Assembly (NCBI GenBank): GCA_019744845.1
Contig: JAIETW010000002.1
Location: 69,759 to 133,758, forward strand
Origin: Patescibacteria group bacterium
GTDB lineage: Bacteria; Patescibacteriota; Minisyncoccia; Phycocordibacterales; Phycocordibacteraceae
Length of the DNA stretch: 64,000 nucleotides
Direction of reading: 5' to 3'
Within the stretch, counting starts at the first letter, position 1. Every line of letters begins with the position of its first letter. The notes beneath the pieces were generated by a model. It had not been told where the DNA came from. It saw only the letters and a list, made by a program, of their open reading frames with translations, and did not search any database. The position numbers were made by a program, and so were the translations under genes. Below are positions 1-64,000 of this stretch, in pieces.

Positions 1-384
1 CGCACCAGTATCTCGCACTTCTCTTTTTCAAAGAAAAGCAGTGTGTCTCACACGATTCTGCGTTTAACGTTGATGAGGCGATCAGCGAGGCAGCACATCG
101 CATACAATCCCAGATTGGTCCGTGGGGTGACATATATCCAGAACAGGTCTCCTTTCTTCTTTATGGGGGATTCCAAGACCTTGTGTCGCAGGCACACATA
201 GACACCATACTTGCGCATCAAGAAGAAGACGGGGGATGGCGTCACGCACCGGAGGATCCAGGACCAAACCCCCACACGACCATATTGTCGGTGTGGGCAC
301 TCGCACAATGGGCAGACTTCTGTCCGTTTACGAACCAGCGCTAAGACTTTTGCGCGCGACTTCTAAAGCAGCTAAAATAGCCTG

Positions 385-1593
385 GTGACTCGCTCGTTCC
401 TCGCCTCTCTCCGTCGTTTTGGACCGCTTCTTCTTATTGTCCTCCTCATTGCCGTTGTGTGGGCAGTGATGGAATGGAAATCGTACTCATCGGATCCTAC
501 GTCGTATCCTGAAGTTCAGGAGATTGGTGTGCGATCCGATTGGCAGTTCCAAGAGTTGTCTACGTATTTTCAACGTCTTGCGGATGAGAAGGGGGCACTC
601 TACGCATATGAGGTATTGCGGTACGCCCCCTTCCCAGAAGGGGTAGATATCCATCTGCTTGGGCATGTGGTCGGAGACATGCTCTATGAGCAACAGGGAA
701 TTCAAGGGATTCACTCATGCACGCAAGAATTTAGAAATGCGTGCTCGCACTCGGTCGTGATCGGCATGCTTACCGAGTATGGGGAGGGTTCATTGTCTGA
801 CATTGCAGCAACCTGCATGGAAGCACCGGGAGGAAAGGGTGCATACACCATGTGTTTCCACGGTCTTGGTCACGGCGTGCTTGCATTTAATGGATACGAT
901 TTTGAGAAGGCAGTCGGTATGTGTGAGAGGACAGGAACGCCCGCCTACAACAACCGTGAAGCACATGAGTGCATTGGCGGCATGATGATGGAGATGATTG
1001 CAGGCGTACATGATAGGGAGGTATGGCAAACGCAAGTTGCACAATACTTCAAGAAGAATGACCCACTCTATCCATGTAATGCAGACTTCGTACCTGATGA
1101 GGCGCGATACACGTGTTACTCCTATCTCACTCCGTATTTATTTGGTCAGGCAAGTATAGATTTGGATGCACCTGATCCGGCACTTTATTCAACTGCGTTT
1201 TCATACTGCGAACCACTCTCTGGTTCCTCGCGAGAAGCATGCTATGGCGGGTTTGGGAAGGAATTCATCGTCCTCGCAAATGATCGCGATATTCGTACCG
1301 TTGGTGCACTTAGCACCGAACAACTTCAGAAGGTGCATGAGTGGTGTGAGTCTGCAGGTGTAGCTGACGGCGAGGTGTTTTGTAAGTCATCGGCACTTGC
1401 GTCTCTCTTTTGGGGAGGAGAAAGCGACCCGGAGGTTTCATTCGCATTTTGTGCACTTTCAGAACAGTCTACCCAAGAATCCTGCTATCGCGAGTTAGGG
1501 TCCGCCATTCGGTACTATCTTGGGAATACTGTTCGTGGAGACGCACTCTGTAGAAAGATGCCTGACCAGTATCGTAATTTCTGCAGTATATGA
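385..1593 (+). CDS. Exported/membrane-anchored Cys/His-rich protein, paralog 1 of six-member tandem family (C-x-H-G-x-G-H-G core)
   Basis: Long ORF with a GTG start and an N-terminal hydrophobic anchor (FGPLLLIVLLIAVVWAV). Contains CFHGLGHGVLAF and an upstream HLLGHVVG motif shared with the five downstream paralogs, and many conserved Cys. Confidence 0.6.
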   Translation: MTRSFLASLRRFGPLLLIVLLIAVVWAVMEWKSYSSDPTSYPEVQEIGVRSDWQFQELSTYFQRLADEKGALYAYEVLRYAPFPEGVDIHLLGHVVGDMLYEQQGIQGIHSCTQEFRNACSHSVVIGMLTEYGEGSLSDIAATCMEAPGGKGAYTMCFHGLGHGVLAFNGYDFEKAVGMCERTGTPAYNNREAHECIGGMMMEMIAGVHDREVWQTQVAQYFKKNDPLYPCNADFVPDEARYTCYSYLTPYLFGQASIDLDAPDPALYSTAFSYCEPLSGSSREACYGGFGKEFIVLANDRDIRTVGALSTEQLQKVHEWCESAGVADGEVFCKSSALASLFWGGESDPEVSFAFCALSEQSTQESCYRELGSAIRYYLGNTVRGDALCRKMPDQYRNFCSI

Positions 1594-2582
1594 ACCGTCT
1601 GTCGTATCTGATTCTTTTTGCTTTTCTTGTCGGCGTAGGAGTTTTTCTCTTCAGAGAAGTTCCGACGACTCGCTTTGGGGAGATTACTCCCATCACCGCG
1701 CAAGAAGTGCGGGCAGCAATAATTGCGTACACTGACGCACATGGTGCGAACAAGATGATGGAGGTGTTTCGGGAGTCATACAGCGCATCACATCCGAACA
1801 TACAACACAATGCGTCGCATCTTCTTGGAGAAGCGCTGTATCTTGCACTGGGGAGTAATGGTGTGTCTGAGTGTACGAGTGAGTATAACTTCGGGTGTTA
1901 TCATGGCCTCTTTGCAAAGGCGATTGCCACAGAAGGACTTGAAGTGGTGAAGGCTTTTGACGTCGCGTGCGCGAACTCTGATCGTGTGAGCGCATGTCAG
2001 CATGGACTTGGTCACGGGATTCTTGAGTACATGAGTGCAAAGAAGTTGGTGGACGCACTCAATGTATGCAGAGATCTCACGACGCCATCGGGTCCACTCG
2101 GAGGATGTGCCTCTGGAGTGTTTATGGAATATAACCACCCTCTTGTGTCAGAAGATGGGAATCAGCGTATTGAGGTGCGTCCGCTTGAGGACGAAGAGTT
2201 TCTTTACACGCCTTGTGAAGACGTGCCGTCAGAATTCAAAGCGGCTTGTTATCATTCGCTTCCACAGTGGTGGCGGCAGGTGGTGACTGCAAACGATTAT
2301 GCGCGTATGGCCGAACTCTGTGCGGTAATCCCGAATCAGTCGCACCAGCACGCGTGTATTGCAGGGCTTGGGTCAGTGATCCCTCCATCTCTTGATTACG
2401 ATGTGTCGTCTTCAATTGCGGCGTGCGACACTGTACCTTCCGAGCTGCTTCGTATTCAGTGCCTTGAAAGTGCATCTGGGGTGTTCTGGGGAAACATTAA
2501 TGATGTAGAAGGGGCGCAAGAGATATGTGAGGCGATGCCAGACGCAGATCGTACACGATGTCTGAATCTCATATATGAATGA
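1590..2582 (+). CDS. Exported Cys/His-rich protein, paralog 2 (GCYHGLF ... CQHGLGHGILEY ... GCASGVFMEYN)
   Basis: ATG overlaps the upstream stop (ATGA). Has an N-terminal TM/signal anchor. Motif order matches paralog 3 almost position by position. Confidence 0.65.
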   Translation: MNRLSYLILFAFLVGVGVFLFREVPTTRFGEITPITAQEVRAAIIAYTDAHGANKMMEVFRESYSASHPNIQHNASHLLGEALYLALGSNGVSECTSEYNFGCYHGLFAKAIATEGLEVVKAFDVACANSDRVSACQHGLGHGILEYMSAKKLVDALNVCRDLTTPSGPLGGCASGVFMEYNHPLVSEDGNQRIEVRPLEDEEFLYTPCEDVPSEFKAACYHSLPQWWRQVVTANDYARMAELCAVIPNQSHQHACIAGLGSVIPPSLDYDVSSSIAACDTVPSELLRIQCLESASGVFWGNINDVEGAQEICEAMPDADRTRCLNLIYE

Positions 2583-3585
2583 TGTTTCTTTGAAGCAGTA
2601 TGTGATTCTGACTATCGCGATACTTGTCATTGGCGGAATACTATTTGGCTCTCGCTTTTTCGGTCCTCAGTATGATCCACAAGACGAAGCGTATAACGCT
2701 TCGTACTGGTCGTACTCTATTCAGCGCTCTGGCGCGCCGAGCGCCTACCAAGAGTTCCTTGTTAGAAATTCAAGCACCGATTCTACGCGTCAGCATCTTG
2801 CCGCACACGTCTTTGGCGAAGTGCTATTCAAAATAGAAGGAGAGGAGGGCATTTCAGTGTGCGACGCCCAGTTTGGATTCGGGTGTTACCACGGCTTCTT
2901 TGGTCGTGCGATTTCGGAAGGGGGAGTGGAGTCAATCGCACGCCTTGATGCAGCATGTGTAAAGACGCACGGTACTCTTGGCACTGGATGTCAGCATGGA
3001 GTTGGGCACGGGATTCTTGAATACGTGGGCTATGACGCACTAGATGAGGCACTAGCCCTTTGTGCAGAAACCACACAGCTCACCTCGCGACTTGGCTGCA
3101 CCTCAGGCGTGTTCATGGAATACAATTCACCGCTTGCGGGTATTTCAGATGGACTTGTCCCGACGACACGTGCGCTTGATCCTTTGAACCTCTATGAGCC
3201 TTGTAATGAGGTGGAGGAGAAATATAAAGAGTCTTGTTTCCATGAACTTGGCGCATGGGTACTCTCTCATCATGCAGATGCTGCACGTGCAGGGTTCTGT
3301 GAAGGAATTGAAGGGAGAGGGCGTGAGTCATGTTTTGTGGGGATGGGTTCTGCCATTGCACACAAGGTTGGCCCATATCCAACACAGGGAATAGAGATGT
3401 GTGCGATGTTTGGGGAAAACGATATGCGTTCCTGCCGCGCAGGGCTTTCGTGGGGCTTTTTTACGGTCCCGGAGACCCGACTCCACGCACTGGAGGCGTG
3501 CGGGTATACTGAGGAGACACAGAAGAATGCATGCCTGCGCCTCGGCGATCTCACTGAAGGCCTGGATCCCACCTTTCCCTCATGA
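2575..3585 (+). CDS. Exported Cys/His-rich protein, paralog 3 (GCYHGFF ... CQHGVGHGILEY ... GCTSGVFMEYN)
   Basis: N-terminal hydrophobic anchor. Clear paralog of 1590-2582, sharing YxPCxxV and CxHxLxxWW/AW blocks. Confidence 0.65.
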   Translation: MNDVSLKQYVILTIAILVIGGILFGSRFFGPQYDPQDEAYNASYWSYSIQRSGAPSAYQEFLVRNSSTDSTRQHLAAHVFGEVLFKIEGEEGISVCDAQFGFGCYHGFFGRAISEGGVESIARLDAACVKTHGTLGTGCQHGVGHGILEYVGYDALDEALALCAETTQLTSRLGCTSGVFMEYNSPLAGISDGLVPTTRALDPLNLYEPCNEVEEKYKESCFHELGAWVLSHHADAARAGFCEGIEGRGRESCFVGMGSAIAHKVGPYPTQGIEMCAMFGENDMRSCRAGLSWGFFTVPETRLHALEACGYTEETQKNACLRLGDLTEGLDPTFPS

Positions 3586-4811
3586 CACCTGAACTTAGAA
3601 ATCTTGGCATAGGAATTCTCTTGCTCGTTGCCATTTTTGGCGGGTCCTACGCGTACGAGACTGCATTGTTTGGTCTTCTTCCACGCTCTCTTGAGCAACA
3701 TGCAACGGCGGTTATTTCTACCTGTGCATCAGAGTCATACCCGCCAAGTTGCTACGATCTGGAAATACCAAAACTCATGGATCAAGGTCTTTCAATGGAA
3801 GAAACTTTTGAGGTGACGAGATTGATACAGAACCAAGTTGATAACTACTTCTATTGTCACGTGCTTGGTCATAACGTGTCGGCAAAAGAGACCGCCAAGG
3901 ACCCACTCGCATGGACGGACGTGGTGGCCCGATGTCCGACTGGCATGTGTAGCAATGGATGCCTTCACGGTGCCGCACAGGAACGCTTTCGCGACGATGC
4001 ACTCACCGATGCGGAGATTCAGGAATTGATTCCTGAATTGAGTCAGATTTGTGAGCCAGGCAGTGGTCGTGATTTTACTGGTCTTGAACAGGCGAGTTGC
4101 TATCACTCACTTGGTCATCTCACCATGTACATAGGTGGAGGAAATATCACCACAGCGGTCGGCGTGTGTGATCAGATCGCAGTGAAAGATACGCATGACT
4201 ATACGCAGACCTGTTACGAGGGTGCATACATGCAGATCTTCCAACCACTTGAGCCGGAAGATTTTGCGCTCGTACAAGATGTCCCCGCAACGACGACCGT
4301 AGATGCCAAGGTGTTTTGTGATGGATTCAGCGGAGAACGTCGTGCCGCTTGTCACCGAGAGTCATGGCCTCTCTACCGAGACTCATTCTCTGAACCAGGA
4401 GGTATTGAAACCTTCTGTACGCTCGTTCCTGACCGAGTCTCACAGCAACGTTGTTACAATGCCATCTTCTATGTCCTGACCGCACAGTATTCATTTGACG
4501 AAGAGAAGGTCACGAATATGTGCGAGAGTGTGCCGGAAAAGCGCATGGGGCAGTGTTTTGGAAATGCAGCCTCACGAATGGTGGAGACCGATTATCGGTT
4601 GACGCCCAACGCCGTGCGTATCTGTGAGCGCGCACAAGAGCACGGAGTAGGTGATAGATGCTACGAGGAACTTGTGTTCTACTCCACGTTTAATTTTCAC
4701 GAAGGTTCAGAGGCGTTCCTCACACTTTGCCGCTCGCTTCCTGAGCCATGGCAGACGCAATGTGTAAACGGAGAGGGGAAGACGTTTCAGCCAAGTAAGA
4801 ACGATTATTAA
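3582..4811 (+). CDS. Exported Cys/His-rich protein, paralog 4 (divergent: CHVLGH ... GCLHGAAQERF ... CYHSLGHLTMY)
   Basis: N-terminal anchor (LGIGILLLVAIFGG). Retains the H-x-x-G-H and C-x-H-x-x-G-H modules of the family; 409 aa. Confidence 0.6.
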   Translation: MTPELRNLGIGILLLVAIFGGSYAYETALFGLLPRSLEQHATAVISTCASESYPPSCYDLEIPKLMDQGLSMEETFEVTRLIQNQVDNYFYCHVLGHNVSAKETAKDPLAWTDVVARCPTGMCSNGCLHGAAQERFRDDALTDAEIQELIPELSQICEPGSGRDFTGLEQASCYHSLGHLTMYIGGGNITTAVGVCDQIAVKDTHDYTQTCYEGAYMQIFQPLEPEDFALVQDVPATTTVDAKVFCDGFSGERRAACHRESWPLYRDSFSEPGGIETFCTLVPDRVSQQRCYNAIFYVLTAQYSFDEEKVTNMCESVPEKRMGQCFGNAASRMVETDYRLTPNAVRICERAQEHGVGDRCYEELVFYSTFNFHEGSEAFLTLCRSLPEPWQTQCVNGEGKTFQPSKNDY

Positions 4812-4814
4812 TAT

Positions 4815-6278
4815 ATGAAAGAGTTTCTTACTCGTCGGAACATACTCATCGCGTTAGTTATCATCGCGGGGGGAGTGGCATACTACCTTTCACAAGTCCC
4901 ACCACCAAATACAATTATCTTGAGGGAAGATGGATGGCATCCGGAGTCACTTGTGGTAGAGCCAGACACGACGGTGATCTTCGTGAATAAGACATCTCAC
5001 TCATTCTGGCCCGCATCAAATAGCCACCCACAGCACGAACGGTATCCTGAGTTTGATGCAGGTCGCCCGATGGCACCCGGAGAGTCGTGGTCGTTCACAT
5101 TTACGCGACCCGGGAAGTGGGTATTCCATGATCACCTTCGTTCTTCGTATGTGGGGAGTATTGCGGTTGGGCAAGAGTACGCAGATTACGATTGTTTGAC
5201 TGATATTGCCGATGCATCTGTCTCAGAGAAGCGTGTGTGTTGGGGTGAGAAGTTGTATGAAGAGCTGCGAGAGAATGGCGCAGCCGCCGCTTTTCGCTTA
5301 TTCGCGAATTTCTATGAGTCAGACCCAGATTTCACGAAAGTAGGGTGCCATGTAATTGCACACCAGCTTGGTGACAATGCGTATGGAGAGTATCTGCGAC
5401 AGGGGAAGAAACTTTCGGTGCTTGAGTTTCCACCAGAGTCAGTGTATTGCGGGTATGGGTATTACCACGGTATTTTTGAACACCTCATTCGCGACAATCC
5501 AGACTTTGAAATGGCAAATGCGTTTTGTCAGGATCTCGTGGCTACGTATGAAGATACGGTGCCACGAATTCGTCTCAATTGTTATCACGCGATAGGGCAC
5601 GGGTTTGTGCCGGAGCCGAGCGATGTGGAGCAATGGGGGGATGTACAAAAGATGACTGAACCCGCGATTGCCGCCTGCGCACGACTCCCTGTGTATGATG
5701 AGCGATCTGAGTGTTTCCAAGGAACATTCAATGTGATTGGAGATTGGATGTGGAACAATCAGTTTGGCTTACGGTTTAGTGAAAGTGATCCGCTTTCAGT
5801 CTGTCGCTTGTATGAAGGGGAGATTTCAGAGGCATGTTATTACGAAGTCGCGATGCGTCTTCTTCCGTACGGTGACGATGATCTTTCACGCATCTACAAT
5901 CTCTATGTGGCGCAGATAGAAAATGATCAGATTGCAGGAATGGTAATTAACTCTGCTGCAGCCGGAGTCATTGGAACGAATATTACTGACGACAATTTCA
6001 TCCCATTTCTCCATACCTGCCGTACGTTGCCCGCACGTGTGCAAGAGGACTGTCTCAAAGGGCTTACCGGAGGGTTCGTGGCACATGGAGAGCCGGAAAA
6101 CGAATATATAAAGGCAATTGATTTCTGTAGTGACGAAGAGCTCACTCCCGACGAGAAAGATATTTGTTATTGGAATATTACTCGTACCTTCAAGGACTCA
6201 TACTCAAAAGAAAAGGTGGAGCAGGTATGTACCGGAGTTGAGGTTGAATACCAGCACTATTGCTCCTACGAATCATGA
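4815..6278 (+). CDS. Exported protein: N-terminal Cys-less cupredoxin-like His-rich domain fused to Cys/His-rich family module (paralog 5; CYHAIGHGF)
   Basis: N-terminal anchor. Residues ~35-115 carry FWPASNSHPQHERYPEFD ... WVFHDHL, the same domain as 7694-8080. The C-terminal part has CHVIAHQLG, YYHGIF and CYHAIGHG. Confidence 0.65.
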   Translation: MKEFLTRRNILIALVIIAGGVAYYLSQVPPPNTIILREDGWHPESLVVEPDTTVIFVNKTSHSFWPASNSHPQHERYPEFDAGRPMAPGESWSFTFTRPGKWVFHDHLRSSYVGSIAVGQEYADYDCLTDIADASVSEKRVCWGEKLYEELRENGAAAAFRLFANFYESDPDFTKVGCHVIAHQLGDNAYGEYLRQGKKLSVLEFPPESVYCGYGYYHGIFEHLIRDNPDFEMANAFCQDLVATYEDTVPRIRLNCYHAIGHGFVPEPSDVEQWGDVQKMTEPAIAACARLPVYDERSECFQGTFNVIGDWMWNNQFGLRFSESDPLSVCRLYEGEISEACYYEVAMRLLPYGDDDLSRIYNLYVAQIENDQIAGMVINSAAAGVIGTNITDDNFIPFLHTCRTLPARVQEDCLKGLTGGFVAHGEPENEYIKAIDFCSDEELTPDEKDICYWNITRTFKDSYSKEKVEQVCTGVEVEYQHYCSYES

Positions 6279-7681
6279 AGCGAGTCGCTATTGTAGCCGG
6301 GCTTCTTGTACTGATCGCGCTGCTCGCATTCATCCCTCCTCAAAACACCATCGTCCTTAAGGACGATGGTTTTCACCCTCGCGTTCTCACCGTATCGGTG
6401 GGGGACACGGTTACGTTCACGAATGCACGTGACAAGTACTTCTGGCCTGCATCAGACTTTCATCCCACACATGCGCTGTACCCTGAGTTTGATGCGAAGG
6501 AGCCGCTTGCGCCTGGTCAGTCCTATGCCATTACCTTTACCGAGCCAGGCACCTATCCTTTTCATGATCATCTTGCTGCGTTCTATTTTGGCATCGTACA
6601 AGTACAAGACGCAGATGGCCGTGTTGTAGATGACTGTATGGAGAAAGGAGGGCAGTTCCAGTGTTGGCAGAACAAGCTGTTTCTTACACTTGCCACTGAA
6701 GGTATAGATCGTACATATGAAGAAGTCGCCACACTTTACGAAGAAGATCCGGCATTCTCAGGTTCATGCCATTACGCAGCGCACAATATAGGACTCGCAA
6801 GCTACCAGTTTTATCAGAAAGATACGGATTTTATTCTCTCCCCACGAGCCACTGCATGTGCCGCCGGTTTCTATCATGGATTCATGGAGGGATACATAGG
6901 TGCTACCGGAGACATAGAGGGCGCTGCGGAAGTTTGCGATACCATCGGCGCACGCATAGGTGAAGAAGCTCCCGATGCGCGCCTCCAGTGCTATCACGGC
7001 ATTGGACACGGTGCGGTAGAAAGTGCGGTTGCGACTTCAGGTTCGTTTGGGAGTCAGCAAAGCTTTGTGGACGCCGCACTTTCTTCGTGTGAGGAGGTGG
7101 CAGACGGAGAGCAAGAACTCTACCGCTGCGTATCTGGGGTATTCAATGGAATCGCAAATTTCTACATCATCGGTGCCTACGGTCTTTCGGTGAAGGATGA
7201 CCCTCTGTTGCTCTGCGCGAATCAGCCAGAAGTATACAAAGAAGCGTGCTACGGAAACATGAACTCAGTAGTGTATTACGAAGCCAGGGGAGAGTTTACC
7301 CCTGCAGTGGAAGAAGTATTTTCTATTCCTGACGTCACCGAACGTCCGAAAGCACTTGAGTACCTTCTTCTTCTGTTCGCGCTTAATCACATTCAGGATG
7401 AGTCGCTCGCACCGCTCATACAAGAGTGTCAGGCGCTGCCGGATTCCTATGTCGCCTCATGTCTTGGTGGGTTGGTACGCGGGCTTCTTGAACACGGTAT
7501 TCCAGGGAAAGAGTATGAAAAAGCCTTGAATCTGTGCCGTGAATCAACTCTCACCGCAGCAGAGCGTGATGCGTGTTATGCCATCGTACTTACGGGCGCG
7601 GATGGATGGTACGGGGCTGAGAAAGTGAAGGAGATTTGTGCCTCCGTACCAGTGCAGGAACAGGCGTATTGCACGCCGTGA
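6275..7681 (+). CDS. Exported protein: N-terminal cupredoxin-like His-rich domain fused to Cys/His-rich family module (paralog 6; CYHGIGHGAVE)
   Basis: Start set at the internal ATG (MKRVAIV...) that overlaps the upstream stop as ATGA; the track ORF begins at 6260. Carries FWPASDFHPTHALYPEFD ... YPFHDHL, then CHYAAHNIG, FYHGFMEGY and CYHGIGHG. Confidence 0.65.
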   Translation: MKRVAIVAGLLVLIALLAFIPPQNTIVLKDDGFHPRVLTVSVGDTVTFTNARDKYFWPASDFHPTHALYPEFDAKEPLAPGQSYAITFTEPGTYPFHDHLAAFYFGIVQVQDADGRVVDDCMEKGGQFQCWQNKLFLTLATEGIDRTYEEVATLYEEDPAFSGSCHYAAHNIGLASYQFYQKDTDFILSPRATACAAGFYHGFMEGYIGATGDIEGAAEVCDTIGARIGEEAPDARLQCYHGIGHGAVESAVATSGSFGSQQSFVDAALSSCEEVADGEQELYRCVSGVFNGIANFYIIGAYGLSVKDDPLLLCANQPEVYKEACYGNMNSVVYYEARGEFTPAVEEVFSIPDVTERPKALEYLLLLFALNHIQDESLAPLIQECQALPDSYVASCLGGLVRGLLEHGIPGKEYEKALNLCRESTLTAAERDACYAIVLTGADGWYGAEKVKEICASVPVQEQAYCTP

Positions 7682-7693
7682 TAGAGTAGTTCC

Positions 7694-8080
7694 ATGAATA
7701 CAAAAGTGGCAATTGTGGTCGGTGTGCTCATACTCGCGGCTGCGGGATGGTACGTGTCACAGGAAAAACCTGTCACACCACAGGTACAGGTAAAAGTGCC
7801 AGAAGGGGCGATAGTAGTAGAGCTGACAAAAGAGGGCTTTTCTCCGTCAGAGCTTACTATCGCGAAAGGAGAGAGCGTGACATTTCGTACCACCGGAACG
7901 GATCTGTACTGGCCTGCATCAAATCTCCACCCGTCTCACGGAATCTATCCAGAGTTTGATCCTTTGAAGCCACTTCAACCGACCGAAGTGTGGAGTTTTA
8001 CCTTTGATCAGGTAGGGGAGTGGAAGTACCACGATCATCTTGCGCCCTATTTTACCGGCGTCATAACAGTGACTGAATAA
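7694..8080 (+). CDS. Membrane-anchored standalone cupredoxin-like His-rich domain protein (128 aa)
   Basis: N-terminal TM (VAIVVGVLILAAAGWYV). YWPASNLHPSHGIYPEFD ... WKYHDHLAPYFTGVITV aligns with the N-terminal domains of the two preceding genes. The beta-sandwich cupredoxin ligand positions are occupied by His/Asp rather than Cys/Met. Confidence 0.6.
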   Translation: MNTKVAIVVGVLILAAAGWYVSQEKPVTPQVQVKVPEGAIVVELTKEGFSPSELTIAKGESVTFRTTGTDLYWPASNLHPSHGIYPEFDPLKPLQPTEVWSFTFDQVGEWKYHDHLAPYFTGVITVTE

Positions 8081-8565
8081 TGCGCTCAATCGTACTTCTT
8101 TTGCTCGTGTTCCCATTGTCGGTCAGCGCACATGCGTTTGGCTTTTCTCACGAGACGACGGTAAACGGATATCAAGTTGATATTGGTTACAGTACCGCGG
8201 CGCCGACACCTAATGAGTCAGTGATCTTTGACTTCAATCTCCCGGCGGTTCATGCAGAGGTGCCATATTCGGATGTATGGGTACGAGTGACCAAAGAAGA
8301 TGGCACAGTGGTACTTGCGACTGGGCTCTACAACGCTCGCTTCGGTGGTCCACGTCTGAGCTACATGTTCCCTGAAGACGGACGCTACACTATAAGTGTG
8401 AGGTACGAGCAGGAATCAGAGGTTCTGCTTGAAACAGAGTTTCCCATCACGGTTGTGCCTGCATCTTCAGGTTCTATTCCGTATACCGAGCACATTCCGG
8501 GCCTTGTCGTAGGCCTCCTCCTCAGTGTGGGGGTACTGACCTGGTGGCAAAGGGGAAAGAAGTAG
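8080..8565 (+). CDS. Small secreted protein with C-terminal sorting-signal-like tail (IPYTEH + hydrophobic segment + RGKK)
   Basis: Signal peptide (MRSIVLLLLVFPLSVSAHA). The C-terminus reads SIPYTEHIPGLVVGLLLSVGVLTWWQRGKK-stop. ATG overlaps the upstream stop. Confidence 0.5.
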   Translation: MRSIVLLLLVFPLSVSAHAFGFSHETTVNGYQVDIGYSTAAPTPNESVIFDFNLPAVHAEVPYSDVWVRVTKEDGTVVLATGLYNARFGGPRLSYMFPEDGRYTISVRYEQESEVLLETEFPITVVPASSGSIPYTEHIPGLVVGLLLSVGVLTWWQRGKK

Positions 8566-8588
8566 GAAGAGGATGCTACACTAGCGGC

Positions 8589-9608
8589 ATGAAAAAAATA
8601 CGCGTCGCAATTAATGGATTTGGTCGTATCGGTCGTGCGTTTGTCCGTCAGGTGTGGAATCGTCCGGAAATTGAGTTAGTGGCTATTAATGATCTGGGGT
8701 CTCCAGAAACCGCCGCCTATCTTTTGAAATACGACACCGTGTACGGACGTGCACCATTTTCGGTTGAGCGTCGCGATGGCGTATTGGTGATTAACGGGGC
8801 AGACGTAAAACTTTTTGCAGAAAAGGATCCCATGGCGCTTCCATGGAAGGATCTGGCGATTGATGTGGTGGTTGAAGCGACTGGCGTATTTAACGATTAC
8901 GAAAAGGCGACTGTCCATATTAATGCAGGCGCACGTCGCGTCGTCATTACCGCACCCGCCAAGGGAGATGAAGGGCCAGGGAAGGGAGCAACGGTGCTCA
9001 TGGGAGTAAACGAAGAACTGTTGAAGACCTGTCCAGTGACGAGTAACGCGTCATGTACCACTAACTCAGGCAGTCCGGTAATTGCGATCTTGGATGAGAC
9101 GGTAGGCATTGAGCACGCCATGCTCTCCACCACTCATGCCTATACAGCAACGCAGGCAATTGTAGATGGCGCGTCTAAGAAAGATTTGCGTGAAGGACGT
9201 GCGGCTGCACAAAACATCATTCCATCCTCTACGGGTGCAGCGATTGCGGTGACGAAGGCGTATCCATCACTTGCGGGGAAGTTTGATGGCATCTCACTTC
9301 GTGTGCCAGTACCCGTTGGCTCTATTGCTGATATCACTTTTGTTGCAAAGCGTGATACGAGCGCAGAAGAGATCAATGACATTCTTCGCACAGCTGCAGG
9401 GGAGGCACGTTGGCAGGGTATCTTTGCGGCAACCGATGAGCCGCTTGTTTCAAGTGACATCATTGATGACCGCCATGCGTCTATCGCAGATCTTGCGATG
9501 ACACGCGTCGTTGATAAGCGACTTGTAAAAGTGCTTGCATGGTACGACAACGAAGCAGGATATACGCACACGCTTGTGGAGCATGTGATTAAGGCAGCGA
9601 ATGCGTAG
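8589..9608 (+). CDS. gap: Glyceraldehyde-3-phosphate dehydrogenase
   Basis: MKKIRVAINGFGRIGR Rossmann N-terminus, active-site SNASCTTNS, and the C-terminal WYDNEAGY motif. Start moved to the internal ATG at 8589. Confidence 0.92.
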   Translation: MKKIRVAINGFGRIGRAFVRQVWNRPEIELVAINDLGSPETAAYLLKYDTVYGRAPFSVERRDGVLVINGADVKLFAEKDPMALPWKDLAIDVVVEATGVFNDYEKATVHINAGARRVVITAPAKGDEGPGKGATVLMGVNEELLKTCPVTSNASCTTNSGSPVIAILDETVGIEHAMLSTTHAYTATQAIVDGASKKDLREGRAAAQNIIPSSTGAAIAVTKAYPSLAGKFDGISLRVPVPVGSIADITFVAKRDTSAEEINDILRTAAGEARWQGIFAATDEPLVSSDIIDDRHASIADLAMTRVVDKRLVKVLAWYDNEAGYTHTLVEHVIKAANA

Positions 9609-9613
9609 ACCGT

Positions 9614-10081
9614 ATGAAATTGTTCATCGCCACTGATCACGGGGGATACGAACTCAAGGAAAGCTTGAAGCCGTTTCTTACGGGCTTGGGCCATGAGGTG
9701 GAAGATTGCGGTGCGTTCACGTTTGATAAGGAAGACGATTATCCTGACTTCATTACGCCCTGTGCAGAAAAGGTGGCAGCGACTCCTGGAAGTATGGGCA
9801 TCATCATTGGTGGTTCCGGCCAGGGAGAAGCCATGGCCGCAAACCGGGTGAAGGGTGCTCGTGCAGCCGTGTTTTATGGAGAACCAACTCGGAAACAGAC
9901 GGATAGCGAAGGAAAAGAGATAGATATGATTGCCTCCACTCGGGACCATAACGATGCCAACATCCTTTCTCTAGGAGCTCGGTTTCTGACTGAGGAGGAG
10001 ATACGGGGGAAAATTGAGCAATTCCTTGCCACTCCGTTTTCCAACCATCCTCGCCACCAGCGTCGGATCAATAAGTTCTAA
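9614..10081 (+). CDS. rpiB: Ribose-5-phosphate isomerase B (RpiB/LacAB family)
   Basis: MKLFIATDHGGYELKE N-terminus, an internal GIIIGGSGQGEAMAANR motif, ~155 aa. Confidence 0.85.
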   Translation: MKLFIATDHGGYELKESLKPFLTGLGHEVEDCGAFTFDKEDDYPDFITPCAEKVAATPGSMGIIIGGSGQGEAMAANRVKGARAAVFYGEPTRKQTDSEGKEIDMIASTRDHNDANILSLGARFLTEEEIRGKIEQFLATPFSNHPRHQRRINKF

Positions 10082-10088
10082 GAATATG

Positions 10089-10124
10089 GATACCGTACGA
10101 ATGATGGAGGTACGGTATACTTTT
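10089..10124 (+). terminator. Perfect 9-bp stem hairpin (ATACCGTAC/GTACGGTAT) followed by ACTTTT between rpiB and the first rpe-like gene; possible weak terminator or attenuator
   Basis: Inverted repeat read directly from the sequence, with an 11-nt loop and a short T-run. Confidence 0.3.
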
Positions 10125-10129
10125 AAGCA

Positions 10130-10855
10130 ATGGACGTGAAGGTCGTCCCCGCCGTGCTCCCCACGTCTCGCGACGATCTCGAGCGGCAGCTTAGTGAACT
10201 CTCTGGTGTCACTGACGAAGTGCAGTTGAATATTGTAGATGGAAAGTTCGCCGCTCCGGCGACGTGGCCATACGTGCTTCAAAGTCATGACCTAGAACAT
10301 TTGATTGCACAGCATCGCATGCTGCCAGGGTGGGGGAAGTTTCGCTTTGAAGTAGAGTTGCAGGTGAAGCGTCCTGAAGATGTAGTGGGGACCTGGATTG
10401 CACTTGGCGCGACGCGGCTCACTATTCACGTAGATAGTATTGGTACCCCTGATCGCGTTCTTCGTGATCTTGAGGTGCACTACGGGCACGATAAAGATTT
10501 TGCACCGGATCTTCTCTCCGTAGGATTTGCGCTTGGTGTTGATACTGATTTTAAAGTGGTTGAACCATACATTGATCGTTTGGATTATGTGCAGTTCATG
10601 GGTGTGTCTCGTCTTGGGAAGCATGGGGAACCATTTGAATCAAAAATCATTGATCGCATTAAAGAGTTCCGTAAGAAGCATCCAAGTGTCGCAGTACAGG
10701 TAGATGGGGGAGTATCACGCGCGACGGCCCCTGCGCTTCTTGCCGCAGGGGTCTCTCGTTTGATTGTGGGAAGTGATCTGTGGCGTGCGGAAGATAAGAT
10801 GACTCGGTACAAGGAAATCAAAGTACTTGCTGAGCAGTACGGTATTTATGAGTAG
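10130..10855 (+). CDS. Ribulose-phosphate 3-epimerase family protein (divergent paralog)
   Basis: N-terminal VVPAVLP ... QLNIVDGKFAAP and C-terminal VQVDGGVS follow the Rpe TIM-barrel layout and parallel the next gene. Confidence 0.6.
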   Translation: MDVKVVPAVLPTSRDDLERQLSELSGVTDEVQLNIVDGKFAAPATWPYVLQSHDLEHLIAQHRMLPGWGKFRFEVELQVKRPEDVVGTWIALGATRLTIHVDSIGTPDRVLRDLEVHYGHDKDFAPDLLSVGFALGVDTDFKVVEPYIDRLDYVQFMGVSRLGKHGEPFESKIIDRIKEFRKKHPSVAVQVDGGVSRATAPALLAAGVSRLIVGSDLWRAEDKMTRYKEIKVLAEQYGIYE

Positions 10856-10902
10856 CATGGGGATTTCGGTATTCGTGGTCATGCAGGTAGAATGGCGGCA
10901 AC

Positions 10903-11559
10903 ATGATTGAGATAGTCCCGACGGTCGTCCCGGAGTCTCTACAGGACATCGTTGATACGGTGAATCGGTATAAGTCATTCGCGACTCGTATTCACGTAGA
11001 CGTAGCAGATGGAGTGTTCGCACCGAACACCACCTGGATGCCAGGAGAGGGAGAGATGCTTCCTGAGGGAATGGAGTACGAGATCCACATGATGGTGGCG
11101 GACCCGCATACCATGGGACTTCAGTATGCAAAGGCAGGAGCACATTCTTTGATTGGACACGTAGAAGCGTTTGACGGCGCAGAGAATGCGGCACGTGCAT
11201 ATGACGCCTGGCGCGCGGCAGGTATTTCTGAAGTACAGGCAGCGGCCCTCTTCCAGACCAAGGTAGAGGATCTTGCTGCGTACGTGCCGATCAGTGACCT
11301 GATTCTTCTTATGACTATTGCCTCTATCGGGGTACAGGGCATTCCGTTTGAAGAAGAGGGCATTACCCGTATACAGAAGTTCCATGCACTCTGTCCCGAC
11401 ACCAAGATTGCCGTAGATGGGGGAGTGTCCATGAAAAACATTGATCGCTTGGTAGGAGCCGGCGCACGACACTGCTGTGTGGGCTCTGCGATCTCTCGCA
11501 CCGAGGACCCTGCAAAGTCCTACCAGGACCTCATCGCACTCGGGAACACTGCGCTATAA
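10903..11559 (+). CDS. rpe: Ribulose-phosphate 3-epimerase
   Basis: IHVDVADGVFAPNTT (the H-x-D-x-x-D-G-x-F-x-P-N motif), a C-terminal IAVDGGVS, and ~218 aa. Confidence 0.75.
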   Translation: MIEIVPTVVPESLQDIVDTVNRYKSFATRIHVDVADGVFAPNTTWMPGEGEMLPEGMEYEIHMMVADPHTMGLQYAKAGAHSLIGHVEAFDGAENAARAYDAWRAAGISEVQAAALFQTKVEDLAAYVPISDLILLMTIASIGVQGIPFEEEGITRIQKFHALCPDTKIAVDGGVSMKNIDRLVGAGARHCCVGSAISRTEDPAKSYQDLIALGNTAL

Positions 11560-11569
11560 TCCTTTCTAT

Positions 11570-12409
11570 ATGGCCCTCACCGACGAGACCCTACAGGCAC
11601 TTGAAGACAAGGCGCGAGAGATTCGCATTACTGTCCTCCGGATGTTGAATGCCGCAAAGAGCGGCCACACGTCGGGACCTCTCGGCATGGCTGATATTTT
11701 CACTGCGCTCTATTTTCATAGCGCAAAACATGATCCGAAGAATCCTGACTGGGCAGAGCGTGACCGCATCGTGCTTTCAAACGGACACATCACGCCGATT
11801 CGTTACGCCACTATGGCGCATGCAGGATACTTCCCAGTTGAAGAGTGTTTGACGCTTCGTAAGCTCGGCAGTCGTCTTCAGGGACATCCTGAGCGCGAAA
11901 AGCTTCCTGGTCTTGAAAGCACCTCAGGTCCACTTGGCTCAGGACTTTCGCAGGCATCTGGTATGGCGTACGCGCTTCGCATGGATAAAAATAATGCACG
12001 CGTCTTCTGTTTGACCTCAGACGGAGAACAGCAGGAAGGAAACACCTGGGAGGGTGCAATGTTTGCAGGCAAGTATCGCCTCTACAACCTCATCCAGATC
12101 ATGGACCGTAACAACATTCAGATTGAAGGAAACACAGAGGACATCATGCCGCTTGAACCCCTTGCGGATAAGTATCGTGCATTCAATTGGCACGTGATTG
12201 AAATTGATGGGCACAACATGCGTGACATCATTGATGCGATTGATGAAGCAAAAGCAGTGCGCGAGAAGCCAACACTTATTCTTGCCCGCACCATTCCTGG
12301 TAAGGGAGTGAAAGATATTGAGTACGATTACAAATGGCACGGGAAGCCACCGTCTGATGAAGAGCTTCCGCGCTTCATTGAGCAGGTAGAAGCCACCAAA
12401 ACCGTATGA
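11570..12409 (+). CDS. Transketolase, N-terminal (TPP-binding) subunit of split enzyme
   Basis: GHTSGPLGMADIFTALYF and GSRLQGHPE motifs; GDGEQQEGNTWEGAMFAGKY TPP-binding region. Start moved to the ATG at 11570 just after the upstream stop. Confidence 0.9.
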   Translation: MALTDETLQALEDKAREIRITVLRMLNAAKSGHTSGPLGMADIFTALYFHSAKHDPKNPDWAERDRIVLSNGHITPIRYATMAHAGYFPVEECLTLRKLGSRLQGHPEREKLPGLESTSGPLGSGLSQASGMAYALRMDKNNARVFCLTSDGEQQEGNTWEGAMFAGKYRLYNLIQIMDRNNIQIEGNTEDIMPLEPLADKYRAFNWHVIEIDGHNMRDIIDAIDEAKAVREKPTLILARTIPGKGVKDIEYDYKWHGKPPSDEELPRFIEQVEATKTV

Positions 12410-13392
12410 TTAATCCACTCGCAAAACTTGTTCCAGGACTTCTTGAGGGGAAGCCGGAAAAGAAACCGACCCGTGATGGGTTTGGAAACGGTACGGTAGA
12501 AGCAGGGAAGGAGAATCCAAATGTGGTGGTGCTCTCTGCAGACCTCGGTGACTCTACGCGTGCCGCGTGGTTCCAGAAGGAATTCCCTGACCGCTATGTA
12601 GAAGTAGGGGTCGCAGAACAGAACCTTGCGACGGTGGGTTCTGGCATGGCAAATGAAGGAAAGATTCCTTTCATTGCGTCATACGCTGCTTTTTCTCCCG
12701 GACGTAACTGGGAGCAGATTCGCACCACGATTGCGCTCAATAATATGCCGGTAAAAGTGTGTGGTATGCATGCCGGGATTCAAACGGGTCCCGATGGCGC
12801 AACGCACCAGATGCTTGAAGACATCGCGCTTATGCGTGCGATGCCAAACATGATCGTGATGGTGCCAGGAGATGCAGAGGAAGGAAAGAAATGTGCCGTT
12901 GCGGCTGCGCGCAACAATCGTCCGACCTACATTCGCTATGGACGTGCAAGTGAGCCTGTATTCACGACCCCTGAAACACCGTTTGAGGTAGGGAAGGCAC
13001 TCAACCTTTGGGAGAGTGCGAATCCAAAGGTTGCGATTTTTACGACGGGCTCTATTGCATACCAGGCACTTGTTGCCGCAAAGACGCTCGCTGAACAAGG
13101 GGTGGACGTCATCGTCACCCATTTCCACACAGTGAAGCCGATTGATCGTGAGGCGATTATCACTGCCGCAAAGAACATTGGGAAGATTATTACTCTGGAA
13201 GAGCACCAGACCACCGGAGGATTTGGAAGTGCGGTCGCGGAGGTGGTGACTGAAGAATATCCCGTGCAGGTGATTCGTATGGGAGTACAGGATGAGTTCG
13301 GGCAGTCGGGAGAAGCGGACGAACTTATGGAGCACTACAAACTCACCGCTCCCCACATCGTGGCGAAAGTGAAGAGTGTGACGGGCGTATAA
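12406..13392 (+). CDS. Transketolase, C-terminal (pyrimidine-binding) subunit
   Basis: Pyrimidine-binding and C-terminal domain motifs (GVAEQNLATVGSGMA; IRYGRASEP). ATG overlaps the upstream stop. Confidence 0.9.
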   Translation: MINPLAKLVPGLLEGKPEKKPTRDGFGNGTVEAGKENPNVVVLSADLGDSTRAAWFQKEFPDRYVEVGVAEQNLATVGSGMANEGKIPFIASYAAFSPGRNWEQIRTTIALNNMPVKVCGMHAGIQTGPDGATHQMLEDIALMRAMPNMIVMVPGDAEEGKKCAVAAARNNRPTYIRYGRASEPVFTTPETPFEVGKALNLWESANPKVAIFTTGSIAYQALVAAKTLAEQGVDVIVTHFHTVKPIDREAIITAAKNIGKIITLEEHQTTGGFGSAVAEVVTEEYPVQVIRMGVQDEFGQSGEADELMEHYKLTAPHIVAKVKSVTGV

Positions 13393-13399
13393 TATCGCT

Positions 13400-13570
13400 A
13401 TGGGAAAACAGCGCGTTGATCCACACGTAGAGAAAGGGTTTGCGCTTCTCTTGGTAGTCATGGTTTCTCTTGCGATTGGATATCTTATTTCGCAGGCAAT
13501 GACACACAATAAATTTGAACGCTCGGAGCAGACTGTAGAAGAGAAGATTAAAGAGAGCGATAAGGAATAG
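13400..13570 (+). CDS. Possible small single-TM protein (56 aa) filling the tkt-fbp gap
   Basis: ATG-to-TAG ORF fits exactly between two genes, with a hydrophobic core LLLVVMVSLAIGYLI. It is below the 60-aa track cutoff and has no homology signal. Confidence 0.25.
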   Translation: MGKQRVDPHVEKGFALLLVVMVSLAIGYLISQAMTHNKFERSEQTVEEKIKESDKE

Positions 13571-13571
13571 T

Positions 13572-14495
13572 ATGGCGACCTTGAAAGAGCATCTTATAGA
13601 ACTTGGTATAGACGCAGGACTCACGTCTATTCTTCTTGATCTTGCGAAGGTAGAGGTAGAGATCTACGACTCTATTCGTATGCGCGACATGGTGAAGAGG
13701 GGAGACACGAATGCGACGGGCGACACACAGTCCGCGCTTGATCTTACGTCTGAAGAACTCATTGCAAAAACCCTTGATGCAAATAGCCATGTCTGTTCGC
13801 ACCTCTCTGAAGAGTGTGTGGATCTGAAGACCTGTTCGGCGACTGGTACCTACTTTGTCTCGTATGATCCGTATGACGGCGGGTCGGTCGGAGATGCCGA
13901 TATTACCGTCGGCTCTATCTTTGGTGTCTGGAGCGAGCCACCAATGCTTGGAGACGCCGCAGGGAAGAACATTATCTGTGGTGCATACACGCTCTGGGGA
14001 CCGAACCTCGCGTTTGCGTTTGCGACGCGTGAGTATGGTGCGTTTTGGTATGAGTATGACGGAAGCGAGTATCAGCTCATTGGTCCTCTTAACTTTGACC
14101 AGGAAGGACTCCACAAAGGAATCTTCTGTCCTGGAGATAGTCCTGCGATGCTTACGAGTGCTGCGTATGAAGGATTGTTTAAATACGCAATGGAGCAAAA
14201 GTTCCGTCTTCGCTACACCGGCTGCTGCATGACCGACACACACCATGTCCTTCATAAGAAGGGAATGTTCTGGTATCCACCAGGTAAGAAGGGAGGGCTT
14301 CGTCTTATGTACGAAGCCGTTCCACTTGGATTTATGGTGATTGCCGCAGGGGGCACCGCGATAGATCACACGGGCGCGAATCTCTTAGAGGTACCGTTGA
14401 ACGAATGGCACCAGCGCTCCTCACTTATGTTTGTGTCTCCTGGATACGAAAAGGAAGCGACCGAGCGCTTCCTTGAAGTAGGGAAAGGAAATTAA
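13572..14495 (+). CDS. fbp: Fructose-1,6-bisphosphatase class 1
   Basis: SYDPYDGGSVGDADITVGSIFGVW matches the FBPase class I metal-binding/active-site block (DPLDGSSN ... GTIF), ~307 aa. Confidence 0.85.
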   Translation: MATLKEHLIELGIDAGLTSILLDLAKVEVEIYDSIRMRDMVKRGDTNATGDTQSALDLTSEELIAKTLDANSHVCSHLSEECVDLKTCSATGTYFVSYDPYDGGSVGDADITVGSIFGVWSEPPMLGDAAGKNIICGAYTLWGPNLAFAFATREYGAFWYEYDGSEYQLIGPLNFDQEGLHKGIFCPGDSPAMLTSAAYEGLFKYAMEQKFRLRYTGCCMTDTHHVLHKKGMFWYPPGKKGGLRLMYEAVPLGFMVIAAGGTAIDHTGANLLEVPLNEWHQRSSLMFVSPGYEKEATERFLEVGKGN

Positions 14496-15481
14496 ATTTC
14501 CTTAATTGCGTACTCCGTCGGTGCTTTGGCGAGATATTCTTCCAATGCTTTTCTCGGAAGGAGTCCGCGCTGTGCACCGATGTCCTGCACGACGGACATA
14601 GAGTTCACTGGGCCCCAGAGAAGTGCTTCCTGAAGTGTCTTACCGAGGGTGAGTGCTGCAGCCACAGTGGAAGCGAATGCGTCTCCTGCACCGGTGCGTT
14701 CTTTGGGAGCGCGAACATCTGGATACATAGGAACAAAGAATGTCTTGGTGCCATCATACGCGTACGCACCATTACGTCCGTCGGTGATAAGTGCAATTTT
14801 TGGACCAAGCGCGCGCATCTTCTCTAGAAGTTCTTTGATGTCTTGAGGGCCGGAGAGACCGAGAATGCGCTCCGCTTCTTCTTTATTGACGACGACAAAG
14901 TCTGCGCGCTTGTAGATACGCGCAAGCTTTTCAATACCAAGTTTCATCTGGAAGGTGCCAGGTTGAAACGCAAAGAATACTTCAGGATGCGCTTCTGCGT
15001 ATGCAGCAACCTGGTCGTGATATTCCTCTGTGCCTTCTCCAAGAGAAGAGAGATAAATGGTCTTTGGCTTGGGAAGCTTGGGAAGCGCGTAGGGGTAGTG
15101 CTCGTGCTTCACGAGGATGGTGCGCTCACTTTCAAAGGAGAGCACATAGTGATGATTCGTCGGGATACCCGCGTGCAGCTTCACGAACTTCGTATCAATC
15201 TTTTCTTTTTTGAATACGTTCAAGATCTCTTTCCCGTAGGCATCCTTTCCGGTGTTTGTGACAAAGGCCGTCTTAAGGCCAAGGCGAGCCGCAGACACCG
15301 CGGCATTTGCGGCATTACCCACGCCGGCGACCATGACTGCGGATTTAAAGGGGATCTTATCGCCCCATCGCATAGAAATCTCACACTCTTCATCATCAAT
15401 CTTGCAGTGTACGCGTGCGTCCTGCAGCTCAATAAACTCATCAACAACCGTATCACCAATGGAAATAAATTCTGTAGTCAT
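14492..15481 (-). CDS. PfkB-family carbohydrate kinase (ribokinase-like)
   Basis: C-terminal TGAGDAFASTVAAAL PfkB signature 2 and a GVGNAANAAV-type N-terminal region, ~329 aa. It is the only minus-strand gene in the sugar-phosphate cluster. Confidence 0.8.
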   Translation of the reverse strand: MTTEFISIGDTVVDEFIELQDARVHCKIDDEECEISMRWGDKIPFKSAVMVAGVGNAANAAVSAARLGLKTAFVTNTGKDAYGKEILNVFKKEKIDTKFVKLHAGIPTNHHYVLSFESERTILVKHEHYPYALPKLPKPKTIYLSSLGEGTEEYHDQVAAYAEAHPEVFFAFQPGTFQMKLGIEKLARIYKRADFVVVNKEEAERILGLSGPQDIKELLEKMRALGPKIALITDGRNGAYAYDGTKTFFVPMYPDVRAPKERTGAGDAFASTVAAALTLGKTLQEALLWGPVNSMSVVQDIGAQRGLLPRKALEEYLAKAPTEYAIKEI

Positions 15482-15513
15482 AGGGAAAAGTGTAGCATGC
15501 TATCCTTTTAGTA

Positions 15514-16494
15514 ATGATTGATCTTGAAGCCTGCGCACGGTCTCTCGTCGCCGAAGGGAAGGGACTTCTTGCGCTTGATGAAAGCGATGAGGCACTTGAT
15601 GCGCGATTTTCCGCGGTGGGGATCACACCATCTGCACCACTTAGAAAGAAATACCATGATCTGCTTCTTCAGACGCCTGGTATAGAAGAGTGTATTTCAG
15701 GTGTCCTGCTCTCTAAAGGAGGTGTAACAACCTATGCAAAGACTCTTCACGACCGGAACATCGTTCCTGGAATTCGTGCAGATGAAGGAGCAGAGCCAAT
15801 GGGCGAGAGTGAGCACGAGTGTCTCACCAAAGGGCTTATTAGCCTTCCAGAGCTACTTACCGAGTCTCGGAAAATGCATCACACAGGCTTTGCGAAGTGG
15901 CGTGCACTTATTCGTATTAACGGGGATCATCTGCCGACCGCGAATGCAGTCGTGGAGAACGCAAAACGACTTGCGATGTATGCACGCCAGGTACAGGAAC
16001 ACGGAATGGTGCCTATCGTAGAGATGGAAGTAAGCAGCGAAGGATCGCATAGTCGTCTTCGTGCAAAAGCAGTGACTGAGGAAGCGCTGTCTGCCCTCGT
16101 GCACGCGCTTGAAGATCAGGCGATTGATCTTTCCGGCGTGCTTGTAGAGACGTCTATGGTGCGTTCGGGAAAAGAGAGTGGACGAATAGACTCACCAGAA
16201 GAAGTGGCTGCAGATACCCTTGAGGTACTTCAAAAGGTCGTTCCTCGTCATGTACTTGGGATCGTCTTTCTTTCCGGAGGACAGACACCAGACCAGGCCA
16301 CTGACAATCTGCGTGCGATCGTACAGGCCGGAAAGAAGGGAAATGCGCCCTGGCCGCTCACGTTTTGCTATGCTCGTGCCCTTCAGGAAGAGGCACTCGC
16401 CATATGGGGAGGAAAGGAGGAGCATGCGGGTGCCGCCGAGGAAGCCTTCCTCACACGCCTACGGAAAGTAGGGGCCGCTGCCCGTGGGGAGTAG
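15514..16494 (+). CDS. fba: Fructose-bisphosphate aldolase class I
   Basis: GKGLLALDESDEALDARFSAVGI ... LLLQTPGIEECISGVLL parallels the class I FBA N-terminal block (GKGILAADES ... RQLL ... GVIL); 326 aa. Confidence 0.8.
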   Translation: MIDLEACARSLVAEGKGLLALDESDEALDARFSAVGITPSAPLRKKYHDLLLQTPGIEECISGVLLSKGGVTTYAKTLHDRNIVPGIRADEGAEPMGESEHECLTKGLISLPELLTESRKMHHTGFAKWRALIRINGDHLPTANAVVENAKRLAMYARQVQEHGMVPIVEMEVSSEGSHSRLRAKAVTEEALSALVHALEDQAIDLSGVLVETSMVRSGKESGRIDSPEEVAADTLEVLQKVVPRHVLGIVFLSGGQTPDQATDNLRAIVQAGKKGNAPWPLTFCYARALQEEALAIWGGKEEHAGAAEEAFLTRLRKVGAAARGE

Positions 16495-16540
16495 GGAGCG
16501 CTTGATTTTATGGGGTTGGTAGGGCATACTCGCCCCTATC

Positions 16541-17185
16541 ATGCTTACGCTTACAGTTACGAAACGAGAGGAGACCGGCAAGCGCTCAAAGCGCCTTTTG
16601 AATGACGGATTCATGCCGGCAGTGGTTTATGGACCAAAGCAGGAGGCCACGGCAATCACCGTGCCACTTTCTGACTTTGTGAAGATGCTTAAGAAGGCAG
16701 GAGAGTCCTCAGTGATTGAGCTCTCAGGTCTCGGCGCATCAATGCAGGTGCTTGTGCACGAGGTAGACCGCGATCCAATTACGGACGCACCTCGCCACGC
16801 AGACTTCTATGCAATTGAGAAGGGTGCCAAGGTTGAAGTTGCGGTACCACTTACCTACGTTGGTGAGTCTCCAGCGGTGAAGGCAGGCGCAAACCTTGTG
16901 AAGGTGCTTCACGAGCTTGAGATTAAGGCGGATGCTGCAAACCTTCCTCATGACATTGAGGTAGACATCTCTGGTCTTGCTGCGATTGGTGATCAGGTTC
17001 TTGTATCTGACCTTACGATTCCTGCAGGTGTTGGAGTTGAGGTAGAGGCAGATCAGGTGGTTGCGGTCATCCAGGAGCTCACCGTTGAAGAGGAGGCACC
17101 AGTTGCCGGTCCTGACATGGCATCTATTGAAGTAGAGAAGAAAGGAAAGACTGAAGAGGAAGGAGGAGACGCCCCGAAGGAATAA
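16541..17185 (+). CDS. rplY: 50S ribosomal protein L25 (general stress protein Ctc form)
   Basis: TVTKREETGKRSKRLLNDGFMPAVVYG N-terminus and an acidic C-terminal extension. Confidence 0.85.
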   Translation: MLTLTVTKREETGKRSKRLLNDGFMPAVVYGPKQEATAITVPLSDFVKMLKKAGESSVIELSGLGASMQVLVHEVDRDPITDAPRHADFYAIEKGAKVEVAVPLTYVGESPAVKAGANLVKVLHELEIKADAANLPHDIEVDISGLAAIGDQVLVSDLTIPAGVGVEVEADQVVAVIQELTVEEEAPVAGPDMASIEVEKKGKTEEEGGDAPKE

Positions 17186-17197
17186 TCTTCATGAACA

Positions 17198-17220
17198 CGC
17201 CGGTCACACCGGCGTTTTTT
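17198..17220 (+). terminator. Rho-independent terminator after rplY
   Basis: CGCCGG-TCACA-CCGGCG stem-loop followed by TTTTTT. Confidence 0.6.
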
Positions 17221-17265
17221 GTAATCCAGACGACAAAAGGTCGTCTGTTATACTGAAAGACATAT

Positions 17266-18612
17266 ATGGCGTTTCGCGCTCTTTTCGGTGGCTTCCTCAT
17301 CGTTCTTGTCTTCGTGACGAGTGGCATATTTGTCGCACCCACAAGCGCCCAGGAACTTTCGGAGAGTGAGCGCGAAGAACTTGAAGAGGAGTATGACAAG
17401 CTTCAAGAAGAAATTGCACAATGGGAAAAGATACTTGCCGAGACTCGTGCGCAAAAAGGCACACTCCAGGGAGACGTGACGGCACTCAATGCGCAGATTC
17501 GCGAGGCGGAGGCCCAGATCAAAGCAAAGAACAATGCCATTTCACGTTTGGGTGGAGAAATTAAGCAGCGCAATACTCGGATTGGGGAACTGGAAACGAA
17601 GATTGGATCGGGGCAACAATCGCTTGCGGCGATGCTTCGTCGTCAGAATCAAGTAGATGATCTTACGCTGTTTGAGATTGCGCTTGCGACCGAGAATGCA
17701 TTCTCCCTTTTTGAAGACGTAGACAACATGATTTCCGTACAGATTGGACTCCATGAGGAGTTTGCCGAGCTTCGTGGTGTGAAAGCAGAAACGGAAGCAG
17801 AGCGAGAAGCACTTGCGGCACGACAGGATGCAGAGCTTGATGCACGCTACGTGGTGGAAACAAAGAAAGCCCAAGTTGCCAAAGATGAAGCAGAGAAGCA
17901 GCGACTTCTTGCAATTAAGGCAAACGAAGAGGCTGCATACAACCAAGTACTGGTGGAGCGTCAGGCACAGGCCGCGGCAATCCGTGCACGTTTGTTCCCA
18001 CTGCGCGATACGGAAGGAATTGAATTCGGGGACGCCGTTGCGTATGCACAGCAGGCGTCGGCAAAGACCGGAGTGCGTCCGGCACTTATTCTTGCCATCC
18101 TTTCGCAGGAGTCTGCGCTCGGCACAAATGTGGGTAACTGTTATGTCACCGATCTCACCACTGGAGACGGAAAGGGGAAGAATACTGGCACGCCATTTCT
18201 TGGGGTGATGAAAGTGCCGCGCGACACCGTACCGTTTGAGCGGATTACGACCGCGCTTGGAAAAGATTGGTCAACGACTCCCGTGTCATGTCCGCAGCCT
18301 GGTGGATACGGGGGAGCGATGGGTCCAACCCAGTTCATTCCTTCTACCTGGGAAATGTTTGAAGGACGCTTGAAGACTGCACTTGGAGTGTCAGCCACCA
18401 ACCCATGGAATGCAGGGCACGCCATTATGGCCACCGGTATTTATCTTGCAGATGTCGGTGCAAGTGCAGGAGGATACAGCGCCGAACATCGCGCTGCAGC
18501 GACCTACTATGCAGGATCAGGATGGGCCACACGCGGCCAGACCTACGCAAACTCGGTGATGGCAAAGGCAACCAAGTTCCAGGAAGATATTGATTTCCTC
18601 GCGGACAACTAA
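17266..18612 (+). CDS. Secreted coiled-coil protein with C-terminal lytic transglycosylase-like (SLT-type) domain
   Basis: Signal peptide, then ~230 aa of heptad-rich Glu/Lys/Ala sequence. The C-terminal region has ILSQESALG ... GAMGPTQFIPSTW, like SLT E-S ... GLMQ blocks. Confidence 0.6.
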   Translation: MAFRALFGGFLIVLVFVTSGIFVAPTSAQELSESEREELEEEYDKLQEEIAQWEKILAETRAQKGTLQGDVTALNAQIREAEAQIKAKNNAISRLGGEIKQRNTRIGELETKIGSGQQSLAAMLRRQNQVDDLTLFEIALATENAFSLFEDVDNMISVQIGLHEEFAELRGVKAETEAEREALAARQDAELDARYVVETKKAQVAKDEAEKQRLLAIKANEEAAYNQVLVERQAQAAAIRARLFPLRDTEGIEFGDAVAYAQQASAKTGVRPALILAILSQESALGTNVGNCYVTDLTTGDGKGKNTGTPFLGVMKVPRDTVPFERITTALGKDWSTTPVSCPQPGGYGGAMGPTQFIPSTWEMFEGRLKTALGVSATNPWNAGHAIMATGIYLADVGASAGGYSAEHRAAATYYAGSGWATRGQTYANSVMAKATKFQEDIDFLADN

Positions 18613-18669
18613 GAGTTATCCCCGTTATATACAAAATCGTAGAAAAATCCTGCGTACAATAGAAGGTAC

Positions 18670-19635
18670 ATGGAAAGTACCAAGCCGAATTCGTTGGTAG
18701 TGGCTGCGGGCGTGATTATTCTAATTGTGCTTCTCGTTCTTGCCGTTGCCTATCTGCCGTTTTTGAGTGGAGTGAAAAGTTGGTGGGATGTGGTGACTGC
18801 GCCTGCTGCAGTAAAAGAAGTGGGATACCTTGGACTTGAAGACGGGAAGGGAGTGGTCTACACCGTCGGCATGTTCGGCATTCACACACGTTCATTTGAA
18901 GGAATGTCCGTCATAGACTATGTGGCGAAGGGGTCATCTCAAGTGGCAGTACTTAAATCAGGAGATGTTTACGATGTGTACGACGTCTCATCTTCTGAGC
19001 CGGTGAAGCTTACGACTGATGGACGCCAGAAAGACTCACTAGATATTTCATCTGATGGATTGAAGGTGGTGTATGGCGTGAAAGTACGCGCAACCACATT
19101 TGCGGGAGCGGGCGAGAATGATCAGATATACAATCTTCCTGATTGGGAAGTGCATGAGATAGATATGCTCTCTCGCACGTCTCGTGTTGTTGGGCCAGGC
19201 AATCACCCTCGCTTTTATGCAGACGGGATTCTTTACCCAGCCCCTGCAGGATTCGTGTACCGTGTAGCGGGTGACAATGGCATCTTTGATGCGCTTGATA
19301 CCTGGAGCATCTATCCCGATGTGATGGCGTATCGTGTCCTTCGTCTTCCGGTACTGACGGACGCAGGGCTCATGGCATTCCCAAGTGTCGCCACCTCTGC
19401 CTATGATGCAGTATCGGTAACTTCAGTGGCACCACTCGCATTTGCAGCAGCACCCGACGCACCGATTGACGTACCGCCAGGCACCTACGACCTTATGATT
19501 CGTGGAGATCATGAGTATGTCCTTCTTCAAGGTGCGAGGGGAGCCGTAGTCGCGAAACTTACTGACGGAGCTATGAGGCAGGTCTTCACCTTCCCTGCGT
19601 CCTATGCCCCGCAGCGGTTCGCTCACATTCGTTAG
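18670..19635 (+). CDS. Membrane-anchored hypothetical protein (possible beta-propeller-like ectodomain)
   Basis: N-terminal TM (LVVAAGVIILIVLLVLAVAYL). DISSDGLKVVY-type segments. Sits directly upstream of a giant secreted protein. Confidence 0.5.
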   Translation: MESTKPNSLVVAAGVIILIVLLVLAVAYLPFLSGVKSWWDVVTAPAAVKEVGYLGLEDGKGVVYTVGMFGIHTRSFEGMSVIDYVAKGSSQVAVLKSGDVYDVYDVSSSEPVKLTTDGRQKDSLDISSDGLKVVYGVKVRATTFAGAGENDQIYNLPDWEVHEIDMLSRTSRVVGPGNHPRFYADGILYPAPAGFVYRVAGDNGIFDALDTWSIYPDVMAYRVLRLPVLTDAGLMAFPSVATSAYDAVSVTSVAPLAFAAAPDAPIDVPPGTYDLMIRGDHEYVLLQGARGAVVAKLTDGAMRQVFTFPASYAPQRFAHIR

Positions 19636-19637
19636 TT

Positions 19638-21470
19638 ATGAACTTATCTATGAAAACTTCACACCTCTCAGTTGCTGGGCTCGTGTTTCTCGCCGTTGTG
19701 GCGATCGTGCAGTTCTCTCCGACACAGCTCGCGATGGCGCAGTGTGGCGGGGCGGGGAGCTTCAGTGGATTTAGTGGGCCAAGCTACATCGTGATAGATG
19801 GGATTATGGGTGATGTGTATTACTCGGGGAATATGGGTGGAGGGGTGGAGTGGGATCCAGTATTCCATGCCATGTTTGGAGATACTGTTAATCAACTTCC
19901 TTCAAAAGACTTCTTCAGCTTTCTCTTCCCAGAGAATATCTTTGCGCAGTGTGGGAACATCAACCCTCCTCCCTCATCTCCATCCGTATCGTTGACCGCA
20001 ACCCCCGGATCAATTAATTCTGGAGGAAACTCAGTACTCACCTGGAGCGGACAAAATGTGGTGTCTTGTACGGGGACTGGTTTCTCCACGGGAGGTAATA
20101 CCTCTGGTTCCGTGAACGTATCCCCTGATGACACCACGACCTACAGCATTACGTGTTCCACCACCGGCGGCGGATCAGGGAACTGGGAACTCAGTGACTC
20201 ATACACGACTGATTACTCGTGTCCTTTGTCGAGCGACAGAGTGGATCGTCCACACCGCCATGTCCCAGACTGTCCGACAGGCTCACCTGAAGGAAATGCG
20301 TGTAGCCCAGGTGGCACCAGTTGTAAGGTGAACTATGCGTCGGGGTGTAACGTAATTTCCGATATTTATTCATGTGAGGCAGATGGTGGTGTAGGTCAAA
20401 CAGTCAGTGATACCGCAACCGTTACCGTGAGTGCGTGTACGCCTTCGTACAACTCCTCACGGTGGTACACCGGTGGTACAGAAGTCGCAGTCTCCTCTCT
20501 TGAGATGGGAAATAGCGCAGCTGACTGTCGCACAATAACTCCAGGCAATATTGAGTACACATCCTGGAATCGTCAGGTGCAGTACCAAGACGGAGGTGTT
20601 GCTACGTATGATCCAGTGCGGACCATGTGTTGGTACTACAATGGTGCCACAGGCACGGAAAGCAAGCCAGGACAGAGTCAGGGTGATTGGTACTTCCACT
20701 ACGACTCAGGAAGTACGTGTACAGTTCCGGCAGTACCGCAGTGTTCAAACGGCGCGGACGATGATGGCGACGGGTACGTTGACTATACGGAGGACGGAGG
20801 ATGTGAGGACGGACTTGATGACGATGAAATTGGCGATACGCTGCCGCAGTGTAGCGATGGACAAGATAACAACAGCGCAGGCGGATCAGATTATCCAAAC
20901 GATCCATCATGTACCAGTGCAGATGATGATAGCGAAGATGGAGTGACTGCAGGCGTATCTTGTTCTGTAGATTCTTCATCAGTTAGCGTGGGCGGTACGA
21001 CCACCTATCGTGCAACGGCAAATAATGGCGCAAGCGCACCATTTACTTGGACCCCTTCGGGTCAGACACTTTGTACCGGAGGTGCAAACAACACCTGTAC
21101 CTTCCCAGGCACTGGTCCGTACACCATGTCAGTACGCGCGCAGGGTGCCACGAGCCCTGCCTCGTGTCCGATTGTGACTGCAGGATGTGCAGGCCCAACC
21201 GAAGTCTCTATCACTGCAAATGGAGAAGGGGATGATGTGCGTGTGAAAGATGGGGCTGCGGCGCTCATTGAATGGGAGGTTACGACGGCAGCAGCAAGCT
21301 GTACCGTGACGGAGAACGGTGCACTTCTCACGACGCTTACACCAAACGCATGTAATGCGACTGGACAGATGAGTCGCACGATTAGTACGCAGACTACCTA
21401 CCTTCTCACCTGTGGAAGTGAGACGGACCTAGTGATCGTGAACGTAGATACGAGCCTGCTTGAGTTCTAG
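19638..21470 (+). CDS. Large secreted Cys-rich protein with MopE-like C-x-D-G-x-D-N-D repeats and conserved C-terminal module (paralog A)
   Basis: Signal peptide. CSNGADDDGDGYVDY ... CSDGQDNNSAGGSDYPNDPSC repeats. The C-terminal ~180 aa are highly similar to the C-terminus of 23563-25755. Confidence 0.6.
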   Translation: MNLSMKTSHLSVAGLVFLAVVAIVQFSPTQLAMAQCGGAGSFSGFSGPSYIVIDGIMGDVYYSGNMGGGVEWDPVFHAMFGDTVNQLPSKDFFSFLFPENIFAQCGNINPPPSSPSVSLTATPGSINSGGNSVLTWSGQNVVSCTGTGFSTGGNTSGSVNVSPDDTTTYSITCSTTGGGSGNWELSDSYTTDYSCPLSSDRVDRPHRHVPDCPTGSPEGNACSPGGTSCKVNYASGCNVISDIYSCEADGGVGQTVSDTATVTVSACTPSYNSSRWYTGGTEVAVSSLEMGNSAADCRTITPGNIEYTSWNRQVQYQDGGVATYDPVRTMCWYYNGATGTESKPGQSQGDWYFHYDSGSTCTVPAVPQCSNGADDDGDGYVDYTEDGGCEDGLDDDEIGDTLPQCSDGQDNNSAGGSDYPNDPSCTSADDDSEDGVTAGVSCSVDSSSVSVGGTTTYRATANNGASAPFTWTPSGQTLCTGGANNTCTFPGTGPYTMSVRAQGATSPASCPIVTAGCAGPTEVSITANGEGDDVRVKDGAAALIEWEVTTAAASCTVTENGALLTTLTPNACNATGQMSRTISTQTTYLLTCGSETDLVIVNVDTSLLEF

Positions 21471-22510
21471 CGTTCGTACTGAGAGAGTCCCGTACGCAAG
21501 AGTGCGTGCGGGATTTTCTCGTTCTCAAACAGCCATCTGTTCACCGTCTCAACTGCGTCAGCAGGGAGATGCGTCTCAAGAAGAGTAAAGAACATCTGCT
21601 CTGGCTGGTTGTGAAGCGTGGCAAAAAGATCGGCCACCGTTACATCCGCGCCATAGATCTCGAGCAATCCTTCAATCGCGACCATCACGAGTGGTCCAAG
21701 GATGTAATGGTCGTACTCTACTTCTCTGTAGGGAGGCATTGGTTCAGGGTACGCATGGTGGAGCTCATAGAGTGTGGAGAAGCGTGCGTGTCTCCGCTCG
21801 TTTGAAGGGAGTAGGGCAAGTTCAAGCCAACTTGCCTCAAGCTCTTGTATATCGGTACTGGAGAGAGGTGGTTGTTCGGGAAGCGGATAACTAAAGCGAT
21901 TATAGAGATGTCCCACCGCGTGGATGAAGAGCTCTTCTCCTCGTGGATTTTCAGGAGGAAGAATCAAATAACTCACGCGCTCATTGGGGTCTGGATAGAT
22001 ACTTCCTTCCTCAGTGTGAATGAATCCGAGCGCTGCTGTGACTACGACCGTGTGTGCGATTGCTTCTTCATGATCATAGAAGGCACCAATGCGTTCAAAG
22101 GCATGCCGCACCATCGCTTCATAGGCACCAGGATTTTCAATTTCCGTTGGGATAAGAAGAGAGACGGTGTAGGCACTGTCGGAGAAAGTGAGTGTGGTGG
22201 ATGCAAATGCGTCAGTTCGGATCATGACTGCGGTTTGTCCGGGAAGAAACTCAGCCCAGTCCGCGCCCTCCGCTTGAGCGCCTACCGCCATCCAACCCGA
22301 AGGGACGCACACCCGTTCTCCGGCCGTAATTGAGCTCATAAGTACGGTGCTATACCAGGTGCGATAGCCATGAGCACCAGTCTCAGGGCGCGCAGAGGGG
22401 AACGGTTCACAGGAGGAAGGGGATGCGACGACCGTGAAAACGACTCCGAGAAAAAGAACTGCAGGGATCAAAAATACACGCATGGCCTTTAGTATACGCC
22501 CGCTATACAC
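21467..22510 (-). CDS. Secreted hypothetical protein
   Basis: Signal peptide (MRVFLIPAVLFLGVVFTVVASP), 347 aa. Convergent with, and overlapping the stop of, the upstream large gene. Confidence 0.5.
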   Translation of the reverse strand: MYSGRILKAMRVFLIPAVLFLGVVFTVVASPSSCEPFPSARPETGAHGYRTWYSTVLMSSITAGERVCVPSGWMAVGAQAEGADWAEFLPGQTAVMIRTDAFASTTLTFSDSAYTVSLLIPTEIENPGAYEAMVRHAFERIGAFYDHEEAIAHTVVVTAALGFIHTEEGSIYPDPNERVSYLILPPENPRGEELFIHAVGHLYNRFSYPLPEQPPLSSTDIQELEASWLELALLPSNERRHARFSTLYELHHAYPEPMPPYREVEYDHYILGPLVMVAIEGLLEIYGADVTVADLFATLHNQPEQMFFTLLETHLPADAVETVNRWLFENEKIPHALLRTGLSQYER

Positions 22511-22555
22511 ATAGCTTGGCCCTCAGAGAGGGAACAGGCACTACAATAGATACAT

Positions 22556-23551
22556 ATGACGCGAACCCGTATCATCGTGCTCACGGTACTCATTATTATA
22601 ATTCTCGGCGTGCTTGGGTACCTCGGCCTCATGTTCTTTGGTTACCAGCGTGCGGAGAATGCGCTCCCAGAGCAGGGAAGTGAGATATTGTTTGTGGATC
22701 GTGGAGTGGGCGAGCGCTATGTCATGGAAGGCAAGGCACTGGTTCTCGCCATGCCTGAACCACTCCCTGACGGCATTGTCGTTCATGAGAGTGTGCCATC
22801 TCCACTGGTTGCGGGTGAGTCAGTCATTCTTGCGACTGCACCGGGCGTGCCAGGGATGATTGCGGGTATCGCACACACCGATGGTGATGTCACTCTTCTT
22901 GCTGCAGGAGGTACCAGCAAGTCTAATCTCCTTGTGCGTGAGGACGGCCGTGCAATTTTTGTCACGAATCCTTCGGTTGTAATTGAAGAGGCGTCTGCGG
23001 GTGAAGAGGGGGCTGAGGATACGGTGGAAGAGACCGGGTCTGCATCAGAGCCATCCTCTCCCGCACTTGCGGCACAGGCTCCCGCATCTACTCCTTCGCA
23101 GCTCATCTCTGTGCACATTGGCACGGGTACCATCACCGCGCTCGGTGTAGGCCATGGACCGCGCCTACTTGCGGACGGATCAATACTCGCGCTTTCTAAG
23201 CAGGGTGTGGTGAAAATAAATCCAGTGACGGGTGATCGCTCCCTCATCCTTCCGTACGAAAGTACGGATACTCCTGCGGGCGGCATCTCACCATCAGGAA
23301 CAGTGGTGGCGCTTTCAGGTGCTGACGTGGGACAGCTTGAGTTCTATCGCATTAATCCAAGTGGCGCTGCCGCACCAGTGCATCTTGGATTCGTAGAGTT
23401 TGAAGGCGATATTACTCGCGTTGCCTTTACTGATGACGAACATCTCTTCTTGCGCACCAATGTACAAGTCGCACGACTGTACCAGATACCAACCGAATCG
23501 TTGCCAGTTGCGACACCACTGGCGATTCTCTTAGTCGCACAACCTGAATAA
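22556..23551 (+). CDS. Membrane-anchored hypothetical protein
   Basis: N-terminal TM (IIVLTVLIIIILGVLGYLGLMFF) and an acidic Ala/Ser-rich linker. Same position relative to a giant secreted protein as 18670-19635. Confidence 0.5.
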   Translation: MTRTRIIVLTVLIIIILGVLGYLGLMFFGYQRAENALPEQGSEILFVDRGVGERYVMEGKALVLAMPEPLPDGIVVHESVPSPLVAGESVILATAPGVPGMIAGIAHTDGDVTLLAAGGTSKSNLLVREDGRAIFVTNPSVVIEEASAGEEGAEDTVEETGSASEPSSPALAAQAPASTPSQLISVHIGTGTITALGVGHGPRLLADGSILALSKQGVVKINPVTGDRSLILPYESTDTPAGGISPSGTVVALSGADVGQLEFYRINPSGAAAPVHLGFVEFEGDITRVAFTDDEHLFLRTNVQVARLYQIPTESLPVATPLAILLVAQPE

Positions 23552-23562
23552 CATTCTCGCGT

Positions 23563-25755
23563 ATGACACATACATCTCTCATGCAGACAGTTCTAGGGAA
23601 GGCACTAATGGCGAGTGTGCTCTTCGCGGTCCTGCTCACCTTTATTGCTCCAATGACAGCACACGCTATTTTCCGTGAATCCGATCAGGAAGGCGGAGGA
23701 GGGGATTGGGGTGGCGGAGGAGGAGGTGGGGGTGGCGGTACGACCGCTGAGTGTGCCGACGGCGTTGATAACGACGGCAACGGAGTGACCGACTATCCAA
23801 GCGATCTCGGATGTACCAGTTACTCTGACACGACCGAGTCTGGGTATACGGTTGCCACACAATGTGCCGACGGCGTCGATAACGACAGGAACGGACTTAT
23901 AGATACGAACGATCCTGGCTGTTCTTCGGGGTCAGATAGTTCTGAGTCTGGATACACTACGCAATGTTCAGATGGTTCTGACAACGACGGGAACGGATAC
24001 AGAGATATTGGCGACCCAGGATGTTCCTCACTCTCAGACACGTCTGAGTCAGGATACGTTCGCCCACCTGCACCTCCTCCAGGTGTTGAAGTATATAAAA
24101 CACAGAGTAAACGTGACTACTACGTGAAAGTACAGCCAGACCAGCTTGCCAATGGTGGATTAGATGAGACGTCTGCGCACGGCTACCCTACGTATTCAAC
24201 TGGGCAAGCATCGCCAACAGGTAATCGTATTTGTTATCTCTACGATCCAACCGCCTTTATTACCGAGTGGTCGCTCGGAGGATTTAGTTCCCCAGGAAAC
24301 AACAGCATGGCTGCGTGGAATCCCTCAACGGGGAAATGGTACCGGGGGTCTGCAGGCAGCTTCGGCAACCTGCGCTATAACTATTTGACATGTAAGACGA
24401 ACGCAACCCCCGACACGTCACTCACTGCAACTGCAAACGGTACGACAGGGTCAAGCCTCTCCGTTACTTCAGGTACACCGGTTACCCTTACCTGGCTCTC
24501 ACAATGGGGGCAGACTCGTAAAGGAAGCTTCACAGCACAAAACTACAGCCTCACCACAACGACTGCGGGGTATTGGCAAACGGTAACTAATTATATCTGT
24601 GGCTATGATGGTGGAGGCGGTGGAGGAGACTCTGACTTCTTTTACGACTACGTGGCTTCTGGTCCTCAAAACACCCTAACGGCACAAGCGGGTGGTTCTT
24701 GTTGGGAAACCAGCACCGTGTGGGTAGCAGGATCAACAACGTATCGTCCATACGGTGGTACGACGGTCGTCACGCCGACCCAAACGACGACGTATACCTA
24801 CACAGGTACAAATGCGAACGGTTCTTCAAGTGCAAGCGTTACGGTGACCGTAACTGGAGAAGGTACGCTCTCCTCCAGTACATGTTCAGTAGATCCTATT
24901 GTTGCTGGAACAGGAGATAGTGTTACCTGGACGGCAGCGCCAGTTGGTGGCACTGGCACGTATAGCTACGTGTGGTCAGGAACCGACAGTTTGAGTGGTA
25001 CCACACAATCTGTGGTGAAGTCGTATAGCTCAGAAGGCGCGAAGACTGGAAGCGTACAGATCACCTCAGGTACTGAAGTTGCAAATATCAGTTGTACAAC
25101 CAGCCTCACCATCTCTAATGCTCCTGCATGTAATAACGGCGTGGATGATGATGGGGCAGGAGGAGCAGACTATCCTGCCGATCCATCCTGCAACAGTCTC
25201 ACCGATGATTCGGAAGACGGAAACGTAGTAGGCGCATCAGTGTCCTGTACGGTTGACTCTGCAGTCGTGACCGCTGGTACACAGACGACCTATCGGGTAA
25301 CCCCGGCAGGAGGAGCAACTGCACCGTACACATGGACCCCATCAAGTCAGACTGGTTGTACGGGAGGAGCAAATAACACGTGTACCTTTACCAACCCAGG
25401 TCCGTACACAATGTCAGTCCAGGCATCTAATAGTGCACCGGTGTCCTGTCCGGTCGTGACGGTGGGTTGTGTGGGTACTCCTGAAGTGTCCCTTACCGCG
25501 AATGGAGAAGCAGAAGACACTCGTGTAAACGTCGGAGAGGCAGCAACGATTGCATGGGAAGCAGAGGGAATCTCCGCTACCTCTTGTACGCTCTATGAGA
25601 ACGAGGTGGCGATCCAGACGCTGACGCCAAATGCCTGTAACGTGACTGGTTCTGTGGCACGCACGATTGATACCCAGATGGTCTATACCCTCAACTGTGA
25701 TGGGGAGACCTCAACGGTGATCGTGAACATAGACGCGGGTCCTGAGGAGTTCTAG
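23563..25755 (+). CDS. Large secreted protein with poly-Gly tract, three tandem MopE-like putative metal-binding repeats and conserved C-terminal module (paralog B)
   Basis: Signal peptide. GGGGDWGGGGGGGGGG. Repeats CADGVDNDGNGVTDYPSDLGCTS, CADGVDNDRNGLIDTNDPGCSS and CSDGSDNDGNGYRDIGDPGCSS. The C-terminus is shared with 19638-21470. Confidence 0.65.
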   Translation: MTHTSLMQTVLGKALMASVLFAVLLTFIAPMTAHAIFRESDQEGGGGDWGGGGGGGGGGTTAECADGVDNDGNGVTDYPSDLGCTSYSDTTESGYTVATQCADGVDNDRNGLIDTNDPGCSSGSDSSESGYTTQCSDGSDNDGNGYRDIGDPGCSSLSDTSESGYVRPPAPPPGVEVYKTQSKRDYYVKVQPDQLANGGLDETSAHGYPTYSTGQASPTGNRICYLYDPTAFITEWSLGGFSSPGNNSMAAWNPSTGKWYRGSAGSFGNLRYNYLTCKTNATPDTSLTATANGTTGSSLSVTSGTPVTLTWLSQWGQTRKGSFTAQNYSLTTTTAGYWQTVTNYICGYDGGGGGGDSDFFYDYVASGPQNTLTAQAGGSCWETSTVWVAGSTTYRPYGGTTVVTPTQTTTYTYTGTNANGSSSASVTVTVTGEGTLSSSTCSVDPIVAGTGDSVTWTAAPVGGTGTYSYVWSGTDSLSGTTQSVVKSYSSEGAKTGSVQITSGTEVANISCTTSLTISNAPACNNGVDDDGAGGADYPADPSCNSLTDDSEDGNVVGASVSCTVDSAVVTAGTQTTYRVTPAGGATAPYTWTPSSQTGCTGGANNTCTFTNPGPYTMSVQASNSAPVSCPVVTVGCVGTPEVSLTANGEAEDTRVNVGEAATIAWEAEGISATSCTLYENEVAIQTLTPNACNVTGSVARTIDTQMVYTLNCDGETSTVIVNIDAGPEEF

Positions 25756-25797
25756 GCAATTGCATAGCCCTCTGGTGCGTGGTAAAGTGCCCGGATT

Positions 25798-26046
25798 ATG
25801 AAGGCAGACATTCATCCAGCAGACTACCGTACCGTCCTTTTTGAGGATATCTCCTCTGGTGCTCAGTTCCTTATCGGGTCTACGATCCGCACTGATGAGA
25901 CTGGTACCTACGAAGGGAAGGAGTACCCAAAGGTATTGATTGAAATCTCCTCAAAGTCCCATCCGTTCTACACTGGTGAGGATCGCACCCTTGATAAGAC
26001 CGGTCGCGTGGAGAAGTTCAAGCAGCGCGCACTCAAGAAGAAATAA
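25798..26046 (+). CDS. rpmE2: 50S ribosomal protein L31 type B (Cys-less)
   Basis: MKADIHPADYRTVLF ... SSKSHPFYTG ... GRVEKFKQR with no CxxC zinc ribbon. Confidence 0.85.
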   Translation: MKADIHPADYRTVLFEDISSGAQFLIGSTIRTDETGTYEGKEYPKVLIEISSKSHPFYTGEDRTLDKTGRVEKFKQRALKKK

Positions 26047-26060
26047 CGACGTTCATGAAA

Positions 26061-26083
26061 AGCCCCGCTCCGCGGGGTTTTTC
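26061..26083 (+). terminator. Rho-independent terminator after rpmE2
   Basis: CCCCGC-loop-GCGGGG stem followed by TTTTT. Confidence 0.65.
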
Positions 26084-26099
26084 GCGTTATCATTGATCC

Positions 26100-27050
26100 A
26101 TGGAATATTCGTCCGAATTTAAAAAGAACTTTGCCACCGCCTATCTTGCGGAGGAGTATGAACGCCTTGAAGAAGAGCGCCTGTCTTCCGTTGAGGCTGC
26201 AGGCACCGATCCTGATCTCATTGCCATGGCCGCAGAGGATGAGACTCGCATACGCCTACGTCAGGAAGAAATACTTGGTGACATAGAGCGCATTTTGAGT
26301 AAAGAGAAGGAGGAAGAAGCGAAACCGAAGGCAGTGGTACTTGAGTTTCGTGCCGCCGCAGGAGGGGACGAAGCGACGCTCTTTGCAAGCGAGCTTAAGG
26401 ATATGTACCTCAAGTATGCAGAGGGCAAAGGATGGAAGGTGCGCCTTATAGACGAGCTCACGATTGAGATTGCGGGGGAGCAGGCATATGATGCGCTCCG
26501 CTACGAGACTGGGGTGCACCGCGTTCAGCGCGTCCCTCTTACCGAAAAGTCAGGTCGTATTCACACCTCCACTGCATCGGTGGCCGTACTCCCGATACGC
26601 ACCAAGCCGAAGTTTGAGATCAATCCTGCAGATATTGAAATGGAGTTCTCTCGTTCAGGTGGGGCAGGAGGTCAGAACGTGAACAAGGTGGAATCTGCGG
26701 TTCGTCTCATTCATAAGCCGACGGGTATTGATGTGCGGTCTACCAGCGAACGAAGTCAGATTGCCAACCGCGAAAAGGCGATGCAGATCCTCTCTGCGAA
26801 GTTGGATAGCCTATACGAAGAAGAAGAGGCAAAGAAACACGCCGCAGAGCGTAAGGATCAGATTGGGACAGGGAGTCGGTCTGAAAAAATACGCACCTAC
26901 AACTATCTTCAGGACCGTATTACCGATCACCGCATCAAGGAATCCTGGCATAACCTTCCTAAGATCCTGCTTGGGGGTCTGGACCCTATTGTGGAGACCC
27001 TACAGGAGCGGGCAGCGGCAGGAGGGATAGGAGCGGCCGAGGAGGATTGA
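26100..27050 (+). CDS. prfA: Peptide chain release factor 1
   Basis: GGQ motif ([18 protein letters not shown]) and [18 protein letters not shown], which aligns to the RF1 P-x-T region rather than RF2 SPF. C-terminal RTYNY ... DHRI. Confidence 0.88.
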
Positions 27051-27091
27051 ACCCCAGAACAAGGCATGGTAGACTCCTCCCTAATTGGCAT

Positions 27092-27793
27092 ATGACAGCA
27101 ACTGACCTCAAAGGCCCAGGTGTGGACCGTCTGTTTTCTACAGGCGCTCATTTTGCGCAGCTTAAGAGCCGCCGCCATCCATCTATGAAGAAGTTCATCG
27201 TGGGTATGAAGTCTCGTGTAGAGATCTTTGACCTCGCAAAGACTGATGAGCAGCTTGCAGCTGCAAAGGAGGCAATTGCCGCGATGGCCCGCGATGGAAA
27301 GGTGGTTATGTTTGTCGGAGGGAAGCGTGAGGTATCTGAGGCCGTTCGTCGTGTCGGAGAGCGCCTGAACGTTCCGTACGTAGACGGCCGCTGGCTCGGA
27401 GGCACTATCTCTAACTTCGTAGAGATCAAGAAGCGTATTGAGCGCCTTGCTGACCTTCTTGGAAAGCGTGAGAGTGGTGAGCTTGCAAAGCTTCACACCA
27501 AGCTTGAGCGTGTGTTTATTGACCGCGAGATCGCACGTCTTGATGAGCGCCTCCACGGCATTGCAGAGCTTCAGAAGCGTCCTGACGCCATGGTTGTTGT
27601 AGACACTCGCCAGGAGGCATACGCAGTGAAGGAGGCCCGTGCCGTTGGCATTCCCGTCATCGGTATCATGAGCTCTGACTGTGATGTGGCTGATGCGACC
27701 TTCCCAATCGTTACTAACGATGCGTCTCGTGCAACAGTAGGCCTTGTGCTTGATGAGCTTGCATCCGCATACGAGGCAGGCAAGAAGGCGTAA
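27092..27793 (+). CDS. rpsB: 30S ribosomal protein S2
   Basis: GAHFAQLKSRRHPSMKKFIVG ... YVDGRWLGGTISNF, classic S2 blocks. Start moved to an internal ATG; the track ORF begins at 27047. Confidence 0.9.
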   Translation: MTATDLKGPGVDRLFSTGAHFAQLKSRRHPSMKKFIVGMKSRVEIFDLAKTDEQLAAAKEAIAAMARDGKVVMFVGGKREVSEAVRRVGERLNVPYVDGRWLGGTISNFVEIKKRIERLADLLGKRESGELAKLHTKLERVFIDREIARLDERLHGIAELQKRPDAMVVVDTRQEAYAVKEARAVGIPVIGIMSSDCDVADATFPIVTNDASRATVGLVLDELASAYEAGKKA

Positions 27794-27831
27794 CTACGCC
27801 TTCGTTCTGTTCGCTTTAACCTTTTCTTTTT

Positions 27832-28413
27832 ATGGATATATCTACTGACGTACTTAAAACTCTCCGTGATAAGACCGGCGTTTCGGTCATGCAGTGCAAG
27901 AAGGCACTTGAAGAGGCAGGCGGTGATGTAGATAAGGCAGAAGTGATTCTTCGTAAGAAGAGCGGTGCCGCTGCAGAGAAGAAGGGAGATCGTGAGCTCG
28001 GTGCTGGCTGGATTGGTTCCTACGTACACGACGGAACCATTGGCGCCATGGTGCTTCTTTCTTCAGAGACTGACTTCGTCGCAAAGAACGAGGAATTTGG
28101 CGCACTCGCACGCGAAATCGCGATGCAGGTTGCGGCAGGAAACCCTACCTATCTTTCTGATAGCGAGATTCCTCAGGATGCAAAGGACGCCGCCAATGCA
28201 GTCTTTATGACTGAGCTTGAAGGGAAGCCAGAGGAAATGAAGGCAAAGATTCTTGAAGGAAAGCTTGCCGCATACTTCCAGAGCCAGGTGCTGTTGAATC
28301 AGCTCTATATCAAGGACGACAGCAAGACCATCAAGGATCTGTTGTCTGAGGCCACACAGAAGTTTGGAGAGCGTATTGAAGTCTCTAAGTTTGCGCGCTT
28401 CTCCGCCCGCTAA
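27832..28413 (+). CDS. tsf: Elongation factor Ts (short form)
   Basis: LRDKTGVSVMQCKKALEEAGGDVDKAEVILRKKSGAAAEKKGDRELGAGWIGSYVH N-terminal UBA-like region plus the core. Confidence 0.88.
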   Translation: MDISTDVLKTLRDKTGVSVMQCKKALEEAGGDVDKAEVILRKKSGAAAEKKGDRELGAGWIGSYVHDGTIGAMVLLSSETDFVAKNEEFGALAREIAMQVAAGNPTYLSDSEIPQDAKDAANAVFMTELEGKPEEMKAKILEGKLAAYFQSQVLLNQLYIKDDSKTIKDLLSEATQKFGERIEVSKFARFSAR

Positions 28414-28417
28414 TTAA

Positions 28418-28834
28418 ATGATCTACCTCGCGATATTCGTCATCGCGCTCGTGCTGTTCTTTGGGTTCCTTTTCTTGACCAGTGTAGAACAGAAGAAGGG
28501 AGCTCGCGTGTTGTCAGGAATACGCAGTGCACTTGATGCGCGCGTTGCTCGGGCGACCGGAGTGGTTGCACACGTAGACTTCAGTGCCTTCATGTGGAAT
28601 CTTTCTAAGGATGTAGCGGGACGTGTGGTACATGATATTGCGCACATCTCACTCATTGCAGTGCGTTCGCTTGAACGTCTGCTCACGCGGCTCGTGCGCT
28701 TTATCCGCAGTCGGGTGCACGCACCACAGACCGTGGAAGGGAAGCGCTCTGCATTCGTAGAAACGATCACCTACTTCAAGAAAACACTCCGTCGCTCCAA
28801 GGAGACGACAGAACAGGAAGAACGTGTAAAATAG
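28418..28834 (+). CDS. Hypothetical membrane protein
   Basis: N-terminal TM helix. Coding periodicity is supported only by ORF length and its tight fit between tsf and the tRNA. Confidence 0.45.
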   Translation: MIYLAIFVIALVLFFGFLFLTSVEQKKGARVLSGIRSALDARVARATGVVAHVDFSAFMWNLSKDVAGRVVHDIAHISLIAVRSLERLLTRLVRFIRSRVHAPQTVEGKRSAFVETITYFKKTLRRSKETTEQEERVK

Positions 28835-28842
28835 GGCACATT

Positions 28843-28918
28843 GCCGAGATAGCTCAGTTGGTAGAGCAACGCACTTGTAATGCGTAGGTCGCGAGTTCGA
28901 ATCTCGCTCTCGGCTCCA
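28843..28918 (+). tRNA. tRNA-Thr (anticodon UGU), CCA encoded
   Basis: Folded by eye as a cloverleaf. Acceptor GCCGAGA/TCTCGGC, D-arm GCTC-AGTTGGTA-GAGC, anticodon stem ACGCA/TGCGT with loop CTTGTAA, T-arm GCGAG-TTCGAAT-CTCGC, then T-CCA; 76 nt. Confidence 0.9.
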
Positions 28919-28923
28919 AAGGA

Positions 28924-29445
28924 TTAGGTGCCACGCATTGAAACGGTCAGCACGAGAAGTGCGAATACAAGGAAGACGAGACTCGTGGTAAGGATGAGAA
29001 ATAGGAGCCGCTTTGGTTGGAGAGACATGGGTTCAATAGTGATGGAAGACGTTAGACGATGTGCGACAAGGCGTCCAAGTAAGGTACCCATCGCTACACC
29101 TGCACCCACAAGTGCAAGGACTCTTGTCCCTATTTCAGAGGCGCCCAGGAAAGGACCGAGGAGTGCGAGGAGCTCAAGCACGACAAGTATAACGACAACG
29201 AGAGGAATGTTGTCTCCAAAGGAGCGGAGCATTCGTGCGCGGGCATAAAGGAAATATCCGAGCGTGGCACAGAAAAGAAAGAGGAGTAGCTCATATTGCG
29301 TACGAGTATTTATTGCAACAATTGCGACTGCAAGTGCAGTAGTGAGGTATGTGTGTGTACCTACGTGAACCAGCACGGATTTCACCTCTTTTATTTGCGA
29401 AGACAAATCACCCATAGATCTAGTATACGTCTCACGTGGACTCAC
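28924..29445 (-). CDS. Hypothetical multi-pass membrane protein
   Basis: About four hydrophobic helices; no recognisable family motif. Confidence 0.45.
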   Translation of the reverse strand: MSPRETYTRSMGDLSSQIKEVKSVLVHVGTHTYLTTALAVAIVAINTRTQYELLLFLFCATLGYFLYARARMLRSFGDNIPLVVVILVVLELLALLGPFLGASEIGTRVLALVGAGVAMGTLLGRLVAHRLTSSITIEPMSLQPKRLLFLILTTSLVFLVFALLVLTVSMRGT

Positions 29446-29462
29446 CTAGTAAACGTTGTTTA

Positions 29463-30149
29463 CTACTCATCAGATGTTGAAGTTGCGGTTGAGCTTGCAG
29501 GAACAAGGAGTCCTTCAGGGAAGGAATCTTCAAGGTCCTCAAGGGTCGTGAAGCCGTATGCGCGGGTGCCCTGGATCACGAATGCAGGAAGTTCTGCGTT
29601 TACCTTCTCTACCGCGATAAGGGTCTTGAGTGCCGCGAGGTCTAGGTTGTAGTCAAAGGAGTACACACGAAGGTCAGGGTACGTCTGACGAAGGTAGGAG
29701 AGGGCGTAGCCGGCACGATCACAGTCCTCACACTGTCCTGGGACGTTGCTGTAGAAGTAGAGAGCAACCACTGGTTCAAGATCACAAGTGCGGGCAAGGC
29801 GCTTGGTGAGAAGGTAGTCGCGAATCTGAAGAAGGGTGTAGCGTTCCTTAAGGCGAAGCACTTCAGGGTCGGTCGCGCCAAGGCGCTCCTCAGCAAAGGC
29901 AAGACGGTCACCAAGACCTCCAAGCTCAGTGGTGAATGCATTGCTGCCTTCAAGGCCTTCACATGGCGCTTCTGCAAGCAGTGCGTACTGCGTTTCAATA
30001 GAAAGGGTGTCGGTGGCAAGCTGGTCTTCAATGGCGCGAAGTTCAGCCACGCGCTGCTCGTTCAAGAAGTTTACTGCGTACAAGACGGTCGCAATGATGG
30101 CGACGGTAATGAGAAGTGCGATGAGTGCATTACGAAGGTAGAAAGGCAT
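29463..30149 (-). CDS. Membrane-anchored thioredoxin-fold-like protein with CxxC (possible DsbA-like thiol-disulfide oxidoreductase)
   Basis: N-terminal TM, then LYFYSNVPGQCEDCDRAG, a beta-strand-then-CxxC arrangement typical of the thioredoxin fold. Tentative. Confidence 0.45.
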   Translation of the reverse strand: MPFYLRNALIALLITVAIIATVLYAVNFLNEQRVAELRAIEDQLATDTLSIETQYALLAEAPCEGLEGSNAFTTELGGLGDRLAFAEERLGATDPEVLRLKERYTLLQIRDYLLTKRLARTCDLEPVVALYFYSNVPGQCEDCDRAGYALSYLRQTYPDLRVYSFDYNLDLAALKTLIAVEKVNAELPAFVIQGTRAYGFTTLEDLEDSFPEGLLVPASSTATSTSDE

Positions 30150-30155
30150 GAAGGA

Positions 30156-31406
30156 TTAGCGCCAGGAACGGCGGGTAGAGGTAGCGACGTCAGCAACAGA
30201 GCGCACGAGCCAGAGTGGTGCGATAAGACCATACACGAACATATAGCCCAAGATTCCGACGCCAAGATTTGCAGGGGTGTGAGAGATCTTGCGACCCACG
30301 AGTACGAAAAGGATGCTGCCCACCACTGCCACGACCGCAAGAAGGGTGAAGAGGGTGAGAGGGAAGTAGAACCACTCAATGGCATTAAGTTTTGGCACGA
30401 TGGTGCTTACGGTGTAATCAAGCGGAACGCCTGACGCAATCAAGAAGGTGTTTACTCCTTCTTTGACGAGCTGATAGATCACAATACCGAACATAAGGAT
30501 ACCGCCGATGATAGCGAAGAATCCAAGAGGAAGGACGATAAGGCCGAGTGCACCATAACGAGGGTTACCCACGAGGCCACGATACTCGTAGAGCATGTTG
30601 CGGAGGAAGCCGGTGGTCCAGCGGGTGCGCTGCTTCACGAGAGAGGGAACGGAGCGTGGAGTAGCAGTCTCTACGCGTGCCTTTGGAGCGCTATCAATCT
30701 TGTAGCCTGCCTGCTGCATACGGAGTGCCATCTCCATGTCTTCGGTGTTGTGTCCGTGGCGGAACCCACCAATCTTTTCAATGATGTCGCGGCGGTAGAG
30801 AGAGAATGGTCCTGGTGTCACGTAGATGCCGTTCACTGCCGCAAGAATGTGACGAAGGGCAATACCCATGATGTATTCGGCATTCTGCATCCGCTCAAGA
30901 ATGTTCTTTGGTTTGTGGACTGACATGGCGGCGGTAGTAGCGCCCACCTCAGGATCATCAAAACAGGAGATCATCTCACGAAGTGCATCTGTATGTACGA
31001 AAGAGTCTGCATCAAGACAGCCCACAATCTCGGCGTCTTTTGCGGCGTCTATACCCGCGTTAAGCGCAACGTGCTTTCCACCATTTTCCTGATGAATGAC
31101 GGTGACCTGTGCGTAGTGCGCAAAGCTGTCCATCACTTTTCCAGTCGCATCAGTAGAGCCATCGTTCACGAGAATGATCTGGAGCTTCTCCTTTGGATAC
31201 TCAAGGGCGAGAAGGGACTCCACAGTGCCGCCGACCGTCTTCTCTTCGTTGAAGCAGGGCACAATCATCGCAACCATGGGGGTCTTCTTTGAGATCGCAC
31301 GATCTCGTGCGTCTTTGGCAGGCTGGGACAGGAAGGTTACGAGCAAAAAGGCCTCAAAGTAGATGGCCGCAAAGAGAAAAGGATACGCGAGTACCGTAAG
31401 ATCCAT
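30156..31406 (-). CDS. Processive family-2 glycosyltransferase (PgaC/NodC/cellulose-synthase-like) with C-terminal TM bundle
   Basis: IVPCFNEE ... ILVNDGSTDAT, a DAD-type motif, the QRTRW (Q-x-x-R-W) motif, and four C-terminal TM helices. Confidence 0.8.
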   Translation of the reverse strand: MDLTVLAYPFLFAAIYFEAFLLVTFLSQPAKDARDRAISKKTPMVAMIVPCFNEEKTVGGTVESLLALEYPKEKLQIILVNDGSTDATGKVMDSFAHYAQVTVIHQENGGKHVALNAGIDAAKDAEIVGCLDADSFVHTDALREMISCFDDPEVGATTAAMSVHKPKNILERMQNAEYIMGIALRHILAAVNGIYVTPGPFSLYRRDIIEKIGGFRHGHNTEDMEMALRMQQAGYKIDSAPKARVETATPRSVPSLVKQRTRWTTGFLRNMLYEYRGLVGNPRYGALGLIVLPLGFFAIIGGILMFGIVIYQLVKEGVNTFLIASGVPLDYTVSTIVPKLNAIEWFYFPLTLFTLLAVVAVVGSILFVLVGRKISHTPANLGVGILGYMFVYGLIAPLWLVRSVADVATSTRRSWR

Positions 31407-31437
31407 ATGCCGTAATTTGTGTTGAAGTATAGCAAAT

Positions 31438-32184
31438 TTGGCCTATTTTCTCTATACTGGGCGGATGAACGAGGGGAAACTCCATCCTATTACGGTCGCG
31501 ACTCGTGACATAGCTGATATCTTCGGTCGCATGGGGTTTTCTGTTGAATACGGTCCCGAACTTGAGGACGACTGGCATAACTTCACTGCGCTTAACATTC
31601 CCGCCGATCACCCTGCGCGCGATATGCAGGATACTTTCTGGACCAAGGAGGAGACTCCCCGTGTACCGCGCACACATACCACGGCGGTGTCTATTCGCTG
31701 TCTCGAGAAGATGGCAAGGGAAGGGCTCACGTCCTATCGTGCCATTTCTCCTGCAAAAGTATTTCGTAACGAGCGAACCGACCTCACGCACGAGGCGCAG
31801 TTCTATCAGCTTGATGGATTTGCCGTCGGTCCTGACATAACCCTTGCACATTTGAAAGGAACCTTTGAAACATTCTTCCGGGAATTTCTTGGTCCGGAAG
31901 CAAAGATTAGATTCCGTCCAAGCTTCTTCGGGTTTACCGAGCCCTCAGTAGAAGTAGATATGTGGTTCCAGCCGGAAGGGAAGGAAGGTCGCTGGCTTGA
32001 GTACTGTGGCGCCGGCATGCTGCATCCGAACGTGATTCGCAATGCAGGCCTCGACCCCGCGAAGGTACAAGGCTTTGCATGGGGTGGGGGGCTTGAGCGC
32101 CTCATTATGATTAAGTCTGGGGTACCGGATGTACGCATGTTCCATAACGGAGACATTCGTTTCGTGCACGGATTTTCAAAATAG
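31438..32184 (+). CDS. pheS: Phenylalanine--tRNA ligase alpha subunit (short form)
   Basis: FTALNIPADHPARDMQDTFW motif 1/2 region, a class II core, and C-terminal GFAWGGGLERL. Confidence 0.9.
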   Translation: MAYFLYTGRMNEGKLHPITVATRDIADIFGRMGFSVEYGPELEDDWHNFTALNIPADHPARDMQDTFWTKEETPRVPRTHTTAVSIRCLEKMAREGLTSYRAISPAKVFRNERTDLTHEAQFYQLDGFAVGPDITLAHLKGTFETFFREFLGPEAKIRFRPSFFGFTEPSVEVDMWFQPEGKEGRWLEYCGAGMLHPNVIRNAGLDPAKVQGFAWGGGLERLIMIKSGVPDVRMFHNGDIRFVHGFSK

Positions 32185-32186
32185 AT

Positions 32187-34052
32187 ATGAAAGTCTCACG
32201 TACCTGGCTGCAGAAATATTTTGATACTGAACTTCCTTCAGCAGAGGAGCTTGGCAATGCGCTTACCTTCCATGCGTTTGAGATAGAGGAGATAGAAGGA
32301 GACATGCTTGATGTAAAAGTGCTTCCTGATCGTGCCTGCTATGCACTCTCACATCGTGGTATTGCAAAAGAGATCTCCGCGATTCTGAGTATTCCAATGA
32401 AGTTAGACCCGCTTCGTGAGGCGGTGCCTGCGGTTGCAACGACTAAGAATCTTGTGGTGACTGCAGATCCTGAGTATGTGCGGCGCCACACGGGAGCATT
32501 GGTGCGCGGTGTAAAGGTGGGCCCTTCACCAGAGTGGCTCCGCACCGCACTTGAAGCAGTGGGGCAGCGCTCCATCAATAACGTGGTAGATATTTCTAAC
32601 TACGTAATGCTTGATATTGGGCAACCATCTGGTGCATTTGATCTTGCGAAACTGAAGCCAGAGAATGACGTCTACAAGATTGATATTCGTCGCGCTACAC
32701 AGGGTGAGAAGTTTCTTGCGCTCACCGGAGAAACCTATGAACTCTCTGACACCATGTTCGTATTCTCTGATGCAGTTGGTGGGTTAGTAATGGATGTGGC
32801 GGGTGTGAAGGGTGGAAAAGAGTCTGGAGTCACAGAAGCAACCACCGACATTTTCCTTTCGGTTGGAAACTATGACGGCACACTGATTCGCCGCACTGCA
32901 CAGAAACTCCACCTCTTCACGGATGCAAGCTCACGGTATCAGAATCGTCCATCACCAGAACTCACCGCGTACGGTATGCGCGATATTCTTGCGCTTCTTG
33001 CTGAGGTGACGGGAGGAACCGTAGAAGGTGTGGTTGATTTCTATCCGTCACCAGTACCTATGCCAACGGTGTCCTTCTCTCCTGAATTTGTTAACAAGAA
33101 ACTTGGTACGTCTTTCAGCGCACCTGACATACTTGGCGCACTGACTCGTCTCGGACTTTCGCATACCAAAGAAGGGGAGTCAGTTATTGTGACGCCACCG
33201 TATGAGCGGGGTGATATTAGTATCCCTGAAGATCTTGTAGAAGAAGTGGGACGCATCATTGGATATGATCAGGTGACACCGGTACCGATGCCAGAGATTC
33301 CGGCACCTCCACAGTTGAAATATCGTGGCATTGAGCGTATACGCGATCTTCTGGTTGCACGTGGCTTTACCGAAATCTCCACGCCTTCGTTTGCAGTGAA
33401 GGGTGACATTCTTCTTTCAAATCCGCTTCAGGAGGATAAACCGTACCTTCGTCCTAATTTTCGCGTGAACATGGAAGAGGCACTTACGCGTGCAGTGAAT
33501 GTGGCGCCACGCGTCCTTGGTCCGGTGTCAGAAGTAAAGCTTTTTGAGCTTGGAACTATCTTCACTAAGGAAGGAGAGAAGATGGCACTTGCGGTTGGAA
33601 GCAAGATCGTGACTGGTAAGAAGCGCCCACTCACGATTGAGAACATAGAAGAATTCTCAGGCATGCTCTCAGGGAGTGCAGACGAAGTGCTTGAGGTTAC
33701 GCTTGATGATGCGGCGCTAGAGACATTTGGCGCGGGATACGAGCCAAAGAAAGAGGGGCTTGGTGCGTTTGGACAGTTCTCGGTATATCCTTTTGCCCTT
33801 CGCGATGTCGCCGTGTGGACTCCTGAGGGAACAAGGGAAGAGACAGTTGCAGGCATAATCCGTGAAGGTTCCGGCTCTCTTCTCGTGCGGCTTGATTGCT
33901 TTGATAGTTTTGCGAAAGAAGGCCGCGTATCGTATGCGTTCCGTTTGGTGCTTGAGGCAGCCGACCACACGCTTACAGATGTGGAGCTTGGAGAGGTCAT
34001 GGGAAAGGTGACAAAGGCACTCCAGGAAACCTTAGGCTACGAGGTGCGGTAG
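32187..34052 (+). CDS. pheT: Phenylalanine--tRNA ligase beta subunit (lacks N-terminal tRNA-binding domain)
   Basis: B3/B4 and B5-like regions and a C-terminal FDAS-like fold. Starts 3 nt after the pheS stop; 621 aa. Confidence 0.88.
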   Translation: MKVSRTWLQKYFDTELPSAEELGNALTFHAFEIEEIEGDMLDVKVLPDRACYALSHRGIAKEISAILSIPMKLDPLREAVPAVATTKNLVVTADPEYVRRHTGALVRGVKVGPSPEWLRTALEAVGQRSINNVVDISNYVMLDIGQPSGAFDLAKLKPENDVYKIDIRRATQGEKFLALTGETYELSDTMFVFSDAVGGLVMDVAGVKGGKESGVTEATTDIFLSVGNYDGTLIRRTAQKLHLFTDASSRYQNRPSPELTAYGMRDILALLAEVTGGTVEGVVDFYPSPVPMPTVSFSPEFVNKKLGTSFSAPDILGALTRLGLSHTKEGESVIVTPPYERGDISIPEDLVEEVGRIIGYDQVTPVPMPEIPAPPQLKYRGIERIRDLLVARGFTEISTPSFAVKGDILLSNPLQEDKPYLRPNFRVNMEEALTRAVNVAPRVLGPVSEVKLFELGTIFTKEGEKMALAVGSKIVTGKKRPLTIENIEEFSGMLSGSADEVLEVTLDDAALETFGAGYEPKKEGLGAFGQFSVYPFALRDVAVWTPEGTREETVAGIIREGSGSLLVRLDCFDSFAKEGRVSYAFRLVLEAADHTLTDVELGEVMGKVTKALQETLGYEVR

Positions 34053-34065
34053 TATAGGGAAGACA

Positions 34066-35088
34066 ATGGAACCTGCTCCCGGACTCCGTATCGCGATCGT
34101 CACTGACGCCTACTTCCCGCACATAAGCGGGGTAGCGACGACGCTCAAGGCTACCTGCGAAGAGCTAGAGAAGCAGGGCAATATCGTAAAGATCATCGCA
34201 CCACGTGATTTCCCGTTGGTAATTCCTGCGCCGACGTACCCAGAGATTAAGCTGACTCTTTTTCCATACAAGCGTCTAGAAAAGATGCTTGATGAATTCA
34301 AGCCTGATTCTATTCACGTCGCTGTTGAAGGGCCTCTTGGTCTTGCCGCGCGTAAGTATGCAAAGAAGCGGAAGATGTGTTACACCACCGCGTACCACAC
34401 ACGCTTCCCAGAATATGTGCACTGTCGTACCGGCATTCCAACCTCATGGGTATATGCCTTTGCCCGCTGGTTCCATAACGGTGGATCAGGAGTGATGGTG
34501 GCAGCACACTCGCTCATAAAAGAGCTTGAGGGGCATGGTTTTAAGAATCTTCGCTATTGGCCGCGTGGCGTAGACAGTGAACTGTTTAATCCTGAGAATC
34601 CAATTGCGCTTACCGGAGAGCGTCCCATCTTTATGTACATGGGTCGCGTGTCGGTAGAGAAGAACCTTGATGCGTTTCTCTCACTAGATCTTCCGGGTAC
34701 TAAATATATTGTCGGAGATGGTCCGGCACGAAAGGCTCTTGAGAAGAAGTATCCAAACGTTATCTTTACCGGCTACAAATTCGGCAAAGAGCTCGCACAG
34801 CATGTAGCCGCTGCGGATGTGTTTGTCTTTCCGTCCCTCACCGATACGCTCGGGCTCGTGATGCTAGAGGCGAACGCGTGCGGAGTACCGGTTGCGGCGC
34901 TTCCATCACAAGCCTCTTCTACCGTCATCAAGGAGGGCGAGAACGGCATCGTGTCTGCCGATCTTAAGGATGCCTGCCTTCGTGCACTCACACTCTCACG
35001 TGAGCGCGCTCGTGCCATTGCAATTGAATCTGGATGGAAGGAGCCCGGCGAACTCTTTTTGAAGAATCTCGTGTGCGCGGTAGAGTAG
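34066..35088 (+). CDS. Glycosyltransferase family 4 (GT-B)
   Basis: RIAIVTDAYFPHISGVATT N-terminus, and a C-terminal E-x7-E-like region with GVPVAALP. Confidence 0.75.
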   Translation: MEPAPGLRIAIVTDAYFPHISGVATTLKATCEELEKQGNIVKIIAPRDFPLVIPAPTYPEIKLTLFPYKRLEKMLDEFKPDSIHVAVEGPLGLAARKYAKKRKMCYTTAYHTRFPEYVHCRTGIPTSWVYAFARWFHNGGSGVMVAAHSLIKELEGHGFKNLRYWPRGVDSELFNPENPIALTGERPIFMYMGRVSVEKNLDAFLSLDLPGTKYIVGDGPARKALEKKYPNVIFTGYKFGKELAQHVAAADVFVFPSLTDTLGLVMLEANACGVPVAALPSQASSTVIKEGENGIVSADLKDACLRALTLSRERARAIAIESGWKEPGELFLKNLVCAVE

Positions 35089-35091
35089 GGT

Positions 35092-35490
35092 ATGGCTGAA
35101 AACGTACAAGAAACAAAGGAGAGTGGTCCGAAGTGGGAGAAGATAACCGCACAACAGTTTCTTCTTGAAGTAGAACGCTGTGCAAACAATGCACGTCAGC
35201 AAAAGCTAGATCCGATGCATGCAGAACAATTCTCCTATGAGTTTGATGAGATACACATCGTCCCTCCTGCTGGTATAGAGCTTTCGTTTACCAATGCGGC
35301 ATACACCATGGATCCTGACCGCAGGTTTGTCATTATAGGGAATCGGGGACACGGTATGAAAGACGCCCGTCAGCAATCACTTGTCGGTGGGGCAATCGTA
35401 CGAGAGATCTCCGTATTCGTCAGTTCTATTGAGGATCCTTCCACCGTGATCAAAGTAAAGCGTGCACCCATAAAGAGGACGGGGTGGTAG
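35092..35490 (+). CDS. Hypothetical protein
   Basis: ORF is translationally coupled to the upstream GT4; no recognisable motif. Confidence 0.45.
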   Translation: MAENVQETKESGPKWEKITAQQFLLEVERCANNARQQKLDPMHAEQFSYEFDEIHIVPPAGIELSFTNAAYTMDPDRRFVIIGNRGHGMKDARQQSLVGGAIVREISVFVSSIEDPSTVIKVKRAPIKRTGW

Positions 35491-35574
35491 ATTTTGGGGC
35501 GTAGCTAAGCCGTAGATTTCCACTTCTGGACGCGCAAAATAGGGCCTCCCGTGCTATACTTTTGGTAACACTAC

Positions 35575-37668
35575 ATGGCAAAGAAGGCAGAGAAAGAGGT
35601 GAAAGCACGCGGCGCCAAGAGCGCCGGTGCTGCTAATAAGGGGTACGACGCCTCTTCCATTACTGTCCTTGAAGGACTTGACCCGGTGCGTAAGCGCCCG
35701 GGTATGTACATTGGTACCACCGGTCCCGATGGTCTCCATCACCTCATTTGGGAGGTGTTTGATAACTCACGCGACGAAGCGATGGGTGGGTTTGCAGACG
35801 ATATTGAAGTGGCGCTTCTTCCAGGGAACCGCATTCGTGTTGTAGACAACGGTCGCGGTATTCCAGTTGATAAGCACCCTGCAACTAAGGTCTCTGCACT
35901 TGAGACCATCATGACCACCCTTCACGCGGGAGGTAAGTTCGGTGGGGAAGCGTCGGGATACAAAGTGTCTGGAGGTTTGCACGGCGTGGGTGTGTCGGTG
36001 GTGAATGCGCTTTCTGTATGGACTCGTGCAGAAGTACATCGTGATGGCGCCTCACACTTTCAGGAGTACAAGATTGGTAAGGCGCAGGCGTCCGTAAAAA
36101 AGATCGGTTCCTCCAACAATCAGGGAACCATCATCACTTTTGAGGCTGATGCAACGATTTTCAATGAAGTGAAATATGACTGGAACCGTATCGTCGCGCA
36201 CCTCCGTCAGCAGGCATACCTCGTAAAGGGAACCCGCATCACGGTCATTGACGCACGTGGTCTTGAGAAGGTGAACGATCAAGAGGCCTTCTATCTCCGT
36301 GAGCTCGGTCTTGAGACTCCTTCCATGTCGTTCTACTTTGAAGGAGGTCTTCGCTCTCTTGTTGCGTTCTATAACCAGCATCAGACTGTAGGACACAAGA
36401 ATATTTTTTACGCAGATGCAGAGAAGGATGGAGTCGCAGTGGAGGTTGCGCTTCAGTACACTGACGACATTACGCCGCGCTTGATGGCGTTTGCAAACAA
36501 CATCTACAACCCAGAGCATGGCACGCATGTGACTGGCTTTAAGACCGCACTCACACGCACGCTTAACTCCTATGGTCGTTCCGCAGGTATTTTGAAAGAC
36601 AGCGAAGAGAACTTTACTGGAGACGATGTGCTTGAGGGTATTACCGCAGTCATTTCAGTGAAGATGCCGGAGATTCAGTTTGAAGGTCAGACGAAAGGAA
36701 AGCTTGGGTCTGTTGAGGCTCGTGGTGCCGTAGAGGCAGTGTTCGGTGAGCAGTTCGCATCCTTCCTTGAAGAAAATCCGGATGATGGACGTGCCATCGT
36801 CAACAAAGTACTTCTCGCACTTAAGGCTCGTAAGGCCGCAAAAGCCGCAAAGGATTCTGTGCTTCGTAAGGGAGCGCTTGAGGGCATGACGCTTCCAGGC
36901 AAGCTTGCCGACTGTCAGACCAAGGATGCCTCAGAATCAGAGCTCTTTATCGTAGAGGGAGATTCTGCAGGCGGTACTGCAAAGACCGGACGCGATCGCC
37001 GCACCCAGGCCATCCTTCCGCTTCGTGGAAAGATTTTGAACATTGAGCGCGCACGTCTTGATAAGATGCTCGCCTCTGAGCAGATTAAGAATCTCGTGAT
37101 TGCACTTGGAACCGCCATTGGCGACGTGTTTGATATTACGAAGCTCCGCTACCACAAGGTCATTATCGCAACCGACGCCGACGTGGACGGCGCACACATT
37201 CGTACGCTTATTTTGACCCTTTTGTATCGCCATTTCCGTCCGGTGATTGATGGAGGATTTATCTACATTGCGCAGCCACCGCTCTACAAGATTAAGCGTG
37301 GGAAGGAAGTTTATTATGCGTACACTGACGAAGAGAAGTTTAAGATAGTGGGTAAGGACGCAGAGATAGAAGAGCCACAGGCAGGCACAGAAGAGGAGCC
37401 TGAAGAAGAAGGAGAAGAGGAAGAGACGAAAGCAAAGAGCAAGAAACCTGCGAAGTTCTCTCTCCAGCGGTACAAAGGTCTCGGAGAGATGAATGCATCT
37501 GAGCTATGGGAAACCACCATGGACCCTGCACGTCGCATCTTGAAGCGTGTCACGGTGGAAGATGCGTCAGAAGCAGATCGTATCTTTGATGTACTCATGG
37601 GTAACGATGTTGCCAGCCGCAAGTCCTTTATTCAGAGCAACGCCAAGCTCGCCAACATTGATGTCTAA
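35575..37668 (+). CDS. gyrB: DNA gyrase subunit B
   Basis: GLDPVRKRPGMYIGTTG, a GHKL ATPase fold, a TOPRIM region EGDSAGG, and PLRGKILN. Has an acidic low-complexity insert EEPEEEGEEEETK near the C-terminus. Confidence 0.95.
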   Translation: MAKKAEKEVKARGAKSAGAANKGYDASSITVLEGLDPVRKRPGMYIGTTGPDGLHHLIWEVFDNSRDEAMGGFADDIEVALLPGNRIRVVDNGRGIPVDKHPATKVSALETIMTTLHAGGKFGGEASGYKVSGGLHGVGVSVVNALSVWTRAEVHRDGASHFQEYKIGKAQASVKKIGSSNNQGTIITFEADATIFNEVKYDWNRIVAHLRQQAYLVKGTRITVIDARGLEKVNDQEAFYLRELGLETPSMSFYFEGGLRSLVAFYNQHQTVGHKNIFYADAEKDGVAVEVALQYTDDITPRLMAFANNIYNPEHGTHVTGFKTALTRTLNSYGRSAGILKDSEENFTGDDVLEGITAVISVKMPEIQFEGQTKGKLGSVEARGAVEAVFGEQFASFLEENPDDGRAIVNKVLLALKARKAAKAAKDSVLRKGALEGMTLPGKLADCQTKDASESELFIVEGDSAGGTAKTGRDRRTQAILPLRGKILNIERARLDKMLASEQIKNLVIALGTAIGDVFDITKLRYHKVIIATDADVDGAHIRTLILTLLYRHFRPVIDGGFIYIAQPPLYKIKRGKEVYYAYTDEEKFKIVGKDAEIEEPQAGTEEEPEEEGEEEETKAKSKKPAKFSLQRYKGLGEMNASELWETTMDPARRILKRVTVEDASEADRIFDVLMGNDVASRKSFIQSNAKLANIDV

Positions 37669-38431
37669 TCGCGACGCGCACCGACCACCACGAATGATCG
37701 GGGGAGGCACTCTTCCTGAAATGCCTGCTGCATACAAGACTGCAATTACCTCCATGTTCCCGTATGGCGTTGAAGATTACGATGGTCGTCGTGGACGGTC
37801 GCTTGAGCGGTATCTTGAACGTACTGGCCTTACTTTGGAAGAGCTATTCACTGCCGATATCATCCTTGATCTTGGATCAGGACCAGAAGCACGTTTTCGT
37901 GATGAACTTATGGAAGCAGCAAAAAAGGCCGGAGTAAGTCCGCTCCCTCACGTTATTTCAGTGAGTCTTGCGTATGCAGATCCAGAGATCCGTAAAAACT
38001 TACTTGATAAATCAGGAAGCGCAGAGGGTGTGGTGGCGGCAGACGTAGAAAAGCTTCCATTTAAGGACGGTACCTTTACGAAAATTGTGGCAGTGCATCT
38101 TTTTACACACCTTGCAGAAGAAAAGCTTGCAGGAGCAGTTGCGGAGGTAGAGCGTATTCTTGCGCCTAATGGAACTCTGGTCATCGTTCCTGTACTTGCT
38201 CCAAAAGAAAAGGGAGACTACGCGTTTGATCTTACCCAGGCTGAGGCGGACAATCTCAAAGGACGTGCAATGGAAGATGCCTGGGTGCGCCGATCAGTAC
38301 ACCTCTCAGGACTTATCAGTCATCAGTTTTTTGGGAAGGGGAAAGTGCGGGTGAGCGATCTTACTCCCGAGATGGGCTCAGAAGTACAGCTGTATAAACT
38401 TCGTCGTATTACGGCTGAGAAAGGAGAATAA
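37661..38431 (+). CDS. Class I SAM-dependent methyltransferase
   Basis: ILDLGSGPEA (motif I) ... VAADVEKLPFKDGTFTKIVAVHLFTHL. Start chosen at the ATG that overlaps the gyrB stop; the track ORF extends further upstream inside gyrB. Confidence 0.7.
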   Translation: MSNRDAHRPPRMIGGGTLPEMPAAYKTAITSMFPYGVEDYDGRRGRSLERYLERTGLTLEELFTADIILDLGSGPEARFRDELMEAAKKAGVSPLPHVISVSLAYADPEIRKNLLDKSGSAEGVVAADVEKLPFKDGTFTKIVAVHLFTHLAEEKLAGAVAEVERILAPNGTLVIVPVLAPKEKGDYAFDLTQAEADNLKGRAMEDAWVRRSVHLSGLISHQFFGKGKVRVSDLTPEMGSEVQLYKLRRITAEKGE

Positions 38432-38434
38432 AAA

Positions 38435-38462
38435 CACCCGCGTCTAGCGGGTGTGTCTTTTA
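38435..38462. terminator. Hairpin terminator between convergent genes, possibly bidirectional
   Basis: CACCCGC-GTCTA-GCGGGTG stem-loop followed by TGTCTTTT. Confidence 0.55.
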
Positions 38463-39245
38463 ACTCTCTACGTCAATTCGTGCGGAGTCGTCGTTGTTGC
38501 GTTCGTTAGACTCAGTGATGGCATCGTTGTAGTCAACCTCAATCTCAATGACTCGGTTACGTCCTTCGTCTGGATCATCAAAGCCGATGGTAAAAATCTT
38601 AGAAGCGCCCGGGACTAGAGAAGACTGCCATGCGGACGTGTAGACATCATCATCGTTATCCTGGGTAGGGAGCTCTGCGCGGAAGCGCCAGAGGCCAGAA
38701 ACGTTAGTGCCGATATTGCGTACGGTAAAGCGGAAGGCACCACGCTCACCCTCAGGCACCTCGTCATCTTCGCGGAAAGAGGAGGCAGAAGAGGTGCGAA
38801 GGTATCCGACCTCAATAATTTCTACGGTGAGGTCAGGAAGACCGTAGTTGGAAGGAGTGCGAGGATAGTTGTAGTAGTACGTTGGGTACTGAACGATATT
38901 GGGCCCGCCCGTTGATGGGGGAAGAGTAGTTGGCGTTGTAGGAGTCGTGGTTGCGACAGGGGTGGTCGTTGCAGGAACTGGAACAAACACGGTTACAGTC
39001 GTGGTTGCAGGGCGGGTACCAGTGGTCGTTGCAGGCTCATTCGTTGGTTCAGACGAAAGATATACCGCAGAGGTGAGGCGAGAGATCGTGTCTGGTACAA
39101 AACGTGCGCCGTAAATGGCGAGCATGATGCCAAGGAAGACGAGTGCAAGAAAACCAACAACGGCAAGACCGTTTACGGCAGCGCGCTTTGCGGCCTGCTT
39201 TGTATCAGTTTCCTCTACGTGTGCGTCGTGATGTGGCGCGTTCAT
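38460..39245 (-). CDS. Membrane-anchored protein with Thr/Pro-rich linker and C-terminal globular domain
   Basis: Start placed at the internal ATG; the track ORF opens with TTG at 39326. TM helix LAVVGFLALVFLGIMLAIY, a TTTPVATTTPTTPTT linker, and a ~150-aa C-terminal domain. Confidence 0.55.
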   Translation of the reverse strand: MNAPHHDAHVEETDTKQAAKRAAVNGLAVVGFLALVFLGIMLAIYGARFVPDTISRLTSAVYLSSEPTNEPATTTGTRPATTTVTVFVPVPATTTPVATTTPTTPTTLPPSTGGPNIVQYPTYYYNYPRTPSNYGLPDLTVEIIEVGYLRTSSASSFREDDEVPEGERGAFRFTVRNIGTNVSGLWRFRAELPTQDNDDDVYTSAWQSSLVPGASKIFTIGFDDPDEGRNRVIEIEVDYNDAITESNERNNDDSARIDVES

Positions 39246-39319
39246 TAAAGAGCAAGTTACCACACGAATTTGATTTGTCAATAGCACCCTCAGACTAGGC
39301 AGGCTATCCCCAGAAGAGC

Positions 39320-39348
39320 TTGACAATGCTATGTTTTATGCGTATAAT
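39320..39348 (+). promoter_or_regulatory. Consensus sigma70-type promoter (TTGACA-17 nt-TATAAT) placed 11 nt upstream of the sortase ATG with no Shine-Dalgarno; implies a leaderless/near-leaderless mRNA
   Basis: Perfect -35 and -10 hexamers with a 17-nt spacer, read directly from the sequence. The -10 ends at 39348 and the ATG is at 39360. Confidence 0.5.
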
Positions 39349-39359
39349 CATTTTTAATT

Positions 39360-40013
39360 ATGGCCACCCTCGCAAAACAGGTGATCAAGGCCGCACGCCG
39401 CGCATACGCAAAGAAGTATGTCTTCCTTGGCGTATACTCATTCGTACTCTTTTTTGCACTCGTGATGCTTCAGGAACTTGGCGTCGCACCGTATCAGCTC
39501 GTGGATGCACGTGGCATGGCACCGATTGTGATTGATCGCAGTGAAGAAATTCGCGTTCCTGCAGATGCGGTAGGACAGAAGCCACTTCGCATTGAGATCC
39601 CAAAGGTAGGCATTGAGGCGTCAGTAAACAATCCTGAGTCTACGGATATCGCGGTCCTTGATGACGCGCTCCTTTCGGGCACCGTTCGTTACCCCACCTC
39701 CGCTACTCTTGGTGAAGAGGGGAATGTGGTGATTTTCGGCCATTCAAGTCACCTCCCTGTGGTACACAATCAGGCATTTAAGGCCTTTAACGACATTGAA
39801 AAGCTCGTAGAAGGGGACACGATTATTGTCTATGGTGAGACCTATCGTTATATCTACGCGGTAGAAACGGTAGAGCAAGCAGACGCCAACTCTGACCTCA
39901 TCCCCCTTGCGGTGGAGGGCTCAAAACTGACCCTTTCTACTTGTGACACCTTCCGGGCGAAGAGTGCTCGGTTCGTAGTTACTGCCACGCTCGTCCTCAC
40001 GGAGGCCGTTTGA
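39360..40013 (+). CDS. Sortase-family transpeptidase
   Basis: N-terminal TM. Conserved His in VVIFGHSSH, a catalytic Cys in LTLSTCDTF (the TLxTC motif), and Arg shortly after (RAKSAR). Confidence 0.75.
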   Translation: MATLAKQVIKAARRAYAKKYVFLGVYSFVLFFALVMLQELGVAPYQLVDARGMAPIVIDRSEEIRVPADAVGQKPLRIEIPKVGIEASVNNPESTDIAVLDDALLSGTVRYPTSATLGEEGNVVIFGHSSHLPVVHNQAFKAFNDIEKLVEGDTIIVYGETYRYIYAVETVEQADANSDLIPLAVEGSKLTLSTCDTFRAKSARFVVTATLVLTEAV

Positions 40014-40984
40014 CGGAGCGGAGGAAGAGGTATACTTATCACACAAGCTTAAAATTTATACTTATGTCATCAGGACACGGAGCAGGAGGAGATCGGGTAC
40101 CACGTGAGTGGTCTACACAGAACATCAATCACAACGAACGTGGTGATGGCAGCTACGACACCAATATCACGTATGAACGTGGAGGAGGTGATGATGGCCA
40201 CGGAGGAGGACATAAAGAAAGTGGTCTTAAGACCGCGCTTGCCTGGGTAGGTGGTGCGGTTGTCGTGGTCGGCCTTCTTGGTGCTGCAGCAGCCGGAGGC
40301 TGGTTCGCACGTCCTGCAGGAACTAATGCGGCGGTAGAGGATGCGCGTGGTGACCGTGGGCAGACCCGTCGTGAAGATCCTGCCGCTGGAGGTGCTGAAG
40401 ACGGAGATGAAGATGCTGAAGAGGTGCCAGAGGTTGAGGTTTCCATGAGTGGAGAGCGTGTCCGCCTCGCACTTGAAGGACTTGATCCAGGAGAGGAGGT
40501 AACTGTAATAGTGGTTTCTGAAGGCTCGGAGAGCGAAGTGTGTCCGCTTGAGGGAGGTTGCGGGCAGCTTGAAGATTTTGCCGGTGATGTCCGCGCACGC
40601 ACTCGCGACGAGGTTATGGCAATGCTTACCCGCCCAAATCGTCAACCTCGTCTTACACGCGAAGAAGCGGAGCGACAGGACGCTTATCTCGCCGTAGAAT
40701 CCATGCGTCTTGGGGGTGCCATCATTACTCTCACCGCAGATAATGAAGGCCAGCTCTCAATTCCTGCCACGATTACAGTAGATCGTGGAGACGAGTCTGA
40801 AGCGGAAATTATTCACGTGAATGATCGCGCTTCTGTTCGTGTCATGGTCCCGCTTGATGTACGTGTGGATGGTAACCAGGAAATCACTACCACCATCCCG
40901 TACAGTGTTATGTTGGGTGGCACCTACCCCCAGGGAGCACTGCTCCGTATCCGTCGGGATGGAACGGTCAACGTTGAGCGCTAA
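40010..40984 (+). CDS. Membrane-anchored acidic protein with His/Gly-rich N-terminus
   Basis: GHGAGG ... DDGHGGGHKESG, then a TM helix (LAWVGGAVVVVGLLGAAAAGGW) and an acidic ectodomain. Start overlaps the sortase stop. Confidence 0.5.
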   Translation: MTERRKRYTYHTSLKFILMSSGHGAGGDRVPREWSTQNINHNERGDGSYDTNITYERGGGDDGHGGGHKESGLKTALAWVGGAVVVVGLLGAAAAGGWFARPAGTNAAVEDARGDRGQTRREDPAAGGAEDGDEDAEEVPEVEVSMSGERVRLALEGLDPGEEVTVIVVSEGSESEVCPLEGGCGQLEDFAGDVRARTRDEVMAMLTRPNRQPRLTREEAERQDAYLAVESMRLGGAIITLTADNEGQLSIPATITVDRGDESEAEIIHVNDRASVRVMVPLDVRVDGNQEITTTIPYSVMLGGTYPQGALLRIRRDGTVNVER

Positions 40985-41045
40985 AACAACAAATTAGGTC
41001 CGAAATGGAGAAAAGCACCCTTGACGGGGTGCTTTTTGCATGTGC

Positions 41046-41074
41046 TTGACAAATATGTTGCTATGTGCTAGGAT
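41046..41074 (+). promoter_or_regulatory. Candidate sigma70-like promoter (TTGACA-17-TAGGAT) upstream of 41144
   Basis: Exact -35 hexamer and a 4/6 -10 hexamer at 17-nt spacing in a 160-nt AT-richer intergenic region. Confidence 0.35.
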
Positions 41075-41143
41075 ACTCTTAACTATGGAGGAACTCCGTA
41101 GGGGGCCAAAAAACCAATTAATTACTTATTTATCAAACATTCT

Positions 41144-42556
41144 ATGACTATCACGAACCGTGTGCTCTCCGTGCTTCTCGTGCCGGTATTTGTGGTTACG
41201 GCGTTTGCATTCGCAACGCCAGTGCTTGCCGATGACGGCTACAGTGCGCCAGGACAGGCGTGGGCAGGAAGCCCAACGACCAGCTCTAAGCCTCGTACGT
41301 CTTCTGTGCCTACGTATTACGGCGGAAGCTCAAGTGGTAAAAAGCCTACCTCTTCCTACTGTTACACCTGTGGTGGCGGTGGATACAGTAACTATGGCTC
41401 CCTCTCTTCTACGCGCTCCCTCTATCTCTCCCTCGACTTCTCTCGCAATGACATTGATCAGAGCGTAGACAACAGCATCACGAACAACGTGAACGTGAAC
41501 GGTAACAACAACAACGTTGGTATCAACAACAGCCAGGAGACTAATCAGAATGCAGGTATTACCACGAGCCGTGGATACTACGAGCACTCTGATCGCAGCT
41601 CCTACTACGACTACTTCCGTCGCTTCAACAGCTCTTCAAGCTACAACAGCAACTCAAGTGGGGACGCAGGTCAGACCAACAACACGCACCAGTCAAACAT
41701 CTTTAACAGCAACAAGAACAATGATGATGATGACGATGATGACAACGATAACGATGATCTATGGTGTGAAATTGATGCCTCTGATACCTCAGTAGACGAA
41801 GGCGATCGTATCACTCTTGAATGGGATACTCGCGGTGCAGAAGATGCTCGTATCAACCAGGGTATTGGTTCAGTAGATGAGGACGGTGGTACCGAACGTG
41901 TTGAGATTGACCGCACCACGACCTTCCGCCTTACGGTTGAAGACGAGGATGGTGATGAAGAGGATTGTTCAGTCACGGTGCGTGTGAACGACGAAAATGA
42001 GTTCTCTAACATCGTGATTGATGAGGAGCCAACCTACGTTCCTCCTCAGTATTACTCCGGTGTGTACCTCTCAGATATTCCGTACACCGGTCTTGATATG
42101 GGTCCTTACGCATGGGCATACTGGGCAGCCCTTGCTGCTCTCGGTGCCGCAGGAACCTACGTGTTCTTCTTCATGGGCCTTCCGTTCGTCCTCCGTCGTG
42201 CAGGTGCACTCAGTGAGGAAGTAGAGGCAGAGCTCTCTGAAGAGAATGCATCACCGGTTCAGCAGTCAACGATGACCATGCCGGTAGCAGCCACTTCAAC
42301 GGGAACCGCCGTCATTGCCTCTCAGTCAGATATTACGAAGTTCGTTGCCGCACTTCTTTCAGCCGACAACGACACTGCCTCTGATATCCTTGAGGACGCA
42401 ACGAAGGATGGTGCAAGTGCCTCAGTGTTCCTTAACCGCGCAAGCGCAATGCTTCGCTCTGAGGTAGCCGCCCCTACGATTGCCGCAGGAATTGATACTT
42501 CAGTTCTTGAAGCCCTTGTAGATTCTCTTGAGGCAGCAGCAAAGGCCCGCGCCTAA
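41144..42556 (+). CDS. Secreted low-complexity (Asn/Ser/Asp-rich) protein with acidic beta-rich module, internal IPYTG-hydrophobic-RR segment and C-terminal helical tail
   Basis: Signal peptide. Asn/Ser-rich low complexity, with one Cys in the Gly-rich YCYTCGGGG stretch. NNDDDDDDDNDNDD. A ~75-aa module like those in 19638 and 23563. DIPYTGLD + 30 hydrophobic aa + RR, then ~130 further aa. Confidence 0.55.
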   Translation: MTITNRVLSVLLVPVFVVTAFAFATPVLADDGYSAPGQAWAGSPTTSSKPRTSSVPTYYGGSSSGKKPTSSYCYTCGGGGYSNYGSLSSTRSLYLSLDFSRNDIDQSVDNSITNNVNVNGNNNNVGINNSQETNQNAGITTSRGYYEHSDRSSYYDYFRRFNSSSSYNSNSSGDAGQTNNTHQSNIFNSNKNNDDDDDDDNDNDDLWCEIDASDTSVDEGDRITLEWDTRGAEDARINQGIGSVDEDGGTERVEIDRTTTFRLTVEDEDGDEEDCSVTVRVNDENEFSNIVIDEEPTYVPPQYYSGVYLSDIPYTGLDMGPYAWAYWAALAALGAAGTYVFFFMGLPFVLRRAGALSEEVEAELSEENASPVQQSTMTMPVAATSTGTAVIASQSDITKFVAALLSADNDTASDILEDATKDGASASVFLNRASAMLRSEVAAPTIAAGIDTSVLEALVDSLEAAAKARA

Positions 42557-42577
42557 GCCAGGCCTCACATAAGAAAA

Positions 42578-42605
42578 CGCCCCCACCCGGGGGCGTTTTC
42601 TTTTT
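42578..42605 (+). terminator. Rho-independent terminator
   Basis: CGCCCCC-ACCC-GGGGGCG stem followed by TTTTCTTTTT. Confidence 0.65.
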
Positions 42606-42632
42606 GCCTATGCCAAGTACAATAGACGCATT

Positions 42633-42908
42633 ATGAGTGCCCTTGTTCTTTATTGGATTCTTCTCCTTGTCTGGGTTGCGGTCGTTGCCTACTTCATTGT
42701 CTTTGACCTCTTTCCGCTTCTCTTTGGGCATGGCCATGGAAAGAAGGAGCATGGAGGAGGGCATGGTCACGGACATGATGACCATGCGCCAGAGGCATCA
42801 AGTGGCTACTCAGTCTATAGCGGCTTCAAATCCTTTGCTGATAAGGATGGGAAACTTACCCCAAACGATATTGTGAAAGGACTTTCTCGGGAAGAGAAGG
42901 ACATATGA
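42633..42908 (+). CDS. Small membrane protein with His/Gly-rich metal-binding-like tract
   Basis: Two TM helices, then GHGHGKKEHGGGHGHGHDDH. Begins 25 nt after the terminator. Confidence 0.5.
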   Translation: MSALVLYWILLLVWVAVVAYFIVFDLFPLLFGHGHGKKEHGGGHGHGHDDHAPEASSGYSVYSGFKSFADKDGKLTPNDIVKGLSREEKDI

Positions 42909-43603
42909 GTTCTAGGGGAACACCAGCTGAAGTGCCGGCACCGGCACGTTCAAAAGGAGAGAGGCTCAGAGAGGCAGAACGGGATCCGCGCCTTGAGCGT
43001 CGGCGATTTGTACTTTCTCGCGTGCCAGAACTTCGTGAGAGAATCTTTCATCTCCAGAAAGTGTTTTCTGATCTCCAGAAAGAACATCCCGAATTGGTTG
43101 GTCTTTCACTCTATGGATCGCATACGAAAGGATATGCAGATTTTCTTTCTGATATTGATGGCGTCGTGTTTGTTGATTTTGACGAAGCGCAGAAGCGAGG
43201 GACAGATAAGCTTGAGCTTCGGCGCCTGGTACAGGAAACAGTACGGAAAGAATTAGGGCTCACTTCTGAACATGTTTCCATAGATGCTGTTAGTATTTCT
43301 CTTCAAAACAATAGTGTTACTACGCTCCGGACTCCGCGCCTCTTCCATCTCGCGATTGGTGACAAGCTGCGTCCATACCGTGACGCAGCTATCCGGTCCT
43401 ACGAAGAGAAAGGCGAAGAAGGAGAGAGGGAATGGGCACGTCTCGTATTTGAACTTGTGCTCCATGAGAATCACACTTTCTCTGACGAGTTTGTAGAGAA
43501 GCGTCTACACCTCTATCCGTGGTCGCTCAAGAAGGCGCGAGCGTATTATGCACCGGAGCGAGGAAGCGACTACACAGAATCTTCCGTAGAGGATTCCGCA
43601 TAA
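42905..43603 (+). CDS. Minimal nucleotidyltransferase (Pol-beta superfamily) domain protein, tandem paralog 1
   Basis: LSLYGSHTKGYADFLSDIDGVVFVD matches the G-S-x(9-13)-D-x-D NTase motif, followed by a helical C-terminal domain. Clear paralog of the next gene. Confidence 0.65.
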   Translation: MSSRGTPAEVPAPARSKGERLREAERDPRLERRRFVLSRVPELRERIFHLQKVFSDLQKEHPELVGLSLYGSHTKGYADFLSDIDGVVFVDFDEAQKRGTDKLELRRLVQETVRKELGLTSEHVSIDAVSISLQNNSVTTLRTPRLFHLAIGDKLRPYRDAAIRSYEEKGEEGEREWARLVFELVLHENHTFSDEFVEKRLHLYPWSLKKARAYYAPERGSDYTESSVEDSA

Positions 43604-43606
43604 AAT

Positions 43607-44248
43607 ATGGCTGACGAGGGGATGCGTAAGTTTGAGCGAATAGACGCGATAGAGAACGATACACGTCTGGTGCATCACCGATTCCTTCTTTCTGAAGACC
43701 CTGCACTCCGGGAGAAGCTCCGTATACTGCAAGATTCGTTCAAGCAACTTCAATCCAAATTTCCTGAGATCATCAGTCTACAAGTATTTGGATCACACAC
43801 GAAAGGGTATGCCTCCCCTGATTCGGATTTTGACTTAGGGCTGGCGCTAGATTCAAATAAACTTGAGGCAGCAAAACGTACTAGCGTTCAAGTGTCTAGC
43901 GAAGTGCGGAATTATTTGCATACAAAGCTTAGCGTGAACAAAAGAGATATCGCTCTTGAGTACTACGAACTCGGTGGACCAGAAAGTTACGCGCGGTATG
44001 AACCCTTTCTATTATCCCTCGGTAACGGGATGCGCCCGTATCGTGAGGCGATTATCCGGAAGCTTGAACAGCAGCCTGACGGTGAACGGGTATGGATGCA
44101 CATCGTCGGACAGCTATGGGAGCGAGAAAATCTCTATTTCAGTGCTGCGCTCTTACGTGAGCGAAAGAAGCTATACCCACAGACGCTCGCTGAGGCGCGT
44201 GCGTACTTTCTTCCCGAACCGAAGCAAGAGACTACGAGCGATTCCTAA
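43607..44248 (+). CDS. Minimal nucleotidyltransferase domain protein, tandem paralog 2
   Basis: LQVFGSHTKGYASPDSDFDLGLALD. Shares RPYRxAxIR ... LYP ... ARAY blocks with paralog 1. Confidence 0.65.
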   Translation: MADEGMRKFERIDAIENDTRLVHHRFLLSEDPALREKLRILQDSFKQLQSKFPEIISLQVFGSHTKGYASPDSDFDLGLALDSNKLEAAKRTSVQVSSEVRNYLHTKLSVNKRDIALEYYELGGPESYARYEPFLLSLGNGMRPYREAIIRKLEQQPDGERVWMHIVGQLWERENLYFSAALLRERKKLYPQTLAEARAYFLPEPKQETTSDS

Positions 44249-45977
44249 TCTCGTCGGTAAGGCGTGCAGCGAATGCCTCTACTGCTTCTGCGGCCTCTGA
44301 CTTTCCGTGGTCACGGCTCTCTACAGAAACCGTTCCATCGGTTACTTCCTTTTCTCCAACCACAAGAAGGTACGGAATCTTCTTCTCCTTGGCAGCACGG
44401 ATCTTCTTTCCGAGAGATTCGTTTGCGGCGTCTACTTCTACGCGAATACCGCCCGTCTTAAGAATCTTCTCCACTTCCGATGCATACTGATTGAACTTCT
44501 CTGACACAGGGAGAATGCGGGCCTGCACCGGGGAGAGCCAGGTAGGGAAGGCGCCTGCGTAGTGTTCCATGAGAATGCCCATGAAGCGGTCGGGGGACCC
44601 CACGAGCGCACGATGAATCATGCTTGGGGTCTTCTTATTTCCATCCTCTGCAATGTAGGAAAGTCCAAAGCGTGCAGGCTGGTTGAAATCAAGCTGAATG
44701 GTAGAGATCTGCCACTCACGCTTTAGCGCGTCCACTGCCATGATATCTATCTTTGGCCCATAGAAGGCTGCTTCGCCTAGTGCTTCTTTGTGTGGAATCT
44801 TCTGTGACACAAGGAGGTTGCGCATAATACCTTCTGCCTTCTCCCAAATTGCGTCCTCGCCGAGATACTTTTCCTTCTTTGCGGGATCGCGAAGGGAGAG
44901 ACGCATCCAGTAATCAATCTTATATACGGCAAGTGCTTTCTGGATTGCCTTCAATACGTTTGAGATCTCTGACTCTATTTGATCCTCACGGCAGAAGATG
45001 TGGCCATCGTCCTGGGAGAATGCGCGAAGGCGAGTGAGGCCAGAGAGTTCTCCTGGACGCTCATCACGGTAGAGCACGGCGAAGTCTGCGTAACGAATAG
45101 GGAGGTCACGGTAACTACGAAGTTCGCTGTCAAAGATCTGCGTGTGCTGCGGACAGTTCATGGGCTTTAGGAACATCTCATCGTCCACGTACTGACTCTT
45201 CGCCTGGAGCATGTCTTCTTTGTACTGATCGTAGTGTCCAGAGATCTTGAAGAGCTCACCTTTGTTGATGTTGGGGGTATGCACCTCACCAAAGCCAAGT
45301 TCGGCATTGAGCTCACGAGAGAACCTAATGATTTCTGAGCGGATGATATTGCCCTTAGGGGTAAATAGGGGCATACCGGAGCCCACAAGATCCGAGAACA
45401 CCAAGAGTCCCTGCTCTCGTGCGATCTTACGGTGGTCACGCTTCTTCGCCTCCTCTCGGTTTGCGATGTACTCGTCTAACTCTTCCTTCGTATCAAAGGC
45501 AAGGCCGTAGATACGAGTGAGCATCGTATTCTTCTCATCGCCACGCCAGTACGCGCCTGCAATGCGATCTAGCTTAAAAGAGTCAGGAGCTATTTCATGC
45601 GCAGGATTTTCACAGTGTCCACCACGACAGAGATCCCAATACTCACCAGACTTGTAGAAGGAGAGAGTGCCACCATCTTTTGAAAACTCATCTATGAGTT
45701 CGTGCTTGTAGGGGTTTTGAGGGTACTCTGCCTTTGCATCCTCTGGAGAAAGTTCGTGACGATCCATAGAGGTCCAGGACGGAAGGATGCGACGCATCTG
45801 CTTTTCAATCTTCTCTAGATCCTTCTCGTTGATTGGAGTAGGGAACTCAAAGTCAAAGTAGAAGCCGTCATCAATGGCCGGACCAATAGTGCGCTTGGCA
45901 TCAGGACGTACGGTAAGTACCGCAGCGGCAAGAAGGTGGGCGAGCGTATGGCGTTTATGTTCTAGGTCCTGGTTCAT
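44232..45977 (-). CDS. thrS: Threonine--tRNA ligase (lacks N-terminal TGS domain)
   Basis: HxxxH/RDHRKI editing-domain remnant, class II motifs, and a C-terminal anticodon-binding domain (PYLLVVGEKE); 581 aa. Confidence 0.93.
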   Translation of the reverse strand: MNQDLEHKRHTLAHLLAAAVLTVRPDAKRTIGPAIDDGFYFDFEFPTPINEKDLEKIEKQMRRILPSWTSMDRHELSPEDAKAEYPQNPYKHELIDEFSKDGGTLSFYKSGEYWDLCRGGHCENPAHEIAPDSFKLDRIAGAYWRGDEKNTMLTRIYGLAFDTKEELDEYIANREEAKKRDHRKIAREQGLLVFSDLVGSGMPLFTPKGNIIRSEIIRFSRELNAELGFGEVHTPNINKGELFKISGHYDQYKEDMLQAKSQYVDDEMFLKPMNCPQHTQIFDSELRSYRDLPIRYADFAVLYRDERPGELSGLTRLRAFSQDDGHIFCREDQIESEISNVLKAIQKALAVYKIDYWMRLSLRDPAKKEKYLGEDAIWEKAEGIMRNLLVSQKIPHKEALGEAAFYGPKIDIMAVDALKREWQISTIQLDFNQPARFGLSYIAEDGNKKTPSMIHRALVGSPDRFMGILMEHYAGAFPTWLSPVQARILPVSEKFNQYASEVEKILKTGGIRVEVDAANESLGKKIRAAKEKKIPYLLVVGEKEVTDGTVSVESRDHGKSEAAEAVEAFAARLTDEIRNRS

Positions 45978-46001
45978 GATGTGTGTAAGTATACCGTTCT
46001 G

Positions 46002-46029
46002 AAATAAAAAACCCCGCAGGTGGCGGGGG
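46002..46029 (-). terminator. Rho-independent terminator downstream of dnaE (minus strand)
   Basis: On the minus strand, CCCCCGCC-ACCT-GCGGGG followed by TTTTTTATTTC. Confidence 0.6.
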
Positions 46030-46131
46030 TAATAGTGTGTGAGGCTAGGACCACCGCCGGAGGCGCTACGAGGTAGTAGTGGTGGTCGTGGTCACGAATA
46101 CCATAGGGAGAAGTATAGGACGCCGTACGAC

Positions 46132-49100
46132 TTATGCAAGTGCCTTCAGGTTATCTACCGCAAGGGTAGTCTCACCGTTTCTAATAGACACCTTCGCCTT
46201 CAGAAGCACACAGGAACCCTCTATAAGTGCGGCACCTTGCTCCTTGTAGAGCTTGGGGAACACAACTCCTTCAATGGAGTCGGTCTTATCTTCAAAGCGC
46301 ACGAAGGACATCTTCTCTCCATTTTTAGTAAGAAGCGTACGCACGCTCGCAACGAGGGCCGGAATAATCACGGGAAGACTTTGCTGCGGCGCTTCCTTGA
46401 TCTTTGCAATAGTCATAGTCGCCTTACTTACGACGGTACTGTGCGAATCAAGAGGATGTCCTGAGACATAGATACCAAGAAGTTCCTTCTCCCATGCGAG
46501 CTTATCGCGAAGCGTGGTCTTGAGGTCGCTTGGGGGGAGATTCAGGCTTGGTGCGGCAGAGGCAAAGAGAGAATCCTGGGTTGCAGGCGCAGTTGCGTCT
46601 CTATGGAAGGTGAGAAGTGTTTCTATATGTTCTAGAAGCTGCGCGCGCTCACCAAAGCGATCAAGTGCACCGCACTTAATGAGTGACTCCAGTGACTTAC
46701 GATTCAAGTTCCTGTTGCCGATTCTACAGAGGAAGTCAGAGAGGGAAGTGAACGGTCCTGCATTTCCACGCTCGGTGATGATCGCTTCTGATATACCTTC
46801 ACCGAAGTTCTTGATGGACGATAGTCCAAAGCGAATCGTGTTCTTGCCTTCACCAGCGACCGTAAACACCGAACCTGATTCGTTTACGTCGGGAGGGAGC
46901 ACGGGAACTTTAAGTCGCTCACACTCAGCGACCATGACCGCGATCTGATCTACGTTTCCGGAGTCGGCGGTGAGCACGGCAGCCATATACTCCACAGGAT
47001 AGTGCGCCTTCATGTAGGCGGTTTGGTATGCGACTTTTCCGTAGGAGGCAGCATGCGCCTTGTTAAATCCGTAGGCAGCAAACGGTTCAATCAATTTCCA
47101 GAGTGCTTCTGCGTTTGGTTTAGAAAGCTTTGCGTGGTCCATGAATCCTGCGATGAGTTTTTCTTTCTGTGCCTCCATCTGTTCAGGAATCTTTTTACCC
47201 ATAGCCTTACGAAGTGCGTCCGCTTCAAGCCATGAATAGCCGCCAAGACGCACTGCGATCAAAAGCACGTCGTCCTGATACGTCACCACGCCGTAGGAAC
47301 GATCGAGAATTTCTTCTAGGCGAGGATCTAGATACTTCACCAGTTTTGGATTTCGCTTACGTTCAATATAGGAAGGAATAGATTCAATCGGGCCTGGACG
47401 ATACAAGGCCACCATAGCGTTGATGTCGTGAATGGTGGTAGGGCGGAGTTCCTTCAAGTATCGGGTCATACCGCTTCCGGCGAGCTGGAAGAGTCCTTCG
47501 GTTTCGCCGCGCGCAAGCATGGCAAAGGTCTCTGCGTCATCTAGAGGAATCTTTTCAATATCAATCCAGGTGTCGCGTGTTTCTTTTACGCGCTCCACCG
47601 AGTCCGCGAGGATCGCGAGGTTTTTAATACCAAGGAAGTCAAACTTCAAAAGTCCCACACCGCCGTATTCATCAGTGATGGAGTACATGTCGTACTGCGT
47701 GATGAGTGCACCGTTCTCGTCTTCACTCTTTGGGTCGTACTGAAGTGGTGCCCATTCCACAAGTGGGGAAGGCGCAATCACGACACCCGCGGCGTGCACA
47801 CCCACATGGCGTACACAGCCTTCAATACGTTTCGCAAGGTCTATCACTTCTCGTACGTCATCATCTTCGTCATAGAGTTTCTTTAGATCCTCTTCAAGGG
47901 TCATGGCGCGTTCTATAGTCATAGGGAATCCTTGAGAGCCAACCGGAATCAGTTTCGCGATGCGGTCACCCGTGCCGTATGAGTGTCCGAGTGCACGTGC
48001 GACGTCACGCACGGCGGCACGTGCGAGCATGGTGCCGAAAGTGCCGATCTGTGCGACACGATCCTCGCCATACTTACGTTTTGCATACGCGATCACCTCA
48101 CCGCGACGATTATCGGCGAAGTCCATATCAATATCTGGTGCTTTCGGACGCTCTGGGTTCAAGAAGCGCTCGAAGGGAAGTTTATAGAAGATGGGATCTA
48201 CGTTTGTGACGCCTGCGAGATAGGAGACGAGCGATCCTCCTGCAGACCCACGAGTGGTGGTGAGGATACCTTCCTTACGCGCAAAGGTAAGGAGGTCAGA
48301 CACGATGAGGAAGTACGGGGCAAAATTTTTGTCTTTAATAATCTGGAGTTCATATTCTATGCGCTCTTCTACCTCTTTCGTCTTCTCCATGCCGCGCATA
48401 GAAAGACCAGCATAGGCACGATCCTTGAGTTCTTCGTCGTGGGTTTTCCCACTTTCTACCTTGAACTCAGGAAACACCCATTCACCAAGAGTGAAGGAAA
48501 GATTGCAACGCTCTGCAATCTCGCCACTGCGATCTACCGCATCTTCCATATCCTTAAACCACTTTCGCATATCTTTCTCGCTGGTGAAGGAGAAGTCCTC
48601 GTCTTCGTTAAATCCTTTTTCACCATGCTGAATACGACGAAGCACTGCGCACGCTTCGCGATCTTCGGGATCAAGGAAATACACATCGTGCTGTGCAACG
48701 AGGGGCACCCCTGAAGATTTGGAGAGCGTAACCAGTGCGTCCATCTTTTTCTGATGCCCCTCTACCTTTGGGTGGTAGGTGATCTCAAGGAACACATTAT
48801 TTTTTCCAAAAATACTTACGTATTCTTCAAGCAGAGCAGATGCGGCCTTCAGATCTCCTGCGGCAACTGCCTGGACTACTTCACCTGAGAATGAAGGGAT
48901 AAGTGCGATGATGCCTTCTTTGTGTTCACGAAGTAACTCCTTATCTATCCGTGGCTTCTCGTTCAATCCTTCGGTGAACGACTTCGTGACCATTGCAAGC
49001 AGGTTTTTGTATCCCTTTTCATTCTCTGCAAGAAGCACGAGACGCGCACGCTTCTCATCGCGATTCTTTTCATGACGTGAACGAGGGGCCAGGTATGCAT

Positions 49101-49305
49101 CTACGCCAAGAATTGGTTTGATACCCGCTTTTGTGGCGGACTTATAGAAATCAATGGCGCCATGGAGGTTCCCAGCGTCGGTGAGTGCGACTGCCGGCAT
49201 ACCTGCCTTCTTTGCTGCCTCCACGAGCTCATCAGCCTTTGGGAGTGCCTGAAGGAAGGAGTAGTGGCTATGGGTATGAAGGTGCACAAACTTGCTCATA
49301 CCCAC
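46132..49305 (-). CDS. dnaE: DNA polymerase III alpha subunit
   Basis: PHP domain N-terminus (FVHLHTHSHYS), a polymerase core, and an OB fold; 1057 aa. Confidence 0.95.
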   Translation of the reverse strand: MGMSKFVHLHTHSHYSFLQALPKADELVEAAKKAGMPAVALTDAGNLHGAIDFYKSATKAGIKPILGVDAYLAPRSRHEKNRDEKRARLVLLAENEKGYKNLLAMVTKSFTEGLNEKPRIDKELLREHKEGIIALIPSFSGEVVQAVAAGDLKAASALLEEYVSIFGKNNVFLEITYHPKVEGHQKKMDALVTLSKSSGVPLVAQHDVYFLDPEDREACAVLRRIQHGEKGFNEDEDFSFTSEKDMRKWFKDMEDAVDRSGEIAERCNLSFTLGEWVFPEFKVESGKTHDEELKDRAYAGLSMRGMEKTKEVEERIEYELQIIKDKNFAPYFLIVSDLLTFARKEGILTTTRGSAGGSLVSYLAGVTNVDPIFYKLPFERFLNPERPKAPDIDMDFADNRRGEVIAYAKRKYGEDRVAQIGTFGTMLARAAVRDVARALGHSYGTGDRIAKLIPVGSQGFPMTIERAMTLEEDLKKLYDEDDDVREVIDLAKRIEGCVRHVGVHAAGVVIAPSPLVEWAPLQYDPKSEDENGALITQYDMYSITDEYGGVGLLKFDFLGIKNLAILADSVERVKETRDTWIDIEKIPLDDAETFAMLARGETEGLFQLAGSGMTRYLKELRPTTIHDINAMVALYRPGPIESIPSYIERKRNPKLVKYLDPRLEEILDRSYGVVTYQDDVLLIAVRLGGYSWLEADALRKAMGKKIPEQMEAQKEKLIAGFMDHAKLSKPNAEALWKLIEPFAAYGFNKAHAASYGKVAYQTAYMKAHYPVEYMAAVLTADSGNVDQIAVMVAECERLKVPVLPPDVNESGSVFTVAGEGKNTIRFGLSSIKNFGEGISEAIITERGNAGPFTSLSDFLCRIGNRNLNRKSLESLIKCGALDRFGERAQLLEHIETLLTFHRDATAPATQDSLFASAAPSLNLPPSDLKTTLRDKLAWEKELLGIYVSGHPLDSHSTVVSKATMTIAKIKEAPQQSLPVIIPALVASVRTLLTKNGEKMSFVRFEDKTDSIEGVVFPKLYKEQGAALIEGSCVLLKAKVSIRNGETTLAVDNLKALA

Positions 49306-49374
49306 AGAATACCAAGCGGAGGAGCCATGCGCCTAATGTTGGTATACTGTCCCTATACTCATATTTTGTAGATT

Positions 49375-49557
49375 ATGTCTGATTCAATGGAAGCGGGTGG
49401 GAAGCCCCTTAAGCTTAACGAAACTCCTGAGGCGGCGTTGAAACGTCTGCAAGGCGCTGAGCGTTTGATGAGACTCAACCCATTTAAAGATCAGAATAAG
49501 TTAGCGGCCCTTCAGGCAGAGATTGCACGCCTCGGTGCGGAGATACGAGGAGAGTAA
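49375..49557 (+). CDS. Small hypothetical protein (60 aa)
   Basis: ORF ends 2 nt before the rnhB start; predicted helical with a coiled-coil-like C-terminus. No recognisable family. Confidence 0.35.
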   Translation: MSDSMEAGGKPLKLNETPEAALKRLQGAERLMRLNPFKDQNKLAALQAEIARLGAEIRGE

Positions 49558-49559
49558 AC

Positions 49560-50147
49560 ATGTCGTGCCTCATTCTCGGCGTTGATGAGGCAGGCCGTGG
49601 ACCGCTCGCAGGTCCCGTTGCGGTGGGTGTCGTATTGGTAGAAGAGGGATTTGATCTTCTTGCGACGTTTCCGTACCTCAATGATTCTAAGAAGCTTTCT
49701 GAGAAAAAGCGCGAAGCAATCTTTGAGCAGCTTTTGGTATGTGAAAAAGAGGGAAGTGTATCGTTTTGTGTGAAGTCGGTAGATGCGGCAACCATTGATA
49801 AAGCAGGGATCAGTCCCTCAGTACGCAGCGCGGTACATGCCGGTATTCGCGCGCTTACGCCAGATCCTACGGGAGTGAAGGTGTATTTAGATGGTCTTCT
49901 TCACGCGCCAAATGAGTATGAACAGGAGACAGTGGTCGGAGGAGATGCGCTCATACCTGCGATCATGCTCGCCTCTATTGCAGCGAAGGTCTCTCGGGAC
50001 CGTTTGATGGTCCGATTGGCAGAGGAATATCCGGAGTATGGGTTTGAGGCCCATAAGGGGTACGGCACGAAGGCGCACCAGGCTGCCATCCGTACCCACG
50101 GTCTTTCACCGCTGCACCGGAGGAGCTTTTGTCGGGCATTTGCCTAG
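49560..50147 (+). CDS. rnhB: Ribonuclease HII
   Basis: ILGVDEAGRGPLAGPV with the DEAGRG catalytic motif, and DDSKKLS. Confidence 0.9.
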   Translation: MSCLILGVDEAGRGPLAGPVAVGVVLVEEGFDLLATFPYLNDSKKLSEKKREAIFEQLLVCEKEGSVSFCVKSVDAATIDKAGISPSVRSAVHAGIRALTPDPTGVKVYLDGLLHAPNEYEQETVVGGDALIPAIMLASIAAKVSRDRLMVRLAEEYPEYGFEAHKGYGTKAHQAAIRTHGLSPLHRRSFCRAFA

Positions 50148-50189
50148 GCCCCGTTGCGGGAAACGGCTATATACGGTAAGGTAGCGCCT

Positions 50190-50534
50190 ATGTCTGTACG
50201 AATGCGCCACACGAGCTCCCACACGAAGAATCGTCGGAGTCATCATGCCCTTAAGAACAAGAAAATAGTGACGGATAAGGAGACCGGAAATCTCCGTCTT
50301 CCGCACCGTCTTGATGAAAAGACCGGTATGTACCGCGGTAAGCTTATCGTCCCTCCAAAGGTAAAGAAGGCAAAGAAGGACTATGCTAAGGCGGATAAGA
50401 TCGGCCCTGCAGAAGGAAAGGTGCACCTAGAAAAGGTAGATGAGCCAAAGATAGAGAAGAAGGAAAAGGGTCTTCTCGGTCGCATGACCAAAGGAAAGGC
50501 AAAGGCACGTTCAGGAATGGGAGGAGGAGTATAA
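50190..50534 (+). CDS. rpmF: 50S ribosomal protein L32 with long Lys-rich C-terminal extension
   Basis: MRHTSSHTKNRRSHHAL ... LPHR parallels the L32 N-terminus (KKSRSRRDMRRSHDAL ... PH). Start moved to an internal ATG. Confidence 0.7.
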   Translation: MSVRMRHTSSHTKNRRSHHALKNKKIVTDKETGNLRLPHRLDEKTGMYRGKLIVPPKVKKAKKDYAKADKIGPAEGKVHLEKVDEPKIEKKEKGLLGRMTKGKAKARSGMGGGV

Positions 50535-50614
50535 ATCCTGTCCCCACTGTACACAGGCCCACGCACGTGCGTGGGCTTTTTTGTCTGGTACTCTCATGAG
50601 AGTTCTTTCTATAT

Positions 50615-51514
50615 ATGGCCAATCGGCATCTCGCGCGTTCTCTTGTCCTTCAGTCCCTCTTTGAGTGGGATACGGCAGGTGTGCCTGTAGCGGAGGTGAA
50701 GAACATCCTTGCGCGTAACACCCGTGAGTTTGGAGGGGATGATACTGAAGGGCCATTTATGGAATCTCTCCTTGAAGGCGTGCTCGCAAAGCACGACGAT
50801 CTAGATTTGATTATTCAGAAGGCGGCACCCGACTGGCCGTTGAATCGCATTGCACCGATTGACCGAAACATTCTTCGGTTGGGACTCTATGAGCTTTTGT
50901 TTGCGGACCGTGACCAGGTACCACCGAAGGTGGCAATCAACGAAGCAATTGAGCTTGCAAAGATCTTTGGCGGGGAATCGTCAGGACGTTTTATTAACGG
51001 CGTGCTCGGTGCCGTGTACAAGGAGATGGGTGAGCCAGGAAAGGAAGATGGCGCTAAGAAGAAGGAGCGGATAGATCCGCGCACGCTTCCGGTGGAAGAA
51101 CTTGCAGGTGCGATCGTGTACGCGCCACACGAGGGTCAGTGCTACGTGGCACTGGTGCATGACGTCTTTGGACGCTGGACTCTGTCTAAGGGGCACATCA
51201 ATGAAGAAGAGACTCCGCAGCAGGGTGTGATTCGTGTGATTCAGGAGGAGCTTGGACTCACCGGTACGGTAGAAGAAGTGGTGGGAGAGAACGAATACAT
51301 CGCCTCACACCCTGAGAAAGGGAAGGTCCGTAAGCACGTGTACTTCTTTTTGGTAAAGACCGAGTTCTCAAAACTCTCTTTGAAGCAGAGTGGAGGCCTT
51401 GATGATGCCCGCTGGTTCCGGCTTGCGGATATTCGGGCCCTTAACTTCTACGACGACATGCTCCCAATCGTCACCTCGGCCGTCCAAAAGCTCCTTGATA
51501 AGGCTTTGAAGTAG
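50615..51514 (+). CDS. nusB: NusB (transcription antitermination) fused to C-terminal NUDIX hydrolase domain
   Basis: The first ~140 aa are NusB-like (LVLQSLFEWD ... LAKIFGGESSGRFINGVLG). The C-terminus has the Nudix box GHINEEETPQQGVIRVIQEELGL (G-x5-E-x7-REUxEExGU). Confidence 0.8.
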   Translation: MANRHLARSLVLQSLFEWDTAGVPVAEVKNILARNTREFGGDDTEGPFMESLLEGVLAKHDDLDLIIQKAAPDWPLNRIAPIDRNILRLGLYELLFADRDQVPPKVAINEAIELAKIFGGESSGRFINGVLGAVYKEMGEPGKEDGAKKKERIDPRTLPVEELAGAIVYAPHEGQCYVALVHDVFGRWTLSKGHINEEETPQQGVIRVIQEELGLTGTVEEVVGENEYIASHPEKGKVRKHVYFFLVKTEFSKLSLKQSGGLDDARWFRLADIRALNFYDDMLPIVTSAVQKLLDKALK

Positions 51515-51535
51515 TTGGGGTATACTCCCTGATAT

Positions 51536-52219
51536 ATGGAGTTTACTGACGCCGCAGAGAAGCTAGGGCTTCCGTTTCGTGATCTCGCGCTTCTAGAGGA
51601 GGCGCTCACGCACCGTTCCTATCTGAATGAGAATAGAAGCTCCAAGGCACACAATGAGCGCCTTGAGTTTCTTGGGGATGCAGTGCTTGAGCTTGCGACG
51701 ACACGCTTTCTTTTTGATAAGTTTCCAAAGAAACCAGAAGGGGAATTGACCGCGTATCGTGCCGCACTCGTGAATACGTATTCCATTGCTGCCGTGGCGC
51801 AGGAGCTTGGGGTAAACGACATGCTCCTTCTTTCAAAGGGAGAGAAACGGGATACGGGACGTGCGCGTCAGATCATTCTTGCGAACGCGTTTGAAGCAAT
51901 TGTGGGTGCGGTCTATCTTGACCAGGGGTATGACGCGGCAGAAGTATTTCTTGCGAAGCATCTCTATCCAAAACTAGAGAGTGTGCTTGAAGAGCGAAGC
52001 TATCAGGATGCAAAGAGTCGTTTCCAAGAACTCGCCCAGGAACATGATGGGGTGACGCCGAAGTACAAGACACTAGAGGAGACGGGACCTGACCACGACC
52101 GTCAGTTCACGGTCGGTGTATTTATAGGAGATGAGGAGATTGCGCAGGGAGAAGGGAAGAGCAAGCAGGAGGCAGAGCAGGATGCAGCCAAGAAGGGGTT
52201 AGAGAAGAAGAAGTGGTAG
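51536..52219 (+). CDS. rnc: Ribonuclease III
   Basis: HRSY ... ERLEFLGDAVLEL signature and a C-terminal dsRBD. Confidence 0.92.
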   Translation: MEFTDAAEKLGLPFRDLALLEEALTHRSYLNENRSSKAHNERLEFLGDAVLELATTRFLFDKFPKKPEGELTAYRAALVNTYSIAAVAQELGVNDMLLLSKGEKRDTGRARQIILANAFEAIVGAVYLDQGYDAAEVFLAKHLYPKLESVLEERSYQDAKSRFQELAQEHDGVTPKYKTLEETGPDHDRQFTVGVFIGDEEIAQGEGKSKQEAEQDAAKKGLEKKKW

Positions 52220-52243
52220 GTTCGAGTCCTGGACAGCCAGCAC
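52219..52243 (+). repeat. Degenerate copy of intergenic repeat (GGTTC ... GGACAGCCAGCACGTG) at rnc end, 16 nt upstream of next ATG
   Basis: Shares the GACAGCCAGCAC core and a downstream -10-like GATAGCAT with the three full copies. Confidence 0.35.
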
Positions 52244-52259
52244 GTGATAGCATTACTTC

Positions 52260-52754
52260 ATGAGTGAGCCGACGTTCCCAACACCCAAGCAGCCCGTGCC
52301 TACCGAAGTACCAGAAGAGGCGACCTCACGCGTTTTGCAAGACGTCTTCACTAGTTACTTATTTGATCTAAACGACGCAGGTGGGTCTAGTTCAACCGCT
52401 ACAAGCGCGATTTTCTATCGCTCAAAACTTCCTAGAGTGCTGGCAAGACAGATGGGAGCGATGTCAGGGTTACGCGCCGCCCTCCATGATCCCAGAGTAT
52501 CCAGGGCGAAAGCAGACTCTCTTCCCCCCGCCTACTTCGACAATCTTGATCAGATTATATTGTTCTTTACGCAAGCAGCCCATGACGAAGGTCTGCAAGA
52601 CAAGCTTTGGGCAAAAATGTGCGCAATTTGTGAACTTCCTCCAGAAACAAAGGAAATCCAGTTTAGTCAGGTTTTTGACACACTTAGAGCCAAGGGCTAC
52701 GGGCAATTAAAGATAGATAAGCGTGATGGCAGCAATTCATCTGAGGAGACATAG
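52260..52754 (+). CDS. Hypothetical protein (164 aa)
   Basis: ORF only; no family motif recognised. Confidence 0.5.
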   Translation: MSEPTFPTPKQPVPTEVPEEATSRVLQDVFTSYLFDLNDAGGSSSTATSAIFYRSKLPRVLARQMGAMSGLRAALHDPRVSRAKADSLPPAYFDNLDQIILFFTQAAHDEGLQDKLWAKMCAICELPPETKEIQFSQVFDTLRAKGYGQLKIDKRDGSNSSEET

Positions 52755-52784
52755 GGTTCCAACATCGTCCAAGACAGCCAGCAC
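52755..52784 (+). repeat. Intergenic ~32-bp repeat copy A (GGTTCCAACATCGTCCAAGACAGCCAGCAC) + TGATATACT, 15 nt upstream of ATG 52800
   Basis: Near-identical to the copies at 53361 and 53713, and followed by an extended -10-like box. Confidence 0.7.
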
Positions 52785-52799
52785 TGATATACTCGTTTT

Positions 52800-53357
52800 A
52801 TGAAAGTAATACTTTTTGACTTCTTTGGAGTGTTCTCCACCCCTGTATATAAAAAAGTAATAGATACATACATCCCTGAGTCAGAACGAGAGACATGGAT
52901 GAAGAAGCTTGATGTGCTTGATACTGGTGAACTTTCGGAAGAAGATTTGCGCAAGCAACTTGCCGAAAGAGCCGGAGTGGAAGAAGGTGAAATACGCGCA
53001 GCCGTTGATGGCGCACCAGTGCGAAATACTGAGCTCTTTAACTATGTTGAAGAGAATCTAAAAGGGAAGTATGTAGTCGGCTTGCTGACCAATATTCCAC
53101 GTTCTCTATTTGAAAGAATAGCCGCAGATAAGGCGTCGCTTTTTGATCCGCTCCTTATTTCATCTGACTTAAAACTTATTAAACCAAGTAGAGAAATATT
53201 TGAAGAAGCAATTCGTAGATGTGGTGTCCTGCCAGAAGAAATACTGTTCATAGACGACGGAGAAAAGAATATTGCTGCTGCCAAAGCGGTTGGACTAAAT
53301 GGCTTTGTCTATACGGACTTTCCCTCGTTTTTAGAAAACATAGCTCCTTATTTGTAG
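52800..53357 (+). CDS. HAD-superfamily hydrolase (subfamily IA-like)
   Basis: Motif I (VILFDFFGV), a cap domain, and motif IV (FIDDGEKNIAAAKAVG). Confidence 0.8.
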   Translation: MKVILFDFFGVFSTPVYKKVIDTYIPESERETWMKKLDVLDTGELSEEDLRKQLAERAGVEEGEIRAAVDGAPVRNTELFNYVEENLKGKYVVGLLTNIPRSLFERIAADKASLFDPLLISSDLKLIKPSREIFEEAIRRCGVLPEEILFIDDGEKNIAAAKAVGLNGFVYTDFPSFLENIAPYL

Positions 53358-53360
53358 GAA

Positions 53361-53391
53361 GGTGGTTCCAACATCGTCCAAGACAGCCAGC
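53361..53391 (+). repeat. Intergenic repeat copy B (GGTGGTTCCAACATCGTCCAAGACAGCCAGC) + AGCTATACT, upstream of ATG 53409
   Basis: 31/31 identity with copy C apart from one indel; -10-like TATACT 9 nt before the ATG. Confidence 0.7.
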
Positions 53392-53408
53392 CAAGCTATA
53401 CTTTTCCC

Positions 53409-53711
53409 ATGCTTGATAGTTTTCTTCTAACTAGACTCAAGAAAACAAATTACCCGCTCTATGTACTATGGCGGGCGATTCTTCATGTCGCTAGCTCCCT
53501 GGTTCTTCTCTTCGTTTCGCACCTTGTGGCGTTAGAGTACGGGTATAATGCGCCCGCGTACGTATTTGCCGCATTGCTTATTTTCATAACCTACCTAGAG
53601 TTTTATCTGCATCCAAAGCTCTATCACCAAAAGCTCTCAAAAGGCATCATAGATTGGCTCTCCTGGATCCTACCGTTCATACTGTATTTTCTCTTTCTTG
53701 GAATCCTGTAA
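53409..53711 (+). CDS. Small multi-pass membrane protein (100 aa)
   Basis: Three hydrophobic helices. Confidence 0.45.
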   Translation: MLDSFLLTRLKKTNYPLYVLWRAILHVASSLVLLFVSHLVALEYGYNAPAYVFAALLIFITYLEFYLHPKLYHQKLSKGIIDWLSWILPFILYFLFLGIL

Positions 53712-53712
53712 A

Positions 53713-53746
53713 GGTGGTTCCAACATCGTCCAGAGACAGCCAGCAC
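53713..53746 (+). repeat. Intergenic repeat copy C (GGTGGTTCCAACATCGTCCAGAGACAGCCAGCAC) lying between convergent gene ends
   Basis: Same element. No plus-strand gene of 60 aa or more follows it; the region encodes the C-terminus of the minus-strand channel gene. Confidence 0.7.
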
Positions 53747-53751
53747 GTATT

Positions 53752-54462
53752 TCAATTCTCTCGCTTTGTGCCAATAAGCACTTTGCGAAGGAGGGGGCTC
53801 ATGAGTCCAACCAGTAAACCAAGCAACAAAAGCCCCACAAAACGTCCCAATATCATAACGGCTTTTCCCGCTTCGGTTGCAGGCTCGGAATACGGCACGT
53901 CTCCAAGAATGATCAGAAGCGACCAGAACATGCCAGACGGTATGTCGTGTGCACTTGATCCAGCACCCTCGAATATATAGAGCAAGGTGCCTAGCAACAA
54001 AAGCGCTATGAGCATAGCGACAAAATAAATTTGAATATTCACGATATAGAGCGAACGTTCTCCGTGATGCTGTTCTATTCTGGCAACCTTTGCGAGCCGT
54101 ATCATCCTTAGGAGGCGAAGAATACGGAGTGCGCGTGTCGTTTTAAGAAACGTAAAGTTCCCAAGCGCAAGGAGTGAAGGAAGAATAGCCAACAAGTCTA
54201 TAATGCCGAAGAAGCTGAAGATGTATCGGAACTTGGCACGTGCGATATAGACACGCGCACCATATTCCGTAAGAAAACATACGACACTTATCCATTCAAT
54301 TGCTTTGAAGATTGCATGATACTCACTCAGTGACGGCACTGTCTCAAGAACAAGGGCAAGAACGGAGGCGATTGTGAGAAACGCCAGAAAGTCGTTAACG
54401 ATGATGAAAAGTCGTGATTGTGGATTTTCAAGTGCGTTGCGAAGTGCGTTCCCAGAGTTCAT
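53752..54462 (-). CDS. Voltage-gated ion channel family protein (single 6-TM-like unit, S4-type voltage sensor)
   Basis: S4-like RALRILRLLRMIRLAKVAR with Arg at every third position, preceded by ~3 TM helices and followed by a pore-like segment and TM (SLLIILGDVPYSE). Confidence 0.7.
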   Translation of the reverse strand: MNSGNALRNALENPQSRLFIIVNDFLAFLTIASVLALVLETVPSLSEYHAIFKAIEWISVVCFLTEYGARVYIARAKFRYIFSFFGIIDLLAILPSLLALGNFTFLKTTRALRILRLLRMIRLAKVARIEQHHGERSLYIVNIQIYFVAMLIALLLLGTLLYIFEGAGSSAHDIPSGMFWSLLIILGDVPYSEPATEAGKAVMILGRFVGLLLLGLLVGLMSPLLRKVLIGTKREN

Positions 54463-54533
54463 ATGGTAGATAAACTATAACACTTGCCGCTATGTGGAGA
54501 GACAGTCTGTAAGTTGGTTGTATACTGTTCTCT

Positions 54534-54851
54534 ATGTCTGAAGATCTAAAACAGTCAGGTGAAGCCCTTCCCAAGGAGCTTCAAAATCTTATTACCACAT
54601 ACGAGGGAGCCTCAGAAGATCGTTGGATTGAATGGTCCAAAGAGTGGGATCTAGAAACCACTCGCCTTATCAGAAATACGGCCGTCGCCGTGCTGCAGCT
54701 TGGGGAAGAGAGCAGAAAAGCAAAACGCAAAGAGGGCATTGACCTTCATAACGATGGATCTCCAGAGTCTGCACTTACCGCTCCTCTGTTCTTTATTTCT
54801 GAAGCCGCATTGAAGCGCATTGAGTCGGGCCTCAACCAAGTCATCACCTAA
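54534..54851 (+). CDS. Hypothetical protein (105 aa)
   Basis: ORF only. Confidence 0.4.
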   Translation: MSEDLKQSGEALPKELQNLITTYEGASEDRWIEWSKEWDLETTRLIRNTAVAVLQLGEESRKAKRKEGIDLHNDGSPESALTAPLFFISEAALKRIESGLNQVIT

Positions 54852-54882
54852 GACTGCGTCGGTAGGGTATAATTTTGAGTAA

Positions 54883-57072
54883 ATGTTGAAGCGACTAGAA
54901 ATCGCCGGATTCAAATCATTCGCGAAGAAAACTTCGCTTGATTTCTCGTCGTCGGTAACCGCAATTGTGGGCCCAAACGGTTCTGGTAAATCAAACGTCG
55001 CTGAAGCCTTTCGTTTTGCACTTGGTGAGCAGTCTATGAAAAGCATGCGTGGAAAGCGCAGTGAGGATCTTATCTGGAGCGGGTCTAACACCTCTCCTCG
55101 TTCTAACCGCGCGTCTGTTGCGGTGGTGTTTGATAACCGAAAGAAGATTTTCCCAAAGATGGAGTTTGATGAGGTGTCTATTGAGCGCGCCGTATTCCGC
55201 GATGGTGCGAGCGAATATTCAGTGAACGGATCTAAAGTACGCCTTCGTGATGTGCAGGAACTCCTTGCAAGCGCCAACATTGGTGACACGGGGCACCACA
55301 TCATTTCGCAAGGAGAAGCAGATCGTATTCTTCTCTCTGCACCTCGCGAACGTCGTGCCATGCTTGAGGATGCACTTGGTCTTCGTGTCTTTGAATTTAA
55401 GAAACAAGAGGCAGAGAAGAAGCTTGAGAAGACGGAAGAGAATGTAAAGCAAGTGGAGGCACTTCGTCGGGAGATTCTTCCGCATATTAAATTCCTTTCA
55501 AAGCAGGTGGAGAAGCTGGAGCGTGCAGAAGAACTCATTAAAGAGCTCACCGCTGCCGCGCGTGAATACTTTGCAATAGAAGAGCTCTACATTCGCTCAG
55601 AGAAAGCGACGTCTACCACGCGTCTTAAAGATGCGACAGAGCGTCTTGCAACTGTGTCTGCAGAACTCGCACCACTCCAAGACCGTGCCGCTATGGATTC
55701 TGAGGGAATGAAGCGTGCAGAAGCCGTACGGAATGCTGAGCGTGAGCTTGATCGTGCACTTGGGGAACACGCCACACTGTCTCGTGAGATTGGACGCATA
55801 GAGGGTGCACTTGAAGGAGCACGTAAGCGCGCAGACGCTGCTGCGCAAGAGCCATACGTGAAGGTATCTCGTGAAGACCTGTCTGCATTGAAGAGTGAAG
55901 TAGAGGCACAGACACGCATTGGAGATGGGAGCCCTGAAGCGATTCGTGCTGCCTTCATGGCCATTAAGTCTGCCCTCACAGCGTTCTTTGACCGCTTTGC
56001 AGGAGGAAGTGAGCGAATGGCGGAAGAAGAGCGTGAAGTGTATGCGCTAGAAGAAGAGAGGAAGAATCTCGTGGCGCGTGAAGAAGAACTTGCTGCTGCG
56101 TCTGAGAAAGCTCGCCACGCGCTCGTTCGTGCACGTGAAGAGTCTGCTGCGCACGAGGAGACCGGACGTGAGAATCAGTATCGTGTGCTTGATATGGCAG
56201 AAGCTAAAGCACGGGAGGAAGCAACGGTCGCTCGAGAAGAGGGTCGCCAGCGTGAACTCGCTATGCTTGCAGAAGAGCTTGAGCGTGACCGTGCGGAAGT
56301 CATGGCGCTTGCAGGCACTGCGGCACTTTCATACGCGCCCCTGTCTTCACTTCCAGAGGAAGAACGTCGTGTGCAGGAAGATCGTAAGCGCAGTATGGAG
56401 CGTCTTAAGATTCGCGTAGAAGAAGCGGGAGGAACCGGAGAGGACGTGCGTGCTGAATACAATGACGCGACTGAACGTGAGCAGTTCCTTACCCGTGAGC
56501 TTGAGGATCTTGCGAAGTCTGCCGAAGGACTCCGTGCTCTTATCAGTGATCTTGATGAGGAGCTTGGAAAGACTTTTGCGGAAGGGCTTGCCAAGGTGAA
56601 CGCATCGTTCACTGAATTCTTTGCAATTATGTTCGGAGGAGGAAGTGCACGTTTGATACTTGAAGAACCAGAGGAACCAGATGAGGAGGATGAAGAAGGA
56701 GTAGTACGCGAAGGGAAGCCAGGCATTGAAATTGCAGTGAATCTTCCAAAGAAGCGGGTGCAGGCACTCATGCAGCTTTCTGGAGGAGAGCGTGCCTTGA
56801 CCAGCATCGCGCTTATCTTTGCGATGAGTCAGGTGAATCCGCCCCCATTCCTTATTCTTGATGAAACGGATGCCGCACTTGATGAGGCGAACTCTCGCCG
56901 CTATGGCGACATGATTGAAGGACTGGCGAAGAAATCACAGCTCGTCGTCATTACCCACAATCGTGAGACCATGAGCCGTGCAGGTATACTCTACGGAGTC
57001 ACCATGGGAAATGATGGAATTAGTAAGTTGTTATCCGTTAAATTTGAAGAAGCGATGATGGTCGCTAAATAG
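54883..57072 (+). CDS. SMC-family chromosome-associated ATPase, unusually short and without an obvious hinge
   Basis: N-terminal AIVGPNGSGKSNVAEAFRFALGEQS (Walker A, SMC N-terminus), a long Ala/Glu/Arg coiled coil, a C-terminal signature LSGGERALTSIALIFAM, and Walker B ILDETDAALD. Confidence 0.8.
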   Translation: MLKRLEIAGFKSFAKKTSLDFSSSVTAIVGPNGSGKSNVAEAFRFALGEQSMKSMRGKRSEDLIWSGSNTSPRSNRASVAVVFDNRKKIFPKMEFDEVSIERAVFRDGASEYSVNGSKVRLRDVQELLASANIGDTGHHIISQGEADRILLSAPRERRAMLEDALGLRVFEFKKQEAEKKLEKTEENVKQVEALRREILPHIKFLSKQVEKLERAEELIKELTAAAREYFAIEELYIRSEKATSTTRLKDATERLATVSAELAPLQDRAAMDSEGMKRAEAVRNAERELDRALGEHATLSREIGRIEGALEGARKRADAAAQEPYVKVSREDLSALKSEVEAQTRIGDGSPEAIRAAFMAIKSALTAFFDRFAGGSERMAEEEREVYALEEERKNLVAREEELAAASEKARHALVRAREESAAHEETGRENQYRVLDMAEAKAREEATVAREEGRQRELAMLAEELERDRAEVMALAGTAALSYAPLSSLPEEERRVQEDRKRSMERLKIRVEEAGGTGEDVRAEYNDATEREQFLTRELEDLAKSAEGLRALISDLDEELGKTFAEGLAKVNASFTEFFAIMFGGGSARLILEEPEEPDEEDEEGVVREGKPGIEIAVNLPKKRVQALMQLSGGERALTSIALIFAMSQVNPPPFLILDETDAALDEANSRRYGDMIEGLAKKSQLVVITHNRETMSRAGILYGVTMGNDGISKLLSVKFEEAMMVAK

Positions 57073-57074
57073 GT

Positions 57075-57422
57075 ATGCCCCTACATACTGGAAGTTGTCA
57101 TTGTCAGAATGTGCGTTATGAGGTGGATATAGATCTGACGCAGCCAGTGATTGAGTGCAATTGCTCATACTGTGAGCCAAAAGGATTTCTTCTTTCATTT
57201 GTACCTGCAGCATCTTTCTCTGCACAAGGAGAGGAGAATCTTACCGAATATCGCTTTAATACTGAGAAGCTCCAGCATCTCTTTTGTAAGACCTGTGGCG
57301 TGCAGCCATTTTGTCGTGGTGAGGGTAAGGCTGGTCCTACGGTCGCGGTGAACGTCCGAACCATTGATGGCATAGAGCTTGGGAATCTGACCCGTCTCCC
57401 GTTTGATGGCAGGAGTGCCTAG
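57075..57422 (+). CDS. GFA-family (CENP-V/glutathione-dependent formaldehyde-activating-like) zinc protein
   Basis: CHCQNVRYEV ... CNCSYCEPKG ... CKTCGVQPF, matching the GFA C-x-C ... C-x-x-C pattern; 115 aa. Confidence 0.7.
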   Translation: MPLHTGSCHCQNVRYEVDIDLTQPVIECNCSYCEPKGFLLSFVPAASFSAQGEENLTEYRFNTEKLQHLFCKTCGVQPFCRGEGKAGPTVAVNVRTIDGIELGNLTRLPFDGRSA

Positions 57423-57470
57423 ATATCCCCAGGTCTAAATGGAATAACAGGCGTATGCTATATCCCAACC

Positions 57471-58697
57471 ATGGGAGCGTTTGATTACTACAAGTACTAC
57501 ACGGGCAAAGCGGCGGATCTTCTTGATCTGTCAGAGGGAGAGCGCATTAAACTTACGACCCCCGATCGTGTACTCAAAGCAGATCTCACCATTCCGCTTG
57601 ATGCCGGCGGGACGGCAACCTTTCCCGCATATCGCGTGCAGTTTAATAATGCGCGTGGTCCATACAAAGGCGGCATTCGTTTTCATACGAGCGCAGACGA
57701 GGATGAGGTGATGGCGCTGTCCGCAATGATGGCCATTAAGTGCGCCGTCGTTGATATTCCGTTTGGCGGAGGAAAGGGAGGAGTGAACGTAGACACGAAG
57801 AAACTTTCACAGAAGGAAATACATGAAGTGGCGCGTGCCTACGTGCGTGCATTCGGAGAACACTTTGGTCCTGATGTAGATGTGCCCGCACCCGACATGT
57901 ACACCAACCCAGAGATCATGGCCGTGATGCTTGATGAGTACGAGACACTTACGGGCACCAAGGCTCCTGCCTTCATCACGGGCAAACCACTAGATAAGGG
58001 AGGAAGCGTGGGACGCGACACCGCAACGGCTGATGGAGCAATCGCGGTATTGAAAGCACTTTTGAATGATCGTCACGTGTCTGCACATACACTTCGTGCT
58101 GCCATACAAGGAGCAGGAAACGCTGGAGCGCAGGCTGCAAAGCTGTTGTGTGACATGGGAACAAAAGTAGTTGCTATGTCTGACTCCAAGGGCACGCTTG
58201 CGGGAGATGAGGTTGATGTTGCAAAAGTATGCGACATCAAGGAAAAGGGAGGTTCAGTATGCGACGACATCAGTTGTGGTGGACAGAACGCACGCATTCT
58301 TTCTCCCGAAGCAGTTATTGAAGAAGAGGCGGAGATTCTCGTTCCTGCAGCGCTTGAAGATCAGATCCGAAAAGACAACGTAGACCGTGTGAAGGCGGGC
58401 ATAGTGCTTGAGATTGCGAACGGACCTACCACTCCAGAAGCGGATGACATTCTTGCGGCTCAGGGAGTTGCGGTGGTGCCTGACGTACTTGCAAACGCAG
58501 GGGGCGTCACCGTCTCATACTTTGAATGGCTTCAGAACAAGAGTGGCGAGACATGGACCAAGGATCAGGTATCTGATCGTCTGTCTGACACTATGCAGGA
58601 GGCATATCGTGATGTGGCTGACTTCGCACTTGATCGGGGCGTTTCTCTTCGTGAGGCAGCCTACGCACTCGCGCTTCTGCGCATTCTTGGGAAGTAG
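57471..58697 (+). CDS. Glu/Leu/Phe/Val dehydrogenase family protein (glutamate dehydrogenase-like)
   Basis: KCAVVDIPFGGGKGGVNVD catalytic-lysine region and a C-terminal Rossmann fold GAGNAG; 408 aa. Confidence 0.85.
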   Translation: MGAFDYYKYYTGKAADLLDLSEGERIKLTTPDRVLKADLTIPLDAGGTATFPAYRVQFNNARGPYKGGIRFHTSADEDEVMALSAMMAIKCAVVDIPFGGGKGGVNVDTKKLSQKEIHEVARAYVRAFGEHFGPDVDVPAPDMYTNPEIMAVMLDEYETLTGTKAPAFITGKPLDKGGSVGRDTATADGAIAVLKALLNDRHVSAHTLRAAIQGAGNAGAQAAKLLCDMGTKVVAMSDSKGTLAGDEVDVAKVCDIKEKGGSVCDDISCGGQNARILSPEAVIEEEAEILVPAALEDQIRKDNVDRVKAGIVLEIANGPTTPEADDILAAQGVAVVPDVLANAGGVTVSYFEWLQNKSGETWTKDQVSDRLSDTMQEAYRDVADFALDRGVSLREAAYALALLRILGK

Positions 58698-58699
58698 CG

Positions 58700-60673
58700 T
58701 TACGGCACTAACTCAAAATCTAGCTCGCGTTCCATCACGCGTGCCGCGATAAGTTTTACTTTAATAGGGTCACCAAGTGCGTACTCTTTCTTCGTGCGTT
58801 CACCGACAAGGCGGTAGCGCTTCTCATCATAGATATAGTAGTCGTTTCCAATCGCAGACACACGGACCATACCGTCGGCACGGGTCTCGTTTAGCTCTAC
58901 ATAGAGACCACGATCGGTGACACCTGAGATCACCCCCTCAAATTCTTCACCAATACGTCCTGCAAGGAATTCTACCTGCTTCATCTTCACGGAATCGCGT
59001 TCTGCTTCTGCGGCAGATACTTCGCGCTCAGATGAATGCACGGCAAGACGCTCAAAATCTTCCATCTCTTTCTTGGACACTGGATCACCCGTAACATAGT
59101 GCTTCAACATGCGGTGCACGAGTACGTCAGGATAGCGACGAATAGGGGAGGTGAAGTGGGTGTAGTGATCAAAGGCAAGACCGAAGTGCCCGACGTTCTT
59201 TGTCGTATAGATCGCCTTAGACATGGAGCGAAGGGTTGCGGTCTTGATCAAGTATTCCTCTGGCTTACCCTTCACTTCACCCATAAGGCGATTCAAGTCC
59301 ACGCCGCGTACGCGACCATCAGGAGTGACGTTAAGGTCGTAGCCAAGCACCTTCAAGAACTGTGCAAGGTTTAGGATGCGCTCTGCATCCGGTGCATCGT
59401 GGATGCGGTAGACGGATGGCTGATTACCATTCTTCTTTCCAAGTGAAGACAATTCTTCAGCCACTGCGACGTTGGCAAGAAGCATAAAGTCTTCAATCAG
59501 AAGATTCGTCTCTTTGCGTTCCTTAAGACGAACGGCGATAGGCTTACCTTCCGCATCAAGCTCAATCTTTACTTCTGGAGTATCAAATTCAATCGCGCCC
59601 TTTGCGACACGGCGAACGCGAATCTTCTTTGCAAGATCACGGATGGTTGCAAGTTCTTCGTAGAGTGTGCCAGAACCGTTATCTAGTACCTCCTGTGCTT
59701 CTTCGTATGCAAAGCGCTTGTCAGAGTGTATGAGGGTTTCGCCAAACCAGCGATCTACCACATTACCCTCGGTATCAAGGGTGAAGACTGCTGCCATCGC
59801 GAGGCGATCTACATCTGGATTCAAAGAACAGAAGTTCGTAGAGAGCACATGGGGAAGCATGGGAATGGTGCGGTCCACGAGATAGACGGACGTGGCACGT
59901 GCGCGGGCCTCAGCATCAATGGTATTGCCTGGCTTTACGAAGAAGGAGACGTCTGCGATGTGTACCCCTACCTCAATCTTTCCATCAGGAAGCGTGCGTA
60001 CTGAAAGGGCATCGTCAAAGTCTTTGGCGTCTGCGGGGTCAATGGTGAAGGTGGTGATGAGACGGAAGTCACGGCGCGCCTGACTCTTCCGGTCCTCATT
60101 CCACGGAATCACGGTCTTCGTCTCTTCCGCAATCATTGCTTCACCAGTCTCTTCAAGCTTCTTGGCATCAGTAACGACACCAGGAGGGAATTCAGAGGAG
60201 AATCCCTGAGAGAGGGCAAGTGCACGCATCTCAGTTTCGTGTACGCCCGCGACCCCAATGTCTTCAATGACTTCACCAGAAGGGAACTCATTTCCTTGGC
60301 GCCAGCCGGTAAACTGGAGCACCACTTTGTGATCTAGGGGAAGAGACGCACCCGATGCTTCAAAGGGCACATACATCTTTTTCCAATCAGGAATAAGAAG
60401 GACGCGGCCACCATCCTGGACCAGTTTTCCTACAAAACGCTCGCGAGTACGAGAGACGACTTCTAGCACTTTTCCTGCGGCGCGCGCTTTGCGGGTGCGA
60501 GGATCAGCATATGCACCGGTGCGTACCACCTTCACAATATCGCCAGGGAAGGCCCCTCCAAGATCCTCTCCAGTGATGAAAAGGTCCTCCTTATCAGGGT
60601 CGTAGGCGAAGAATCCCTTACCCGTTCGGGTGATGGAAATGGGTCCTTCGTACACGGTGTCCTCTCGCTTCAT
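58700..60673 (-). CDS. rnr: Ribonuclease R (RNB family exoribonuclease)
   Basis: RNB domain IDPADAKDFDDALS, cold-shock-like N-terminal domains, and a C-terminal S1 domain. Confidence 0.9.
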   Translation of the reverse strand: MKREDTVYEGPISITRTGKGFFAYDPDKEDLFITGEDLGGAFPGDIVKVVRTGAYADPRTRKARAAGKVLEVVSRTRERFVGKLVQDGGRVLLIPDWKKMYVPFEASGASLPLDHKVVLQFTGWRQGNEFPSGEVIEDIGVAGVHETEMRALALSQGFSSEFPPGVVTDAKKLEETGEAMIAEETKTVIPWNEDRKSQARRDFRLITTFTIDPADAKDFDDALSVRTLPDGKIEVGVHIADVSFFVKPGNTIDAEARARATSVYLVDRTIPMLPHVLSTNFCSLNPDVDRLAMAAVFTLDTEGNVVDRWFGETLIHSDKRFAYEEAQEVLDNGSGTLYEELATIRDLAKKIRVRRVAKGAIEFDTPEVKIELDAEGKPIAVRLKERKETNLLIEDFMLLANVAVAEELSSLGKKNGNQPSVYRIHDAPDAERILNLAQFLKVLGYDLNVTPDGRVRGVDLNRLMGEVKGKPEEYLIKTATLRSMSKAIYTTKNVGHFGLAFDHYTHFTSPIRRYPDVLVHRMLKHYVTGDPVSKKEMEDFERLAVHSSEREVSAAEAERDSVKMKQVEFLAGRIGEEFEGVISGVTDRGLYVELNETRADGMVRVSAIGNDYYIYDEKRYRLVGERTKKEYALGDPIKVKLIAARVMERELDFELVP

Positions 60674-60736
60674 TAGTTAGTGCCACTTTAGCATCCTTTG
60701 ACTCTTAGTGCCTCATTTGCTAGTCTTCGTTAACTT

Positions 60737-61180
60737 ATGTTGATGATCCGCTTTCAGCGCATTGGCCGCAAGAACGACCCGTCGTTCCGTATGGTCGTAC
60801 TTGAGAAGGCTTCAGGCCCAAAGGCCGGGAGCAATGTAGAGGTAGTTGGTACCTATAACCCAAAGACCAAGCAGTTTGCTGCTGAGGGTGAGCGCATCCA
60901 GTACTGGATGAGCAAGGGTGCCCAGGTATCCCCATCTCTTATGAACCTTCTTATTGATAAGAAGATCGTAGAGGGTAAGAAGGTAAATGTTCTTCCAAAG
61001 AAGGCTCCTATCAAGAAGGATGAGCCTGAGGTAGCAGCTGCACCTGCAGCCGCCGCTCCTGCCGCAGAGGCTGCTCCAGAAGCAGAGGCAGTCGTAGAGG
61101 CTGCTATTGCTGAGGCAGAGCCAGCTGCAGAAGAGGTGGTCGCTGAGGCCCCAGCAGAAGAGGCTCCTGCAGCCGCGTAG
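60737..61180 (+). CDS. rpsP: 30S ribosomal protein S16 with Ala/Glu-rich C-terminal extension
   Basis: MLMIRFQRIGRKNDPSFRMVV N-terminus. Confidence 0.9.
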   Translation: MLMIRFQRIGRKNDPSFRMVVLEKASGPKAGSNVEVVGTYNPKTKQFAAEGERIQYWMSKGAQVSPSLMNLLIDKKIVEGKKVNVLPKKAPIKKDEPEVAAAPAAAAPAAEAAPEAEAVVEAAIAEAEPAAEEVVAEAPAEEAPAAA

Positions 61181-61247
61181 GTTCTTCATCACCGCTTCTT
61201 GCGGTGTGTGCTTCTATTAACTGAATATCCCGTAACGCTGACACTCT

Positions 61248-61559
61248 ATGGAACAAGATCACGCATTTCTTGAATACGTTGTTAAGGCTCTCGTTGATAA
61301 TCCTGATCAGGTAGAGATTTCTCGTACCGTTGATGAAATGGGTGTACTTCTTACACTCACCGTTGCTCCAGAAGACATGGGCAAGATTATTGGAAAGGAG
61401 GGAAATATTGCGAAGGCAATCCGCACCCTTCTTCGTGTCGTGGGTATGAAGCACAATGCCCGCGTGAATCTTAAGGTGAATGAACCAGTTGGCGGAAAGC
61501 GCGATGGCCGTCCTGAGGAAATGAAGAGCGTAGATCAGGTGGTTGAGGAGCTTGGGTAA
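61248..61559 (+). CDS. KH-domain RNA-binding protein (YlqC/UPF0109-like)
   Basis: GKIIGKEGNIAKAIRTLL, a GxxG KH motif, in the conserved position after rpsP. Confidence 0.8.
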   Translation: MEQDHAFLEYVVKALVDNPDQVEISRTVDEMGVLLTLTVAPEDMGKIIGKEGNIAKAIRTLLRVVGMKHNARVNLKVNEPVGGKRDGRPEEMKSVDQVVEELG

Positions 61560-62088
61560 GCTCTTCCAGGTATATACTGGTGCTATGAACTATCACAAAG
61601 GATTTGTGGCTGTATCGGCCCTTCTTATCGTGCTCGGCATTATTGTGGTTGGAGCTGTGGGATATGTGGCACTTAACCCAAACGTGATTCAGGCACCGAC
61701 TGAAGAGGCGGTAGAGGAAGAAAAGAAGGCGGAGACTGGATCCACAGTATCAGGAGATGCAGTTATCACATGGAAGTTTGTTGATACAGGAGAGAAAGAT
61801 TACATCCCATACACGCAGGTGTTCGTGACTGTCGGCACCAAGGTGTATGACATGGGGGAGTTCCAGGGATCATGTAGCGAAATCGGTGCGACTGGTGGCG
61901 TAGATGGGAAAGGACTTCTTGCCGGAGAGCTTTCCGCTGCACAGTGCTGGTTTGCCGGAGGAGGGGACGAGATCGGAGTCTTTGCGCACGAAGATGGTGG
62001 CTACGACATTATGGTCGGAACTCTTGAAGAGCCAATAGAAGGAAGTGCAGGATTCCGCGGGAACTTTGAGGTGAAGATCCCTATCTAA
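61543..62088 (+). CDS. Membrane-anchored hypothetical protein occupying the position normally held by rimM
   Basis: N-terminal TM (FVAVSALLIVLGIIVVGAVGYV). No PRC-barrel RimM features. Confidence 0.45.
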   Translation: MRSLGKLFQVYTGAMNYHKGFVAVSALLIVLGIIVVGAVGYVALNPNVIQAPTEEAVEEEKKAETGSTVSGDAVITWKFVDTGEKDYIPYTQVFVTVGTKVYDMGEFQGSCSEIGATGGVDGKGLLAGELSAAQCWFAGGGDEIGVFAHEDGGYDIMVGTLEEPIEGSAGFRGNFEVKIPI

Positions 62089-62093
62089 AAGCA

Positions 62094-62747
62094 ATGCTTT
62101 CGTTTCATCTCATTACGCTTTTCCCAGAGGCATGTGAAGCCTATCTTTCCGCGTCCATTCTCGGACGTGCACGAAAGAACAAGAAGATCGCGGTCGCGTA
62201 TCAGTCACCACGTGATTTTGTAGATAATAAATGGGGGAAGGTAGATGAGCGTCCATATGGTGGAGGTCCTGGCATGGTGATGACGGCGCTTCCGGTTGTG
62301 CGGGCAGTCAAGAAATCCTTGGGGCGCAAAAAGGGGAAGACCGCCATCATCTGGTTCTCTCCATCAGGAAAAGCATTTGATAACAAAGAAGCGGATGTAC
62401 TCACAAAGTTCAATAACGTGGTGCTTGTGTGTGGTCGCTACGAGGGGATTGATGAGAGGGCAAAGAAGATCATTAAGACCACGGGAACTCTTAAGACGTA
62501 CTCCGTCGGCAACGCCGTACTTACCGGAGGGGAAGTGCCTGCGCTCGCGATTGTGGATGCAGTCACGCGTCGTATTCCTGGAGTCTTGGGACGAGACGAG
62601 TCAGTGGAGGAGCGTCGTATTGCATCAAAGGAGGTGTACACCCGCCCAGAGACGATCGTATGGGAGAAGAAGAGCTACAAAGTTCCTTCGGTTCTTAAAA
62701 CCGGGCACCACGCAAAGATTGATGGTTGGAGGGGGAAGAAGCGGTAG
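62094..62747 (+). CDS. trmD: tRNA (guanine37-N1)-methyltransferase
   Basis: LITLFPE ... PYGGGPGMVM ... VCGRYEGIDER SPOUT/TrmD motifs. Confidence 0.9.
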   Translation: MLSFHLITLFPEACEAYLSASILGRARKNKKIAVAYQSPRDFVDNKWGKVDERPYGGGPGMVMTALPVVRAVKKSLGRKKGKTAIIWFSPSGKAFDNKEADVLTKFNNVVLVCGRYEGIDERAKKIIKTTGTLKTYSVGNAVLTGGEVPALAIVDAVTRRIPGVLGRDESVEERRIASKEVYTRPETIVWEKKSYKVPSVLKTGHHAKIDGWRGKKR

Positions 62748-62756
62748 AATATCTGT

Positions 62757-63698
62757 ATGGCGAAAGATGAGCTAGGGCCGAGGGGGAAGATGCGCCGCGC
62801 AATCCTCGCTGCTGGCGCAGGAGGACTCATTGCGGGCGAAATACCGCATGCAGAAACTGAAGAGGCAAGGCGCGTACGTGAATCAACGGGCAGATTTAGT
62901 GAACGAGTGCAAGCTGCGCGTGAACTGTCAGGAGAAGATAGAGGAATTGCAGGCGGGGGCATCACTGCATTTCAGCGACGTGCCTATAAAGGACCAGTGA
63001 GTGAAGCTCTCGCGCAAGGCGTAGACCCGACCTATGGAATCCCAAGGGCAACCCCTGGTGATATTGCGCCAGTACTGAGCGATTCTCTTACTGGAATTGT
63101 GCACGACAACAACACTCCTCGTTTAGAGCAAATTATTCGTGACTATGAGGAAGCAGAAGAAGACGCAATTCCACCGAGGGATAAACGATCAAGGTGGCAT
63201 ACAGTTGCCGAATTTAAGGCAAGTTGGGACGCATGGCGAATGTATCTTGGAGTGCCGCAGCAATTTTCTACATTTGAGATTTCCTCTTATAAACCAGAAA
63301 ACGGGTCTCAGGATATTTATTACTACAAACTTTCCAGGGAAGTGTTGAAAGACATCATGGTGAATATGTACGACGACAACGAAGAAGGCTTCTCGGTAGA
63401 GACTCAAGTCGTACGTCAATTTCTCTGGGACGTAGAAGTAGATTTCAATCTTTTGAGCGATCGCGATGCAGCACGTGATTTAGATAATGACCCGAATCGT
63501 GCATATCAAGAGAATCTAACCTTGGGAATATTTTTAGTGTCTAAGGGGCAAGATGAGCGTGGGCACTACGTCTCGTACTATGACCGATGGGATTTCACTC
63601 CAACCGGTAACCTCCAGGCGATAGGGCAGCCATTTGAGATATACGACCGTATTTACTATGACCCTGAGACTAAGGAAGCCCTTAATCCCCAACCTTGA
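62757..63698 (+). CDS. Hypothetical protein (313 aa), possible Tat-like N-terminus
   Basis: MRRAILAAGAGGLIAG N-terminus; the remainder is acidic and Tyr/Asp-rich; no known motif. Confidence 0.45.
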   Translation: MAKDELGPRGKMRRAILAAGAGGLIAGEIPHAETEEARRVRESTGRFSERVQAARELSGEDRGIAGGGITAFQRRAYKGPVSEALAQGVDPTYGIPRATPGDIAPVLSDSLTGIVHDNNTPRLEQIIRDYEEAEEDAIPPRDKRSRWHTVAEFKASWDAWRMYLGVPQQFSTFEISSYKPENGSQDIYYYKLSREVLKDIMVNMYDDNEEGFSVETQVVRQFLWDVEVDFNLLSDRDAARDLDNDPNRAYQENLTLGIFLVSKGQDERGHYVSYYDRWDFTPTGNLQAIGQPFEIYDRIYYDPETKEALNPQP

Positions 63699-63878
63699 CC
63701 CTTTTTAGCCCCAGGTGTATCTTTTAGGGAACCAGAACAGATTGAGTGACGGGGGCACTCTGGGGGGAAACATTCGGGCGACAATATTTTACAAGCGTCT
63801 CAAGGAACGAGGCGCAGGTCCATGCGCATATGGACCCGTTTTCCGTTCCTGTACGACATACGTTCACGGATACTACAT

Positions 63879-64000
63879 ATGCCGACAAAGAAGAACCTTG
63901 TGCAGAAGACCTTCGCTGCGTTTCGCAAGCCACGCGTGGAGTTCCCGGACTTGGTCGCCCACCAGCGCCAGTCCTTTGAGTGGCTCGTCAAAGACGGGTT
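63879..64000 (+). CDS. rpoB: Probable start of DNA-directed RNA polymerase beta subunit (3' truncated by window end)
   Basis: Translation MPTKKNLVQKTFAAFRKPRVEFPDLVAHQRQSFEWLVKDG resembles RpoB N-termini (R ... F ... LDVPNLIEIQ ... SF). Only 40 codons are visible. Confidence 0.45.
   Translation, partial: MPTKKNLVQKTFAAFRKPRVEFPDLVAHQRQSFEWLVKDG

Follow-up and report, generated by a model that had tools for sequence, protein, structure and literature searches.

Immediately downstream of rnc, the stretch of DNA analysed here (64 kb at its full length, hereafter the window) carries a short repeat that alternates with small genes. The 28-nt sequence GGTTCCAACATCGTCCAAGACAGCCAGC occurs at 52755–52782 and at 53364–53391 (copies A and B), and a 29-nt version of it with one added G, copy C, lies at 53716–53744; in dinucleotide-preserving shuffles the expected number of chance matches to the 28-mer is 0.00. 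A shorter variant, GGTTCGAGTCCTGGACAGCCAGC, is found at 52219–52241, its first base coinciding with the final base of the rnc stop codon. Coordinates and shuffle controls thus bear out three near-identical copies and one variant, as described in the first-pass annotation, which had moreover called the variant degenerate and overlapping with rnc. The overlap is real and amounts to the last stop base, but the variant is not a decayed copy; it is a distinct, conserved and tRNA-like form, which we term type II, the longer form being type I. Exact matches to the 10-mer GACAGCCAGC in the 64 kb window are limited to the four copies, which occupy a single locus, and no fifth copy of the element was found in the window, looser searches included. 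In all window copies the element follows the stop codon of the gene before it by 0–6 nt, and a decayed half-copy, AGACAGTCTG, lies 5′ of a gene for a 105-aa protein; this spacing, the half-copy and the tRNA-like nature of the variant at 52219 had been overlooked before. The array consists of the following parts.

52219–52241, + strand: type II site GGTTCGAGTCCTGGACAGCCAGC, a mimic of the tRNA-Gln 3′ end that bounds the array proximally in the manner of attB/attI.
52242–52754, + strand: cassette 1, with an extended −10 TGaTAGCAT (52245–52253), a leaderless-type ATG at 52260 and a 164-aa ORF.
52755–52782, + strand: type I site, copy A (28 nt), directly after the cassette 1 stop codon.
52783–53363, + strand: cassette 2, with a −10 TATACT (52788–52793) preceded by TGa and a HAD-family hydrolase ORF (52800–53357).
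53364–53391, + strand: type I site, copy B (28 nt).
53392–53715, + strand: cassette 3, with a −10 TATACT (53397–53402) and an ORF (53409–53711) for a 100-aa hydrophobic protein; GC 0.43.
53716–53744, + strand: type I site, copy C (29 nt), with the extra G at variable positions 17–19; no intact site of the array lies beyond it.
53745–54499, − strand: distal unit, a reversed Ion_trans gene (53752–54462) with its own −10 TATAGT on the − strand.
54500–54526, + strand: decayed half-site AGACAGTCTG (54500–54509) and the −10 TATACT (54521–54526) of the conserved 105-aa gene.

The 164-aa ORF of cassette 1 belongs to no Pfam family, and the three genes downstream of the window sites are, as had been proposed, unrelated in function. 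Cassette 2 has a GC content of 0.41 and a GC3 of 0.34 (0.512 GC for the window). Behind copy C there is no + strand gene; this copy sits at a convergent gene end, the Ion_trans gene ending 7 nt downstream, in agreement with the earlier description.

A search for the element in other genomes, which the first-pass annotation had suggested, returned about 100 further copies in about 55 Patescibacteria contigs, type I sites following the pattern CCAACATCGTCCN{2,3}GAC[AT]GCCAGC. Contigs of 660–740 kb contain only 1–3 exact sites each, a small number per genome, and the genomes with arrays come from groundwater, lakes and microbial mats. The conserved block is sharply 28 nt long and the type I derivative is identical across distant genomes. 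Neighbouring sites are co-oriented in 63/63 cases at a median spacing of 623 bp (range 182–4226 bp), and exactly one gene lies in 42 of the 60 intervals. Genes between sites share the orientation of the sites in 51/63 cases and are reversed in the other 12, and the stop codon lies a median of 6 nt 5′ of a site. Cassette cargo is unrelated here as well (NUDIX, HAD, His_Phos, DAGK, TauE, cupin and DUFs), and the genes that flank the arrays are housekeeping genes, including rnc, NusB, SMC, Dus, DnaX, MurA and MreB. Recurrent cassette families are few and weak: the HAD family, 31–55% identical, has homologues of the window cassette directly after tRNA-Gln at two loci (31% identity at L029, 55% at L024), a 136-aa family recurs, and a 224/242-aa family is 39% identical between a tRNA-Gln locus (L039) and a MurA–MreB array (L043).

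The arrays are also polar. They start with tRNA-Gln or a type II site, the latter being first in 12/13 arrays that have one by our own reading of the array tables. Among neighbouring pairs of sites in 31 arrays the distal site is more degenerate in 37, less degenerate in none and tied in 11 (p = 1.5e-11). CRISPR repeats are 28–37 nt long and separated by non-coding spacers of 30–40 nt; the spacing of 182–4226 bp and the genes held in the intervals exclude a CRISPR array. The suggestion that the units are remnants of a small mobile, promoter-carrying, MITE-like element survives in part: single-gene cassettes that appear mobile and carry their own leaderless-type −10 fit the data, but a MITE does not, as terminal inverted repeats are absent and exact copies are so few per contig.

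The principal reading offered by the first-pass annotation was a promoter/operator cassette shared by the three genes. The −10-like boxes it had described behind three copies are present (TAGCAT at 52248–52253, TATACT at 52788–52793 and 53397–53402), but each ends 6 nt before its ATG (52260, 52800 and 53409), not 8–10 nt, and the ATG was measured 17–18 nt past the end of the conserved block, not 15–16 nt past the core; the earlier distances were therefore slightly off. That the 28-mer might be an upstream part of the promoter, or be bound by a single regulator, is suggested by the co-oriented gene start 16–23 nt past the site in 30/65 cases with a −10 box between, by the strong conservation at all 28 positions, which suggests protein recognition, and by the GAGACA of the decayed half-site, 16 nt 5′ of the −10 of the 105-aa gene. 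As in leaderless promoters, a −10 box lies 6–8 nt before the ATG behind most copies. However, this layout is genome-wide and does not need the repeat: a −10 box stands 5–12 nt before the start codon of 21 of the 32 window genes that are preceded by a gap of 30 nt or more, versus a background of 6.7%, and none of the window promoters that share the layout elsewhere carries the element. The boxes fall outside the conserved 28 nt, at a distance from the block that varies from 4 to 9 nt, and no −35 at 16–18 nt spacing was found at copies A and B or at the 52219 variant. Moreover, the orientation of the sites tracks the array and not the genes; beyond the reversed genes and the geneless copy C, 18 sites have the end of a convergent gene in front of them, and at some loci the site is followed by AATAAA and an intrinsic terminator hairpin. 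Finally, distal sites decay although the genes behind them persist and still need promoters. On these grounds, together with the unrelated cargo, a shared promoter/operator is not supported and we regard it as highly unlikely; co-regulation as a regulon of one DNA-binding protein fares no better, given the unrelated cargo and the reversed genes. In view of the tight site-to-ATG distance, the site may nonetheless contribute in some measure to promoter function.

The tRNA genes at these loci point to a different origin. Fifteen tRNA genes were found in the 58 loci. Ten of them are tRNA-Gln, each positioned upstream of the sites and in the same orientation as these. In an alignment, both types of site are colinear with tRNA-Gln 3′ ends, with the invariant columns GGTTC.A, TCC, G and CAGC. 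The type II site at rnc is an uninterrupted mimic of tRNA-Gln, comprising the T-loop, the 3′ strand of the T-stem, the 3′ strand of the acceptor (ACAGCCA), G73 and C, and type I sites differ from the tRNA-Gln tail by a G>C change and a 5-nt insertion, ACATC, in the T-loop. This colinearity shows that the element derives from the 3′ end of tRNA-Gln. ARAGORN detects no tRNA gene at the window sites; the entry of the window array is the tRNA-Gln-3′-like pseudo-site after rnc.

Tail-like sequence of this kind could act in RNA, as a tRNA-like processing or stability signal in the 3′ UTR, a hairpin-less terminator or a Rho entry site. Such a role would suit a C-rich, unstructured, tRNA-like site that always lies close behind a stop codon, with AATAAA and an intrinsic terminator after it at some loci. 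The 5′ partner strands of the T-arm and acceptor helix, however, fall in unrelated coding sequence and are unconserved; folding of the site is no better than that of shuffled controls on either strand (z 0 to +1.85), and Rfam returns no match at the gathering threshold or at E = 10. Since an RNA signal would in addition leave the array-wise co-orientation, the decay polarity and the replacement of cassettes (below) unexplained, we consider it extremely improbable. The same folding and Rfam results led us to reject a structured RNA, a terminator and an attC-like hairpin. Palindromic substructure, a check also proposed earlier, is missing, a hand count on the consensus giving 4/11 matching arm positions; the site is thus asymmetric and without dyad symmetry, unlike the usual core sites of tyrosine and serine recombinases, and a Xer/dif-like site was rejected for the lack of a dyad. 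The motif CGTC..AGACAG resembles what we take to be a conserved segment of 23S rRNA; the match covers 12/18 positions and was judged to be chance. We found no literature match for a 16-mer of the element, and no literature linking Patescibacteria with leaderless promoters, tRNA-Gln, integrons or cassettes.

Comparison of related loci shows that the content of the arrays turns over. The window and the syntenic rnc...smc locus L009 are 82–88% identical in their flanks, but the interior of the window (52243–54518) differs and only the sites match. Homology stops at 52242, just past the type II site, and restarts at 54519. The type II site is kept in L009 (4331–4353), cassette 1 and the Ion_trans unit are missing from it, and the counterpart of the window half-site AGACAGTCTG is a decayed full site at 6987–7013. 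Three further pairs of loci (L055/L060, L008/L043 and L027/L053) likewise have common flanks and differing cassettes. Between L030 and L033 the difference includes one extra unit of 877 bp, a cassette plus a site, bounded exactly by sites; these two loci have their distal cassettes in common and differ in the proximal ones. These alignments show replacement as well as insertion/deletion of cassettes, with breakpoints that lie exactly at the sites. Logan contigs of the window's own population are uniform: all carry the same array, and neither an excised circle nor an empty site was directly seen among them. One Logan contig (L003) breaks off 2 nt beyond the stop codon of rnc.

We also searched for an enzyme and a vector. 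Crude regex scans found no tyrosine or serine recombinase motifs in 397 kb of loci plus the window, Pfam identified no recombinase among 112 cassette-adjacent proteins, the larger inter-site genes and the tRNA-Gln flanks, and none is present in the annotated parts of the window. Two pattern scans of IMG/VR gave a single chance match, inside a high-GC ORF, and INPHARED phages and PLSDB plasmids contain no real match to the site; therefore no vector is known. The lack of a recombinase in or beside the arrays would be expected if these were scars of tRNA-Gln islands, left by decayed integrase-bearing elements or phages, or products of RecA exchange between 28-bp repeats, with no dedicated cassette system. 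Arrays that adjoin tRNA-Gln, with repeats from its 3′ end, resemble known tRNA islands (PMC4383910; 10.1101/2020.12.28.424599), and the decay polarity fits accretion at a tRNA too. Yet about 60 units in about 55 contigs include not one integrase remnant, and the units are single-gene, tightly trimmed (stop codon 0–6 nt before the site, ATG 16–23 nt after it) and bounded by complete sites. The repeat is moreover a fixed derivative with a 5-nt insertion across distant genomes and not a displaced genuine tRNA end, and arrays are also found at non-tRNA pseudo-sites, such as that after rnc. A length of 28 bp is also at the lower limit for RecA-dependent exchange. Scars or homologous exchange are, in our judgement, unlikely.

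We therefore turn to the reading that we prefer and hold to be probable, namely that the element is an att-type recombination site, from the 3′ end of tRNA-Gln, that bounds small mobile gene cassettes. A genuine tRNA-Gln, or a type II pseudo-site such as that after rnc, would serve as the chromosomal entry site, and a cassette would consist of a single gene and a −10 of its own, positioned to give a leaderless mRNA, and would end in the 28-nt type I site. New cassettes would be inserted next to the entry site and displace older ones outward, the sites of which would then decay, and internal cassettes could be gained or lost by recombination between two co-oriented sites. The origin of the site from tRNA-Gln and its association with that gene, the array architecture, the turnover of cassettes at the sites, the polarity of site decay, the unrelated cargo and the low copy number speak for this reading, and the foreign composition of the HAD cassette (GC 0.41 against 0.51 for the window) was counted for cassettes. 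Several observations count against it: the searches above returned neither a recombinase nor a vector, the site has no dyad, and no excised circle or empty site was seen. In addition, the right half of the first type I site of L012 resembles that genome's own tRNA-Gln, which is unexpected under simple insertion models, and hybrid sites did not fix a crossover position, L012 giving contradictory evidence. If the sites are recombined as proposed, a putative site-specific recombinase encoded elsewhere would act in trans, and strand exchange would presumably take place near the common ...CCAGC/AA end. A common upstream promoter would be unfit for transcripts that start at the ATG; each cassette would therefore need its own −10, as the organism presumably translates leaderless mRNAs.

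To our knowledge, members of the Candidate Phyla Radiation (Patescibacteria) have very small genomes in which few mobile elements can be recognised, and integrons have not been described in them. The arrays would be a concrete route of gene gain in these bacteria, with hot spots between housekeeping genes at which one-gene modules (NUDIX, HAD and other phosphatases, transporters and unknowns) are swapped between genomes. We advance more tentatively, as a proposition that falls somewhat short of an even chance, that Paceibacteria-type lineages of Patescibacteria have an active, hitherto undescribed system of gene capture that is equivalent to integrons in function, differs from them in mechanism and employs a putative trans-acting recombinase. 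That enzyme may be of an unusual type, and a recombinase recognising an asymmetric site, if true, could be of interest as a tool. As an exact sequence tag, the 28-mer makes it possible to collect cassettes from any metagenome and to look for the enzyme through phylogenetic profiling. The arrays further hint at a way in which cassette systems could accommodate leaderless translation.

Several known systems share parts of this organisation. The pdif (Xer) modules of Acinetobacter plasmids have 28-bp sites and a recombinase encoded elsewhere; in dif-type sites a 6-bp centre separates two inverted arms of 11 bp, and the modules lie between oppositely oriented sites. The present arrays resemble them in that small gene modules are bounded by 28-bp sites and in the recombinase being encoded elsewhere, which is conjectural here, but the dyad is absent and all sites are direct. 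The likeness to integrons, and to CALINs, which are attC clusters without an integrase, is more extensive: arrays of mostly single-ORF units of about 0.2–1.3 kb, ORFs that are mostly co-oriented with a reversed minority, units that end in a repeat abutting the stop codon, a distinct first site by the host DNA (attI-like there, type II or tRNA-Gln here), unrelated cargo and a cassette content that varies between close relatives. An attC site, however, is a 57–141-bp imperfect inverted repeat (R″-L″...L′-R′) that folds as a hairpin, whereas the site described here is 28 nt long, unstructured and non-palindromic, with non-complementary arms. Furthermore, no intI, attI or Pc was seen beside the arrays in a crude motif scan, each cassette has its own −10 whereas integron cassettes are promoterless, and the site comes from a tRNA 3′ end, with several arrays per genome.

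Islands at tRNA genes, catalogued in Islander (PMC4383910), and the tRNA-seeded, tycheposon-built islands of Prochlorococcus (10.1101/2020.12.28.424599) form the other close comparison, although tRNA-Gln is not among the seven target tRNAs of tycheposons (10.1101/2020.12.28.424599). Three features set the present arrays apart from them: the units are single genes that lack both an integrase and a replication module, the repeat inside the arrays is the fixed T-loop insertion derivative and not a plain displaced fragment, and arrays also start at tRNA-like pseudo-sites after protein genes such as rnc. In common with these islands, the arrays are seeded 3′ of a specific tRNA, carry partial-tRNA direct repeats between successive insertions, hold newer material by the tRNA and older, decayed material distally, and belong to streamlined genomes that are poor in classical mobile elements. 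Integron-like or tycheposon-like is thus how the array is best read.

An element repeated behind rnc in the window sits among the following genes and sites, in left-to-right order:

50615-51514, + strand, NusB-NUDIX, a fusion ORF with NusB at residues 7-136 and a NUDIX hydrolase domain at 165-280
rnc
52219-52241, a shorter relative, GGTTCGAGTCCTGGACAGCCAGC, its first base shared with the end of the rnc stop codon (type II, copy D)
164-aa ORF, function not assigned
52755-52782, 28-nt repeat, GGTTCCAACATCGTCCAAGACAGCCAGC (type I, copy A)
HAD hydrolase gene
53364-53391, GGTTCCAACATCGTCCAAGACAGCCAGC again (copy B)
gene for a 100-aa hydrophobic protein
53716-53744, third copy, 29 nt, with one G more (copy C)
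Ion_trans gene, - strand, convergent
105-aa ORF
54883-57072, + strand, short SMC, an SMC_N-family protein of only 729 aa (a typical bacterial SMC has ~1,100-1,200 aa)

The repeat picked out in the first-pass annotation is real, as no matches of this kind are expected in shuffled controls; strict and loose searches of the 64 kb window found no further copies. The stop codon of the preceding gene lies 0-6 nt ahead of every copy. The cassettes, as we call the units between neighbouring sites, of the HAD and 100-aa genes have GC contents of 0.41 and 0.43, versus 0.512 for the whole window. Elsewhere in the window, a ribosomal protein L32 ORF (50154-50534, +) is extended at its C terminus by a long stretch rich in lysine (110-126 aa, versus ~60 aa usually), and two adjacent ORFs with only weak Cupredoxin_1 matches (4815-8080; L065 603-2408) adjoin a pentose-phosphate/glycolysis block (GAPDH, RpiB, two Rpe paralogues, a split transketolase, FBPase, PfkB and aldolase).

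Copy D had been described as a degenerate repeat; it is instead a member of another conserved class, type II, which consists of GGTTCGARTCC, 3 nt, 7 nt ending in CA, and GC, and which is found directly behind stop codons in many loci. ARAGORN identified 15 tRNA genes in 58 loci, of which 10 are tRNA-Gln, and all 10 of these lie upstream of type I sites in the same orientation. In an alignment, tRNA-Gln 3' ends, type II sites and type I sites are colinear: each has the GGTTCGAnTCC T-loop, the 3' strand of the T-stem, a 7-nt 3' strand of the acceptor whose last base is A72, and then G73 and C. U1-A72 and G73 are traits of tRNA-Gln. Type I stands apart in having G changed to C and the 5 nt ACATC inserted in the T-loop. 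By our own reading, the type II site comes first, beside the host gene, in 12 of the 13 arrays containing one, and in tRNA-linked arrays the tRNA itself takes its place. In L012 (1001-1072 and 1661-1688) the type I site nearest to tRNA-Gln has the right half AAGTCTGCCAGC, which resembles the tail of the tRNA-Gln of that very genome (AAGTCTGGCAGC) and not the consensus CAGACAGCCAGC; this site may be a hybrid recording a crossover.

The element also occurs in two other Patescibacteria MAGs, by a scan of GTDB species genomes, and in 54 metagenome stretches (groundwater, mats, lakes), but only 1-3 exact copies are present per 660-740 kb contig. Fuzzy matching yielded ~100 distinct copies with unrelated flanks. 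Conservation is confined to a sharp block of 28 nt, GGTTCCAACATCGTCCCAGACAGCCAGC, with A-rich edges. Its secondary structure is no better than that of shuffled controls on either strand, and it matches no Rfam family. Neighbouring sites share orientation in 63/63 pairs at a median spacing of 623 bp, and the intervals (n = 60) hold one gene in 42 cases, two in 9, three in 1 and none in 8. Genes run in the direction of the sites in 51 cases and opposite in 12; the median distance from the stop codon of co-oriented upstream genes to the site is 6 nt, and 30 of 65 co-oriented downstream genes start 16-23 nt past it. The cassette genes are unrelated in function (NUDIX, HAD, histidine phosphatase, DAG kinase, TauE, cupin, DUFs). 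No ORF of at least 60 aa is present in units, 249-368 bp long, that lie between type I sites in L017 (226-857) and L023/L046 (2900-3295/923-1319), and AATAAA, a GC hairpin and a T-run stand behind several sites. Such stretches may be empty cassettes, encode small RNAs or terminate convergent genes.

Comparison of relatives shows replacement of cassettes between conserved flanks. Locus L009 (MAG H41-bin080) is syntenic with the window, sharing NusB-NUDIX (the fusion included), rnc (99% amino-acid identity), the 105-aa gene and SMC. Nucleotide homology (88%) ends at 52242, just beyond the first site, and restarts (82%) where the 105-aa gene has its -10 box, at 54519; between these points the window has the 164-aa, HAD, 100-aa and reversed Ion_trans genes versus four other genes in L009, each with a site ahead of it. 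Flanks are likewise conserved and cassettes different in L055/L060 (RNase R-like ... 639-aa gene), L008/L043 (MurA ... MreB) and L027/L053. Loci L030 and L033 (92-95% identity) have distal cassettes in common and unlike proximal ones, and L030 has an additional 877-bp unit (a reversed 275-aa gene and one site) with edges exactly at sites. Two tandem paralogues in the window with weak NTP_transf_2/Polbeta matches (42905-43603 and 43607-44248, +) have a homologue in the cassette gene that opens the syntenic L009 array (4372-5055), so that this cassette gene has non-cassette relatives in another genome. A 1176-bp contig (L003, Logan SRR15085118) ends 2 nt past the rnc stop codon, at the type II site start; the assembly breaks here at the repeat, and strain-level variation might be hidden by it.

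Across 31 arrays, mismatches to the consensus increase outward from the tRNA/type II end, indicating that the youngest sites are proximal. Within pairs of neighbouring sites, the distal member is more degenerate in 37 cases, less in 0 and as degenerate as the proximal one in 11 (p = 1.5e-11, sign test); mismatches run 1, 1, 2 and then a half-site (54500-54509) in the window, and 0, 2, 3, 5 in L009. Old sites decay while the genes behind them persist. Such polarity is expected where units are added next to an entry site. Integrons, with their attI-proximal insertion, are one example, and tRNA islands and tycheposons are another (PMC4383910). It is difficult to explain by a promoter, operator or terminator needed by each gene.

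The repeat had also been read as a shared promoter/operator driving leaderless transcripts. The -10 boxes themselves are real: a -10-like hexamer stands behind three copies, ending 6 nt before an ATG. Yet among the 32 window genes with an upstream spacer of at least 30 nt, 21 have TAnnnT ending 5-12 nt ahead of the start codon (background rate 6.7%) and only 2 a Shine-Dalgarno-like motif. The layout (G)G-TAnnnT, ending 5-12 nt before ATG, is general in the window (10130, 17266, 18670, 22556, 34066, 39360, 44232-, 51536, 54883; GGTATACT-N9-ATG for rnc, GGTATAAT-N9-ATG for smc), and none of the other window promoters with a -10 box contains the 28-mer. A sigma-70 consensus scan found no -35/-10 pair at copies D, A and B, and the distance from block end to -10 varies from 4 to 9 nt in ~30 other instances. 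Thus, promoters of this organism appear in general to consist of a -10 alone or an extended -10, which suggests that mRNAs in this Patescibacteria genome are normally leaderless or nearly so, and the -10 box appears to belong to each gene behind a repeat rather than to the repeat. A shared promoter/operator is therefore unsupported, and site decay with persisting genes is hard to square with a needed promoter. In divergent pairs with gaps of only 31-45 nt (15482-15513, 22511-22555, 31407-31437), the facing -10 boxes overlap as a palindrome, for example GTGTAGCATGCTATCC between 14492-15481 (-) and 15514-16494 (+).

The best explanation is that the site is an att-type, tRNA-Gln-derived sequence bounding mobile single-gene cassettes. 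Let B-O stand for the chromosomal site (tRNA-Gln or type II) and P-O for the type I site of the cassette. A circular cassette that integrates would then yield B-O-[cassette]-P-O-B', and repeated insertion would leave one type II site and then a type I series, the order observed in arrays. Since most type II sites retain an acceptor-like sequence of their own and the tRNA must stay functional, we infer strand exchange at the right-hand end, in the common ...CCAGC with its A-rich continuation. Searches of the arrays, of their flanks and of the annotated parts of the window turned up no recombinase, and the site is absent from IMG/VR, phage and plasmid collections. The site lacks dyad symmetry, which is atypical for tyrosine and serine recombinase sites.

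Literature searches found no published description of these arrays. In their way of working they resemble both integron cassette arrays and tRNA-seeded islands. However, integrons have intI and folding attC sites, whereas the present arrays have neither, and every cassette here brings its own -10 box. tRNA-seeded islands carry an integrase inside their units, which is absent here, and their repeat is a plain displaced fragment, whereas the type I site derives from the tRNA tail in one fixed form.
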